IMG/VR virus record: IMGVR_UViG_3300002092_001237
Coordinates: 1-64,000 of that record
Direction: 5' to 3' (one strand)
DNA length: 64,000 bases
Source of the DNA: a virus
Positions 1 through 64,000 of this stretch are shown here, piece by piece. Position numbers and translations under genes: made by a program. The notes under the pieces were generated by a model. It searched no databases. It was given only the letters and a program-made list of their open reading frames with translations, and had not been told where the DNA came from. The stretch's first letter is position 1; each line of letters begins with the position of its first letter.

Positions 1-6008
<6,008 letters not shown>

Positions 6009-6024
6009 CTATTAACTCTCATTA

Positions 6025-6801
<777 letters not shown>

Positions 6802-6831
6802 ATGGCATCCTATAATAATTTGCTATGTAGC

Positions 6832-6870
6832 AAAAGAAATAACGTACCAGTATAAACTGATACGTTATTT
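6832..6870 (-). terminator. Putative intrinsic terminator overlapping a late-promoter box
   Basis: Minus strand AAATAACGTA-TCAG-TTTATA-CTGG-TACGTTATTT followed by CTTTT; about 15-bp stem including one G.U pair; downstream of 6908..11980. Confidence 0.5.
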
Positions 6871-6907
6871 ATTGTCTTTTAAAATATGCTTTCTAAATTA
6901 AGAAATC

Positions 6908-9900
6908 TTAGTACTCACCACCGTCGATGTCAGCATATAGGATATCGTCACCAGCTGAATTAACCTGTAGGATTTTATTTTCATTACCGGACGGTGAAAG
7001 AGCTTGCCATCTAGTTGCAGCATCTACTACTCTACCAACTAATAGTTCACCTTTGTTAACTGAAGTTAATCCAGTACCACCGTATGCTGTAGCAACAGCA
7101 GTCGCTTTCCACGCACCTGCTCCAATATCGCCAACTGTTGTGATACTTGCCTGTCCAACGTAGCTTGTGGAAATATCGATACTATTTTCACCAACAGTTA
7201 TTCTATTACTAGTTCCACCTACTGATAGTACACCGCTAGTTAGAGTTAAACCACCACCTGCGAAGTCGGATTTAACATCTAGATAATTTCCAGTAAATGT
7301 GAACGGAGAGTTATTTCCATCAGTTTGATCGATGTCAATCGAAAGGTCCTGACCGTTTTTCTTAATACCTTTTCCAGCTACAATAGTACCAGCAGCACTA
7401 AATTGTACGAATCTCTGTGCTTCGGAACCTACGGTTATCGGACCGTCGGACCCTAGTACCCAACCTGTGTCTGCCCAAACTGTACCCATCTGTACGAAAG
7501 TGAACATACCACCTTGTACTTCGGCTAATTGATCGGCATCAGGTGATCGGTTCCAACCAGCTAATTTAGCTTTACCAGAACCAGTTAATGGTGTACCGTC
7601 GTATACGAAAATATCACCTAATACACCAGGAACATTGTTAGCCGCATTGGCGTTAGTCCAAGTAGTAGTACCCACAGTGCTGATTACGTATCTATTACCA
7701 GATATAAGACCGGCTACAAGTATTTCGTCTCCCATTGGGGATGGTGCAGAACCAGTCGTACCATACCATATGTATATGCCGTTATCAACGTGATCAGTTG
7801 CTCCAACGTTTGTTGTTGCACCTTGGTTCTTGATTAGAACACGATCACCGGGCGATACTGCTTCACCGTCGATAACAGGTGCAGCTGACACCCATGTTAG
7901 ATCTACGACACCGTAAACGTCAACACCGTTATTGTTAGCTGATGGTATAGGGCCATATTGTGTAGCATATGTAACTGGATCTTTAACAATCAATCCACTT
8001 CTAGCAGCATCAACATATGCTTTAGTAGCAGCATCGTTGTCATCTTGTGGTGTTGCTAGATTTTTAATCAGTGCATTGCTAACCGATACCGAACCTAGAG
8101 CACCGTACGGTACTAGTACGAGGTTGCCATTAGTTTCAACACCAGCACCTTTTCGGTATGTTATAGTATTGTTAGCAAGTTCGATCTTACCAGCAGTCAC
8201 TTGAGTTAACCCGTTGATTGCTGTTATGTCAGCACCACCTAGGTCGATAGTTTGATCACCTAGATTTTGTTTTTGAGTTTCAACATAACCGGCAGTCACA
8301 GTAAACTGATCAGGATTAAAGTTTGCAACACCCTTTTGTGTGCTACTAGTTGCTGCTAATATAGTGACAGCTCCATTGGTCATACTAAATTGTGCAGTTG
8401 GGAAATTAGCAACACCAGTCTGTGTTGCATTAGCAAGTCTCGCTTTAACTGTTATAGTAGTACCACTACCGGTAATACCAATCGCAGAAGTAGCTTTATC
8501 AGCACCAGTTCCGTCAATAAAGCCATTTAAGCGGAGCAAATTATTTTCTGGTGTTATTGTTCCGCCAGTTAATTCTATAGCCTTTAATACACTTCCGTCA
8601 AGCGCGATTTGTCCACCGGTTGTGATATCAAAATCACCAGAGTCGAACGAAGCAACACCTGCTGTCACTGAAGTTGCAAATGGTACTTCGAAATTAAGTT
8701 TTCCAGGATCAGCAGCATTATCATCATATGTGACAGATATGTTGGTTCTAGTACCAAGCATAGCGCCAACGATGTCTTCAACACCTTCAGATTTGAGAGA
8801 AACTAAACCCCCTGCTAGATTAAATTGTAGACTGTTATATGTTGAAACACCAAATCCGCCATCAGTATCAGCAAGTAGATTGTTAATAATGACCGAAGAG
8901 CCAGTTGCTGTTATATTATTTCCTGTACCAGACGTAAATGTTAGCGCACTACTTAATAGATCGATGCTGATCTCACCGCCGGCTAGTGCAGCTTGACCAG
9001 AACCAGTTAATGCTGAACCGTCGTATAAAAAGACAGCACCCAATACACTTGGAACATTATTTGCTGCATTAGCGTTAGTCCAAGTAGTACTACCTACAAC
9101 AGTAATTCGGTATTTCTGACCAGATATAAGGGCAGTTGCAGCTACGTTGGGGGATGGATTAAGATCTCTAACTGTTAATGTAGTGACCGGAGTCGCCCAA
9201 CTAGTAGTACCATCATAATTTGTTGTTAGTACTTGATTAACAGCAGTACCGCGGGTATTTGGTATGGACCACGAATTGTCACCACCATACATTGTGATTA
9301 AACCATTACCATTTGTAGCAAATGTTATGCCACCGTCGGTGTTTGTTGATTTAATATAATTCGGACTTGATGATTCACCGATGCTTAAATTGCTTGTTGT
9401 TATACCAGTTGATAGCTTTTTAAATCCAGTTATAGTAGCACCGAGTGCAGCAGCAGGGTTTGTGCTAACATTATAAGTACCGAACTGGAAAGTGGAATTT
9501 TCTAGCTTTGCGTTTGTTATACTATTATCTTTAATGCTAACAGCACCACCGAGTGCTGGTAAATTTTGTGCCGATATAGTAAAGAAATCACTATCGAAGC
9601 TAGCAACACCGAGCGCATTATTACCAGCTGAGGAATACCCTGCGATATTTGCGTTGACAATAATCGTGTCATCGTTATCACTTAACCGTGTTGTTAAACC
9701 AACACCACCGTTGATTTCTAATGTACCATTTATTAGATCTACGCTACCAACACGATCTGCGAGTGCAGAATCTACGCCACCCTCGTCACCCCTGAACTTT
9801 AATACTGTAGTTGGGGTCGCCCACTTAACACCGCCTTCTACGCTGTTATCTACGATTAATGATTGTCCATTACCACCGGATACGTTTGGTAGTGCGTATG

Positions 9901-11980
9901 CACCGGAAATCCAAACTTTACCGTTGATACCATTACCTGTGAGATATAGACTAGTATTCTGTGTAGTGGTTGTGATAGTTGATTTTTCTCTAACAGTAGC
10001 ACCACTAGCCGCACCAATCTTTAAGTTAGAGAATGATATTGAATTTAAACCAGTAAATTCACTAGCACTCGATCCAAGTTCAACTTGTGTATTACCGATA
10101 CCAATAGTTTTGTTGTCTAATTCAGTATTAGTGATCGAACCAGCAGTTATAGTCACTCGACCGAGTGTTGCATCGTCTAGTGTATCAGTTCCTACTGTAA
10201 AGAATGCAGTATCAAACTTTGCGACACCACGTACAGAAGTACTAGCTGGTGTACCTTTAATCCCTATAGTGACAGCACTACCGGTTTTATTAACCGTAGT
10301 GATAACACCATTTGACCCGTCTAATATAAGTTCGTCTGTACCTACTTTAAACGATTTTACAACTGCACCGTCGTCAGTTATATTAAAACTAGATGCTGGC
10401 GCTCTCCAATATGCTTGACCTGTTGCTTTATTAATAGTTAGTACATCATCAGGTGAAGTTTCTTGAGAGCCACTACCGCGACTATTTGGAAGATACCAAA
10501 CATCGCCGCTAACTGCATTATCAATATAAACATTACCCGTTCCGGATGGTTGTAGTTTAATATTTGTATTAGTACCGGTACCTTTAATCGTACTAAATTC
10601 TCCAGTCGTGTCGTTATTACTAACTCCGATCTGTAAATTACGAATACCAACTGTGTGTAAACCTGTAAGGTCATAAGTTTTAGTTGCATCAGTAGGTGCT
10701 AATGTTAATACCGCATTACCGACATATATCGAGTTAGCTTCAACAAAACCACTACCTGAAACGTCGAAGTGTGTACTGGAAAATCTTGATAGACCTAATG
10801 TAGCAGCAGTTCCGGCACCGGTGTCGGTACCATTCGTGGCTGCATTAATCTTAACAATGCCGGGGGTTGAGAAGCTAAAATAATCTTCACTGAATTTTGC
10901 AACACCAAATGCAGTTCTACTAGCATATGCTCCACTGATATCAATAACGTTTGAAGCATTGCTCCCTGACAATGTTATACCGATACCATTTGTAGTAAAT
11001 GCGAGAGTATTGCTTGACAACCCAATAGCACTACCAGCAACCGTCACATTGTTAATAACTTCAGCAGCTAGAGATACTGTTTCACTAGTGATAGTGAAGA
11101 AGTCATGATCGAATTTAGCGACACCAGCTTTTGGTGTTCCAGCATTATCGAGTGTTGCTGGGCTAACAACAAAATTTAATAGTTTTGATTCATTGCTATA
11201 TGTGACCTCTACGTTAGTTTCGGTGTTGCCGGTGACCATACCGCCGACTGTATCTTTGATATAGTTGTCTTGGATACTAACTTTACCGCGATCAGCATTT
11301 AATGGGGTTGTATTAACAGTAAACTGATTAGGATCAAATTTTGAAACACCGAGGCTTGTAGTTGTTGCCCAAACCCCACTAATAGTCATTGTATTATCTG
11401 CAAATACAGTAGTAATACCACGATCGCCTCTGAAGTTAAAAGAACTATTGTCATCGTTAAGATCGATACCGTCAGCATCAGTAAATGTATCAGCGGTGAC
11501 TCTGAGTGTAGTTGATACTTTTTGCCATTCAACTTTGCCATCTTCGGCATCAGTTATCATTAATACTTGGCCTGCAGCACCGCGAACTCGTGGGAGATAC
11601 CAGCTATCGGTACTATCGTAAATCTGTATATATTTTCCAGGGTTAGCATTAAGTATTAAATTATCTGCTGTTGTAGTTGTTATAGCATTAGTTGATAATT
11701 TTATTTTATCAATGTATAATTCATTGATCTTTTTATTACCATCGACTACTATCGCCGAGCTAGCAGTTAATGTACCCGGTGCTTGATCGAGCATATCGGT
11801 GAAATACTTACCACCAACTTTTACTACATTGCCACCAATACCGATGTATAGTCTATCACCACCGTTATCGATAGTACCTGTTAATCCTGAATATGCTAGT
11901 TCACCAGCTGCAAGCGACCCTGGTGCTCCGCTAGTCGTAGAACGTTTGATCTTAATAGTTGATCCTGCAATGACGGCCAT
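6908..11980 (-). CDS. Long tail fibre / virion structural protein (1690 aa)
   Basis: N-terminal 'IKIKRS...LAAGELAY' fibre motif; repeated 'GVAxFDxxxFTV' and 'WYLPxxRG' units; 'NLATP...DAATKAYVD' motif; C-terminal IDGGEY; GGGAG RBS. Confidence 0.8.
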   Translation of the reverse strand: MAVIAGSTIKIKRSTTSGAPGSLAAGELAYSGLTGTIDNGGDRLYIGIGGNVVKVGGKYFTDMLDQAPGTLTASSAIVVDGNKKINELYIDKIKLSTNAITTTTADNLILNANPGKYIQIYDSTDSWYLPRVRGAAGQVLMITDAEDGKVEWQKVSTTLRVTADTFTDADGIDLNDDNSSFNFRGDRGITTVFADNTMTISGVWATTTSLGVSKFDPNQFTVNTTPLNADRGKVSIQDNYIKDTVGGMVTGNTETNVEVTYSNESKLLNFVVSPATLDNAGTPKAGVAKFDHDFFTITSETVSLAAEVINNVTVAGSAIGLSSNTLAFTTNGIGITLSGSNASNVIDISGAYASRTAFGVAKFSEDYFSFSTPGIVKINAATNGTDTGAGTAATLGLSRFSSTHFDVSGSGFVEANSIYVGNAVLTLAPTDATKTYDLTGLHTVGIRNLQIGVSNNDTTGEFSTIKGTGTNTNIKLQPSGTGNVYIDNAVSGDVWYLPNSRGSGSQETSPDDVLTINKATGQAYWRAPASSFNITDDGAVVKSFKVGTDELILDGSNGVITTVNKTGSAVTIGIKGTPASTSVRGVAKFDTAFFTVGTDTLDDATLGRVTITAGSITNTELDNKTIGIGNTQVELGSSASEFTGLNSISFSNLKIGAASGATVREKSTITTTTQNTSLYLTGNGINGKVWISGAYALPNVSGGNGQSLIVDNSVEGGVKWATPTTVLKFRGDEGGVDSALADRVGSVDLINGTLEINGGVGLTTRLSDNDDTIIVNANIAGYSSAGNNALGVASFDSDFFTISAQNLPALGGAVSIKDNSITNAKLENSTFQFGTYNVSTNPAAALGATITGFKKLSTGITTSNLSIGESSSPNYIKSTNTDGGITFATNGNGLITMYGGDNSWSIPNTRGTAVNQVLTTNYDGTTSWATPVTTLTVRDLNPSPNVAATALISGQKYRITVVGSTTWTNANAANNVPSVLGAVFLYDGSALTGSGQAALAGGEISIDLLSSALTFTSGTGNNITATGSSVIINNLLADTDGGFGVSTYNSLQFNLAGGLVSLKSEGVEDIVGAMLGTRTNISVTYDDNAADPGKLNFEVPFATSVTAGVASFDSGDFDITTGGQIALDGSVLKAIELTGGTITPENNLLRLNGFIDGTGADKATSAIGITGSGTTITVKARLANATQTGVANFPTAQFSMTNGAVTILAATSSTQKGVANFNPDQFTVTAGYVETQKQNLGDQTIDLGGADITAINGLTQVTAGKIELANNTITYRKGAGVETNGNLVLVPYGALGSVSVSNALIKNLATPQDDNDAATKAYVDAARSGLIVKDPVTYATQYGPIPSANNNGVDVYGVVDLTWVSAAPVIDGEAVSPGDRVLIKNQGATTNVGATDHVDNGIYIWYGTTGSAPSPMGDEILVAGLISGNRYVISTVGTTTWTNANAANNVPGVLGDIFVYDGTPLTGSGKAKLAGWNRSPDADQLAEVQGGMFTFVQMGTVWADTGWVLGSDGPITVGSEAQRFVQFSAAGTIVAGKGIKKNGQDLSIDIDQTDGNNSPFTFTGNYLDVKSDFAGGGLTLTSGVLSVGGTSNRITVGENSIDISTSYVGQASITTVGDIGAGAWKATAVATAYGGTGLTSVNKGELLVGRVVDAATRWQALSPSGNENKILQVNSAGDDILYADIDGGEY

Positions 11981-11996
11981 AACTTAATTTCTCCCT

Positions 11997-17150
<5,154 letters not shown>

Positions 17151-17151
17151 T

Positions 17152-17159
17152 TATTTATC
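17152..17159 (-). promoter_or_regulatory. T4-late-like promoter box GATAAATA
   Basis: Intergenic, 4 nt upstream of the GTG at 17147; motif recurs about 16 times upstream of genes. Confidence 0.7.
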
Positions 17160-17182
17160 GTGCCTTTATTTTCAAAAATAAA

Positions 17183-18838
<1,656 letters not shown>

Positions 18839-18858
18839 AGTGCTACCTTATTATAGCA

Positions 18859-18866
18859 TATTTATC
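18859..18866 (-). promoter_or_regulatory. Late promoter box GATAAATA
   Basis: 20 nt upstream of the ATG at 18838, with an AAGG RBS in between. Confidence 0.65.
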
Positions 18867-18874
18867 GATAGGGA

Positions 18875-19201
18875 TTAAGCAGCGCCGACTAGGGGAATTT
18901 TTCTTGGACGACCGCGCTTCTTTTTAATGGGTTCAGCGAACGCACCATTGTCGTCTGTTATCTGATTAATAACTGTACTGGTCTTACCGCCCTGCTGTTT
19001 AGCAAGTTCAAGATCTTGTTGTAGAGGGCTAACAAAAACAGGCTCCGGAGGAAGTGTTCCACCGTTGCCAGCACTGATTACAGGCATACCACCACCCGCA
19101 GGTATAGTGATATTGATAGGAATACTAATAGTGACTCCTTGACCGCCAGCAGTTGCTACTGCTTTACGTCCTGCTTCTGTAATGAATTCTTTTGCTCTCA
19201 T
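18875..19201 (-). CDS. Probable internal head protein; C-terminal AT-hook-like KKRGRPRK
   Basis: Leader MRAKEFITE resembles the T4 IP leader MKTYQEFIAE; KRGRPRK motif visible. Confidence 0.65.
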   Translation of the reverse strand: MRAKEFITEAGRKAVATAGGQGVTISIPINITIPAGGGMPVISAGNGGTLPPEPVFVSPLQQDLELAKQQGGKTSTVINQITDDNGAFAEPIKKKRGRPRKIPLVGAA

Positions 19202-19206
19202 GATTT

Positions 19207-19214
19207 TATTTATC
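19207..19214 (-). promoter_or_regulatory. Late promoter box GATAAATA in leaderless geometry
   Basis: GATAAATA-AAATC-ATG (5-nt spacer, no SD). Confidence 0.7.
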
Positions 19215-19239
19215 TTAACTCCGGGGCCCTATAATAGTA

Positions 19240-20166
19240 TTACGACAGTTCTTTAATAGTAAACGCAAACCATACATCTAGTTTAGTAGCGTTATCAACC
19301 CGGCGCATACAGAGTGTTAGCATATTGCGACTGCTGCCACCGTGTAGACTGGCCGGGCCCTCATCACCTGAAGTATTTTTACCAATAATGACACCGTTGT
19401 GTCTTAGATATGTTCCTGCCGGAACTGTGAATGTATTTCCTTGATTAGATGAGTATTTGTCTTGATACACTCTATACTGGCTATGGACACCAAAAGTAGT
19501 CCAGGCTGGTATAGCAGCACCAGAAATAGTTAGAGGTCCTTCATACCATTCATATATGATAGTACTTTGGTTAGCATTGTTGTTGCCGATTTCATATTCC
19601 ACAATCTTGATTATGTCTGCGGCATCAGCACTACCGTTTTGAAAACTGACCACAGGACGCATGGTGTCATCCATGGTCCAGCCACGGTTAGCATTTGCGG
19701 CATGATTATTAAAAGCATACAAGGTACCAGGATCTTCGTTGACTATTACATTAATAACATTAGTGGTGGATACTGATACTGTACCTGTAATAGATACAGG
19801 CCCAGTAATACCAACGGGACCAGTTATACCAACGGGACCAGTTATACCAACGGGACCAGTGACGCTAACCTGTTGTGTAGTTTGCCAAAATGTTCCAGTC
19901 ACTGATACTGTACCTGTGATAGATACAGGACCAGTAATACCAACGGGACCAGTTATACTAACTGTTCCGGTCTCTGTTAGATATACTGGTATAGACTGTT
20001 CGGCACTATTATTAACTCTGATATTATCTAATATATTAACATCACCAGTTATGGTTATACTATCACTTCCGAGGTTAACACGTATATGCGGAAGTCCATC
20101 TCGATATTCCATCGCATGATGTAAATTGTTTAGATTACGATCGAATGTATCGTGTTGATAAGTCAT
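19240..20166 (-). CDS. Virion structural protein with ITGPV repeats
   Basis: 308-aa ORF with GAGG RBS and TAATG coupling to the upstream gene; (V/I)TGPV(G/S) repeats. Confidence 0.7.
   Translation of the reverse strand: MTYQHDTFDRNLNNLHHAMEYRDGLPHIRVNLGSDSITITGDVNILDNIRVNNSAEQSIPVYLTETGTVSITGPVGITGPVSITGTVSVTGTFWQTTQQVSVTGPVGITGPVGITGPVGITGPVSITGTVSVSTTNVINVIVNEDPGTLYAFNNHAANANRGWTMDDTMRPVVSFQNGSADAADIIKIVEYEIGNNNANQSTIIYEWYEGPLTISGAAIPAWTTFGVHSQYRVYQDKYSSNQGNTFTVPAGTYLRHNGVIIGKNTSGDEGPASLHGGSSRNMLTLCMRRVDNATKLDVWFAFTIKELS
19772..19960. repeat. 18-nt tandem repeats within a duplicated block encoding ITGPVG/VSITG
   Basis: 'ataccaacgggaccagt' occurs three times in tandem and again near 19937; 'actgatactgtacctgt' is duplicated. 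Confidence 0.8.
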
Positions 20167-20537
20167 TAGACACCTCTATCGTTGAGATAATCTATGAACC
20201 TCTTGTGTGTTATCTGCTTATCATTTACAGTGTTATCGAATTCTTGATTTTTATATTCTGGATAAGCACTGGGATCTTTTACACGTATATCATGTGGATG
20301 CTTTGGTCCATTTATACCACCGCCCGCATCAACAGTCACACTATCGATACTTGAATAATGCTCATCTGGTGCAGTGCTATATTTCCCACCCTGTGATACT
20401 AAGTCTATGATCTGTTTGAAATGATTCATATCTGCTGAGGGAGCAGTTGCGATTATTTCTGCTGTAGCGACAGGCTGTGGATCGTCGATGTTATCGATGA
20501 GATCCAATATGTTGCGTATGATGTCTGTTGCTCTCAT
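20166..20537 (-). CDS. Hypothetical protein (possible internal or virion protein)
   Basis: Start revised to MRATDII at 20537, giving an ATGA overlap with the upstream stop. Confidence 0.65.
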   Translation of the reverse strand: MRATDIIRNILDLIDNIDDPQPVATAEIIATAPSADMNHFKQIIDLVSQGGKYSTAPDEHYSSIDSVTVDAGGGINGPKHPHDIRVKDPSAYPEYKNQEFDNTVNDKQITHKRFIDYLNDRGV

Positions 20538-21397
20538 GGTGTTGTTTTCCAAGGACGGTGTGGTTGTAATCCGCCTGTGTTGGCGTTATCGGTTATATCG
20601 TTTCCGCTATACTGTGTTGGCAGTAGTTCTATATCATAATTGTTGTATACTCGATAAAATACAGCACTTGTATTCGGACCAGGTCCAGTAGATGAAGTGA
20701 CAACTGAGCCAGTATTAGTAATTGTAAAATTATTCGTTGAACTATCTTTTAAGAAATTAGTACCGTTGTCTGTGTTTAGTAATAATTCTGTACCAGGTAT
20801 AGCAGTAAATGGGCTTTTCGATGGTGTAAAGTTTCCAGTATATACTGCTCTACCTTTTACAACTCTGAAGTTTGATATGTTGCCTATAAACAGAGCACCA
20901 TTGGCGGCATCTGCACCGATGTTTAATGTACCGTTGCCTATTGTACCTGCTTGAGTATCTGTTGTCACACTGGCAATACCGTTAATATATACCTTAACTG
21001 TGCTTTCACTGCGTACTACCGCAATGTGAGTCCAAGTATTGATAGGAACAGTACTGGTATAGGTTGTTGAGCCAAAGCCGTATAAGTTACTGCTTACTGA
21101 TGTTCCTGACAAAGCAAAAACATATCTATTAGCCGGATCTGGTCCTAAACAAAATAAACTGTGAGAACCTGTTACATTTGTAGGATAATACCAACCTTCA
21201 ACTGTAAAGTTGCCAGTAAAGGTAAATGCCGCATTAGTTACTGACAAGTAATTGCTACCGCTAAACTGTGCGCTACCGAAATTTATAGTACCATCGGCGT
21301 ATAATGAATACCCTTGACGTTTAGCCTGTGCTATATCGAGTTTAGCCTTTTGTCTCGCTTCTTTAGTTGACAGGGTTGATATACCGTTAGCACTCAT
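20534..21397 (-). CDS. LamG/concanavalin-A-like lectin domain virion protein
   Basis: 'FTVEGWYYP','NTWTHIAVVR','VYINGI','FIGNISNFRVVKG'; start revised to MSANGIS. Confidence 0.8.
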   Translation of the reverse strand: MSANGISTLSTKEARQKAKLDIAQAKRQGYSLYADGTINFGSAQFSGSNYLSVTNAAFTFTGNFTVEGWYYPTNVTGSHSLFCLGPDPANRYVFALSGTSVSSNLYGFGSTTYTSTVPINTWTHIAVVRSESTVKVYINGIASVTTDTQAGTIGNGTLNIGADAANGALFIGNISNFRVVKGRAVYTGNFTPSKSPFTAIPGTELLLNTDNGTNFLKDSSTNNFTITNTGSVVTSSTGPGPNTSAVFYRVYNNYDIELLPTQYSGNDITDNANTGGLQPHRPWKTTP

Positions 21398-21398
21398 C

Positions 21399-22304
21399 TT
21401 ATTTTCCTGTCGGTACACAGTTGTCTACTGTCTTACTACCTTTTTTCTTAGTGCCCATACGCTTATACCCGTCCCAACAGGCCTTACCGTCGACACCTTT
21501 TTGCTTAGTGCCTTCGTTGGTCTTCTTATCTTTATCCACTACGTTCTGATAATCCTTAGCAGATTTCTTTAGACCCTGTAGTGCGTCTTGTGCTCGCTCG
21601 TCACCTTTGTTGAGATCTTTACCTGTTGACTTTTTAACAGCACCGGCCATCTTATCCCAAGCACTTTTACGTGCTTCTTTTACAGCCATCGGTCTTGACT
21701 TTGGTGTTTCACCTGGCCATGCTGCTGCCTTTGCCTTTGCTGGATCGTTTCCAACATACTGTAGTTGATATCCTTTAGCACGAGCATGATGTTGCTCATT
21801 GTTCCACTGTTTAGCGAGGAACGGATATATACCGAGATGATTTGGACCAATTACTTTAAAATCATAGATGCCATGATTGTCATCTCCTACCTGTACGATC
21901 CTGGGTTCTGCTAAAGAACGCTGCTCGTTCATACCAGGTTCACGCTCTCCTGTGCTGAGCATGTATTCTGTGACACCAACCATCATACCCTTGGCCTGTG
22001 CTACTTTATCCTGTACCCACTCTGGGAGATTCTGATCATCTCCTAGAGCACTGTTTAACTGCTTACAGGCTCTGACGATCGTATGGAGATTAGTTTTTAC
22101 GCTATCACCTTCCATATCGTATTCACCAGGATCTAGATTCTCATCCATACCAACGGTTTTCTTATGTTTAGGATCCGTCTTCTTTTTCTTGTTAGGAATG
22201 ATTTTCTGCTGATACTTGCGATTCGCTAGACTGGCAGCAGCAGGACTGCGAGTTTTTGGCGGTGTGGGCTTTTTAGCCTCAGTTAAAAGGTCAGTGATCT
22301 TCAT
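21399..22304 (-). CDS. Modular probable internal head protein
   Basis: Leader MKITDLLTE; 'LPEWVQDKVAQA' module; C-terminal 'CWDGY...GTKKKG..VDNCVP' module familiar from large-phage proteins. Confidence 0.65.
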   Translation of the reverse strand: MKITDLLTEAKKPTPPKTRSPAAASLANRKYQQKIIPNKKKKTDPKHKKTVGMDENLDPGEYDMEGDSVKTNLHTIVRACKQLNSALGDDQNLPEWVQDKVAQAKGMMVGVTEYMLSTGEREPGMNEQRSLAEPRIVQVGDDNHGIYDFKVIGPNHLGIYPFLAKQWNNEQHHARAKGYQLQYVGNDPAKAKAAAWPGETPKSRPMAVKEARKSAWDKMAGAVKKSTGKDLNKGDERAQDALQGLKKSAKDYQNVVDKDKKTNEGTKQKGVDGKACWDGYKRMGTKKKGSKTVDNCVPTGK

Positions 22305-22494
22305 AAAGATATTTATCTATATGACGATCTCGTGCCCGCTCTTCTTTCTTTATGCTGGTACGTATCTTCTTAGCCTTGGCTAAAACACGCCTTAATAAAC
22401 TCTTTGTTAGTCCGTTTTGGAAATGTTCTTCACCGATATAGAATACCGCGAGACGCTTTGTCTCGATAGTGCGTAATGGTCTGAATAGGAGCAT
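22291..22494 (-). CDS. Small basic hypothetical protein
   Basis: 67 aa, strong AAGGAG RBS, fills the gap between neighbours. Confidence 0.6.
   Translation of the reverse strand: MLLFRPLRTIETKRLAVFYIGEEHFQNGLTKSLLRRVLAKAKKIRTSIKKEERARDRHIDKYLYEDH
22310..22317 (-). promoter_or_regulatory. Late promoter box GATAAATA in leaderless geometry
   Basis: GATAAATA-TCTTT-ATG(22304). Confidence 0.65.
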
Positions 22495-22512
22495 AATGCT
22501 ACTCCTTGTATG

Positions 22513-23352
22513 TTAGTGTTTTTCGCGTCCTCGACGCATATTAGCCTGCCAATGCGCTAATTGTTTTTTTCGCGGACTAGCAGACTTACTGTGGGTGATT
22601 TTGTCTAACTGAGATAAAGATGCTTTTTTCGGAATACCCTGTCGATGACTGTCTCCTTTATCTTCGGGATGTCTCCCGTCTGCGAAGTTCTCTTCTAGAA
22701 ATGCTAGATAAGATTCTTTTAGAATGATTAACTGCTCTAGTTCCTGGATGCTCTCGCAATTCCATTTACGTAGTGACTTATTGATACGACTGTTTGGATC
22801 ATGTGCTGTCTTAGCACTGGTTCTGCTTTTCTTCATGCCCTTCATGCGGGCGCAGAAACTCTTGCGGCGTTTACTTGCCTTACTACCTTTTTTAAGTTTG
22901 CTTGGCTTAGTAGTGACTGCTGTCTGTAGTTTGCTACCAGGATGCTCCCTGCGATAACTTGCTACACCTTTTTTATTGAGTCCACCTTCGGGATTCTTAC
23001 CAGCCTTGCGTTGCCATGCTGCTGATTCGTCTACTTCTTTTTCTACTTTAGCAAGTTTAGAATAATAGTGTAGATCCTCACCGAGATGATCTAGTGCTAT
23101 CTCTTTAGCCACACTATGCTTATTAGTATGCTCCATCTCGACCTTGACGCCTTTTTTCAGTTCCATCTCGACTGCTAGGATGCTGGTCTTGTATTTCTCT
23201 GCTAGGTCTGCTACTGTTGGAGTTTCTTTATCCAGTAGTTTACCAGTTTCTTCGTTCAATCTATATTCCAAACGTCCACGATAGTCGGTTGGTTTCTTCA
23301 CTGACTCTTTTACTGATTTTGCTTGTGGTTTAGATAGATCTGAGAATCTCAT
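22513..23352 (-). CDS. Modular basic probable internal protein (DUF5661-like plus other phage modules)
   Basis: 'ELKKGVKVEMEH...AKEIALDHL.ED..YYSKL' (DUF5661-like); 'AWQRKAGKNPEGGLN...RRKSFCARM' module; 'ENFADGRHP...HWQANM' module. Confidence 0.65.
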   Translation of the reverse strand: MRFSDLSKPQAKSVKESVKKPTDYRGRLEYRLNEETGKLLDKETPTVADLAEKYKTSILAVEMELKKGVKVEMEHTNKHSVAKEIALDHLGEDLHYYSKLAKVEKEVDESAAWQRKAGKNPEGGLNKKGVASYRREHPGSKLQTAVTTKPSKLKKGSKASKRRKSFCARMKGMKKSRTSAKTAHDPNSRINKSLRKWNCESIQELEQLIILKESYLAFLEENFADGRHPEDKGDSHRQGIPKKASLSQLDKITHSKSASPRKKQLAHWQANMRRGREKH

Positions 23353-23358
23353 GATTGA

Positions 23359-23505
23359 TTAGCGGCCCTGACCGCGATATGGCTTGAAGTTTGCTTTAGT
23401 CTGCTTGTTCATGCTACTGAACTTAATATTACCTATACCCTGGCTAGTACCTTTGTTAATAGCGATTCTTTTTTGTATAACTGTTTGTTTAGGTGCTTTA
23501 GCCAC
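23359..23505 (-). CDS. 48-aa basic phage protein ending KPYRGQGR
   Basis: Below the ORF-track cutoff; GTG start with AGGAGA RBS; MAKAPKQTVIQKRIAINKGTSQGIGNIKFSSMNKQTKANFKPYRGQGR. Confidence 0.8.
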   Translation of the reverse strand: MAKAPKQTVIQKRIAINKGTSQGIGNIKFSSMNKQTKANFKPYRGQGR

Positions 23506-23521
23506 GGTAATCTCCTAATGG

Positions 23522-23698
23522 TTATTTTTTCTTCTTAGTAGGAGCTCTTTTAACTATACTCCCACCAGTTAATAAATTGTTGCCTTTAGCGGCGCTGGTT
23601 TTAACTTTTGTATTCGGATACATGGGGGTACCTATCGACACATTTGCCGAAGTAGTAGCCCCCATTGATGCCATTTCTATTAATTCTTTTATTTTCAT
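23522..23698 (-). CDS. 58-aa probable internal head protein
   Basis: Below the ORF-track cutoff; MKIKELIEMASMGATTSANV...RAPTKKKK; ATG 5 nt after GATAAATA. Confidence 0.75.
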   Translation of the reverse strand: MKIKELIEMASMGATTSANVSIGTPMYPNTKVKTSAAKGNNLLTGGSIVKRAPTKKKK

Positions 23699-23703
23699 AA
23701 AAT

Positions 23704-23711
23704 TATTTATC
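23704..23711 (-). promoter_or_regulatory. Late promoter box GATAAATA in leaderless geometry
   Basis: GATAAATA-ATTTT-ATG(23698). Confidence 0.7.
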
Positions 23712-23713
23712 TA

Positions 23714-24529
23714 TTAACTCTTGCACTGTGCCTTCTTAGCATCGGCAGTCTTCTTTAGATCAACTGGCCATACTGCTGTAGCAGCCTTGGTCTTATCGTG
23801 TCCAGGTGGAACAGCGAAAGTGATACCAGTTAACTGCTCGATCTTAGCAACACTGACTAAGTTCTTTGGCAAGTCAATTTCCTGCTTCTCTAACTGTGCG
23901 AAAGTGAATGCCAATACTTCTTTAGTCGAATTATTGATCACGATCTTGTAGAGGAAGTCTGGAACGACTACACCAGTTCCGATAGTCTTACTCTTACCAA
24001 CAGTATAGATGTTCCCAGCATATACAGTATAGTTTGTATTGTTGCCATAGGCCCAAGCACGTACATTGCTTTCTAGGCTCTTCCATATACCACGATTTAG
24101 ATTTGGAAGCTGCGGGCTCATATTACTCATTAAGAATGATTCATATTCAACCTGAACATCCCAACTCATATCACCGTCTGGAGCAAGATGTCCTTGATCG
24201 TACCCTGTACCAGCATAATCTGCAGGTTTAGCACTTTTGGCACCTAGGATAGAATCTGCTACGAACGCATTGGTACGTTCTACACAGCCGATGGCATTTT
24301 TTGGAGTTAGTGTATAGGCTACCCAGACTGGAATCTTAGCAGCGTCGTCGTGTAGAACAGCATAAGCGGTGTGGCATAACACTGTTGTATTTGGCTTGTT
24401 AGTTGATGGAACACCGAACGGCAACTGTGCAGCACATTCGGAGATTGGTTTGTTGGGCTTCTGATCCCATGCGAAACTCATTCCTACAAAACTTAGGAAT
24501 AGTCCTAGCGATAAAAGTATTTTTTTCAT
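23714..24529 (-). CDS. DNA/RNA non-specific endonuclease (NucA/EndoG family) with a Sec signal peptide
   Basis: 'YDQGHLAP' (DRGH motif), 'SNMSPQ', 'LNRGIW', 'VPDFLYK'; N-terminus MKKILLSLGLFLSFVGMSFA. Confidence 0.9.
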   Translation of the reverse strand: MKKILLSLGLFLSFVGMSFAWDQKPNKPISECAAQLPFGVPSTNKPNTTVLCHTAYAVLHDDAAKIPVWVAYTLTPKNAIGCVERTNAFVADSILGAKSAKPADYAGTGYDQGHLAPDGDMSWDVQVEYESFLMSNMSPQLPNLNRGIWKSLESNVRAWAYGNNTNYTVYAGNIYTVGKSKTIGTGVVVPDFLYKIVINNSTKEVLAFTFAQLEKQEIDLPKNLVSVAKIEQLTGITFAVPPGHDKTKAATAVWPVDLKKTADAKKAQCKS

Positions 24530-24530
24530 G

Positions 24531-24569
24531 TTAATCCCCTTTGGATGATTATATTTATGTGGGGATCAA
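24531..24569 (-). promoter_or_regulatory. Late promoter (ATAAATA, 24552-24558) inside an RBS-sequestering hairpin
   Basis: TTGATCCCC...GGGGATTAA 9-bp stem; the 3' arm contains the SD of the nuclease gene. Confidence 0.65.
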
Positions 24570-24582
24570 TTATCTACTACTA

Positions 24583-25119
24583 TTACTTCTCTTTGGTAAA
24601 ATGTTTCTTGAGTTCGTTTAAGGTATGATTAACGTGACCGTCTTCATGTTTAATACCGATGCCACCGGCTGCTTTCCAGGACTCGATATTTTTACCATAA
24701 TCATCAATTAGGATATTTGGAGTACCGTCTGGTTGTGTAGCATGTGCTGCTTTGTTATGTGTGATAATAACTTCGCTCGGTGCGAACGCATGTAGATGTT
24801 TTTTAACCCACAATCTCTTTTGTGGCTCACTATTCTTATCACCAGTTAGTGGTGTACTGCAGATATTATAATGTCCAGCGTATTTTTTAATACCGCCTAG
24901 CAGTCTACTAGCATCGGACAGTGGAGGTAAGTCTATCCAGAATGTAGGATGAGCACGGATCAAGTCTAGTGCTTTTTCGATATGGCTGATATCTTTATAA
25001 TGATTAACGCCGGACAGTTTGCTCCATTCTCCAAAGAAATCTGCTAGTACACCATCCATATCAACATAGACGATTGGTTTACCGTGTTCGTTTATATCGT
25101 TAACTTCGTATATAAACAT
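24583..25119 (-). CDS. HAD-superfamily 5'(3')-deoxyribonucleotidase (NT5C-like)
   Basis: 'VYVDMDGVLADF','ICSTP','QKRLWV','ILIDD'; start revised to MFIYEV (TGATG overlap, GGAGA RBS). Confidence 0.85.
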   Translation of the reverse strand: MFIYEVNDINEHGKPIVYVDMDGVLADFFGEWSKLSGVNHYKDISHIEKALDLIRAHPTFWIDLPPLSDASRLLGGIKKYAGHYNICSTPLTGDKNSEPQKRLWVKKHLHAFAPSEVIITHNKAAHATQPDGTPNILIDDYGKNIESWKAAGGIGIKHEDGHVNHTLNELKKHFTKEK

Positions 25120-25766
25120 CAACCAATCTCCTGATATTCGATCCATTCGTCGGGGGATACACCGTGTTTTTTAACGAATGCATCGTGAAGGTCTTTACCT
25201 GTTAGTTTCTTTTCTTTGCAGATTTTAGTCATCATAGTGTCAATTTCTTTGTAAGTGTGTTTACGTTTATTAGTTGCTAGTAGTGTGTTTTCTAACTCAG
25301 TCACAGCAGACTTTAACACCTTAGGGTCTATCTTGTCAATCCTGGGCAGTGGTTTATTTTCGGATAGAACACCAATCTCGAAAGCCTCTGGAAAGCGTTT
25401 ATCGAAGTGTCTCATGATGACACCTGCACGTGAGTGTGCTTCGTTTTCGATTTCACTACCTGTATCGCCGCTGTCTGATTTAATACGTCCTTCTAAAGAT
25501 TGTTTATAATGTACTAGTTCGTGTGCTAGTGTACGCATAACATCGATCGGATGGCGATTGTTTATCTCTACCTGTATCTCAGTAGTCTCGTTATTAAAAC
25601 TACCGAAACTGTGAAATGCCTTATGATGCTCACCTTTAGTTAATAATTTAATAGGTGGTAGTTTATCTAAGTCAAGTTCCTTCTTGCAGATCTTTAACAA
25701 TTCTTTTAGATAGTGTACAGTCTTCTTAGGGTCAAATCGCTGACCTGCTACTTCATCCATTCTCAT
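25119..25766 (-). CDS. HExxH zincin-like metallopeptidase plus a C-terminal helical module
   Basis: 'TLAHELVH' with downstream 'EIENEA'. Confidence 0.75.
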   Translation of the reverse strand: MRMDEVAGQRFDPKKTVHYLKELLKICKKELDLDKLPPIKLLTKGEHHKAFHSFGSFNNETTEIQVEINNRHPIDVMRTLAHELVHYKQSLEGRIKSDSGDTGSEIENEAHSRAGVIMRHFDKRFPEAFEIGVLSENKPLPRIDKIDPKVLKSAVTELENTLLATNKRKHTYKEIDTMMTKICKEKKLTGKDLHDAFVKKHGVSPDEWIEYQEIG

Positions 25767-25990
25767 CGTTTACGACCCCTAAAGCCAGAGGGCATCTGTC
25801 CCGTTAATCCTGGACGATCAAACCATAGAGCAAACCATTCATCTGTACCTGGTCTGATATTCTTTTCACGTTCTATCTTTTTCTTTTCAGTACCAGTCAT
25901 TGATATATTACTACCACCGAGCGGACTTTTAATTCCCGGGCTGTTCTGTTGGATGCCTGCTAATCTTCTTAGTTCGTTGAGTTCATCCAT
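25763..25990 (-). CDS. Small conserved-type phage protein
   Basis: 'ELRRLAGI','NIRPGTDEWFALWF'; coupled by overlaps on both sides. Confidence 0.7.
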   Translation of the reverse strand: MDELNELRRLAGIQQNSPGIKSPLGGSNISMTGTEKKKIEREKNIRPGTDEWFALWFDRPGLTGQMPSGFRGRKR

Positions 25991-27948
25991 TACATGCCTC
26001 CAACTAAGTCGCCAGCCTTAGCGGGCTTGTTAGCCTTGGGACCTTTATTGCGCCATTGTCCTGCTTTGCCTAGTTTGTTTTTCTTTGAACCAGTAAAGTT
26101 GCTAGCAGGCATAAATGCTTCCGCTACTGCCGGTTGTGGCGCTGCTGCTGGTGCTGCTGCTGGTGCTGCCGCGGGCTCTTGTATACCCAGTCCTTCGCGT
26201 GTAGCTTGATATAAACTCTTACCGTTAACTTGTATGTTGCTATTAACACCGGTGGCCTTTTGGAAACCTTGTTCATTACCTTCAGTGGCATACTTACGTG
26301 CTAGGCTTCCGCTGATACCTGATACGTTAGTTGTATCACCGTCGCGTTCACCACTGCTGACGAATTTCAATACGACGTGCTCACGACCATTTGCACCACG
26401 AGCATTGTCGGTTGTGCGTACTGGTCCACTGTTCCATCCGTTCAATAGTTTCTCGATACTACCGGCAGCCTTGCCTAATCGATCACTACCACCGATAAAA
26501 GTCATATGACGGAAGCCTTTATCATATAACCAGTTAGCAGCGTAGATAGGACCCTGTACATAATCAGTGACAATGTTCTTAGCAAACTGTGGATAAATCT
26601 TCTTGATAAATTCTGCTTTAGTAGCAGGATCTAGAGGATCATCTGGTGCCTTGTTGCTGTTGCTGAGGAAGATATAACTGTTAGTTCCACCAGTTGCTAC
26701 AGTCTTTTCCATAACCAGTTTGTGGCCAATAGTTGGGGGATTCATACGACCGAAACAGAAAGCAGCCATGGGCATCTTGCTCTTAGCAGCCACTTCTTCA
26801 TCTGGTACTCTGTGTTTAGCGAAGTTAGCCTTACTGAATCCTAATCTATCGATCAGTTTTAGTTTATCTTTACCTGCTCCGAATACATAACCTTCGTGTG
26901 CTGTATTTCCATCTGTTATAGCAACGACTTCGCTGCCCTGTAGTTGTGTATCTATCTGGCGCTTGATGTGTAGTTTAAGTTCAGTGACTGCGGCCCACAT
27001 GCTCCATACACCTAATAGTCCCGGAGCACCACCATCTTGTTGATAAAGCCAGCCGTCTTGTTTAGTACCTAACATCTTAACAGCCATCGAATCTGTTAAT
27101 CTATTCTTTAGGAATTCCATGAAGCGAGGCACGATATTGGTCTGTACATCATCTTCTTCTAACATACTTGTAATGAAAGGACCCATGGCAGTTAATACTG
27201 CTTTACCTTTTATCGCAGTCAAGTCAGTCATAAACTTTTCAACTGCTGACTTGTTCTGCTGTATGATAGTGTTAGTCTGTGCCAGTAGATCTTTATTAAC
27301 AGATACCTTTGGCTTGTTCTTTATCTCACCTACTAAGAACGTGATACCACCGTTCTCTGGTAATCCTTTTAATCCTACTAATGGTTTATCAGCAGAACCT
27401 AGTCCGGAGATGATAGTGTGTACTGCTATACCGCCAACGCTCTTGCTGATCCGGTCACCTAATTCGCCTGCTATCTCTACACGATATTCTACTGTGTTTG
27501 GCTTGAACACGAAGAACCCATCCTTAGTTGGCGGAGTTCCGGTCCACATAAGATCGCCCATGAAGTATTGATCTTTAATACCTGGAACTATCTTTTCTAG
27601 CACAGGGCGTAATACTGCTTCGTGTTCCCAGAGGCTAGTACGATTAGCACCACGTCCTTCGTCGTAGGCTCTGATAGTCGTAAAGTCCATTTTACCATTA
27701 GCGACTTTTTCGTACATATGTTTATCCATAAACACTAGTGCGCCGCTCTTATCGCGTCCAAACACTACAGCAGGAAATCCATCCCATTTAATAGTGACTG
27801 TTTCAGTATTCTTACTCAATCCTGCTAGTTCTTTAGCCACACGTTCAGCACCAGCGGCACCGTCTTTGATGATAAGGTCTTCGGGGTGGTCTATGCCTTC
27901 CAGCACAACTGTTTTCTTAACTGGGGCGATCATTTCAAACAAGTTCAT
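25990..27948 (-). CDS. Fusion of an RNA-ligase-like nucleotidyltransferase (DUF6267-like) and an HxGH cytidylyltransferase-like domain
   Basis: Ligase motifs 'TIKWDG' (I), 'FMGDL' (III-like), 'HEGYV' (IV), 'KLKLIDR' (V); C-domain 'FGRMNPPTIGH' and 'ISGSLAR'. Confidence 0.78.
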   Translation of the reverse strand: MNLFEMIAPVKKTVVLEGIDHPEDLIIKDGAAGAERVAKELAGLSKNTETVTIKWDGFPAVVFGRDKSGALVFMDKHMYEKVANGKMDFTTIRAYDEGRGANRTSLWEHEAVLRPVLEKIVPGIKDQYFMGDLMWTGTPPTKDGFFVFKPNTVEYRVEIAGELGDRISKSVGGIAVHTIISGLGSADKPLVGLKGLPENGGITFLVGEIKNKPKVSVNKDLLAQTNTIIQQNKSAVEKFMTDLTAIKGKAVLTAMGPFITSMLEEDDVQTNIVPRFMEFLKNRLTDSMAVKMLGTKQDGWLYQQDGGAPGLLGVWSMWAAVTELKLHIKRQIDTQLQGSEVVAITDGNTAHEGYVFGAGKDKLKLIDRLGFSKANFAKHRVPDEEVAAKSKMPMAAFCFGRMNPPTIGHKLVMEKTVATGGTNSYIFLSNSNKAPDDPLDPATKAEFIKKIYPQFAKNIVTDYVQGPIYAANWLYDKGFRHMTFIGGSDRLGKAAGSIEKLLNGWNSGPVRTTDNARGANGREHVVLKFVSSGERDGDTTNVSGISGSLARKYATEGNEQGFQKATGVNSNIQVNGKSLYQATREGLGIQEPAAAPAAAPAAAPQPAVAEAFMPASNFTGSKKNKLGKAGQWRNKGPKANKPAKAGDLVGGM

Positions 27949-27952
27949 TGAT

Positions 27953-27960
27953 TATTTACC
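27953..27960 (-). promoter_or_regulatory. Late promoter box GGTAAATA in leaderless geometry
   Basis: GGTAAATA-ATCA-ATG(27948). Confidence 0.55.
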
Positions 27961-28823
27961 TAGTCACTGCTTGAAGGGAACAAGTGTTTTGTCTTGGCCC
28001 ATTTCTGTGGGTCTTTTTGTAGGGCATCTCTAATGCCGCTTATGCTAGATAGATCACGTGCTGTTGCTGAGGGACCTAGCAATATCTTAGCGATCGCTGC
28101 TTTATCGATAGCGACAACCTCACCATTATCTCTATTAACTAATCCCTTATCGGGGCTGTACTGTAGATTACCTTTTTCTTCACCCGTTTTAGCATCGATA
28201 AACGTAGTGCTGCTAGCGATCTTAGCCAGTGTTGGATATATGTCTGTAAACAACTGTCCGCCACGCATCCCAGGATCACGAGTAAAGTCATGTGTATGTA
28301 GTTCCCAAGCACTGCGTGGACGCACGATGAGATCCACTGAATGATGTTTACCACCTGCGGAATACTGTACAGTTAGCGTACCCGGATCTGTTGGAAATCC
28401 ATTGTCTGTCATGTGATTCGCCAGTGCCCACTTGCTAGCACTCATCTGTAGTTTAGCGGTCTTAGCAGGATCGGCTAGAGCATTTGCCATAGCCTTTGGA
28501 CCCATTGGCTTTTCTTGTGCTGCGTTATATTCTTCTACGTCTACTGGAAACTTTTCTAGTAGTTCCTGTGGATCGATCATTATATCGATATCGCCACTGT
28601 CATCGCGTCCACCGCCACCGTAATGATGACTTGGATCGAAACTGCCAGCACCACCAGCAGTCCATCCTGCTGTGATTCCTGCTTTTTTCAATACAGGATC
28701 CATAGCAGCCTTGGCTTTTAGGAAATCTTCTTTATTAACACGTGAGACTTCAACACCCTGTTTAGCAAGGCGTTTACCACTCTCAGTCTTGATCGTACGA
28801 TCGAATAATTCACACAATAGCAT
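27960..28823 (-). CDS. Pol-beta-superfamily nucleotidyltransferase
   Basis: 'GAGSF...SGDIDIM' (GS plus DxD) and a third Asp in 'SVDLI'; start revised to MLLCELF, 5 nt after GATAAATA. Confidence 0.75.
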   Translation of the reverse strand: MLLCELFDRTIKTESGKRLAKQGVEVSRVNKEDFLKAKAAMDPVLKKAGITAGWTAGGAGSFDPSHHYGGGGRDDSGDIDIMIDPQELLEKFPVDVEEYNAAQEKPMGPKAMANALADPAKTAKLQMSASKWALANHMTDNGFPTDPGTLTVQYSAGGKHHSVDLIVRPRSAWELHTHDFTRDPGMRGGQLFTDIYPTLAKIASSTTFIDAKTGEEKGNLQYSPDKGLVNRDNGEVVAIDKAAIAKILLGPSATARDLSSISGIRDALQKDPQKWAKTKHLFPSSSD

Positions 28824-28828
28824 GAGCG

Positions 28829-28836
28829 TATTTATC
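28829..28836 (-). promoter_or_regulatory. Late promoter box GATAAATA in leaderless geometry
   Basis: GATAAATA-CGCTC-ATG(28823). Confidence 0.7.
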
Positions 28837-29047
28837 AATCAAGGTGTACTGTGTAATACTGACCTCTGTAGTTGCCACGATAGGGGATCGTTTCATCTGC
28901 CCTAACTAGGAAGATTTCATGTTGCGTTCCGGTTGGGCGCACTGTAAGACGCATCTTATCTCTGCTAAGGATGTCAGCAGGGACCGATTGCCCAGTTTCT
29001 GGATGTACCAATTGGCACTTTGTTTTCTGTGGTGTAGGTCTTTTCAT
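28835..29047 (-). CDS. Small beta-rich hypothetical protein, probably early-expressed
   Basis: 70 aa, GGAG RBS, consensus sigma70 promoter directly upstream. Confidence 0.7.
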   Translation of the reverse strand: MKRPTPQKTKCQLVHPETGQSVPADILSRDKMRLTVRPTGTQHEIFLVRADETIPYRGNYRGQYYTVHLD

Positions 29048-29070
29048 ATCACTGCTCCAACTTATACTAG

Positions 29071-29099
29071 ATTATAGCATCAAGTTATAGAAGTGTCAA
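29071..29099 (-). promoter_or_regulatory. Consensus sigma70 promoter with extended -10
   Basis: TTGACA(29099-29094)-N17-TATAAT(29076-29071), preceded by TGc. Confidence 0.8.
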
Positions 29100-29541
29100 C
29101 CTCGACAGGCTTAACCTTACCCCATTCTATCCAATTAAACAATCGTTCTAATAGATAATATGCGATAGCATTAGTGATGAATTTTAAACTCGCCAATAAG
29201 ATGGCCATGGCATCAGAATCTGCTACGAAAGTTCTCGCCAATAAGATCAATATTATCCAAGCAGTGATACGATAGATTATGGCTTTGGTTATGCTGCGCC
29301 AATTGGTATCCTTACCTTGATTGTTGCGGTGCCAATTGATAAAAAGCCATAGTCTGTCATAAAGGTAGTAGTGTATCGCACCGCTGATTAATGCGATTAA
29401 TCCAAAACTGATCGCCTGTAACAGGGTCCCACCAATCAACAACGCTAACAATACTGCGTTAACTGTGCTGAATATTCTATAGACTGCTGCTTTAGTTAAT
29501 GTGCGAAGATGCGTTTCTGTGACTGTTACTGTACTAAACAT
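29080..29541 (-). CDS. Membrane protein with two DUF2061-like repeats
   Basis: Two copies of '(E/D)TxxRxxxKAxxYRI...YYLxxRLxxxIxW' with four hydrophobic helices. Confidence 0.7.
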   Translation of the reverse strand: MFSTVTVTETHLRTLTKAAVYRIFSTVNAVLLALLIGGTLLQAISFGLIALISGAIHYYLYDRLWLFINWHRNNQGKDTNWRSITKAIIYRITAWIILILLARTFVADSDAMAILLASLKFITNAIAYYLLERLFNWIEWGKVKPVEVDTSIT

Positions 29542-30863
29542 ATAGTTTCCTCATATTTGCCGTTTCGTGTTGGTATAGCATCGGGAAATTCTGTTACTGT
29601 AACCTGAGGATTAAACAGTAAGAATTTAGGGACCAATGCCTTTATCTGCTCTCGTTGCTCTTCAGTTAGTGGGGTGTCTACTACTAGTCTATACTCCACA
29701 TGATCTATGCTGTGTTGGACCATCTGCCATTGTCTTACAGGTGCTATCTTAGGAATATCATACATCCCTGCCCTCGGCCAGAAACGTGTACCATCTGGTC
29801 GTATGAATAAGTTACGTTCTCTGCCTATTATTTTGTGTAGTGTCGGTAATGTTCTTCCACAGGTACAAGCGGACCCCTGTTCGGCATAATCACCGATATC
29901 GTAACGTATCACAGGACTGGCAAAGTTTTGTAGATCAGTTAGCACCACACGTCCAACTTCACCCGGAGCACATTCATTTCCATTCTCATCTATTATTTCT
30001 ACGATCACTGTTTCTGACATGATGTGGAATTTGTGTTGTTCGGGGCATTGTATAGCGATACAGCCTGTTTCGCTGCTGCTATAATTGTCTTCTACTTCTA
30101 ATCCTGTTAGTGCTTTTAGCCTCTTGCGTAGTTCATCGTGGCAATTATCACCAATGTTCCGTATGTGTTTGAGATCTAAATCGTAGCCTGTTCTTTCCCA
30201 GGATGTCGCAAGTCCCTGTAGCACACCACCGTGTGCCATCAATATATCGGGTTGGAATTCTCTTAATTTCGCTAGATGGAATTCGATAGTTTCACCTACG
30301 TTTGCCGCCATTCCTTTGCCAGTCTTGTAGAACCTACCAATGGGATCTCCCCAATTATCTATGATAGCATATCCATCGAGCGTGGCACGTATAGATGCCA
30401 TCTTGTATTCCCACTTCCTACCGTTCCATTCATGATCTCTGAACACATGTGCTGCCCAGAACAGTTGATTGATATCGGTTCGATTGAATGTAATTGGTTG
30501 TCCTGTGCTACCACTAGTAGACACACTACCGATGGGTTTATGACTTTCTGGTATTTCTTCGCACATAAATTTACTACCAGCCGATTGTATATCGTGTTTC
30601 TTTATGGGATTTAATTTCTTTAGATCGGTTAAAGAGAAGATATCTTGGATTTTTAGATTCTGTGCCGTTAGTCTATTTTGGAAATGCGGAGTCTTGTTGC
30701 TGTGATGTGTTAATAGATACTTTAGTTGTAGTTCCTGACCTTCCTGTAATAGATCCAACGGCAAGCGTTCGGTTTTTCTCATCTCTGCGACTAACGCCAT
30801 TATAGTCGCATGTCTACCGATAAGCACGGGGGGAAATACTAACCCAGATATATTACTGATCAT
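29526..30863 (-). CDS. Phenylacetate-CoA ligase (PaaK/CapK)-like adenylate-forming enzyme
   Basis: 'STSGSTGQP' phosphate loop, 'NYSSSETG', 'VGRVVLTDL', 'IRYDIGD', 'IIGR'. Confidence 0.85.
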   Translation of the reverse strand: MISNISGLVFPPVLIGRHATIMALVAEMRKTERLPLDLLQEGQELQLKYLLTHHSNKTPHFQNRLTAQNLKIQDIFSLTDLKKLNPIKKHDIQSAGSKFMCEEIPESHKPIGSVSTSGSTGQPITFNRTDINQLFWAAHVFRDHEWNGRKWEYKMASIRATLDGYAIIDNWGDPIGRFYKTGKGMAANVGETIEFHLAKLREFQPDILMAHGGVLQGLATSWERTGYDLDLKHIRNIGDNCHDELRKRLKALTGLEVEDNYSSSETGCIAIQCPEQHKFHIMSETVIVEIIDENGNECAPGEVGRVVLTDLQNFASPVIRYDIGDYAEQGSACTCGRTLPTLHKIIGRERNLFIRPDGTRFWPRAGMYDIPKIAPVRQWQMVQHSIDHVEYRLVVDTPLTEEQREQIKALVPKFLLFNPQVTVTEFPDAIPTRNGKYEETICLVQ

Positions 30864-31645
30864 CTCATCTTCCTAAAGGTTAATATAGGAAAGTATTCGC
30901 AGAGTTCGTAATCACTGGTCTCATCGAACCCTACTTCTACAGCATAATCGGGTATTATGGCCTTCCATTGGTCTCGAGTAGGATAACTGGTTAGCATCTT
31001 GCCATTCTTATAACTATCGAAACTGCGATTGATGCTGTCTAGTTCCCAACCTGTTTCACTTGCCAATGCTTCACGATCTGGAAACAGTTCATTAAACACA
31101 TCTAGTTTGCGTTGGCTAGGAACGTTTACGCCGTAAGTTCCTGCGATGTACATATTGAGATAACAACGCCAAGCATCTAAACACATTGTTCGTGTAGCGG
31201 TAATAACATTACCCTTAGTAGGAGTATGGTTAGGACGAGTAAAAACTCTAAATGCTGCTACCCCACCGGGTTCTAGCCAATCTAAACAGCGTCTTAGTAG
31301 CAGGTTAGTTTCCTCGTGGAATCGTACCATATTGAGACTACCGTCACCTACGATAGCACTGTAGTGATTAGCATATAGATCTACATCAAACCAATCACTT
31401 CGTGTTACTTGCTTATGATCAGTATCGCCAGGCCAGAAACTGTCTATCATAGACTGTTCTCTATCTACAGCATGTATGATTGGAAACGCTGTGTGTAGTT
31501 CAGGTGTAACTCCTAATAGCAGTATACGCTCTGTTTTATCGCCGATCAGTTCTTGTTGTTTGCTAATGCTACCCTCATGCGGACGCATGGGTGCTGTTAT
31601 TTTAGACCAATGTTTAGTACGTTCCGCCCAATGTGAATCTGTCAC
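30860..31645 (-). CDS. Class I SAM-dependent methyltransferase-like protein
   Basis: 'ILLLGVTPE' (degenerate motif I), 'AVDRE..MI', 'SDW', 'IVGDGSLN', 'LEPGG'; GTG start with AGGTG RBS; TTAAATA box at 31670-31676. Confidence 0.7.
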   Translation of the reverse strand: MTDSHWAERTKHWSKITAPMRPHEGSISKQQELIGDKTERILLLGVTPELHTAFPIIHAVDREQSMIDSFWPGDTDHKQVTRSDWFDVDLYANHYSAIVGDGSLNMVRFHEETNLLLRRCLDWLEPGGVAAFRVFTRPNHTPTKGNVITATRTMCLDAWRCYLNMYIAGTYGVNVPSQRKLDVFNELFPDREALASETGWELDSINRSFDSYKNGKMLTSYPTRDQWKAIIPDYAVEVGFDETSDYELCEYFPILTFRKMR

Positions 31646-31693
31646 TCGTCACCTATGTTGTAATAGACATATTTAACTGCTGTGATTTTATGA

Positions 31694-32461
31694 TCAAGGA
31701 TTTGTGATTGCTGTTATGATCCAGAAGTCGCTGCTCATGCTGGTATTCTGTATCACTTGGTATGGCATGTAGAAGTAGCCGTTATCTCCCCAGCCAGTTC
31801 CCCAACTGTTACGAGCGATAAAACGATTAGTATTATCGTTATATCCAACCAGTGCTACAGCATGTCCGCCTAATAACTGTTCTGTAGCAGTATTAGGATA
31901 GGGCATCATGCCGGTATTGTTTGTGATAGGATATTCAAAACTCTCGTAAACGTCGAAACCTACCACTACTGGATAGCCCTGTGCTAGTGCTGTCTTGACT
32001 GCTGCGAAGTTAGCACATCGTTGATAAGCAGTTGCTTTTCTTTTTAGGGCATCGTTGTATGCTGCTGTGCTTGGTTTAGTCTTAAAGCGTGTTATTACAT
32101 AGGGCCATAAGTTTTCTAGAGGAGCACCTTTTTTATTAACCACTTTAATACCATCTCTGATATAAGCACCACTGTCGTCGTTAACAGTACCTTCCATCAG
32201 TCTTTCTTCATAGTATATGAATAAACGGCTAACGTCAAGTGGTTTTCCTTTTTTACGATCTAAGAGTTCGACTATACCAGCGATAGCATTACCAGTACAA
32301 GATCCAAGTTGTCCTTGGTCTTCGATCGGGCTACAGAAAGATCTCATGTCCACTGTCTTTGGCAGTGTAACTGGCGGAGCAGCGTAAATATGATCTCTGC
32401 TATCTGGTTTATCTCTGAGCCAATGATATCTGGGAATATTTAATCTTGTAGGTCTTGGCAT
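31694..32461 (-). CDS. Papain-like C1 family cysteine peptidase
   Basis: 'DQGQLGSCTGNA' (Gln/Cys), 'GGHAVALVGY' (His), 'RNSWG..WG..GYF' (Asn); AGGAG RBS. Confidence 0.92.
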   Translation of the reverse strand: MPRPTRLNIPRYHWLRDKPDSRDHIYAAPPVTLPKTVDMRSFCSPIEDQGQLGSCTGNAIAGIVELLDRKKGKPLDVSRLFIYYEERLMEGTVNDDSGAYIRDGIKVVNKKGAPLENLWPYVITRFKTKPSTAAYNDALKRKATAYQRCANFAAVKTALAQGYPVVVGFDVYESFEYPITNNTGMMPYPNTATEQLLGGHAVALVGYNDNTNRFIARNSWGTGWGDNGYFYMPYQVIQNTSMSSDFWIITAITNP

Positions 32462-32496
32462 CAGTTATTCTCCTGTAATTGTATAAACATAGTTTA

Positions 32497-34725
32497 TTAT
32501 GCCGGGAAATCAGTACTTAGAGAAATACCTTGATTGGTAATAGTATGAGCCTTAGCATCAACTGTTGGATTAAATTTACTTAAGAACAGTTTAGTATCTG
32601 CTTCAACATTGTAAGTGGTTGTAGCAGTAAATGATCCTGTATACTTGGCCGCGTTGCTGATTCTAACCATAGCCATCTTGCCATTAAACGGTGCGTTGTT
32701 TACTGGGCCAAGCCGACCTATATATAATGGATTTGTTGAGTCAGTGTAACTTGCCGATCCAAATGTTCCCTCGACCTTACTTTGTTCACTACCGTTGTAC
32801 CATACTTTCTGTGTACCTGAGTTATTAACAATGGCCACGTGTGTCCACACATTGGGAGTTGGTTCTGTGTACCTTACATCGTCATTACCATTAGAACCTG
32901 ATAAGAACACTAGTTTTCCAGCACTCAATGCTACAACTATACAATTGGCTTCACTCCAACCACCCTGATTCAACAATCCCCATATGCCACTAGATGGAGC
33001 CGCACCGGAAGCATCTGATGCTGTAGGAGCCTTGATCCAAAACTCTATAGTCCACGTTGTTCCTAAGTTCCAATCCGAACTAGCCTGAACAATTAGTCCT
33101 AGGTTAGATGTTTGAGAAAACTGTAGACTTTGAATACTTGGGAAGTCTGCGCTGGTACTAACTGCTCCTTGAACTGAAATAGGATGAGTACCGGTACTGT
33201 CAGTTAACGGATTATAACCTAACATCAATTTAGTATCTGCCTCAACTCCATAGGACGCCGACGGGTCAAAGTTTGCTAGATATTTGGCTATGTTGCTGAT
33301 TCTAATCATAGCCAGTTTGCCCCTGAACCCTTGGCTGTTTACTCCTGCTCTACGACCAATGTTTAGATCTGCTGAGCCGTCAGTTAAATTGCTCTCTGCA
33401 CTAAATGATGTTCGATTTATTCCGTTATAGTACAAAGTAATGTTGCTACTGCCGGATTCACGCACAAACGCCACATGAGTCCATATTGCCGGAGTAGGTT
33501 CGGCGAATGATGGCTGGGTGTTATTAAACAATAAATTGCCGTAACAATAGCCTAGATCAATTTGGCCACCAGCATAACCTTGCGACATTACAGTTCGTAT
33601 GTTGCTAGTACTGGCATTGGTTTCCTTGCTCCAGAACTCAATAGTATATGTTGATCCTAAGTTCCAATCACTTTGAGTATTAGATACTAGTAAATAAGGA
33701 TCGCCTGTTAGTGGGAAACTTAGACTCAGTGGTGGAAGATATTTTCCTTTTGTACTAGTGTAGTTTGATCCAATAAGTGTAGTGTCGATAACTAAATCGG
33801 CAAATTTACCTTGATATCTAGCACTGGATCCCATATTCGTACTTTCAACAAGTCCAATGCCCCAGTATGAGTAACCTGTATCGCTGATTGTCTTGGTGAT
33901 ACTACCTTGTGTCACTGCTGTTTCATTGTTTAGACTCATGCTAAACGTGCTAGTTACGTTGTCAAAATAGAAGTAGACGTGATTCCAAGCATTTAAGGTC
34001 ACGGTTCCTGTGGATGTAACAGCACCGCTCTGCCCCCACGTTCTGCCTTTTAGATAGTTAGAACTGTTGATCTCTAACATAGAATAATGAAACCCGCTAT
34101 TTTCGAGGGTCTGTCCTAGTTCGACCATTATGACTTTATCGTTGGCTGTGGGATAGAACCACAGGTTAAAACAGATAGTTGCTGTGGTACCCCACGCTTC
34201 TGATAGAACATACTGTGTGCCAGTAAGAGTATGTAGTGATCCGCTGGTTTCATCTGGATATGTGTATGCTCCGTAGGTAGGTGATGTGGCATTGGTTGTA
34301 GCCCAAGGCCGTGTTTGGGCGTTGATTATCAACGAACCACCTATGGCAAAACTAGTGTCATTGATAGTAACTGAACTGCTGGTTGCTAGTATAGTGCCAC
34401 TGATGCTAACTGAACGCAGGGCAACGGTAAATGTCTCTACTCCTTCAGTAGTAGCGTCAGCAGTGGGAGTTACTCCAAATACTCCTAGAGTTGAGCCCGA
34501 CGTGCCTGTAACGTTAACTGTTCCACTTGTTGTGGTAAAATCGCCTGCGTTGGTTTCTATAGTCCAGTAATAGGTACCATCTGGAATATTAGTTCCGCCT
34601 ACTAAAAAGTTCAAACCGCTACCTTCATTGACACTTTCAGGACCACCGCTGAAAAACGGTGTCAGTGTATAAGTTGGCATCGCGGTGCCCTGTATCGATC
34701 CTATAACCGCTGCTAGTATGCTCAT
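32497..34725 (-). CDS. Virion protein with a Calx-beta-like N-domain and three LamG/ConA-like domains
   Basis: 'VNEG...ADATTEGVETFTVAL'; LamG motifs 'TIEFW','WTHVA','GKxAMxRISN' repeated. Confidence 0.8.
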   Translation of the reverse strand: MSILAAVIGSIQGTAMPTYTLTPFFSGGPESVNEGSGLNFLVGGTNIPDGTYYWTIETNAGDFTTTSGTVNVTGTSGSTLGVFGVTPTADATTEGVETFTVALRSVSISGTILATSSSVTINDTSFAIGGSLIINAQTRPWATTNATSPTYGAYTYPDETSGSLHTLTGTQYVLSEAWGTTATICFNLWFYPTANDKVIMVELGQTLENSGFHYSMLEINSSNYLKGRTWGQSGAVTSTGTVTLNAWNHVYFYFDNVTSTFSMSLNNETAVTQGSITKTISDTGYSYWGIGLVESTNMGSSARYQGKFADLVIDTTLIGSNYTSTKGKYLPPLSLSFPLTGDPYLLVSNTQSDWNLGSTYTIEFWSKETNASTSNIRTVMSQGYAGGQIDLGYCYGNLLFNNTQPSFAEPTPAIWTHVAFVRESGSSNITLYYNGINRTSFSAESNLTDGSADLNIGRRAGVNSQGFRGKLAMIRISNIAKYLANFDPSASYGVEADTKLMLGYNPLTDSTGTHPISVQGAVSTSADFPSIQSLQFSQTSNLGLIVQASSDWNLGTTWTIEFWIKAPTASDASGAAPSSGIWGLLNQGGWSEANCIVVALSAGKLVFLSGSNGNDDVRYTEPTPNVWTHVAIVNNSGTQKVWYNGSEQSKVEGTFGSASYTDSTNPLYIGRLGPVNNAPFNGKMAMVRISNAAKYTGSFTATTTYNVEADTKLFLSKFNPTVDAKAHTITNQGISLSTDFPA

Positions 34726-34726
34726 A

Positions 34727-37700
34727 TTATGGACTCCACCATCCTGTTGTGATACCTGGTCCCGCTATCATCCAACGACTGTTTGCTATCTTAACCAGTG
34801 TAACCATTGAATAAGATGGAATATTCCAACTGGCAGCATTTACACCGTCGAATCCGGAACCGTAGATATCGTCATCGTTGTCCCATGAATATACTCCAGT
34901 ATCGTTGCCTGCTGTTATGATAGTAAAAGCAAATCCCACGGGTATCTCAAGTCGATTACTGTCCGGGATAATAACACCGGCATTTTGCCATAACATGTAG
35001 AGATGTTTACCGTTATCTTCTAGGCGCAACCAATAATCATAGCCGTTAGTACCGTCAGTGTTAACCTGACTCATCTTAACCTGCGGTAATCCCTGACCGG
35101 TAGTAGTCTGTTCAGTCCCATCCTCGAACACGATCTTGTTTACACCACGTATGTCACCACCACCTGGTTCGTATATGGTCTGTACTTCGTGTGGTCTGTA
35201 ACCATATATTGTAACGTTTCTCCAAGCATTGCCGTCGACGTATGGTTCGCTATTAAACACATGTGATCTAGATTTTAGTGTGATCGGAGTGACCAGTTTC
35301 GCTCCGGGTCCGCCACCATTTCCGTTATCGTTTTCAGCGTATCGATAATGATCTACTTCAACCACTTCGTAGAAGAAGTCGCCGTAACTGCCTATACCGG
35401 TCCCATCGATCGGTAAGTCTATTATTATACCTTGATCGGCATTACCACCCGGATTGCTTGAATATCCTCCGATACTAAATCTATCTCCTTTGATAGATAG
35501 TTTATCGCTGATATTATCATTATAGCATGTACTTATTCCTTTGTTACTCCATAGTAATCTGCTAAACAATAGATTACCGTCTATGTCGAACTTGAAGATG
35601 TACATGTTATCATTATTATTGCGATAATTATTATTCAAGTCAATACTATTCTTGCCTCGACCTGCTACTATTATATCATTATTATCTGTAATTCCGATAG
35701 ACCAAATGTTAGTTGAAGAACCCATAATAATATAAGTCTGCCATATAAACTCACCACTTGGGCTTAGTTTAGTAACGTATAGATTTTCTCTATTACCATT
35801 ACACATCGCTGAGTAGATGTTGTCGTCGCTATCAGTATCGACTGACCATACGGTGCTGGCACCTTCGCTGCCGTCGATGCTAACAGTCCATAAGTTTACA
35901 CCAGCATTGTTATGTTTGCTGATAAAACCAGTCTGGTCGTCGTTGTGTAAATATGTAGTACCAGCATTTAATCCAGTATCTGAGGAATAACCACTGATTA
36001 TGACATTGTCGTTGCTATCGATCGTCATACCATATACGGTGTCATAACTATTAGTTACACCAGCGCCGAACGATAAATCCCAGTTTGGTGTCCAGATAAA
36101 TCCGTCGTTGTTCAGTTCGTGGTAAACGTTATAAGTACCAACCTGTGTATAGTCAGTGCTACTATTCTCGTGTAATTTGATTCTTACACCCTGTGCTGTA
36201 CCGCTGACTGTAAATGTGCTGACTTGTCCATTACCAACTCCGATATTGTTAATAGTAGCAACAGTTATAGTCAAGTCGTGTGTAACGGCAGTTCCGCCTA
36301 GATCGCTACCTAATATTTTGAATGTATCACCTGCTCCGTAGTATGTACCGTTTGAAGTCTTATTGAAAGTATAAGTGTTAGTAGTTGGATCTATCTTGAC
36401 CCAACCATCCAATCCAGTACCTGCCAATGCTACGCTTGATACGTTAGTAGGTGTGCTATCGGCTACTGGTGTGATTACTGAGTAACTACCGTTTAATGCT
36501 GTGATAGCACCCGCAAGACCGATCGTATTGACATACACATATACATCGTTATCTGTACTGCTACCACTGATATTAGCATATGGAATCTTGATACGTTGCC
36601 CTGCTTTATATCCTGTGCCTGCTTGATTGATCGCTACGTTAGTTAGACCACTGCTGAATGTTAGATTGAATGTAGCACCAGAACCTAATGTACCTGTATA
36701 AGTTACACCAGTAGCAAGTGATTCAGCATACCCGTAGCGGTTAACCTGTGTAATCGCCGAACTACCAATATACCAAGTACCGTCTTCGCTTGGATATTCA
36801 AGACTGTACGTAGAATCATTTCTGTCAAACTTGTTTTTTAATATGACTAGTGTACCGTCATCGTTGCTACCAGTAAGCCCAGCAGCACCTACGGTCACAT
36901 TGGCGAACTTATCTGATGCGCTACTGATATAACCAGCGACTACTGGAGTACCATTACTCATCAATCTAACTATAGTAGGATACATATCATTGTCATTAAC
37001 ATCTGGCGTAATATGTGTGAGATCTTCTTTCATGCTGCCGGTATCGGCATCCATATACGCTAATATAAATCCTTCGTGGCCGGCACCATCTCTGGATACT
37101 GAAATTACAGTGTTGTTTGTTTGATCGTATACGATTGAAAACGCCTCGGTATCGTTATTGATAGCGAGCCCTGCTTGCCATAATAACTTACCTTCGCTAT
37201 CAGTCTTGAATACCGTAGCATGATTACCCTCATGACCGTCGTAACCAAAATAACTGTACTGACCACCTGCGGCAAATGTATTGCCTTTTTCATCACGTTC
37301 GGTAGCATACAACCATACGTCGTCGTTGGTATTGCCACCTTCGGACCCGTCGAATCCACCGATAGCAGTGATATAGCCTTTCTTAGCACGGGATATTTCT
37401 AACGTACCATTCTCTGGTAGCATTAGAGTAGAACCTTCTAGTGTCATAGTCTTAACACGGCTACGACTTACATAACTCAATGCTGTAGTATCAGTATTGA
37501 GTGTGAAGGACACGTCACCGTTAGTAACGTCAATATCTGCTGTGTTTTCTGTTAAGTCGTTGAGATAATAATTATCAATATCTACGACCAGTGCTATGTC
37601 TACTAGATACGGAAACGCTTCATAACTAGTGAAATGCCATCCGTCTACGTTGAATTCTGTACCATCACGATTGACCTGTGCTATGATCGGATAATCGTAT

Positions 37701-39142
37701 CCAGTTGTCGATAATAGGGAACCGTACACAGTATTCATAAGTTGTACGCCACCGATCAACACATAGTCCCCTCGAACCGCAATGCTCTGGCCAAATAACC
37801 CATGAATCGTTTCACCGAACACATTGTTATTGTTGTTATTTTGTGCTATTACAGTATTTCCTTGTTCACGACCGAGGTTTCTCGACCATAATCTGCTGCC
37901 TGTAGTATTGAATTTAGTGACGTTGATCGTCCATCGGGCATACGAACCTGCTTCTGGGTTTACCTGTTTAAAGTCTGTGAGGATAGTGTGGACATAGACA
38001 TTGTTTTCGTCGTCGCATATCAGACTGGCTGAACCATTCAGGAAGAATGGGTAATTAAGTACCTTCCCCCATAGGATCTTACCATCGGTCCCATTTACCT
38101 TATGTACACCGGCAACTAGCCAATCGGTACAATAAATCCCAGTCAGATTGAAGTAGAAATCGTCGTTGCTGTCTACGCACATATCTGCGCTCATAAATTC
38201 GCCTTCTATCCAAGAATTGGTATCATCAGAAGTCGCAGCGATGATTTTAGTCTGCCACAGGATCGAACCGTCGGCACCGGATAGTTTAAACACAGGCAGA
38301 TATGCTTCTTCACCGCCATAGGTCATTCCAACGATACCGATGTTGCCTTGGCTATCTACTGCCAATCCAGAGGCTGCGTCGTACATAGTTTCTTGATCAT
38401 ATTGCTTCTGCCATATCGGATTACCGCTAGCACCGCTAAACTTACCGACCCAGAAGTCGTATTGTGAGCCAGTTGCTGTATTACCTGCTATGATGATATC
38501 GTTGCTTGTTGGATCGATGTCTACGCAGATAGCCACATCGTCGCTGGTTGGATCTGTATCAGCGAGATATTTCTGCCATATGATGGTGCCATCTTCACCG
38601 CTTACTTTTACCAATAGTGTATCGGCACTGCTGGGATCAAATTCACCCATAACGAACACTACGTCGTCGTTCTTATCTACAGCCATAGCAAACCCGAAAG
38701 CATAATATTCATAGTAGTAGTTGTGGAACAACACCTGACCGTTCGGATCGGTCTTAATCAAGAACATGCCAGGAGCACCACCTACAGTATCATATACACC
38801 TGTAGCGAAAACATTACCTTCGCTGTCGTAGGCTACTGAAGTTATATAACCATCAGATGGATTATCAACCCCTCCGTTGTTAGTATGTACAGTCATAACC
38901 CAATTGGTCTGATCGCCCATACCTGAACTGATGCTAACTGATCCATTACCGTGTATATCGGAACCTGTAACCTTGAGATCGCCAGTGACAGCATATTTCA
39001 AGTCTTTCCATCTAGTGACACCGTCACCGAGTTTCATAGCGCGAGTATCTGTTTCAAAACCCGTTTCGCCCTGTGCGAGGATTGGATTTGAAGTATTCCA
39101 ATTCGCTGCTGTATCTCTTCTTAGTTTGATTCTAGTCGCCAT
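34727..39142 (-). CDS. Tail fibre/adhesin: Mtd-type N-terminal domain plus beta-propeller repeats (1471 aa)
   Basis: 'IKLRRDTAANW...NPILAQGETGFETDT..MKLGDGVT.W..L.Y'; many 'xDSxGNxxxxG...KxxxxGxxxW' blades. Confidence 0.82.
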   Translation of the reverse strand: MATRIKLRRDTAANWNTSNPILAQGETGFETDTRAMKLGDGVTRWKDLKYAVTGDLKVTGSDIHGNGSVSISSGMGDQTNWVMTVHTNNGGVDNPSDGYITSVAYDSEGNVFATGVYDTVGGAPGMFLIKTDPNGQVLFHNYYYEYYAFGFAMAVDKNDDVVFVMGEFDPSSADTLLVKVSGEDGTIIWQKYLADTDPTSDDVAICVDIDPTSNDIIIAGNTATGSQYDFWVGKFSGASGNPIWQKQYDQETMYDAASGLAVDSQGNIGIVGMTYGGEEAYLPVFKLSGADGSILWQTKIIAATSDDTNSWIEGEFMSADMCVDSNDDFYFNLTGIYCTDWLVAGVHKVNGTDGKILWGKVLNYPFFLNGSASLICDDENNVYVHTILTDFKQVNPEAGSYARWTINVTKFNTTGSRLWSRNLGREQGNTVIAQNNNNNNVFGETIHGLFGQSIAVRGDYVLIGGVQLMNTVYGSLLSTTGYDYPIIAQVNRDGTEFNVDGWHFTSYEAFPYLVDIALVVDIDNYYLNDLTENTADIDVTNGDVSFTLNTDTTALSYVSRSRVKTMTLEGSTLMLPENGTLEISRAKKGYITAIGGFDGSEGGNTNDDVWLYATERDEKGNTFAAGGQYSYFGYDGHEGNHATVFKTDSEGKLLWQAGLAINNDTEAFSIVYDQTNNTVISVSRDGAGHEGFILAYMDADTGSMKEDLTHITPDVNDNDMYPTIVRLMSNGTPVVAGYISSASDKFANVTVGAAGLTGSNDDGTLVILKNKFDRNDSTYSLEYPSEDGTWYIGSSAITQVNRYGYAESLATGVTYTGTLGSGATFNLTFSSGLTNVAINQAGTGYKAGQRIKIPYANISGSSTDNDVYVYVNTIGLAGAITALNGSYSVITPVADSTPTNVSSVALAGTGLDGWVKIDPTTNTYTFNKTSNGTYYGAGDTFKILGSDLGGTAVTHDLTITVATINNIGVGNGQVSTFTVSGTAQGVRIKLHENSSTDYTQVGTYNVYHELNNDGFIWTPNWDLSFGAGVTNSYDTVYGMTIDSNDNVIISGYSSDTGLNAGTTYLHNDDQTGFISKHNNAGVNLWTVSIDGSEGASTVWSVDTDSDDNIYSAMCNGNRENLYVTKLSPSGEFIWQTYIIMGSSTNIWSIGITDNNDIIVAGRGKNSIDLNNNYRNNNDNMYIFKFDIDGNLLFSRLLWSNKGISTCYNDNISDKLSIKGDRFSIGGYSSNPGGNADQGIIIDLPIDGTGIGSYGDFFYEVVEVDHYRYAENDNGNGGGPGAKLVTPITLKSRSHVFNSEPYVDGNAWRNVTIYGYRPHEVQTIYEPGGGDIRGVNKIVFEDGTEQTTTGQGLPQVKMSQVNTDGTNGYDYWLRLEDNGKHLYMLWQNAGVIIPDSNRLEIPVGFAFTIITAGNDTGVYSWDNDDDIYGSGFDGVNAASWNIPSYSMVTLVKIANSRWMIAGPGITTGWWSP

Positions 39143-39366
39143 TATGTTGCTCCGATAACGTTGTTGATGCCACCATCTAGGGTATTGTCTGAATATGAAT
39201 TATAGGTTGACGAAGCATATGCTCCATCGTAAACTGGATCTGCTTTACCTGTTAGTATAGCATATGTGCCATTCCAACGATCGCCCATCCATATATAAGT
39301 GACACCGTTATGTGCTACGAATTCATCACCAGTATGTGGGTTGGTTGGAAATGTTATTGCTGTCAT
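39142..39366 (-). CDS. Small virion-associated protein
   Basis: 'FPTNP..GDEF...NGVTY.W.G.RW' motif shared with the N-terminus of 39384..40772; LDGG motif. Confidence 0.7.
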   Translation of the reverse strand: MTAITFPTNPHTGDEFVAHNGVTYIWMGDRWNGTYAILTGKADPVYDGAYASSTYNSYSDNTLDGGINNVIGAT

Positions 39367-39371
39367 GCTCT

Positions 39372-39379
39372 TATTTATT
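39372..39379 (-). promoter_or_regulatory. Late promoter box AATAAATA in leaderless geometry
   Basis: AATAAATA-AGAGC-ATG(39366). Confidence 0.65.
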
Positions 39380-39383
39380 CACC

Positions 39384-40772
39384 TTATACTGTTAGCCAAG
39401 TGCTGGCCACACCACCATCTATCTCATAAATCGCTGTGCGTCCGTCTACTTCTAACCCTTGGTTAGTTAGACTAAGTGCTTTTCCACCCATATAGATCGT
39501 ATGTGAATCAACATAGAGATGTTTCCACTGCTTAGTAGGACTTCCTAAATTATAAGTTAAATCTTCATCGGGCACTAAATCGCCGCCAATCTTAACAGCA
39601 GATTCGACATAGTCTGTGCTACTGATAGTCTGTCCTTCGATCACTAGTCCGTCTAGATATGCGCTGACAGGTGCTACTACTGGGGGATTAGCATCAACCC
39701 ATTGGTGATTGTATCTGATATAAGCACGACCGTCTTCTGTGTTGAACCATAGTAGTCCATTGTGATCATGTGAGGGTGCTGTATCTGTAGTTGGCACATA
39801 GACTAGACTATTACCTTCGAGATCGATAATGTCACCGGGAGGTAACTCTGTCGTTCCCCCGCTGCCAAGGCCTTGGGTAAATCGCTCAGTGAATAAGTTG
39901 CCGTCAGTATTAACACCCCAGGTACCGAAAGTTGCGCTAGTAGCACCATCGGTGTTGGCTACAATAACACTAAGATATACGCCCTCTTGATCGACCCCAG
40001 CGGCATTTCCGATAGTATCACCGGCATTTAAATTATCAAAACTTGGAGAATCGAGATCAAATATAGCGGGATTAACCCACGCTATATCAGTATACAGGTC
40101 ACTCTCGATTGAAACGCTGCTACTAGGTTGTGAACGTATGGTTCCATATTCTGGCAGTGTTAAGATACCATCAGTGCCAAAGTTCCAGACATTAGTAGTT
40201 CCATGGTAAAAATAATCGCCTGTCACTATGCCTACATCACCGGCACCAACATACAAGGGATTATTAGCAGTTACAGCGGCAATCTTTGTAGGTTCAGTGA
40301 TACTGTCGACCCATCCTATGCTACTGCCAACCTCATAGCCGTCGCCAACTCCGCTTGCTAACATTGAGATATTTTTCCCAGCGGCGGCCATTATTGCAGG
40401 GGCGCCATACGTGTCGCTGCCAATAGTTAAATCACCGTTAGGGAATGTTAGATTACCATCTGTGCCAAAGGTCCAACCGTGAAGATCAGAACCACTGTAT
40501 GTATAGATTGCAATATCTTTATCAACAGCACCGTCTATAATAAATCCTCCCGGATCACTATAACCAAGTAGAGTACCTTGCGGGAATGTTATATTACCAT
40601 CTGTATCGATTATGAGACTTTTATCACCAGCAGTTATTCTATCGTTTAATGTGTTTACACTGTTCTCACCGATCCATTTAACACCGTCATAGTAATAAGT
40701 AACACCGTTTGGTGCTACATAGATATTACCTACTGCTGCCGGATCATCTGGAAAATCTAAAATAACACTCAT
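39384..40772 (-). CDS. Tail-fibre-like structural protein
   Basis: Repeated 'WxFGTDGxLTxP' units; 'YNLGSPTKQWKHLY'; IDGG motif; AAGGAG RBS. Confidence 0.72.
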   Translation of the reverse strand: MSVILDFPDDPAAVGNIYVAPNGVTYYYDGVKWIGENSVNTLNDRITAGDKSLIIDTDGNITFPQGTLLGYSDPGGFIIDGAVDKDIAIYTYSGSDLHGWTFGTDGNLTFPNGDLTIGSDTYGAPAIMAAAGKNISMLASGVGDGYEVGSSIGWVDSITEPTKIAAVTANNPLYVGAGDVGIVTGDYFYHGTTNVWNFGTDGILTLPEYGTIRSQPSSSVSIESDLYTDIAWVNPAIFDLDSPSFDNLNAGDTIGNAAGVDQEGVYLSVIVANTDGATSATFGTWGVNTDGNLFTERFTQGLGSGGTTELPPGDIIDLEGNSLVYVPTTDTAPSHDHNGLLWFNTEDGRAYIRYNHQWVDANPPVVAPVSAYLDGLVIEGQTISSTDYVESAVKIGGDLVPDEDLTYNLGSPTKQWKHLYVDSHTIYMGGKALSLTNQGLEVDGRTAIYEIDGGVASTWLTV

Positions 40773-40787
40773 TAATCGCTCCTTGAA

Positions 40788-41204
40788 TCAATGATTCAAT
40801 AATATCCTGTTTACAGTTCCGTGTGTCCAATCTTCCAACACGATGCGAACCCAGGTAAAATTACCTGCGAAGTTGTACATTCTGGCACTGGTCGTGAATG
40901 TAGTATACGCTATCTGCTTGATAACGGACGGATTGTTTGAAACTAATCCCGTAGTATCGATACTGAAATTGTTCTCACCTAATAGATTAACATCGAACCA
41001 GTCCAATGACTGTGGATTGGTGGCTAATGTGCCCTGTATCCGTATCGTACCAACGAATGTGGTTAATTCGATTTCTATCGTATGTGCTGCGTGGCCGAAC
41101 CCATAGTATCCGGCGCCCTTTGCTTTATCGCCTGTTAGCGATGTAGCAGTACTATCATTTGGATGTGAAGTAGAATTTAATAATATTTCGCTATTTGCTG
41201 CCAT
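40788..41204 (-). CDS. Small beta-sandwich virion-type protein
   Basis: 'FVGTIRIQGTLA.NP...DWFDV','NFAGNFTWVR'. Confidence 0.65.
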   Translation of the reverse strand: MAANSEILLNSTSHPNDSTATSLTGDKAKGAGYYGFGHAAHTIEIELTTFVGTIRIQGTLATNPQSLDWFDVNLLGENNFSIDTTGLVSNNPSVIKQIAYTTFTTSARMYNFAGNFTWVRIVLEDWTHGTVNRILLNH

Positions 41205-41211
41205 GATTTCA

Positions 41212-41242
41212 ATGTCCTATCGTATTTATTACAATAGGACAT
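41212..41242 (-). promoter_or_regulatory. Late promoter (ATAAATA, 41223-41229) inside a 13-bp RBS-sequestering hairpin
   Basis: ATGTCCTAT-TGTA-ATAAA-TACG-ATAGGACAT; AGGA SD in the 3' arm. Confidence 0.7.
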
Positions 41243-41250
41243 CTAATGGA

Positions 41251-41544
41251 TCAGCGTTTTTTCTTTTTAGTGGCAGTTTTAATACGATAAGCCTGTGCGA
41301 AACGTGGGAGGTCCATGCCCTCGATAGCAGTTAGTTCTTCAAACTTAGTGATACGTGGCTTACGATCAGAGAAATGGATCTTAACACCATTGGCATTGGC
41401 ACTCATAACAGTGCCTTCTAGTTCAACAGTCATGATAGCATGTCCGAATCCTTTGGTTGGAATACGTGCGCTGACTGTGACTCCGGGGATTAATAGTTTA
41501 TGTTCTACTAATTGACGTCCTAGTTCTACTATTTCATTGCTCAT
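41251..41544 (-). CDS. Hypothetical protein
   Basis: Start revised to MSNEIV (GGAGG RBS). Confidence 0.7.
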   Translation of the reverse strand: MSNEIVELGRQLVEHKLLIPGVTVSARIPTKGFGHAIMTVELEGTVMSANANGVKIHFSDRKPRITKFEELTAIEGMDLPRFAQAYRIKTATKKKKR

Positions 41545-42232
41545 CTGCTGTGCTTGCCTCCTGTATTTCAGCATGGGTAACGATCTTGATAACTTCTCTG
41601 ATGATAGGTTGCGCTATCATCTGTAGCATTAGTAGGTCTTTGCTTTCTTTAGCGTAGATATAAGTCTGCCAGAGGTATTTAGAATTCCGTTCTAAATCTG
41701 GAACGATCCTTTTTAAGTTAGCATAGCGTTCTGGATTGTTTTTCAACAGTCTTACTAAGTTAGTCTTGCTAGAATCGGTTAACAGTGACAGCCGTTCTCG
41801 CAACATAACCTTATAACGGCAATCATGTATGAGATGATCCTTGATCATGATCTTGTAATTGAGCAGGCTATCTAATGCTTCATCACTAGCAGGCTCGTGG
41901 AACTCTACAACATCAGGACCGAACTCGTTTTGTATATTAGTTAGTGTGTTACGATCCGTAAAGAATAGGCTTAGTGTACGACCTTCGCAACGGAAACGTA
42001 ATTTATTCTTGTCATATTTTTCTAAGAACCGTAATGCCTTACGTAGTTCCTTTGGATAGGCCATGATCGTATCGTGGAATAGCATCCTATCTTTAACCCA
42101 GTCGCCGCCTGCTTCGACTTTGTCTAGAGCAGCGTGGCTGATATAGCGAACATAACCAGCCCATGGTGCTTGTACTATTGCCTTATACGGAAACTTCTTC
42201 CAGAACAGGCTTGATGTTTTCACCGTTATCAT
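41534..42232 (-). CDS. Hypothetical protein
   Basis: Likely start MITVKTSS at 42232, overlapping the end of the ClpA-like gene. Confidence 0.7.
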   Translation of the reverse strand: MITVKTSSLFWKKFPYKAIVQAPWAGYVRYISHAALDKVEAGGDWVKDRMLFHDTIMAYPKELRKALRFLEKYDKNKLRFRCEGRTLSLFFTDRNTLTNIQNEFGPDVVEFHEPASDEALDSLLNYKIMIKDHLIHDCRYKVMLRERLSLLTDSSKTNLVRLLKNNPERYANLKRIVPDLERNSKYLWQTYIYAKESKDLLMLQMIAQPIIREVIKIVTHAEIQEASTADEQ

Positions 42233-44450
42233 TCTTAGCTTCCCTATAGTTAAGTATAACATCGTTGTTAAATGCGTCAACCTCTACCTGTCCACCCGTC
42301 CTTAGTAGACCAAACAGCAATTCGCGACTCATTGGTTTCTTGATCTCAGTGTCAATAATCCTCGACAGTGGCCTTGCTCCCATCATAGGATCGAAGCCCC
42401 TGTCTATTAATAGATCGCGACCTTCCTCAGTAACTGTTACTATTACATTCTTGTCAATAACTAGTAAATTAAGTTCTGCGACGAATTTATCTACGATCAA
42501 TTCCATACTCTTTTTACCAAGTTTATCAAACTTAATAATTCCGTCGAGCCTATTACGGAACTCTGGAGCAAAGAAATTCTTGAGTGCTTCTTCGCCGTCG
42601 TTATATCGATCCTCGGTACTAAATCCAATAGTAGCACGTTCGCTATCCTTGGCACCTAGGTTACTGGTCATAATCAATACTACGTTACGACAATCGGCTA
42701 CTTTACCATTTGATCCAGTAACTTGGCCATTATCCATTAACTGTAGCAATACGTTGCTGACATCCGGGTGTGCCTTTTCAATTTCGTCAAGCAATAGCAC
42801 ACAGTTCGGAAACTCTTGGATCTTTGTAATAAGCTGACCAGCATTATCTTCAAAGCCGACATATCCAGGAGGTGCTCCAATCAATTTAGCGACTGCGTGT
42901 TTTTCTTGATACTCGCTCATGTCAAAACGTACTAGGTTAACTGCTAGATTCTCTGCTAACTGTTTAGCAGTCTCAGTCTTACCACAGCCAGTAGGCCCAA
43001 CGAATAAGAAACTACCGATCGGCTTAGTAGGTGATTTTAATCCTGCACGAGCGATAAAGATCTTATCTAAGATATCGTCGATGGCCTTTTCTTGACCAAA
43101 CACTTTAGATTTCATATTATTTTCTAAGTTAGCTAATCCAGCACTTTCAGTTTCTGCGACAGCTTCCACTGGAAGTTTAATCATTTTACCTAGTTCAAAT
43201 TCGATATTGCTTTTACGAACGATACGTTCTGCCTCGGCATCTAATTTAAAGCGTGAGCAAGCTAGGTCGATAAGATCAATCGCTTTATCTGGTAATTTTT
43301 TATCAGTCTGATAACGTACACTCAATTTAACGCTAGCTTCGATCGCTTCTTCTGTGATTTCTGCTTCGTGGAACTTTTCATAATATTTCTTAATTCCACG
43401 CAGGATATCCATAGTGACCTCAATACTCGGTTCATCGACAGTGACACGCTGGAATCGACGCATCAGTGCGCGATCCTTTTCAAAGTGCTTACGATATTCC
43501 TCCCAGGTAGTTGATGCGATAACTTTAATGCTGCCTTTGCTCAGTGCAGGCTTTAGCATATTAGCCATATCGTTAGGATTGTTATTGCTCGATCCTGCAC
43601 CATTCATCATATGTGCTTCGTCGATAAAGATAATAGCCTTGCCTTTTTTCTCAATAGCTTTGATAACCGCTTTAAGACGTTCTTCAAATTCACCACGATA
43701 CTTAGAACCTGCTAACAATGCACCAATATCGAGATTATAAAGTGTATGATCCTTTAAGAATTCCGGTACATTACCATGTACTATATTGAACGCAAGTCCT
43801 TCTGCAATAGCAGTCTTACCAACTCCGGGATCGCCTACCATTATCACGTTAGCTTTATTACGACGTCCGAGTGCTAATACGATGCTTTCTATCTCAGTTT
43901 CACGACCAATAACTGGATCGATCTTTTCTTTTTCTACTGCTTGATTTAGATTAGTAGTAAATTGCGCTAATAGTTTATCAAATTGGCTATTACCGGAAAA
44001 TGTTTCTTCGTCTATCTGTATAGTTTCATCGTTAATATATTCGGATAGTTTTTCTTTAGTAAATCCTGCTTTATTGAGGTAATAGACTGCATAACTTTTC
44101 TTTTCACTCATTATGCTCACTAGCAAATCCATAATTTCAATCTTATTTTTTCCTTTAAATAAGACCTGTGTAAATGCTCTATTCAGTGAACGTTCTACTG
44201 ATGTGGTTTTTTTAGCCTTTACCCTACGAGTTGATTTAATATCGTTGAGTTTATGCATTATATAATGTTCTACATTAGTTCTAACGAAATCAGTTTCTCC
44301 AGAAAAGTCTTCGATAAACAGTAGGAACGGTTCGAAAGTAAAAAGTGCTAGAACTACGTGCTCTAATGTCAAGTATTCGTGGTTATGTGTTCCTGCGATG
44401 TCTAATGCTTTATCAAAGACTAGCTGTAGGTCTTCTGATGGTTCTAACAT
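42183..44450 (-). CDS. clpA: ClpA-like AAA+ unfoldase
   Basis: Clp N-domain 'HEYLTLEH', D1 'GDPGVGKT/FIDEAH', D2 'GPTGCGKT/LLDEIEKAH', 'GAPPGYVG', ClpP-docking IGF loop; no ClpB middle domain. Confidence 0.9.
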   Translation of the reverse strand: MLEPSEDLQLVFDKALDIAGTHNHEYLTLEHVVLALFTFEPFLLFIEDFSGETDFVRTNVEHYIMHKLNDIKSTRRVKAKKTTSVERSLNRAFTQVLFKGKNKIEIMDLLVSIMSEKKSYAVYYLNKAGFTKEKLSEYINDETIQIDEETFSGNSQFDKLLAQFTTNLNQAVEKEKIDPVIGRETEIESIVLALGRRNKANVIMVGDPGVGKTAIAEGLAFNIVHGNVPEFLKDHTLYNLDIGALLAGSKYRGEFEERLKAVIKAIEKKGKAIIFIDEAHMMNGAGSSNNNPNDMANMLKPALSKGSIKVIASTTWEEYRKHFEKDRALMRRFQRVTVDEPSIEVTMDILRGIKKYYEKFHEAEITEEAIEASVKLSVRYQTDKKLPDKAIDLIDLACSRFKLDAEAERIVRKSNIEFELGKMIKLPVEAVAETESAGLANLENNMKSKVFGQEKAIDDILDKIFIARAGLKSPTKPIGSFLFVGPTGCGKTETAKQLAENLAVNLVRFDMSEYQEKHAVAKLIGAPPGYVGFEDNAGQLITKIQEFPNCVLLLDEIEKAHPDVSNVLLQLMDNGQVTGSNGKVADCRNVVLIMTSNLGAKDSERATIGFSTEDRYNDGEEALKNFFAPEFRNRLDGIIKFDKLGKKSMELIVDKFVAELNLLVIDKNVIVTVTEEGRDLLIDRGFDPMMGARPLSRIIDTEIKKPMSRELLFGLLRTGGQVEVDAFNNDVILNYREAKNDNGENIKPVLEEVSV

Positions 44451-44479
44451 TATATAAAATTCTCCATTGTTATATGTGT

Positions 44480-44507
44480 ATTATAGCGTATTTTGTGTAA
44501 AAGTCAA
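44480..44507 (-). promoter_or_regulatory. sigma70-type promoter upstream of clpA
   Basis: TTGACT(44507-44502)-N16-TATAAT(44485-44480); GGAG RBS downstream. Confidence 0.7.
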
Positions 44508-45394
44508 GAGCTACGACGGACTCTTTCGGCTAACCTATCAACTAAAATCTTAGTCTCAGTATCTGTTATAATTGGTGTTTTTATCTTAACGATGACGTGT
44601 AGATCTCCTCGCACATTAGAGAATCTAACATTCTTAAATCCCATGCCTTTGCAACTAAATCTCTGTCCATGTTGAGCTCCGGCTCTTATAGTAACATCTA
44701 CCATGTTACCGTCGATATTTGAGATAGATTTAGTACAGCCGAGCATCGCATCGAATATATCTATTTCAGTTTCGGTTATTAGATTCAGTTCTTCTCGGAA
44801 GAAATTATTATCCCTATCTACTTCTATAGATATCGTTAGATCGCCTCTCGGTATACCTCTGATGCTATTATCACCATACCCGTCTAGTTTAATAATATGT
44901 CCATTGTCAATACCTGGTGGTATATTAAAGTCTACTTTCTCTTCTCCACTGCCAGGCAAGCGATAGTTAATACTCATACTTTTACCTATATAAGCATCAC
45001 GTAGGCTAATACGACAACGTATATTTAAATCTTTGTTTTTTTGCGGTTGGTGCTGTGCGTGATTGAATTGGAATCCAAAATTCTTCATCATATCTTCAAA
45101 CATATCATTCTGATGGAATTGGGCAAAACCGTCTCCAAATGAGAATGTATGTGTTTGGTGGAATGGTCCACCGCCCGTATGGCTACGGAACTGATGTTGT
45201 TGATTTCCTTGGAAATCGTACCTAGCTTTAGTCTCAGGGTCGCTTAATATAGTATAGGCTTCGTTTAATTGTTTAAATTTATTTTCATCGCCGCCTCGAT
45301 CGGGGTGGTGTTCGCGAGCCAATTTACGGAATGCTTGTTTTATATCTTCGGGGGTTGCGTTTCTATCGACGCCTAGTGTTGAATAATGATCCAT
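44504..45394 (-). CDS. dnaJ: DnaJ/CbpA-type (class B) co-chaperone
   Basis: J-domain with HPD, G/F-rich linker, C-terminal DnaJ_C 'GDL' repeats; no zinc finger; ATG 5 nt after ATAAGTA. Confidence 0.9.
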   Translation of the reverse strand: MDHYSTLGVDRNATPEDIKQAFRKLAREHHPDRGGDENKFKQLNEAYTILSDPETKARYDFQGNQQHQFRSHTGGGPFHQTHTFSFGDGFAQFHQNDMFEDMMKNFGFQFNHAQHQPQKNKDLNIRCRISLRDAYIGKSMSINYRLPGSGEEKVDFNIPPGIDNGHIIKLDGYGDNSIRGIPRGDLTISIEVDRDNNFFREELNLITETEIDIFDAMLGCTKSISNIDGNMVDVTIRAGAQHGQRFSCKGMGFKNVRFSNVRGDLHVIVKIKTPIITDTETKILVDRLAERVRRSS

Positions 45395-45426
45395 GCTCTT
45401 ACTTATTTTCCCATTATTAATGGAGA

Positions 45427-46158
45427 TTATTTTGTGAGCTTGAGTACCAAGACGCTGTTGTCATTCTCAAACACGAAATGATCTCCGTATTTGGTTATAT
45501 TATAGTCACCAAAGTATTTTGTCAACCACATAGTTTCGCTAGTACTAGTCTCATCCATTCGTATAGTACCTGCTAGATTATTTAATATTTCTGTTCGAGT
45601 ACCATAGTTAATCAGTTCCATTTTTAACGAACTATTATAAGAACGCTTTACTGTTAATACATGATTTTCCATCATTATATATTCTAGTGGACTTTTGCGG
45701 AAGAAGAAGCGAATGTCGTTTTCAAATACCCCATCCATCTTCTGTCTATAAGTAGCAGCAGTGATAGGTACTATATTTCTCAATTCGGGCAAAGGGTGGC
45801 TCTTGAGATCTTTGTAATAGCGGAAACGCCAATCACCTATCTCGCATAGCTGTTCTAGCCCGTAGATCAAATCATCAATCTGGCTAACGACCCTACGATC
45901 TCGTTCCATTTCTACGAATACTTTGAAAACGTTTTTTTCTACTTCGCCGTTGCTAACATCTGCGTCCAATACGAAGTCATAACCTTTCTCTATAAAGTTG
46001 ACTAGATCCTGTGCCGGATCGTGGCCTGTTACTTCGAAGCTGAGTACTATAATGTCATCGTCGCTGCCCATCTTGCTGCGATACGTGTCGATTTCAAATA
46101 TATGTTTTACGAGATCTTTTAGATCTTTAGGTTTAAGGCCTTCATTGAGCTGGTGCAT
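45427..46158 (-). CDS. Conserved-type hypothetical phage protein
   Basis: 243-aa ORF with AGGA RBS; 'IDTYRSKMG','FIEKGYDFVLDADVS'. Confidence 0.7.
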   Translation of the reverse strand: MHQLNEGLKPKDLKDLVKHIFEIDTYRSKMGSDDDIIVLSFEVTGHDPAQDLVNFIEKGYDFVLDADVSNGEVEKNVFKVFVEMERDRRVVSQIDDLIYGLEQLCEIGDWRFRYYKDLKSHPLPELRNIVPITAATYRQKMDGVFENDIRFFFRKSPLEYIMMENHVLTVKRSYNSSLKMELINYGTRTEILNNLAGTIRMDETSTSETMWLTKYFGDYNITKYGDHFVFENDNSVLVLKLTK

Positions 46159-46702
46159 TAGCTACTGGTTCCTGTGCTGTTGTTTCGCCCACTGCTGCGT
46201 CTGCTGCTTGTGCTGTTGGTTTGTTAGAATCTGTATCATTATATTGATAGATTGATTCTAAATCAACTTTAGTATCTTCTGAATCTCTGACAGTTCCTTT
46301 AAACACATCAAATATTAATTGTTTAGGCATTTTAATGTGTACTATCCAGATGGGATGATCGTCTATTTTTCCCTTTTTGCTGTTAGGCCGGAAATCGCTC
46401 GGTTCTTCTACTCTACGTGGTTTCTTTAACACATCCATCGAATAACCTATTTTACAACCGTAATCCAACAATTTCTTACCACCCATTGGGTCGGGCATTT
46501 TCTCTTTCGGCCACATAAAACTACACTCTACAAAGTGTCTGCTAACATTAGGTCCGGCAACTAGCTCGCCATCTTCCCAATTCTTGAACACATAGATGTC
46601 TAGTTCATCTATAACACGTTCAAAGTCTTTTAGCATACGAAGGCTATTGTTGCTATCATATATGTTAGAAATGTTTTTAATAATATCAACTTGATCGGTC
46701 AT
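46142..46702 (-). CDS. Conserved-type hypothetical phage protein
   Basis: 186-aa ORF; CGATAAATA box at 46725-46733; 'DFERVIDELDIYVFKNW','MPDPMGG'. Confidence 0.7.
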   Translation of the reverse strand: MTDQVDIIKNISNIYDSNNSLRMLKDFERVIDELDIYVFKNWEDGELVAGPNVSRHFVECSFMWPKEKMPDPMGGKKLLDYGCKIGYSMDVLKKPRRVEEPSDFRPNSKKGKIDDHPIWIVHIKMPKQLIFDVFKGTVRDSEDTKVDLESIYQYNDTDSNKPTAQAADAAVGETTAQEPVANAPAQ

Positions 46703-46844
46703 TCGGTATCTCTCTTATGCTTTTTATTTATCGTTCAAAATCACTATGTTATAGGTTATGATCTGTCATTATACCTTAAATACTTTGTGGACACTAGTCC
46801 TCGTTTTGGACAGTGTCCTCCGACAATGAGAAGGAGAACTGCAT

Positions 46845-47576
46845 TTGTCTAGACAACGAGCTAATAGAAAGCACTCACGTTTCAACGATAATAACAACAT
46901 AATAAATTTCCAAGAATATATTCCAGAAAAAAAGAAACAAGTTAGGATAGTTCCCCGCAATAAATCGCAGGACAACTATATGAAAAAATTACAAGACCCT
47001 GATAAAACTATGATATTTGCCATAGGACCAGCAGGGACAGGTAAGACGCTATTAGCCACACAGACAGCAGTTAAACTACTAAAAGAAAAACAGATCGAAA
47101 AGATCATCGTGACACGCCCAGCAGTTTCAGTTGATGAACAACATGGGTTTTTACCAGGTACACTAGAAAAGAAAATGGAACCCTGGACTCGTCCAATATT
47201 CGACGTTTTTGCAGAATATTATTATGCCAAAGAAATCCAAAACATGCTCCTCGAAGGGGTTATTGAAGTAAGTCCCTTGGCATATATGCGCGGAAGGACT
47301 TTTAAGAATTCTTTCGTATTAGCGGACGAAATGCAGAACGCAACACCTAACCAAATGAAGATGCTATTAACTCGCATAGGTGAGAACAGCAGAATGGTTA
47401 TAACAGGTGATCTAAAACAAGCTGACAGACTAGAGGATAACGGGCTGATCGAATTTATCCGCCTCCTCGAAGAATCCGATTTTAGCCACAGGTATGTTGA
47501 CATAGTCAACTTTGGCCAGAAGGATATCGAGCGTCATCCTGCTGTTAAGGAAATTTTAGAAATATACGGCGATTAA
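46845..47576 (+). CDS. phoH: PhoH family ATPase
   Basis: 'GPAGTGKT','GFLPG','YMRGRT','LADEMQN','TRIG','GD..Q.D','RH'; TTG start with AAGGAG RBS. Confidence 0.93.
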   Translation: MSRQRANRKHSRFNDNNNIINFQEYIPEKKKQVRIVPRNKSQDNYMKKLQDPDKTMIFAIGPAGTGKTLLATQTAVKLLKEKQIEKIIVTRPAVSVDEQHGFLPGTLEKKMEPWTRPIFDVFAEYYYAKEIQNMLLEGVIEVSPLAYMRGRTFKNSFVLADEMQNATPNQMKMLLTRIGENSRMVITGDLKQADRLEDNGLIEFIRLLEESDFSHRYVDIVNFGQKDIERHPAVKEILEIYGD

Positions 47577-48496
47577 GCTGTAAGGGCAGCTATTCGGATC
47601 AGAGTAGCTGCGAGATTTATCTCAGGGTCGGCCACCAATGTGTGGTCGACTAATCCCTGCTTAATTGCTAATATGGCTTTCTCTTGTATCTTATCATCAG
47701 GACTGATAAGTTCAAGATTGTCATACAACCAGCGATATACGCTCTCGATTTCTTCGGGCTGTACACTCTTGCATACTAGCTTACGAGCATCGCTGATCTT
47801 ACCTGCTTTAAATAACGATACCATATCTAAACGCCAGTCAGCTTCTGTCTTATCGTTTTTATCTGGAGCTACAAGTGTTCCAGTTCCGCTGTTCATCTGT
47901 ACTAGATTAATACACTTACGCAGATCTGGATATGTTGCTTTAACATAAGTGTCTAGCGTATCGAGATCTAAGTCGATACTTTCTGTCACTAGGATAGTCG
48001 CAACACGAGCAGTAAATTCATCCTTATCAATCGTCTCTATATGAAACCCTTGACAACGACTATGAAGTGCTGGGATAATCTTATTGGGATAATTACAGGT
48101 TAGGATAAAGCGTACAGTATGATGATATTCTTCCATAACACCACGTAATGCTGCTTGTGCGTTGTGTGAAAGATAATCAGCCTCATCGAGTAGGATAATT
48201 TTAAAAGCACCAAACGGTATCATCTGTGAGAATTTGACAACTTTATCTCTCACGTCATCGACTGAGTTTGTACGTGAAGCGTTGATCTCGAGGATGTCGA
48301 AGTGATTAATATCAAGTTCGTGGAACAGCATCTTAGCTAGGGTAGTTTTACCTATACCGGCAGATCCACTGAATAATAGATGAGGAATTGACCCGTTCTT
48401 AATCCAAGATTGTACCTGCTGTTTTTGATTATCGTCACGGAATACATATTCACCGATTGTCTTGGGCCTATAAGCCTCTACCCATAGTTCTTTCAA
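47573..48496 (-). CDS. Sliding-clamp loader ATPase subunit (RFC small subunit / T4 gp44-like)
   Basis: 'WVEAYRP','GSAGIGKT','EINAS','LLDEAD','SRC'. Confidence 0.9.
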   Translation of the reverse strand: MKELWVEAYRPKTIGEYVFRDDNQKQQVQSWIKNGSIPHLLFSGSAGIGKTTLAKMLFHELDINHFDILEINASRTNSVDDVRDKVVKFSQMIPFGAFKIILLDEADYLSHNAQAALRGVMEEYHHTVRFILTCNYPNKIIPALHSRCQGFHIETIDKDEFTARVATILVTESIDLDLDTLDTYVKATYPDLRKCINLVQMNSGTGTLVAPDKNDKTEADWRLDMVSLFKAGKISDARKLVCKSVQPEEIESVYRWLYDNLELISPDDKIQEKAILAIKQGLVDHTLVADPEINLAATLIRIAALTA

Positions 48497-48699
48497 GACT
48501 TATTTCCTTTGACTAATCTTGCCACGTCTGCTGGACTCTGTTCAACTTCCCAACTAGTACCTTGCGAACCACCATAAACTATCGTCTTTAGGCTACCACC
48601 TGGTTGTGCTGGTGCTTCAAACACTGCTACGATCCAGTCTGGATTGATGTATATTGGATTGCCTAAATGTGCTTCTGCTGCGTTTGTTAATTTAATCAT
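48493..48699 (-). CDS. FlbD/SwrD-like small protein
   Basis: 'MIKLT....G.PIYINPDWI....E....T......EVEQS..DV' matches my recollection of the FlbD family pattern. Confidence 0.6.
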   Translation of the reverse strand: MIKLTNAAEAHLGNPIYINPDWIVAVFEAPAQPGGSLKTIVYGGSQGTSWEVEQSPADVARLVKGNKS

Positions 48700-49061
48700 C
48701 TCATCATCTCCATGCTGACTATCTTGCTGAACGATTCGACGAAGTTTTGTTCAGTTGGAATTACATATACTTTACTTTCATTGCGGTCGCGTTTGTTATC
48801 ATATCTTCGAAACTCAACGATCTGACCACCAGTAGCACCGTAAATAGTGACATTAAGCCCTTCGGCAGCAAGGTTAAAATTATTCGTTGGACCCACAGGT
48901 GAAACTGGTCCTCGACGACTTTCGAGCACTGTATTATCCCATGCTTCTTTGGCCTTTTTAGAAAACCAACGATCGATAAAATTCATTTTCTTAGGTTGTA
49001 CTTCTTGAACATCTTGAGTTGGATATATAGACATTTTAGATGCTGCCTGTGAAATATTCAT
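48696..49061 (-). CDS. Hypothetical protein
   Basis: 121 aa; AGGAG RBS; ATGA overlaps. Confidence 0.7.
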   Translation of the reverse strand: MNISQAASKMSIYPTQDVQEVQPKKMNFIDRWFSKKAKEAWDNTVLESRRGPVSPVGPTNNFNLAAEGLNVTIYGATGGQIVEFRRYDNKRDRNESKVYVIPTEQNFVESFSKIVSMEMMR

Positions 49062-49216
49062 TTACGGTTCTCCTGCCCGATGGCACTTAGGATTAACATA
49101 ACATAGAGTATAGGCCAAGCCCAACCTGTTAGGTGGTCTGTCACATGCATTACCATAAGACAGATACCTGTTAATCCCATAGTACCTAAACCAGAACTAG
49201 CGTTGCTAAACTTCAC
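49058..49216 (-). CDS. 52-aa membrane protein (two predicted TM segments)
   Basis: Below the ORF-track cutoff; GTGA and ATGA overlaps with both neighbours; MKFSNASSGLGTMGLTGICLMVMHVTDHLTGWAWPILYVMLILSAIGQENRK. Confidence 0.72.
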   Translation of the reverse strand: MKFSNASSGLGTMGLTGICLMVMHVTDHLTGWAWPILYVMLILSAIGQENRK

Positions 49217-49647
49217 AGGTCACCTTCCTTACGATTCTCGCTATAGAACGCATCAAAATGTCCACCCGGATAACGTGCTTCTAACTTACGCACATTTTCC
49301 GCTATCACTTCGTTTGGATTTAGATGCAATGCTCTGCAGGCATTGGTCCAATACCACATGATATCGCCTAGTTCGCGCTTCATATGGAATAGATTATCAT
49401 CTGTTAGTGGCTTACCTTGGAATAACATCTTCTTAACGATTTCGTTGAACTCGCCAGTTTCGCTTGAAAGCCCAAGCGCACCGGTAAGTAGCAATGGAAC
49501 ATTGATATCGGGTCCATGCATACCCTCACTAAAGTTTGCATCTAGATCGTCTAACCGATTCATAAAACTTGTTAGATCGCTACTTTCTTTGCTTGTTACT
49601 TCAAATACGAAATCACTGTATTTGTTTAGATCAATTTTATCTGACAT
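49213..49647 (-). CDS. MazG-like NTP pyrophosphohydrolase
   Basis: 'GLSSETGEFNEIVKK','RELGDIMWY','N..KL..RYP'. Confidence 0.87.
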   Translation of the reverse strand: MSDKIDLNKYSDFVFEVTSKESSDLTSFMNRLDDLDANFSEGMHGPDINVPLLLTGALGLSSETGEFNEIVKKMLFQGKPLTDDNLFHMKRELGDIMWYWTNACRALHLNPNEVIAENVRKLEARYPGGHFDAFYSENRKEGDL

Positions 49648-49655
49648 ATCTATCC

Positions 49656-50018
49656 TTAAAGGTTTAAGTTTACCATCTTCTCTTCGACAACATATGCATC
49701 TGCTGGCTTCTCATCACTTATCATTAATATAGCATCGTTGTCTGCTTTACGCAAGGTTTTTATATTACCTTCATCATCTTCTAGTTCGAATCCACGTGTC
49801 CATCTACCGTGTTCTAGCAATATCCAATCGCCTGCTTGTATATCTTGTTGTTCCGGACCAACCGCATATACCTTACCCCACCGAGGTTTGATACCCATAC
49901 CTTTGCCATCATCACTCATAATGATGATACCACTTGCTGTCTTTTGTTCGCCAAAGTCCATTTCTTCTACGATCACGTGATCACGGATCGGAGTTAGTTT
50001 ACCGATTATAGTTGACAT
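49656..50018 (-). CDS. groES: GroES-like co-chaperonin
   Basis: 'LTPIRDHVIV','KTASGII' mobile loop,'GKVYAVGP','GD.IL'. Confidence 0.85.
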   Translation of the reverse strand: MSTIIGKLTPIRDHVIVEEMDFGEQKTASGIIIMSDDGKGMGIKPRWGKVYAVGPEQQDIQAGDWILLEHGRWTRGFELEDDEGNIKTLRKADNDAILMISDEKPADAYVVEEKMVNLNL

Positions 50019-50035
50019 AGTTTACTCCGTTGGTG

Positions 50036-50266
50036 TTATCTTCTACGTCCCATAGTCTCATCTGGGACTGCTGTAGGATTATTAGAATAGTATTCTGAGA
50101 TAATATCTTCACGACGGCGTGTGATCTGTCCACCTGGACCTAACTCATCACCACGTGCATTAACACGTATATTTCCCACAGCTGGAACTAGTTCATGTTT
50201 TGCTGCTAATTTCTCAAGGTCAACGATTTTACCCTGCATCGATTTATATTGTTTTCTGATAGCCAT
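50036..50266 (-). CDS. Small conserved-type phage protein
   Basis: 'GNIRVNARGDELGPGG'; AGGAG RBS. Confidence 0.72.
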   Translation of the reverse strand: MAIRKQYKSMQGKIVDLEKLAAKHELVPAVGNIRVNARGDELGPGGQITRRREDIISEYYSNNPTAVPDETMGRRR

Positions 50267-50275
50267 TTTAGTCTC

Positions 50276-50815
50276 CTATTTTAAAAATTCACTGATATCT
50301 AAATCATATTTAATAGAATCAATTTTATGTACGCCTAGTAAGTATAAGCAATAACTGGCTACGCTTGACCCTCTACCTACACCCCATAATATAGTATTTT
50401 CCCTAAATTTGTCAACCATAAATTTGAGGAATTTTAATACTTCCATCATGCCGTGTTTTTGGAACAGTTCTAATTCCATTTCTACTCTAGCTGTTTCCTC
50501 TGCCGTAGTACATAACCCTAACAGATACGATGCAATAGGATATTCTTTATATCCCAAAGGCATCAGCCAACTATGTTGGTTCAACGAGTCAAAGGACGTT
50601 ATATCCATTATAGACCTGTCTTCGGGCAGAGGAATCGGCCAATCCCTCAAACCACTGTCTGTGAGATATTGTATATATTTCGCATAGTCTTCGTCATCGA
50701 TGAATACATGTGCCGAATCTAGCTTATCTACATTTCCTCGATAGATCTCACGTATAAGATCTCTGCTAGAAAATGTGATTCTGCCCAGTTCGTCAGTGTA
50801 CATTTTTTCCGCCAT
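50276..50815 (-). CDS. DNA polymerase III alpha (DnaE)-like fragment
   Basis: 'RVEMEL','WGVGRGSSVASYCLYLLGVHKIDSIKYDL..EFL' matches the DnaE GxGRGS...LGIT.IDP region; 179 aa only. Confidence 0.78.
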   Translation of the reverse strand: MAEKMYTDELGRITFSSRDLIREIYRGNVDKLDSAHVFIDDEDYAKYIQYLTDSGLRDWPIPLPEDRSIMDITSFDSLNQHSWLMPLGYKEYPIASYLLGLCTTAEETARVEMELELFQKHGMMEVLKFLKFMVDKFRENTILWGVGRGSSVASYCLYLLGVHKIDSIKYDLDISEFLK

Positions 50816-51458
50816 CTATGATAGTAAATTTACCTTTGGCACTGTCTACCATTTTTGCTTCTTCTAGTTCGGTTTGGAACATCTCTGACCATTTAAACGT
50901 ACCTGTGTATATCTCATCACGGTTGATTAATACATCATAGGTTGCTGAATCGTCACGCAACCACCACGGTTGGAATTTAATATTTTCGTCTCCCCACCAC
51001 TCTTCGTTAGGGGGCAGTAATTTCGTTAATTCCGGAGAATCCATATCTATAGTATATTCGATATTTTTACCCAATACACTGTTGATAGTTATATGTTCGA
51101 TACTGAGATTTTCTCCAACTATATTAACTAGTTTTAGGAATATCTGGCTACCTATAGTTTGATCGTTAGTTTTTCCCGGAACCATAAAAACATTATTTTC
51201 GATATCACCTAATACGTCGTTATCATGATCTTCTTTCGAAACCATAATCGCATTATTCATTAGTATGCTAAAGAACACTTCGATCTGTTCAAAGGCTATA
51301 TCGCATAATGCTTGATTTTCGACTGTATAAAAGAATCCTATGTTAATATCGAAGTAGTTAATAGCGAACATCTTATCGATGTAGATCATAGAACTAAAAG
51401 ATGTCGACCATCTATGTGAAATCGCGTCAATCGATTTTGATAAGCTCATTGATGTCAT
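50793..51458 (-). CDS. Hypothetical protein
   Basis: 221-aa ORF with AGGAG RBS. Confidence 0.7.
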   Translation of the reverse strand: MTSMSLSKSIDAISHRWSTSFSSMIYIDKMFAINYFDINIGFFYTVENQALCDIAFEQIEVFFSILMNNAIMVSKEDHDNDVLGDIENNVFMVPGKTNDQTIGSQIFLKLVNIVGENLSIEHITINSVLGKNIEYTIDMDSPELTKLLPPNEEWWGDENIKFQPWWLRDDSATYDVLINRDEIYTGTFKWSEMFQTELEEAKMVDSAKGKFTIIDGGKNVH

Positions 51459-51663
51459 TTTCTCCTGTTTCAGCAGCCAACTTAGCTTTGGCTAACTGCC
51501 TTTCTTCTCTTTCAAGTTTATAACTATCTAATAATAACACAATTTGACTAGTTACGCTAGGAGAAAATCGCATAGCTTGAAAATATCTTTGGGTTAGTTC
51601 CTGTATCTTTTTTTCTAAATCTTGTTCGCTAAAAGTTGATAAATCGATCTGTAAAGGATGCAT
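51427..51663 (-). CDS. Small helical hypothetical protein
   Basis: 78 aa; TAATG coupling. Confidence 0.68.
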   Translation of the reverse strand: MHPLQIDLSTFSEQDLEKKIQELTQRYFQAMRFSPSVTSQIVLLLDSYKLEREERQLAKAKLAAETGENDINELIKID

Positions 51664-52514
51664 TAAACGTATATGCCTTTATAATCCATATACACAGTTG
51701 CTCCACCATCTAATGTCCAAAAATCAATGATCAGTGGGTTTGTACCACTTGCTACTGTTATTTTCGGAGTAATATATAATAAAGATCCCGCTCCACCAGC
51801 TAGATCACTCTTTAATACGCCTGCAACTCCAGTTGCGTCAACACTTTCTGATACAGTAAAGTGTGTGCTATCATTTATAGTCTTAACATAATAGATATTG
51901 TTAGTGATTATATTGCTATCAAAACTAGTACCTGTAAACTGTATTGGTTGGTTAACTGTTAGAGTAGCGGTACTTGTGCAGGTTATTTGATCACTAATTG
52001 AATTAGTCGCAGTGCATTGAATCGGAGTGAGTAATGTTACGGAATTTGTATTCTTTTTCAATACACCACCGTTAACTGGTTGGAAATTTACCATATATTG
52101 GAAATAAGTGCTAACACTATTGGAATTCGTTAGATGAACTCTTATCTTTCCAGCAGTGCCACTAATTGGAAAATTCTTAATATTTAAGACAACGTTGTTT
52201 GCTGTAATCCTAAAGGTTTGATAGTTGCCTAAGCTAAAATCAATATCAGCTGAAGTGCTAACATTTCCAGCAACATTAACCGCTTCTGAACAGTATATTA
52301 GATTTGCTCTAGAAATTTTTACGTTTCCAAAATCATTGTCCGTATCTGTTTTAGCGGTATTCTCCATGAGGTCTTCGAGTTCGCTTTTTGTAGTTTGGAA
52401 ATTCGTTTTGATATAATTGAAATTATCTCTAAATCCCTGGCTGTCGTTATCCTTACCCGCCAACGGATATGTCTCATCTATACTGCTATAATTTATATTA
52501 CTAACACTAGCCAT
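51663..52514 (-). CDS. Virion structural protein (baseplate or tail associated)
   Basis: 'IDETYPLAGKDNDSQGFRDNF' N-terminus with coiled coil; CGATAAATA box at 52544-52552; follows the baseplate gene. Confidence 0.65.
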   Translation of the reverse strand: MASVSNINYSSIDETYPLAGKDNDSQGFRDNFNYIKTNFQTTKSELEDLMENTAKTDTDNDFGNVKISRANLIYCSEAVNVAGNVSTSADIDFSLGNYQTFRITANNVVLNIKNFPISGTAGKIRVHLTNSNSVSTYFQYMVNFQPVNGGVLKKNTNSVTLLTPIQCTATNSISDQITCTSTATLTVNQPIQFTGTSFDSNIITNNIYYVKTINDSTHFTVSESVDATGVAGVLKSDLAGGAGSLLYITPKITVASGTNPLIIDFWTLDGGATVYMDYKGIYV

Positions 52515-55500
52515 TTATAACCTCTCTTGCTGGAAATGCGATGTATTTATCGCCGTACTCACCGGTCACACTATCGATTATGGCTCGGTCTATCGTTAAG
52601 TCAATCGTAGTAAAATCGAATTTAGAATTCTTTATATTAAGAATTATATAATCTGCTTCACCTGGTAAACAATAGCATAAAGGTATCGCTTTAGTAAATC
52701 CCTGTTCAACACCGCTACGTGTCTGTGGAGTACGCATCCATAATGGGAGATAGTTTCGCTCAGTGTCACCAACTGCTGATATAATCTTACGTATATTCGT
52801 GACACTATTTCCAAATATAGTTTTAAAATCATCGCTTATAAGTTGACCACCATAATCTACAGATATAACCCTGTCCTGCATCATTATACGTGGCAATACA
52901 TCTTCGCTCATCTTATTGATATTATTATCATATATATCGCTATCTATAGTATCTCTGCGCCCTTGATTGATCGATGTCCTGAATGGAATATTTTTCGTCT
53001 TTATCGTCATCGGAACAGAACTAGTTTCATTTTCTAGATTATCGATGATCTGTAAGTATATGACTTCATATATAACCGTATTAGTGCCTGGTTTTTTTCC
53101 TACAGCTTTTTTAAGTTCCCCTATGCGGAATCTCTTCCAACTAGTTCGTCCAAATGCCGATGCATATTGCGCTGCTGTTTTAGTTTCAATTCCTGGGTAT
53201 AATAGCATCTTTAGATCGGTCTGTATACCGAACTCTGGATCTCCCATACGATATATTTTTTCTCTAACGAAAATACCAGGATCAGTTAAGAAAGATGTAA
53301 CTGTTATTCTATTATCTCTTTTCATAAACGGTTTTACATATATGTTGCTGTATAACTTATTGTTAGGAGTATTAACAGCAATCTTAAAAGTTTTAGCGAC
53401 AGCGGAATAGGTGAACTGATCCTTTGCTTCAACCGTAAATAGATATTCTCTATCAAGTGATGTTTTGTGATTATCAAAAGATGTAATATTACCATCGATG
53501 ATAGTTAATCCGGGGTTAGTAGAAGTTCCAAACTGATTTATTTTTCCCTGTAGTGTACCATCGTTGACAAGGGTTATTCCAGGGGGTAATCTGCCTCCAA
53601 CGAGAGCATAAGATAGAGATGCACTTGTAATGCTAGTCACAGCTTCAACTGCTAACGTACTAACAAAATTAGCATCGATTAATCCCAAATCTCCATCTGT
53701 TATAAAATGAATCGTGCTTTCAATATCTCCCATTAGATCTATTGTAAATGTTCGAGTGCTACTAACGATAAATGTAAAGATGAAACTGATACCAACAGGT
53801 ACTAGGATAGATACACCTTGGCTTAGTGTGACGGTCTTCTTTATAGGATTAACCTCTATTACGATAGTTCCCTGTCCGACATAGTTAGTCGTACCCACAC
53901 TTGTTACTAAACTACCTACTCGTATGCCTATCGTAGAATCTAGTGTTAATACATTACCTCTTAAGCTAGTTGATGTTGTTGTAGTTCTCTTTATAGAACT
54001 ATTATCAAACGGGTCATAACGTATAGCCATGATCGTAAATTCATAAGTCCTTGTAATTGCAGGCTGCTGTGGTACTGATCCATATATTTCACCAGTTATC
54101 TGATCCAGCATCATTCCTGGTGGAAGTCCGGCAATTCTGCCTTCGGATGTAATATTGCCATCGTTAACGTTTGGATTTTTAACATAGAGATAACCGATAG
54201 TTCCCTGTAGTGTTGCAGGATCGAAAACATCTAAGAAAATAGTGATGTAGTTATTAGCACGTTTTCGTCCTAGATTTGGAGCAGTTATCCAAATTGGTTT
54301 CCTGAGATAAGCTATATCTGCTGTATAAACAGTAGACCCCGAATGCATTACAGTAGTATCAGATCTGAATAAATCATCCCCTACTACGAAAATTCTAAAT
54401 TTCTTATCAGAGTAATATGCACCATCAGATGCTCTAACTACGAATTCATAATATCGATTTAATTTCTTTGGTGTCCTAACAGGATCGCTATAGTCATATC
54501 TCACATTGTCGTATAAAAAATCTTCATACCCGTTAGTTGGGCGTTCTCCAAAATCGTAAGGTTCTTCGTCGTATCTATCCTCATCATAGAATCCAGAATC
54601 GTTTCCCTGTAGTGTTGATAAGATAGCATCTGTAAATCCAATTAATCTTCCTGAACTAGTTAGTGTTATCCCCGGAGGTAATGAACCGCCTCTTGGTGGA
54701 ATATAATAAGTTAATCGTGTGCCTGTAGCAGTATCATTATCGATAGCAGATAACTGATAATCTATCTGGCTATTGTCTAACACGAATAAATTAGTATGAT
54801 CTTCTTTGTAGCTAAAGGTCAGTTCGGGTATGCGTGTCTCATATACAGTTCCGTTTGCTCCTGTTATATCCAAACCATTATATACGAATATAGTGCCCAC
54901 TACCGGATTTTTACCAGCACCAATATCTGACCAATTAGTAGTACCTATTGTTTTGATTTTATATGTAGTACCTACTACTAATAAAGATTGATTTACGGTT
55001 ATTTGGAATGTTAAATCTCTTGTTATAGGATGACTTAATCTAATTTTCCTATTAACTAGATCTATCGAATTTACTATAGTTCCATTAACAAATGGGGTAG
55101 TATAGCTATCTATCGAGATAGTGCTTCCTAATCGAATACCACGCGACGATGACACATATATAATGGTATCTTCTTTTAAGGCTTCGCGCACTAATCGTCG
55201 AGTTGCTGTTATTACTCTTTTACCACTAGTTCCGACTGGTAAGGTATAAGCAGTATCGGACGGAGCGGGAGACCATCGAGGAGCGTCGGGGCCTTGTACT
55301 GTTATTAAGAACGTTCTATCGGATATTCCGTCAAGGTTACTAGCACGTAATACGAATTTAAATTCAGTATTCTCTACTACCTCATATGGTGTTCCTATAA
55401 TAGAATGATTTTCTATTCTCAATCCAGGAGGCATATTACCGGATATAACATCTATGAAGATATCGCCGGGAAATGTAATATAACCATTTCCTAAAATTAT

Positions 55501-56409
55501 CGGCGTGCTGCGATATTGTGGTCCTACTATATATGGATATACCGGTATCGATGGTTGTTCTGGATCGACGGTTATGAAATATGCATATGTGCCATTGGGA
55601 AATTCTGGAGTCTTACATTCTCTACCATTATATTGATCTAGATCACCGTGTCCTGCATAAACGAAATCTTCGATGTATGATCCGTCAGGTACTGTCCCAT
55701 TGCCTCGTTCTGAGTCTGATAAGCGATACCCCGTTTCCATAATTCTTATACCACTATTTGGATTATCTGAGATAGAATATCCATATGGCCCATATATAGG
55801 CCATCCGTCGAACGCATAACCTAATATTGGACTATGCTGACTAGAATTCTTAGTGTATAGTAATGTTGGATCACTGTGATAATAAAATTTTCCATCTGGA
55901 TCGATTATACCCGATCCGTCGGTGAAGTAATTGTTTAATTCTGGCTGTTTCTGTATAGGATAGATAACATTATTTTCTGTATATTTAAAATCTCTTATAG
56001 TAACTGTTTTTCCCAAAGATGGACTTTTAAAAGGTACACCGTCTATAGCGATACCTATAAAATCACTTGTTTCGAACTTAATTTCGGGATCATCTGGAAA
56101 TACAGGTATTTGAAAAACATAAGATTGTGCGATTGGTCTATATCGATTATATCCAGCAGGTGCACCTAGCCATGCTGTACGTGCTAATCCTGTGCTTTCT
56201 ATATAAAAGAAATCTTTGTTAGCATACCAAGACAGTCCTGCAAATCGATCTGTCTTATGAGGTATGACTTGATTTTCAGTATCGCTGACTAATAGCTCTA
56301 TTGGTGCTCGTTGTCCAGACTTAGGATTATCTACAAGCATAACTCTTTCTTGTAGAGTTGCGAGAATTGTATTTGAATTTTGTGATGCGTCCCAGCTAGG
56401 CGTTGCCAT
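52507..56409 (-). CDS. Baseplate-wedge-like structural protein with a YHYH domain and He_PIG-like repeats (1300 aa)
   Basis: 'IGIAIDGVP','YYH','HSPILGYAFDGWPIYGPYG','LDQYNGR...TPEFPNGTYAY'; 'LPPGxxL' Ig repeats; 'LPLWMR.PQ' C-terminus. Confidence 0.72.
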   Translation of the reverse strand: MATPSWDASQNSNTILATLQERVMLVDNPKSGQRAPIELLVSDTENQVIPHKTDRFAGLSWYANKDFFYIESTGLARTAWLGAPAGYNRYRPIAQSYVFQIPVFPDDPEIKFETSDFIGIAIDGVPFKSPSLGKTVTIRDFKYTENNVIYPIQKQPELNNYFTDGSGIIDPDGKFYYHSDPTLLYTKNSSQHSPILGYAFDGWPIYGPYGYSISDNPNSGIRIMETGYRLSDSERGNGTVPDGSYIEDFVYAGHGDLDQYNGRECKTPEFPNGTYAYFITVDPEQPSIPVYPYIVGPQYRSTPIILGNGYITFPGDIFIDVISGNMPPGLRIENHSIIGTPYEVVENTEFKFVLRASNLDGISDRTFLITVQGPDAPRWSPAPSDTAYTLPVGTSGKRVITATRRLVREALKEDTIIYVSSSRGIRLGSTISIDSYTTPFVNGTIVNSIDLVNRKIRLSHPITRDLTFQITVNQSLLVVGTTYKIKTIGTTNWSDIGAGKNPVVGTIFVYNGLDITGANGTVYETRIPELTFSYKEDHTNLFVLDNSQIDYQLSAIDNDTATGTRLTYYIPPRGGSLPPGITLTSSGRLIGFTDAILSTLQGNDSGFYDEDRYDEEPYDFGERPTNGYEDFLYDNVRYDYSDPVRTPKKLNRYYEFVVRASDGAYYSDKKFRIFVVGDDLFRSDTTVMHSGSTVYTADIAYLRKPIWITAPNLGRKRANNYITIFLDVFDPATLQGTIGYLYVKNPNVNDGNITSEGRIAGLPPGMMLDQITGEIYGSVPQQPAITRTYEFTIMAIRYDPFDNSSIKRTTTTSTSLRGNVLTLDSTIGIRVGSLVTSVGTTNYVGQGTIVIEVNPIKKTVTLSQGVSILVPVGISFIFTFIVSSTRTFTIDLMGDIESTIHFITDGDLGLIDANFVSTLAVEAVTSITSASLSYALVGGRLPPGITLVNDGTLQGKINQFGTSTNPGLTIIDGNITSFDNHKTSLDREYLFTVEAKDQFTYSAVAKTFKIAVNTPNNKLYSNIYVKPFMKRDNRITVTSFLTDPGIFVREKIYRMGDPEFGIQTDLKMLLYPGIETKTAAQYASAFGRTSWKRFRIGELKKAVGKKPGTNTVIYEVIYLQIIDNLENETSSVPMTIKTKNIPFRTSINQGRRDTIDSDIYDNNINKMSEDVLPRIMMQDRVISVDYGGQLISDDFKTIFGNSVTNIRKIISAVGDTERNYLPLWMRTPQTRSGVEQGFTKAIPLCYCLPGEADYIILNIKNSKFDFTTIDLTIDRAIIDSVTGEYGDKYIAFPAREVING

Positions 56410-56419
56410 TATTTCCGAT

Positions 56420-56445
56420 CTCCGTACAATATTTATCGTAGGGAG
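56420..56445 (-). promoter_or_regulatory. Late promoter CGATAAATA inside an imperfect RBS-sequestering hairpin
   Basis: CTCCCTAC-GATAAATATT-GTACGGAG; GGAG SD in the 3' arm; one C.C mismatch. Confidence 0.55.
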
Positions 56446-56451
56446 TTTTGT

Positions 56452-57123
56452 TTAAACTATAGCACCGTAATCGAGATCAATGTAAGTTGGATTGGCATAG
56501 GTTCCTAGGTCGAAATTCTGCTGCATCATTAGCCATTCTATGAAAGATTTTGGTAAAGGGTTTGATAATAATCCAAAATCAAAATCATTAACTTGATTAT
56601 TTACACGCTTTAAATCAATGCCATTTCCTGTTATATTATAACCATTTAGATCTAGATTGGCTCCTAATCTTGGTGTAGTTTCTCTCTGTATGCGCCCGTC
56701 GACTGTTATCGTATCTCCGATAATAGTAGTATGTACGCTACCGTCTCCTGAGATAGTTATACTTTTTGGAGCAGTAGTAGTTGTTATATAATGGTTATCA
56801 TCTGTTGTTATTCTGTTTATCGCGGGCCAAGTATTTTTTATAACAATATGATCGCTTCGAGCACTTAGTAGATCGTTGGGATCTATATGTGGATTTACTA
56901 CGGATATACCGTCGCTTTGTACTAGAGATCTAAAACGTAGGTCTACGCCGTTTTTCTCTTTGAATATCCCAACGCCGGTGCCGGCATTACTCGCAGTATT
57001 ATTCTGTCCAAGATGTAGGTAGATTTCATCAAAATTATCGTTTACTTTTACAAAGGCCGTACGTAGGTCATCACCTGTTCCGTCGTTGATATAATTTCCT
57101 ACGTTTATCGTTTGTAAAGCCAT
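56452..57123 (-). CDS. T4 gp9/gp10-like baseplate or fibre-connector protein
   Basis: N-terminal 'INVGNYINDGTGDDLRTAFVKVNDNFDEIY' is the gp9/gp10 N-motif; CGATAAATA at 57140-57148 and GGAG RBS. Confidence 0.75.
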   Translation of the reverse strand: MALQTINVGNYINDGTGDDLRTAFVKVNDNFDEIYLHLGQNNTASNAGTGVGIFKEKNGVDLRFRSLVQSDGISVVNPHIDPNDLLSARSDHIVIKNTWPAINRITTDDNHYITTTTAPKSITISGDGSVHTTIIGDTITVDGRIQRETTPRLGANLDLNGYNITGNGIDLKRVNNQVNDFDFGLLSNPLPKSFIEWLMMQQNFDLGTYANPTYIDLDYGAIV

Positions 57124-57151
57124 AATCTATCTCCGTAAGTATTTATCGGTG

Positions 57152-60100
57152 TTAGTGTTTACCCACTAACACCTCTATTACGCTAACTCTATCGCCATCA
57201 TAGTCCGCTAATGCTTTACCTATGATGCTACCTGCTCTAGGATCTTCGCTAGCCATAGCAACACCCGGAACCATACTAACAACCATCATGTCACCTTTAG
57301 AAACCTTACCAATAACCTTACATGGTACGCGACCTTGTAGTGCTACAGTAGCAACGAATTCAGCTTCTAGCGCACTATTCATTAAATGTGCTGGATGTTC
57401 CGATATAACCCCTGCTACTTTAGTAGTACCTTGACCTTTGGCCAATGTTACTTCCTGTTCGCCGCCGATCATCAACACTGTACCGGGCTCGTATTTCTGA
57501 TCTGCTACATAATTTTCTGCCAAGTCAGCATAACGTGCTTGTGTAGCAGTACCATATATTAGATTCCAATTTAATCCACTACTGCCTAGGTTGTATGTTG
57601 CGTTCGCTAATGGTAATATATTTAGAGTATAAAGATCACAACTATTGATATCAATACCTTTATAGTTTCGAATGTAGGCATGATTATTTGAGTTTAAGCC
57701 AATACTTAATACTCTATTATCACCACCACTAAATGTAAAATTCGAATTAATAGTACTATTGGCCCAAGTAAATACTTCCCCTGCATCAACACCTGCCGGC
57801 GTCGTACCAAAAATCGAACTTATTCTTAAATTACCTGCTGTTATACTACCACCAGAAGTTATAGAACCTGCTGTTATACTACCACCAGAAGTTATAGAAC
57901 CTGCTGTTATACTACCACCAGAAGTTATAGCACCTGCTGTTACAGTACCAAATGTTGAATTACCGGAAGAATCTCTTGATACTAAGTTTTGGGCACTAAT
58001 AACCGTAGAACTATATGTAATAGTACCAAATTGTCCACTACCGAGTCGGGTCAATACACCAGTACCTACGCTGCTATTCGGAATACTATACGCAGCAGCT
58101 AAAGCACCGTCTACGACTGCGGTAAAATTAATCGCCGTTGGAGTAGCGGCGCCTGCTGTACTATTTCCAACGACAGTATTACCACTGATCGCTAACAGCC
58201 TATCTAATTTTAAGCTATTTGATTTAATGCTAGCGAACCCTGTACTAACGGTAAATTGATTAGCATCAAGACTAACTGCACCTCTTAGGGATCTTATAGT
58301 AGCAGTCGTTAATGTTGCAACACCGCTAATTATGCTAGAATATGTGATAGTAGATGATCCAGCACTATTAGTAGTAGCACCAGATACGATGTATGTACCA
58401 TTATATCCTGTAATACCAGTGACACCTGCTATAACTATTCTAGATCCTACTGGAAATGTATATCCAGTAATCGGAGTCAACCCATCTAATTGTAAAGGAC
58501 TAGAGAATGTCACGGTAACCGTTGTACCATTACCTGATATACCTGTTATAGTTATAGTTTCACCATAACTAGCATTAGCATTATCGATCGACAATTTAGT
58601 ATGATCGATAGCTGCTGTTGCAGATACTTTGCTATCTACTACTGCACCGGATTGTATAGTATATGTTAATATATTACCAGTTGGACCAGTAGCACTTAAA
58701 GCACCGACTACGTCACCTGCTGTTCTAGTATTGACCCATTTAGTGCCGCTATACACCATCATATCGCTACCAGTAGGCCCGGTTGGAGTAGTATATAAAA
58801 CATCGCCTAGTTGTGCGACATTTGCTTTAGTGTCAACATAGCCCTTGGTAGAAGCATCTGCGGTATCAGTTGGTGTTCCTACATTGGTTATCTTATTGCT
58901 GTTCATTCCGATACTATCCGGAACAGTAACCACTCCAGCACCGCCGGGGGTACTAGTTACCGTAGTGCTCGAAACAGTAGTATAAGTAAACGATGACAAC
59001 GAAACAATGCCAGTAACTGTTGTTGTAGTATTAAATGATGTATCAGTAAGTCCTGATATAGTGATTATAGAACCTACACTAAGAGCATTTGGCTGTGAAG
59101 TAACGATAGTTGCTGTTGTACCGGTTCTTGCGAAAGTAGCTATAGCAATCTGTGAAGTCGATCCCATAACGAACAGATCTATCTCATATCTTGTACCGCC
59201 GGTTAATTTTAAAAATTGATCAACATAGCTCTTATTAGCAGCATCGGTGCCACTAGAGGGTGCTACTACGTTTGCTATCTTATTAGTACCCATATCCAGG
59301 GTACCTTTCATCGTCACGCCAGCGCCGGGCTGTAGTGGTAAGAATCCCGAGCCGATCGGTGAAGTGCTAACGGTACCGTTTAGATCTACACCAAGTCTAC
59401 GATTTACATATTCTCTAACAGATGACATAGTTGGAACAGCATCACCAATATCTGGCATAGTAGCATCGTTTAAGAATTGAGTTATGAATACTCCGCTCTT
59501 AAATCCGAGACCAGTTAATCCACTAAGAACGATACTAGCACTAAAGCTAACTGTACCAGTACCTTGATCAACTGTAAAGAATCTACCTACACGGAAGAAT
59601 CCGTCTTGGTTAGTTGCTGCGAAGAACACACGCCCTCGGTTTTTTTCTTGAACTTCCGCTTTAGTATTACTACCCACCGAATCAACAGCATTGTTATTAT
59701 CAACCTTAGCTTCATAAGGAACACCATTTATGCTATTAGGATAATTTGAAGTATTATATCCCCCCGTTCCAATGTTCAAGAAGTCATGGCTTGTAACACG
59801 ATTAGTACTGATATTGGCGGTTAATAATCCTGATATTTCTTGTACTACAGCATTGGTACTGTGTACTGCTGCTACAGTACCTAATTGAGCACGATTAACA
59901 CCTGTTAATGTAGTAGTGCTACTGATTCCCGTGAATGAGAAGATTTCGCTATCTATTCTAACATATCTAGTATAAGTTCCATTATATGAGAACGTAGAGT
60001 TAGATGCCATTACTATAGTATTAACAGCACCGGTACCAGATATGCTCGATGATATAGTCGATGATCCATATGATTTTATTCCGGCGCTGATACTAACTCC

Positions 60101-63100
60101 GGTTGGAATAATAGTATTAGTCGGTAATGCTGAATTTAAAGTTAAGGTAGCATATGATCCAGGACTAGTGGCTGTATATGCTGTAATAGTTCTAGTATAC
60201 CCCTTTGGAGTTACGTTTTGATCTACCCACCCAAATTCCATTCCTACTATTCTTGATTTGTCGATATCAGTTAGTTCATTTATGCGTATAGTAGTCGCTC
60301 CACCTATCGCTGCTGTGTTTGTAACGGTAGCTGTAACGTAGCTATAATTACTATCAATCGTTATAAGACTAGTACCGCCTTGATATGCATTTATAGTAAC
60401 CGGAACACTAACATTTCCAACCGATACGTTATTTGAATTAGTTATAACCCATGTTGATGCATTTGTTGATGATACTGTTATAACTGATCCGTTTATCCCT
60501 GTACCACTTAATATCAATCCAGCTGATAATGAACCGTAACTTGGACTACCAACCACATTTAAAGTAAACCCACTTATATAACCACTAAATGTACAGACCA
60601 GTGTTGGATTTTCGTTTAATGCTTCTGTAGTTCCATATCCTGCATCGCCTGGATTTCGACTGTTATTGTAATAATTAGATGATAGTGCGACAGTTCTATA
60701 ATTGTTAGAAATACCGTCATATGTAAAATCTAAAGCAGTTGAAGGCCGAGATGTTAGTCCTACGAAATTACCATAAAATTTAAAGATTTCTGTAGTTCTT
60801 AACACTACAAAATCACCGTCGTTCATATTTTCAGTGAATTTTGTCGATGCTCCGTCGATTCCGGTACCTAAGCTAATTTTTGCGATTTTAGTATTCAACG
60901 TCGCAGTAGCAGGAGTTGATAAAGTTGCCCCACTAATAATACCAATCGATGCCGGAATACCAAAGATAGTCCCCGCCGTTGGTACTCCAAATGTAAATGT
61001 GCCAGTTGCTGTTACAGGATTCACTAGGTTGGTGCTTATCGTAACCACAGCAGTAGTAGTAGTAAAAGTAGGTGAATTCATAGTCAGAGGAGTTAGATTT
61101 GGACCCGAGCTTACTAAAATACTCGACACATAAGTAGTAGCTGTTGAAGTAATAGGATTAGGAGTAGTTGAAAAAGTTACAGTCTGTCCGACCTGTAACG
61201 GACTTTCATAAACTGTAACTCCGGTTCCGAGCCCAGTTGTTGAGATACCATTATAGATGAAAGATGTTCCAATAGCTGGAGTTGCTACGCCAGTTGATAC
61301 ACCTATACTCCACCACTGGGCGGATGTAAGTACTACAGATCCTAGATTTGCAATATAGTATATCTTGTTTAAATTAGAATTACCTGATATACTTGCAAGT
61401 GGAATAGCAGTGTATGCAGTACCGGCAGTTGTAGTTATTTGGAAGGACGATTGCCCCGTAGTACCGATAGTATTACCGGTCATAGTAACAGCAGTAACAC
61501 TGTTTTTACTACTATTGTTTGTTATATTCCAAGTTGTTGTTGTAACACCTCCAGTTGACGTAGTTGATGCTAAACTATTGACAATAACATTATCAGTATA
61601 TGCAGCATTTGTGCCACCAGTCCATATTAGAACCATACCGGGTGCTATAGCACCATACGTTGGATTACCAGTTACTGTTAGAAGTGTCGGAGTTGCTGCT
61701 GCTATAGTTCCAGTAAAAGATGTAACTGCTAAACCAGGACTAGCCAGTGCGACCCCAGTACCACTAGTTCCACTATATGATGGACCAGAGTTTAACACTG
61801 GGAATGTACCGTTAAAATCCGCCGAGTTGGCTGGTAATCCGTTACTTAATGTTACAGACGATGGTACACCACTTATTGTCACAGTATCGTAAAATGTTAC
61901 AGTACCGCTAACCGCACCTGAATTAGGAGCACTCAACGTAACGGTATTTTCTTTTACCGAAACTACTGTTGGGAATAATTGTGCTGTTAAGGTAGCACTT
62001 GTAAATGTGAGATTATTGGGATTTGTTACAGTCCACGAATTACCACTGGATGTAATTACTATACCCGTTACAGATATGTTGTTAGGGTTTTTTATAACCC
62101 AGGATAATGCTGATCCCGATGATATAGACACTATCCCTGTTATACCAGTACCTGATAAAGTCTGTCCAACCGCAACAGTCCCTGACGTTACAGATTGTAT
62201 CGTCAGGGTAGTACCGGAGATTGAACCTGTAAATGTTGCTCCAGGTGTTGCAACAGCAACTACACGTATATTATAAGTTACGCCGCTGCCGGTTAGTAAC
62301 AAGCCGTTATTGATTAACTGTCCTGGAACTAGAGTCTGATAACCTGTAGTAGTTAAGGTAGTTAATGTTCCCGAAGCGATAGTGCCTGTAAATGATGTAG
62401 TAAGACCAATATTTGTCCCTGCAACTATCTGTCCTTGATAGATGTTATAATTTGGAGCTACTACCGTGGGCGAAGTGAAATTGTTTACGGCACTTACGAG
62501 AGTTATAGTGTAAGAACCACTAGAACCTGTAACATTAGTTACTTGGGGAGTTCCACCATTAGGTGAGGTAGAGAATCCGTGCTGTGTAGTACATGTTATA
62601 GAACCCACTCCAGCACCGCCTTTTGCGATCATTGATATCGATGCACTATTAACGACGGGAGTGATATTATTGATAGTATACGTTGTCTTACCTGCGACAG
62701 GATGATATACCTGTATTTCTGTTATTGAATATGGAACATAATCATATCCTACTATGGTCATAAGTGACCCGCTAGCAGCATTATAACTAGCTCCATTATA
62801 TACAGAACCCTTCTTATATATTCTAGCATATTGAGTTAAATTATCTGCAAGTGTTACATATCTAGGAACTTCTCCTGGATCGGAACCTTCTGCTTTTAGC
62901 CCAAAAAATCCGTTTGAATTTGATCCACTAACTGCACGTATCTGTCCACCATTGATAGAATAATATGCTGTATGGCAATAGTATGTAAACACACTGACTA
63001 ATTCCATCAGCGCATTATTGGTTACCATTATACCATATGCTATATCGTTTACCTGTGTAAAGTGTGTCGCTAGCATACTTTTATTACCAGCAGTTTCTAG

Positions 63101-64000
63101 CACTATACTAGTATTTGCGCTACTGTAAGCATCACCTAATTGTAGAACTGCTGTTCCAGTTGAATCAGTGAATGACACGATCTTATCGATCCTATATCGT
63201 AGCCCATTTACATAGAAAGCAGTTGGCGTACCTGGAACTCTATTAACTTTACCATTTAGTGGTCTAGCCTGTTTGAAAGTTAATCCTGATACTGTTATCT
63301 GTGTTACTGGAGTTCCCTGTGTTAAAGCAGTAGTTATGGTTACTGGTATTCTGCCACTATAACCATCGACTAATGCACCGCCACGGAACGCTTTGGCGTT
63401 AACGGATGCAGAAATACTTGAACAGTTTTGTATGTATGGCGACTTAGTTAATATCTGTCCTTCCGGATCTAATACTGTTGCGAATCCACCATGTCCTTGT
63501 ATAGTAAAATCTTTTAACCCCGTTGCATCGTTCATTAGGAACATATCAATGTCTTTGTTGTTCCTCGGCGGGTTGAATGTAGCACTGTTTGATAACGAAT
63601 AAGAAACTATATCAACTAACGCATTCGCAACAGTTACACCATCGGGGACAGTTGGTAGATTTGATTCTGCTATATATGCTACTGCACTATTTTGTGAGAC
63701 ACTATCGGTATTCAATTTAAAAGGAGTAGTAGTATATGTATCTAAAATCGTATGTGATAAAATATTAGGTATGAGTTGTTTTAAGTAATCAAGCCCTGCC
63801 TTACAGACGGTTCTGTAACCACTTGAGTTAGTATACACAGTAGTGTTATAGAATCTGTAAGCAGCATTAACTACACCAGCAGTATCACCTTTAATCAAAT
63901 CATCGCAGATAGCACTTATGACTAATCCAACATCTCTCTGTGATTTAGTTTTATCAAACGTATTGCTGAGACTATTTGTTGCCGCATAGTTTAGCATATA
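57152..64000 (-). CDS. Giant tail fibre/spike protein (more than 2281 aa, probably 5'-truncated) with a pectin-lyase-like beta-helix and a C-terminal autocleaving chaperone-like domain
   Basis: Frame is open to the window edge; 'SPYIQNCSS...GGALVDG...FTQ' beta-helix region; two 'DA..K.YVD' motifs; C-terminal 'ADLAENY...PAHLMN...VALQGRVPCKV' (Peptidase_G2-like). Confidence 0.8.
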   Translation of the reverse strand, partial: YMLNYAATNSLSNTFDKTKSQRDVGLVISAICDDLIKGDTAGVVNAAYRFYNTTVYTNSSGYRTVCKAGLDYLKQLIPNILSHTILDTYTTTPFKLNTDSVSQNSAVAYIAESNLPTVPDGVTVANALVDIVSYSLSNSATFNPPRNNKDIDMFLMNDATGLKDFTIQGHGGFATVLDPEGQILTKSPYIQNCSSISASVNAKAFRGGALVDGYSGRIPVTITTALTQGTPVTQITVSGLTFKQARPLNGKVNRVPGTPTAFYVNGLRYRIDKIVSFTDSTGTAVLQLGDAYSSANTSIVLETAGNKSMLATHFTQVNDIAYGIMVTNNALMELVSVFTYYCHTAYYSINGGQIRAVSGSNSNGFFGLKAEGSDPGEVPRYVTLADNLTQYARIYKKGSVYNGASYNAASGSLMTIVGYDYVPYSITEIQVYHPVAGKTTYTINNITPVVNSASISMIAKGGAGVGSITCTTQHGFSTSPNGGTPQVTNVTGSSGSYTITLVSAVNNFTSPTVVAPNYNIYQGQIVAGTNIGLTTSFTGTIASGTLTTLTTTGYQTLVPGQLINNGLLLTGSGVTYNIRVVAVATPGATFTGSISGTTLTIQSVTSGTVAVGQTLSGTGITGIVSISSGSALSWVIKNPNNISVTGIVITSSGNSWTVTNPNNLTFTSATLTAQLFPTVVSVKENTVTLSAPNSGAVSGTVTFYDTVTISGVPSSVTLSNGLPANSADFNGTFPVLNSGPSYSGTSGTGVALASPGLAVTSFTGTIAAATPTLLTVTGNPTYGAIAPGMVLIWTGGTNAAYTDNVIVNSLASTTSTGGVTTTTWNITNNSSKNSVTAVTMTGNTIGTTGQSSFQITTTAGTAYTAIPLASISGNSNLNKIYYIANLGSVVLTSAQWWSIGVSTGVATPAIGTSFIYNGISTTGLGTGVTVYESPLQVGQTVTFSTTPNPITSTATTYVSSILVSSGPNLTPLTMNSPTFTTTTAVVTISTNLVNPVTATGTFTFGVPTAGTIFGIPASIGIISGATLSTPATATLNTKIAKISLGTGIDGASTKFTENMNDGDFVVLRTTEIFKFYGNFVGLTSRPSTALDFTYDGISNNYRTVALSSNYYNNSRNPGDAGYGTTEALNENPTLVCTFSGYISGFTLNVVGSPSYGSLSAGLILSGTGINGSVITVSSTNASTWVITNSNNVSVGNVSVPVTINAYQGGTSLITIDSNYSYVTATVTNTAAIGGATTIRINELTDIDKSRIVGMEFGWVDQNVTPKGYTRTITAYTATSPGSYATLTLNSALPTNTIIPTGVSISAGIKSYGSSTISSSISGTGAVNTIVMASNSTFSYNGTYTRYVRIDSEIFSFTGISSTTTLTGVNRAQLGTVAAVHSTNAVVQEISGLLTANISTNRVTSHDFLNIGTGGYNTSNYPNSINGVPYEAKVDNNNAVDSVGSNTKAEVQEKNRGRVFFAATNQDGFFRVGRFFTVDQGTGTVSFSASIVLSGLTGLGFKSGVFITQFLNDATMPDIGDAVPTMSSVREYVNRRLGVDLNGTVSTSPIGSGFLPLQPGAGVTMKGTLDMGTNKIANVVAPSSGTDAANKSYVDQFLKLTGGTRYEIDLFVMGSTSQIAIATFARTGTTATIVTSQPNALSVGSIITISGLTDTSFNTTTTVTGIVSLSSFTYTTVSSTTVTSTPGGAGVVTVPDSIGMNSNKITNVGTPTDTADASTKGYVDTKANVAQLGDVLYTTPTGPTGSDMMVYSGTKWVNTRTAGDVVGALSATGPTGNILTYTIQSGAVVDSKVSATAAIDHTKLSIDNANASYGETITITGISGNGTTVTVTFSSPLQLDGLTPITGYTFPVGSRIVIAGVTGITGYNGTYIVSGATTNSAGSSTITYSSIISGVATLTTATIRSLRGAVSLDANQFTVSTGFASIKSNSLKLDRLLAISGNTVVGNSTAGAATPTAINFTAVVDGALAAAYSIPNSSVGTGVLTRLGSGQFGTITYSSTVISAQNLVSRDSSGNSTFGTVTAGAITSGGSITAGSITSGGSITAGSITSGGSITAGNLRISSIFGTTPAGVDAGEVFTWANSTINSNFTFSGGDNRVLSIGLNSNNHAYIRNYKGIDINSCDLYTLNILPLANATYNLGSSGLNWNLIYGTATQARYADLAENYVADQKYEPGTVLMIGGEQEVTLAKGQGTTKVAGVISEHPAHLMNSALEAEFVATVALQGRVPCKVIGKVSKGDMMVVSMVPGVAMASEDPRAGSIIGKALADYDGDRVSVIEVLVGKH
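57833..57943. repeat. 33-nt tandem repeat, about 3.3 copies (SITSGGSITAG)
   Basis: 'acctgctgttatactaccaccagaagttatag' repeated exactly at 57833, 57866 and 57899; partial copy at 57932. Confidence 0.9.

What the first reader, a model, noticed from the sequence alone, without database searches (positions are those of the whole stretch)
24583..28823. Candidate capsid-packaged nucleotide/RNA-repair enzyme kit: Pol-beta NTase, ligase-like/HxGH fusion, HExxH peptidase and HAD phosphatase
Seen: five adjacent late-promoter genes carry three different nucleotidyl-transfer folds (GS..DxD..D; KxDG ligase motifs I/III/IV/V; TxGH Rossmann), plus a HAD nucleotidase and a zincin. Most begin with a short acidic leader ending in xxE. 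Established: T4 Pnk/Rnl1 (HAD phosphatase plus KxDG ligase) repair tRNA cut by host anticodon nucleases; HxGH enzymes include NMNAT; Pol-beta NTases include CCA-adding and cyclic-nucleotide enzymes. Inference: these enzymes may be ejected with the DNA as a pre-made counter-defence system for RNA end healing, sealing and tailing, or for NAD/cofactor rescue. This is my top candidate for an undescribed system in the window.
Basis: partly seen in the sequence, partly recalled or inferred. Interest (0 to 1): 0.8.

Follow-up and report, generated by a model that had tools for sequence, protein, structure and literature searches.

The report
Head-tagged polymerase-ligase enzyme operon of jumbo phage
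A giant T4-related phage carries a late operon for a miniature repair-type DNA polymerase, an unstudied ligase-shaped enzyme fused to a cofactor-type nucleotidyltransferase, and a small zinc protease; these start with the short tag that phage T4 uses to load proteins into its head, so they are probably injected with the DNA as a strand fill-and-seal kit, though no activity has been measured.

Summary

The tools refine the identities:
- The "Pol-beta NTase" is closest in fold to family-X DNA polymerases, across palm and thumb (Foldseek E 4e-5; Z 9.1).
- The "ligase-like" domain is Pfam DUF6267. Its model matches RNA/DNA ligase adenylyltransferase domains (top 21 of 22 rows, Z 5.3-7.4) and keeps KWDG, EGYV and a motif-V lysine.
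- The HxGH domain belongs to the phage "cytidyltransferase" families.

The polymerase-like and ligase/HxGH genes stay adjacent down to 23-31% identity. Other phages fuse them into one 888-residue protein, so they work together.

A leader (MKIxELLxE) resembles the T4 IPII/IPIII capsid-targeting sequence. It sits on three of the five proteins and on neighbours. In a 245-kb relative, all 10 leader genes lie in one 9.6-kb block. Relatives encode gp21-type protease and gp23-type capsid protein.

Packaging is inferred. Substrate (DNA or RNA) is unresolved. The tRNA-repair and NAD readings are not excluded, but nothing supports them specifically. The HAD is a deoxyribonucleotidase type with no leader in relatives.

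This scan reached the same reading in at least ten other genomes. I found no paper on it.

The parts
28829..28836 (-). GATAAATA late-promoter-like box, 5 nt upstream of the ATG at 28823
   Evidence: Sequence read. The motif is enriched 30:6 on the coding strand.
27960..28823 (-). Miniature family-X-polymerase-like nucleotidyltransferase, 287 aa. Leader MLLCE(LF); catalytic candidates D78, D80 and D164.
   Evidence: AF2 model, pLDDT 92.6. The Foldseek top 50 rows are all Pol beta or Pol lambda, E 4e-5 to 4.5e-4. VIA: Pol beta Z 9.1 over 166-189 residues; ASFV Pol X Z 8.1 over 156 of 176 residues. Invariant residues.
27953..27958 (-). TAAATA box, 4 nt upstream of the ATG at 27948
   Evidence: Sequence read.
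27898..27948 (-). N-terminal leader of the 652-aa protein (residues 1-17, MNLFEMIAPV...). The pattern MxLxE[LM]F is conserved in fused orthologues and absent from stand-alone DUF6267 proteins.
   Evidence: Alignment. pLDDT is below 50 for residues 1-17.
26809..27894 (-). DUF6267 domain (residues 19-380): ligase-like lysine nucleotidyltransferase fold with KWDG (K54), GDLMW (D132), PNTVEY, AVHT, HEGYV and K364-x-x-x-R368. A helical insert (about 219-336) takes the place where ligases have an OB domain.
   Evidence: Pfam PF19782, E 1e-30. AF2 model, pLDDT 85. VIA top 21 of 22 rows are RNA/DNA ligases, Z 5.3-7.4. Beyond the family itself, all named BFVD hits at E 0.01-0.13 are RNA ligases or a kinase/ligase.
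26167..26784 (-). HxGH (here TIGH) cytidylyltransferase-like nucleotidyltransferase domain, residues 389-594, with ISGSLAR
   Evidence: phrog_3041 at 1e-27 and phrog_395 at 2e-15. In the ESM Atlas, 29 of 30 look-alike clusters carry PF01467. Pfam itself does not reach threshold on this sequence.
25993..26166 (-). Ala/Pro-rich linker and basic C-terminal tail (residues 595-652). The last ~40 residues are conserved in close relatives.
   Evidence: tblastn of residues 612-651 gives 72-87% identity in L005, L006, L009 and L016.
25763..25990 (-). 75-aa conserved small protein (LRRLAGI and GTDEWF motifs). Its start overlaps the upstream stop (TAATG).
   Evidence: No family match.
25119..25766 (-). 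HExxH zincin-like protein, 215 aa. The leader is MRMDE here and MKIRDLLFE in relatives. The core of about 128 aa is conserved. An extra C-terminal module (139-212) is shared with phrog_10346 and with the L048 fusion protein.
24583..25146 (-). NT5C-type HAD 5'(3')-deoxyribonucleotidase-like protein (DMDGV). The likely start is the ATG at 25119, which overlaps the upstream stop (TGATG).
   Evidence: Pfam NT5C, E 5e-12; phrog_2643, E 5e-24. Junction read. Orthologues have no leader.
18875..23698 (-). Neighbouring leader-bearing late genes. Their N-termini are MRAKEFITEA at 19201, MKITDLLTEA at 22304, MRFSDLSK at 23352 and MKIKELIEMA at 23698. They belong to the same presumed internal-protein block.

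Best explanation
This is a late, translationally coupled operon of a jumbo phage of the T4 superfamily.

Its conserved core is a polynucleotide 'extend-and-seal' enzyme set with two parts:
- a miniature family-X-type polymerase/nucleotidyltransferase (palm plus thumb, DxD...D);
- a DUF6267 enzyme, a previously unrecognised branch of the lysine-nucleotidylating ligase superfamily that is RNA-ligase-like and has no OB domain, fused to an HxGH nucleotidyltransferase.

The two gene products act together. They are neighbours in distant phages and form one polypeptide in others.

The polymerase-like protein, the ligase/HxGH fusion and the HExxH protein carry a leader of about 9 residues (M-K/R-I-x-E/D-L-L-x-E) like the T4 capsid-targeting sequence. 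The inferred route is as follows. The leader docks them on the scaffolding core of the prohead. The gp21-type prohead protease cuts after L/I-x-E. The mature enzymes are then ejected with the DNA, where they would fill, tail and seal broken strands before phage genes are expressed. Incoming phage DNA is the most probable substrate.

Shown: the folds, motifs, co-conservation, fusion, leader pattern and clustering, and the presence of gp21/gp23 homologues in relatives.

Inferred: packaging, cleavage, every enzymatic activity and the substrate.
For: Folds:
- The polymerase-like model matches Pol beta/lambda (Foldseek E 4e-5) and matches Pol beta, TdT, Pol lambda, Pol mu and ASFV Pol X at Z 7.9-9.1 over 156-189 residues. 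RNA-specific NTases align over only about 95-117 residues.
- The top VIA rows for the DUF6267 model are ligase adenylyltransferase domains, and motifs I, IV and V are conserved.

Coupling:
- The NTase lies directly upstream of DUF6267-HxGH in about 20 related IMG/VR loci.
- The same order holds in a distant phage at 31% and 23% identity.
- The natural 888-aa fusion P0158 contains all three domains. P0185, P0195 and P0197 also join the NTase family to DUF6267.

Leader:
- T4 IPII and IPIII begin MKTYQEFIAEA. Window proteins begin MRAKEFITEA, MKITDLLTEA, MKIKELIEMA, MNLFEM and MLLCEL.
- In the 245-kb relative G002, all 10 leader matches among 270 ORFs lie within 108990-118576.
- The leader is absent from stand-alone DUF6267 proteins. 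It is kept in relatives whose genes have ordinary 5' leaders.
- Relatives encode a gp21-type protease (93 bits) and a gp23-type capsid protein (275 bits).
- The capsid protein's presumed maturation junction, YLAE|SATAGSTSAGN, resembles the junction IITE|TATAGSTSASN of a small leader protein.
- The T4 rules (a 10-residue CTS; cleavage after L/I-x-E) are taken from PMC9026906.

Precedent: ASFV packages Pol X, ligase and AP endonuclease in the virion (PMC12172490).
Against: - There are no virion proteomics for this phage or any relative, so packaging rests on sequence analogy alone.
- The ligase assignment rests on middling structural scores (Z up to 7.4; Foldseek PDB E at least 0.08). Profile searches against PDB sequences and against T4 Rnl1 and Rnl2 found nothing.
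- The second lysine of motif V is not conserved, and there is no OB domain.
- No role for an HxGH nucleotidyltransferase in strand repair is known.
- The polymerase-like protein has no 8-kDa lyase domain, and no Pfam Pol X family reaches threshold.
- In cyanomyophages the DUF6267 and cytidyltransferase genes sit in the replication module without a leader, so their ancestral role need not involve the virion.
- The HAD and the 75-aa protein have no conserved leader.
Confidence: 0.5

Rival explanations
1. RNA end-healing, tailing and sealing. The ejected or late enzymes would repair tRNA or mRNA cut by host anticodon nucleases or other ribonuclease defences. The Pol-beta-type enzyme would act as a 3' tailing or CCA-like enzyme, and DUF6267 would act as an RNA ligase.
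For: - The best structural neighbours of DUF6267 are RNA ligases: NgrRnl Z 7.4, Trl1 6.7, T4 Rnl2 6.5, REL1 6.2 and T4 Rnl1 6.2.
- All named viral structure hits outside the family are RNA ligases or a kinase/ligase.
- There is no OB domain, as in RNA ligases.
- In pelagiphage HTVC008M, a Zeta-toxin/AAA_33 P-loop kinase lies between the DUF6267 and cytidyltransferase genes.
Against: - The polymerase-like protein aligns best and longest with DNA polymerases X, not with CCA-adding enzymes (Z 4.6-5.9) or TUTases, where only the palm aligns.
- The differences in Z between RNA and DNA ligases are under about 1 to 2 and so are not decisive.
- The HAD is NT5C-type, not Pnk-type (PHROG polynucleotide kinase only at E 0.005).
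- No kinase is present in this operon.
Confidence: 0.2
2. The enzymes are not packaged. They act late inside the cell on replicated phage DNA, for example by sealing and filling nicks before packaging. This would supply the DNA ligase that T4-like cyanophages and these phages otherwise lack. The leader would serve another purpose, such as regulated proteolysis, localisation or assembly.
For: - Cyanomyoviruses have no g30 ligase homologue, and a distant undetected homologue has been suggested as one possibility (PMC2984593).
- DUF6267 is widespread in T4-like marine phages, next to uvsX and gp41.
- No PF01068 or PF01653 ligase was found in G000, G001 or G002, which are 25-70% complete.
- P-HM2 DUF6267 has no leader.
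Against: - The leader is specifically added in the jumbo-phage clade and matches the T4 capsid-targeting sequence and the gp21 site pattern.
- The genes lie among tail-fibre and other late structural genes, under late-type promoters.
- The genome records are incomplete, so the absence of a canonical ligase is weak evidence.
Confidence: 0.2
3. Nucleotide-cofactor or signal chemistry rather than strand repair. The HxGH domain would be an NMNAT-like adenylyltransferase that restores NAD or makes or destroys a nucleotide signal. The other two folds would act on nucleotides or proteins, not on polynucleotides.
For: - The large cytidyltransferase of HTVC008M gives weak hits to NMN and NaMN adenylyltransferase models (E 1e-3 to 2e-3, far below the cut-offs).
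- Some homologues carry a pterin-4a-carbinolamine dehydratase domain at the C-terminus.
Against: - No NAMPT, Nudix or PRPP-type partner is present here.
- The window's own HxGH domain hits no NCBIfam model.
- Fusion to a Pol X-like and a ligase-like domain is most simply explained by a polynucleotide substrate.
Confidence: 0.1

Closest known systems
Phage T4 internal proteins IPI, IPII, IPIII and Alt, which use a capsid-targeting sequence and are processed by gp21
   Same: - Short N-terminal leader of similar sequence. T4 has MKTYQEFIAE (read from NC_000866); this phage has MRAKEFITE, MKITDLLTE and MKIKELIE.
- An L/I-x-E site at positions 7-9.
- Late promoters.
- gp21- and gp23-type head genes in relatives.
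- Unrelated cargo proteins share only the leader.
   Different: The cargo here is a polymerase-like enzyme, a ligase-like/HxGH enzyme and a zincin, none of which is known as T4 cargo. In G002 ten leader genes form one block. Nothing has been shown at the protein level.
African swine fever virus Pol X with its DNA ligase and AP endonuclease (a virion-packaged base-excision repair set)
   Same: A miniature Pol X is paired with a ligase. The window protein aligns to 156 of the 176 residues of the AsfvPolX chain at Z 8.1. The ASFV repair enzymes are packaged in the virion core (PMC12172490).
   Different: - The host is bacterial.
- The ligase partner is RNA-ligase-like, has no OB domain, and is fused to an HxGH domain.
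- No AP endonuclease was identified.
- There is no sequence-level membership in Pol X families.
ATP-dependent RNA ligases (Naegleria NgrRnl/Rnl5, T4 Rnl2, T. brucei REL1, T4 Rnl1, fungal Trl1 ligase domain)
   Same: The adenylyltransferase fold matches at Z 6.2-7.4 over 166-199 residues. A KxDG lysine, an EGYV-type motif IV and a motif-V lysine occur in the same order.
   Different: - No detectable sequence similarity.
- A helical insert of about 120 residues lies between motifs IIIa and IV.
- There is an extra conserved HPED motif.
- The second motif-V lysine is not conserved.
- The domain is fused to, or encoded next to, an HxGH enzyme.
Cyanomyophage gene pair 'hypothetical protein (T4-GC 71)' plus 'cytidyltransferase', for example P-HM2 PHM2_162/163 and the S-PM2 fused form
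   Same: Same two families (DUF6267 E 1e-124 and CTP_transf_like in P-HM2), in the same order, and already fused in S-PM2.
   Different: The cyanophage genes lie in the replication/recombination module. In P-HM2 they have no leader, and there is no Pol X-like neighbour.

Membership tests
Covalent (lysine) nucleotidyltransferase superfamily: ligases and capping enzymes | Motif I, KxDG, with the nucleotidylated lysine | tested here: met
   K54-W-D-G57 is at least 90% conserved in 43 homologues, including stand-alone forms at 24-30% identity.
Covalent (lysine) nucleotidyltransferase superfamily: ligases and capping enzymes | Motifs III, IIIa, IV (EG) and V (KxK), in that order | tested here: inconclusive
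   D132 (GDLMW), PNTVEY, H-E352-G353-Y-V and K364 are conserved in order. The second motif-V lysine (K366) is not conserved, and motif III has Asp instead of Glu.
Covalent (lysine) nucleotidyltransferase superfamily: ligases and capping enzymes | Adenylyltransferase-domain fold | tested here: met
   AF2 model, pLDDT 85. VIA top 21 of 22 rows are RNA/DNA ligases, Z 5.3-7.4, 161-199 residues, rmsd 3.9-5.2. Foldseek against the PDB is only weak (E at least 0.08).
Covalent (lysine) nucleotidyltransferase superfamily: ligases and capping enzymes | Formation of a covalent enzyme-NMP intermediate | not testable with these tools
   This needs labelling with [alpha-32P]ATP, GTP or NAD, with a K54A control.
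ATP-dependent DNA ligases (T4 gp30 type) | OB-fold domain after the adenylyltransferase domain, and a Pfam DNA_ligase_A_M match | tested here: not met
   No PF01068 hit anywhere in G000-G002. After motif V the model goes straight into the linker and the HxGH domain, and the only insert is helical.
Family X DNA polymerases | Palm with G-[GS]...DxD...D and a following thumb subdomain | tested here: met
   G57, G60, D78, D80 and D164 are invariant or nearly so. Foldseek top 50 rows are all Pol beta/lambda, E 4e-5 to 4.5e-4. VIA Z 9.1, rmsd 3.3, 166 residues against Pol beta 142-335.
Family X DNA polymerases | Sequence-family membership (Pfam DNA_pol_B_palm/thumb), 8-kDa dRP-lyase domain and HhH fingers | tested here: not met
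   No Pfam hit for the window protein. Only 1 of 26 family members touches PF14792, at E 0.04. Only about 50 residues precede the palm, as in the minimal ASFV enzyme.
Family X DNA polymerases | Templated dNTP incorporation | not testable with these tools
   This needs primer-extension or gap-filling assays with dNTPs against rNTPs.
HxGH (HIGH) cytidylyltransferase-like nucleotidyltransferases (PF01467 clan) | (H/T)xGH and ISxTxxR-type motifs, and a family-model match | tested here: inconclusive
   GRMNPPTIGH and ISGSLAR are present in the sequence. PHROG cytidyltransferase families match at E 1e-27 and 2e-15, and 29 of 30 ESM Atlas look-alike clusters carry PF01467. Pfam and NCBIfam themselves give no hit on this sequence. 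The distant homologue in L048 has the canonical GHTGH.
T4-type capsid-targeted internal proteins | N-terminal leader of about 10 residues resembling the T4 capsid-targeting sequence, with an L/I-x-E cleavage site | tested here: met
   compared with the T4 IPII/IPIII sequences. The rules come from PMC9026906.
T4-type capsid-targeted internal proteins | gp21-type prohead protease and gp23-type head in the same phage | tested here: inconclusive
   Neither lies in the 107.7-kb record that holds the window, which is 25% complete. Both are present in the related records G001 and G002: PF03420 at 93 bits and PF07068 at 275 bits.
T4-type capsid-targeted internal proteins | Presence of the processed protein in virions | not testable with these tools
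   No isolate and no proteome exist for this clade.
NT5C-type HAD 5'(3')-deoxyribonucleotidases | Pfam NT5C above the gathering score, and the DxDGV motif I | tested here: met
   46.5 bits against 24.8; DMDGVLADF is in the sequence; phrog_2643 at E 5e-24.
T4 Pnkp-type end-healing enzyme | P-loop 5'-kinase domain joined to the HAD 3'-phosphatase | tested here: not met
   The protein has 178-187 aa and no kinase domain. The PHROG polynucleotide kinase match is only E 0.005.
Zincin metallopeptidases | HExxH plus a third ligand, and a family-model match | tested here: inconclusive
   HELVH and a downstream ENEA are conserved in five orthologues. Only sub-threshold hits were found: Peptidase_M91 at E 0.03 and XopG at E 0.004.

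The most novel reading that the evidence does not exclude
A widespread clade of T4-related jumbo phages loads a strand-repair machine into its capsid through a T4-type targeting peptide and injects it with the genome. The machine consists of a mini Pol X, a new ligase family (DUF6267) and a coupled HxGH nucleotidyltransferase. This would be a bacterial-virus counterpart of the virion-packaged repair enzymes of ASFV and giant viruses. The same DUF6267 family would also be the long-missing ligase of T4-like cyanophages and pelagiphages.
Probability: 0.3. Interest if true: 0.8.

Novelty: new variant of a known kind. Interest (0 to 1): 0.6.

Why it matters
It would assign a biochemical identity, ligase-type adenylyltransferase, to DUF6267. 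This family is conserved across marine and freshwater T4-like phages, and I found no paper on it.

It offers a candidate for the ligase reported as absent from cyanomyoviruses.

It extends the T4 idea of capsid-targeted cargo from small inhibitors and Alt to a multi-enzyme nucleic-acid processing set. If the enzymes are injected, they act before any phage gene is expressed. That bears on how large phages survive DNA damage or host nucleases at entry.

It also supplies compact polymerase and ligase enzymes for testing.

Tried and rejected
- phmmer of both large proteins against PDB sequences found nothing. The A1 profile against PDB sequences gave only chance hits to ribosomal protein S20.
- hhalign of the DUF6267 profile against T4 Rnl2 and Rnl1 gave probability below 1%.
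- Pfam, PHROG and NCBIfam gave no hit for the polymerase-like protein. A Pfam scan of 26 family members gave only stray hits.
- tblastn of the polymerase-like protein against 50,697 GenBank phage records found no match. megablast of the region also found none.
- The genes upstream of DUF6267 in P-HM2, HTVC008M and DLP6 are not relatives of the polymerase-like family.
- Long C-terminal extensions of homologues add only a pterin dehydratase domain in some.
- The literature search for 'DUF6267' found 0 papers. Cyanophage cytidyltransferase papers gave nothing functional. The PA5oct omics paper does not mention these proteins.
- The idea that the leader is a by-product of near-leaderless mRNAs was rejected. 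Relatives keep the peptide behind ordinary 5' leaders.


Full report
**Context**

The window is the first 64 kb of a 107,689-bp IMG/VR virus record that CheckV rates 25% complete. Almost all genes are on the minus strand. The region around the finding holds tail-fibre, collagen-like and baseplate-type genes, a ClpA-like ATPase, DnaJ and a clamp loader. Close homologues of the central gene lie on contigs of 305-381 kb. Related records of 214 and 245 kb encode a T4 gp21-type prohead protease (PF03420, 93 bits) and a gp23-type major capsid protein (PF07068, 275 bits). The element is therefore a jumbo phage of the T4 superfamily.

**Observation**

The five ORFs are as described.

| Window position | Size | What it is |
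|---|---|---|
| 27960-28823 | 287 aa | Pol-beta-superfamily signature: G57, G60, D78-x-D80 and D164, invariant or nearly so in 26 relatives |
| 25990-27948 | 652 aa | Pfam DUF6267 (19-378, E 1e-30) plus PHROG 'cytidyltransferase' families (389-594, E 1e-27 and 2e-15) |
| 25763-25990 | 75 aa | No family match |
| 25119-25766 | 215 aa | HELVH, with only sub-threshold zincin hits |
| 24583-25146 | 187 aa | NT5C-type HAD |

- The motif ATAAATA is strongly strand-biased: 30 on the coding strand and 6 on the other.
- GATAAATA lies 5 nt before the ATG at 28823, and TAAATA lies 4 nt before the ATG at 27948.
- The following four genes overlap stop-to-start (TAATG, ATGA, TGATG), so the five form one or two late transcription units.

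**What the proteins are**

*The 287-aa protein.* It gave an AlphaFold2 model with pLDDT 92.6.
- The 50 best Foldseek PDB matches are all Pol beta or Pol lambda (E 4e-5 to 4.5e-4, about 250 aligned columns).
- The Foldseek-independent aligner ranks Pol beta (Z 9.1, rmsd 3.3-4.7, 166-189 residues), TdT, Leishmania Pol beta, Pol lambda, Thermus Pol X, ASFV Pol X (Z 8.1, 156 of 176 residues) and Pol mu at the top.
- TUTases, poly(A) polymerases, CD-NTases and CCA-adding enzymes align only over the palm, about 90-123 residues.
- It is therefore a palm-plus-thumb mini Pol X-like enzyme. It lacks the 8-kDa domain and belongs to no curated family.

*The DUF6267 domain.* Its model has pLDDT 85.
- It matches the adenylyltransferase domains of RNA and DNA ligases in 21 of the top 22 rows (Z 5.3-7.4).
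- In the viral structure library, all named hits after the family itself are RNA ligases or a kinase/ligase.
- The scores are middling, and sequence-profile searches do not connect the family to any solved ligase.
- The conserved residues nevertheless fall in the ligase order: KWDG, GDLMW, PNTVEY, HEGYV and K364/R368. They lie on the expected strands, with a helical insert of about 120 residues between them.
- I rate the fold assignment at about 0.8 and catalytic competence at about 0.6.

*The C-terminal domain.* It has TIGH and ISGSLAR, matches phage cytidyltransferase families, and resembles PF01467 clusters. Its substrate cannot be read from sequence.

**Do the genes belong together?**

Yes for the core.
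- The polymerase-like gene sits immediately upstream of the DUF6267-HxGH gene in essentially every related IMG/VR locus. The HExxH, 75-aa and HAD genes lie within about 8 kb in the more distant set.
- A much more distant phage (31% and 23% identity) keeps the same two genes overlapping by ATGA. There the motif is the canonical GHTGH.
- The 888-residue protein P0158 joins all three domains in one chain: the polymerase-like part at 8-281, DUF6267 at 296-660 and then HxGH, with 56% identity to the window protein. Three other long proteins also join the two families.
- In cultured T4-like phages (cyanomyophages, pelagiphage HTVC008M, Methylophilales phage Melnitz, Stenotrophomonas phage DLP6), DUF6267 lies next to cytidyltransferase genes near uvsX and gp41. 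In S-PM2 the two are fused. In HTVC008M a P-loop kinase lies between them.

**The leader**

- T4 IPII and IPIII begin MKTYQEFIAEA.
- In T4 the first 10 residues suffice for loading into the prohead, and gp21 cuts after L/I-x-E (PMC9026906).
- In this genome the pattern M-[KR]-x-x-[EDQ]-[LF]-[IL]..E occurs on 9 of 129 ORFs, 8 of them between 18.9 and 28.8 kb.
- In the 245-kb relative it occurs on 10 of 270 ORFs, all inside one 9.6-kb block that contains the same enzymes.
- The leader is conserved on orthologues of the polymerase-like, DUF6267 and HExxH proteins. It is missing from stand-alone DUF6267 proteins and disordered in both models. It persists where the gene has a normal 5' leader.
- The capsid protein of the relative has the junction YLAE|SATAGSTSAGN, which resembles the junction IITE|TATAGSTSASN of a small leader protein.
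- HTVC008M and DLP6 versions of DUF6267 and the large cytidyltransferase also start with such peptides; the P-HM2 versions do not.
- The HAD and the 75-aa protein have no conserved leader.

**Mechanism**

The most economical reading is an extend-and-seal pair (Pol X-like plus ligase-like), with an attached HxGH activity of unknown role. The pair would be targeted to the prohead and ejected with the DNA.

- ASFV offers a precedent for a packaged Pol X/ligase set (PMC12172490; PMC5330486 was listed).
- An RNA substrate remains possible, because the ligase neighbours are mostly RNA ligases.
- A purely intracellular role as the ligase that cyanomyoviruses appear to lack (PMC2984593) is also open. 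No canonical ligase was found in three incomplete records.
- Nothing specifically supports tRNA repair, NAD rescue or action against cyclic-nucleotide defences.

**Relation to earlier work in this scan**

Notes on at least ten other genomes reached the same reading: leader-tagged Pol X-like, DUF6267 and HIGH enzymes, sometimes fused. I had reached the fold assignments, the synteny and the missing-ligase idea before reading them. I then checked the fusion claim myself. One note says that tag-bearing relatives occur in purified virions. I could not verify that.

**Verdict**

This is a real, conserved and unpublished enzyme module with a plausible delivery route. It is a new variant of the T4 internal-protein theme and a first functional lead for DUF6267. 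Activity, substrate and packaging are all untested.

Noticed in passing
window 19201-19213, 22304-22316, 23698-23710 and 28823-28835 (minus strand); also 88929-88943 of the whole record: In five leader-bearing genes, (G)ATAAATA ends exactly 5 nt (7 nt in one) before the ATG, with no Shine-Dalgarno sequence. If transcription starts as at T4 late promoters, these mRNAs would be leaderless or nearly so. Other late genes have the box 16-30 nt upstream with a GGAG.
   Followed up: partly
window 23522-23698 (minus strand); G002 118340-118576 and 189544 onward: The small leader proteins continue, just after the leader, with A/T/G/S-rich sequence (MASMGATTSANV here; TATAGSTSASN in G002). This resembles the sequence after the presumed maturation site of the gp23-type capsid protein of the relative (LAE|SATAGSTSAGN).
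   Followed up: partly
window 23714-24529 (minus strand): A DNA/RNA non-specific endonuclease (Endonuclease_NS, E 1e-41) sits inside the leader-gene block. It has a signal-peptide-like N-terminus (MKKILLSLGLFLSFVGMSFA) instead of a leader, and its own ATAAATA box lies 22 nt upstream.
   Followed up: no
window 25119-25352 (HExxH protein residues 139-212); L048 about 8740-8966: The C-terminal module of the HExxH protein (...KEIDTMMTKICKEKKLTGKDLHDAFVKKHGVSPDEW...) recurs at the C-terminus of the distant DUF6267-HxGH protein in L048 and in phrog_10346. That PHROG family also contains the DUF6321 module of the neighbouring gene 22513-23352. Small modules seem to be shuffled among these proteins.
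   Followed up: no
L038 9728-10744 (G002 109728-110744): The relative's leader block holds a second leader-tagged protein, 338 aa, with a Pol-beta-superfamily signature (PTGSS...YGDIDLQM). hhalign to the family is weak (E 0.0016). It has no counterpart in the 107.7-kb record that holds the window.
   Followed up: partly
L038 15638-16309 and 16596-17729 (G002): Two further leader-tagged proteins of the relative give sub-threshold hits to VanY (E 0.003) and glycoside hydrolase 19 (E 9e-5). These are cell-wall enzymes of the kind expected for ejected proteins.
   Followed up: no
homologues P0070, P0072 and P0082: Some DUF6267-HxGH proteins carry a pterin-4a-carbinolamine dehydratase domain (PF01329, E 3.5e-16) in a long C-terminal extension.
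   Followed up: no
window 29080-31645 (minus strand): Immediately upstream of the operon lie a double DUF2061 membrane protein and two more overlapping ORFs of 445 and 261 aa. These two were not scanned here.
   Followed up: no
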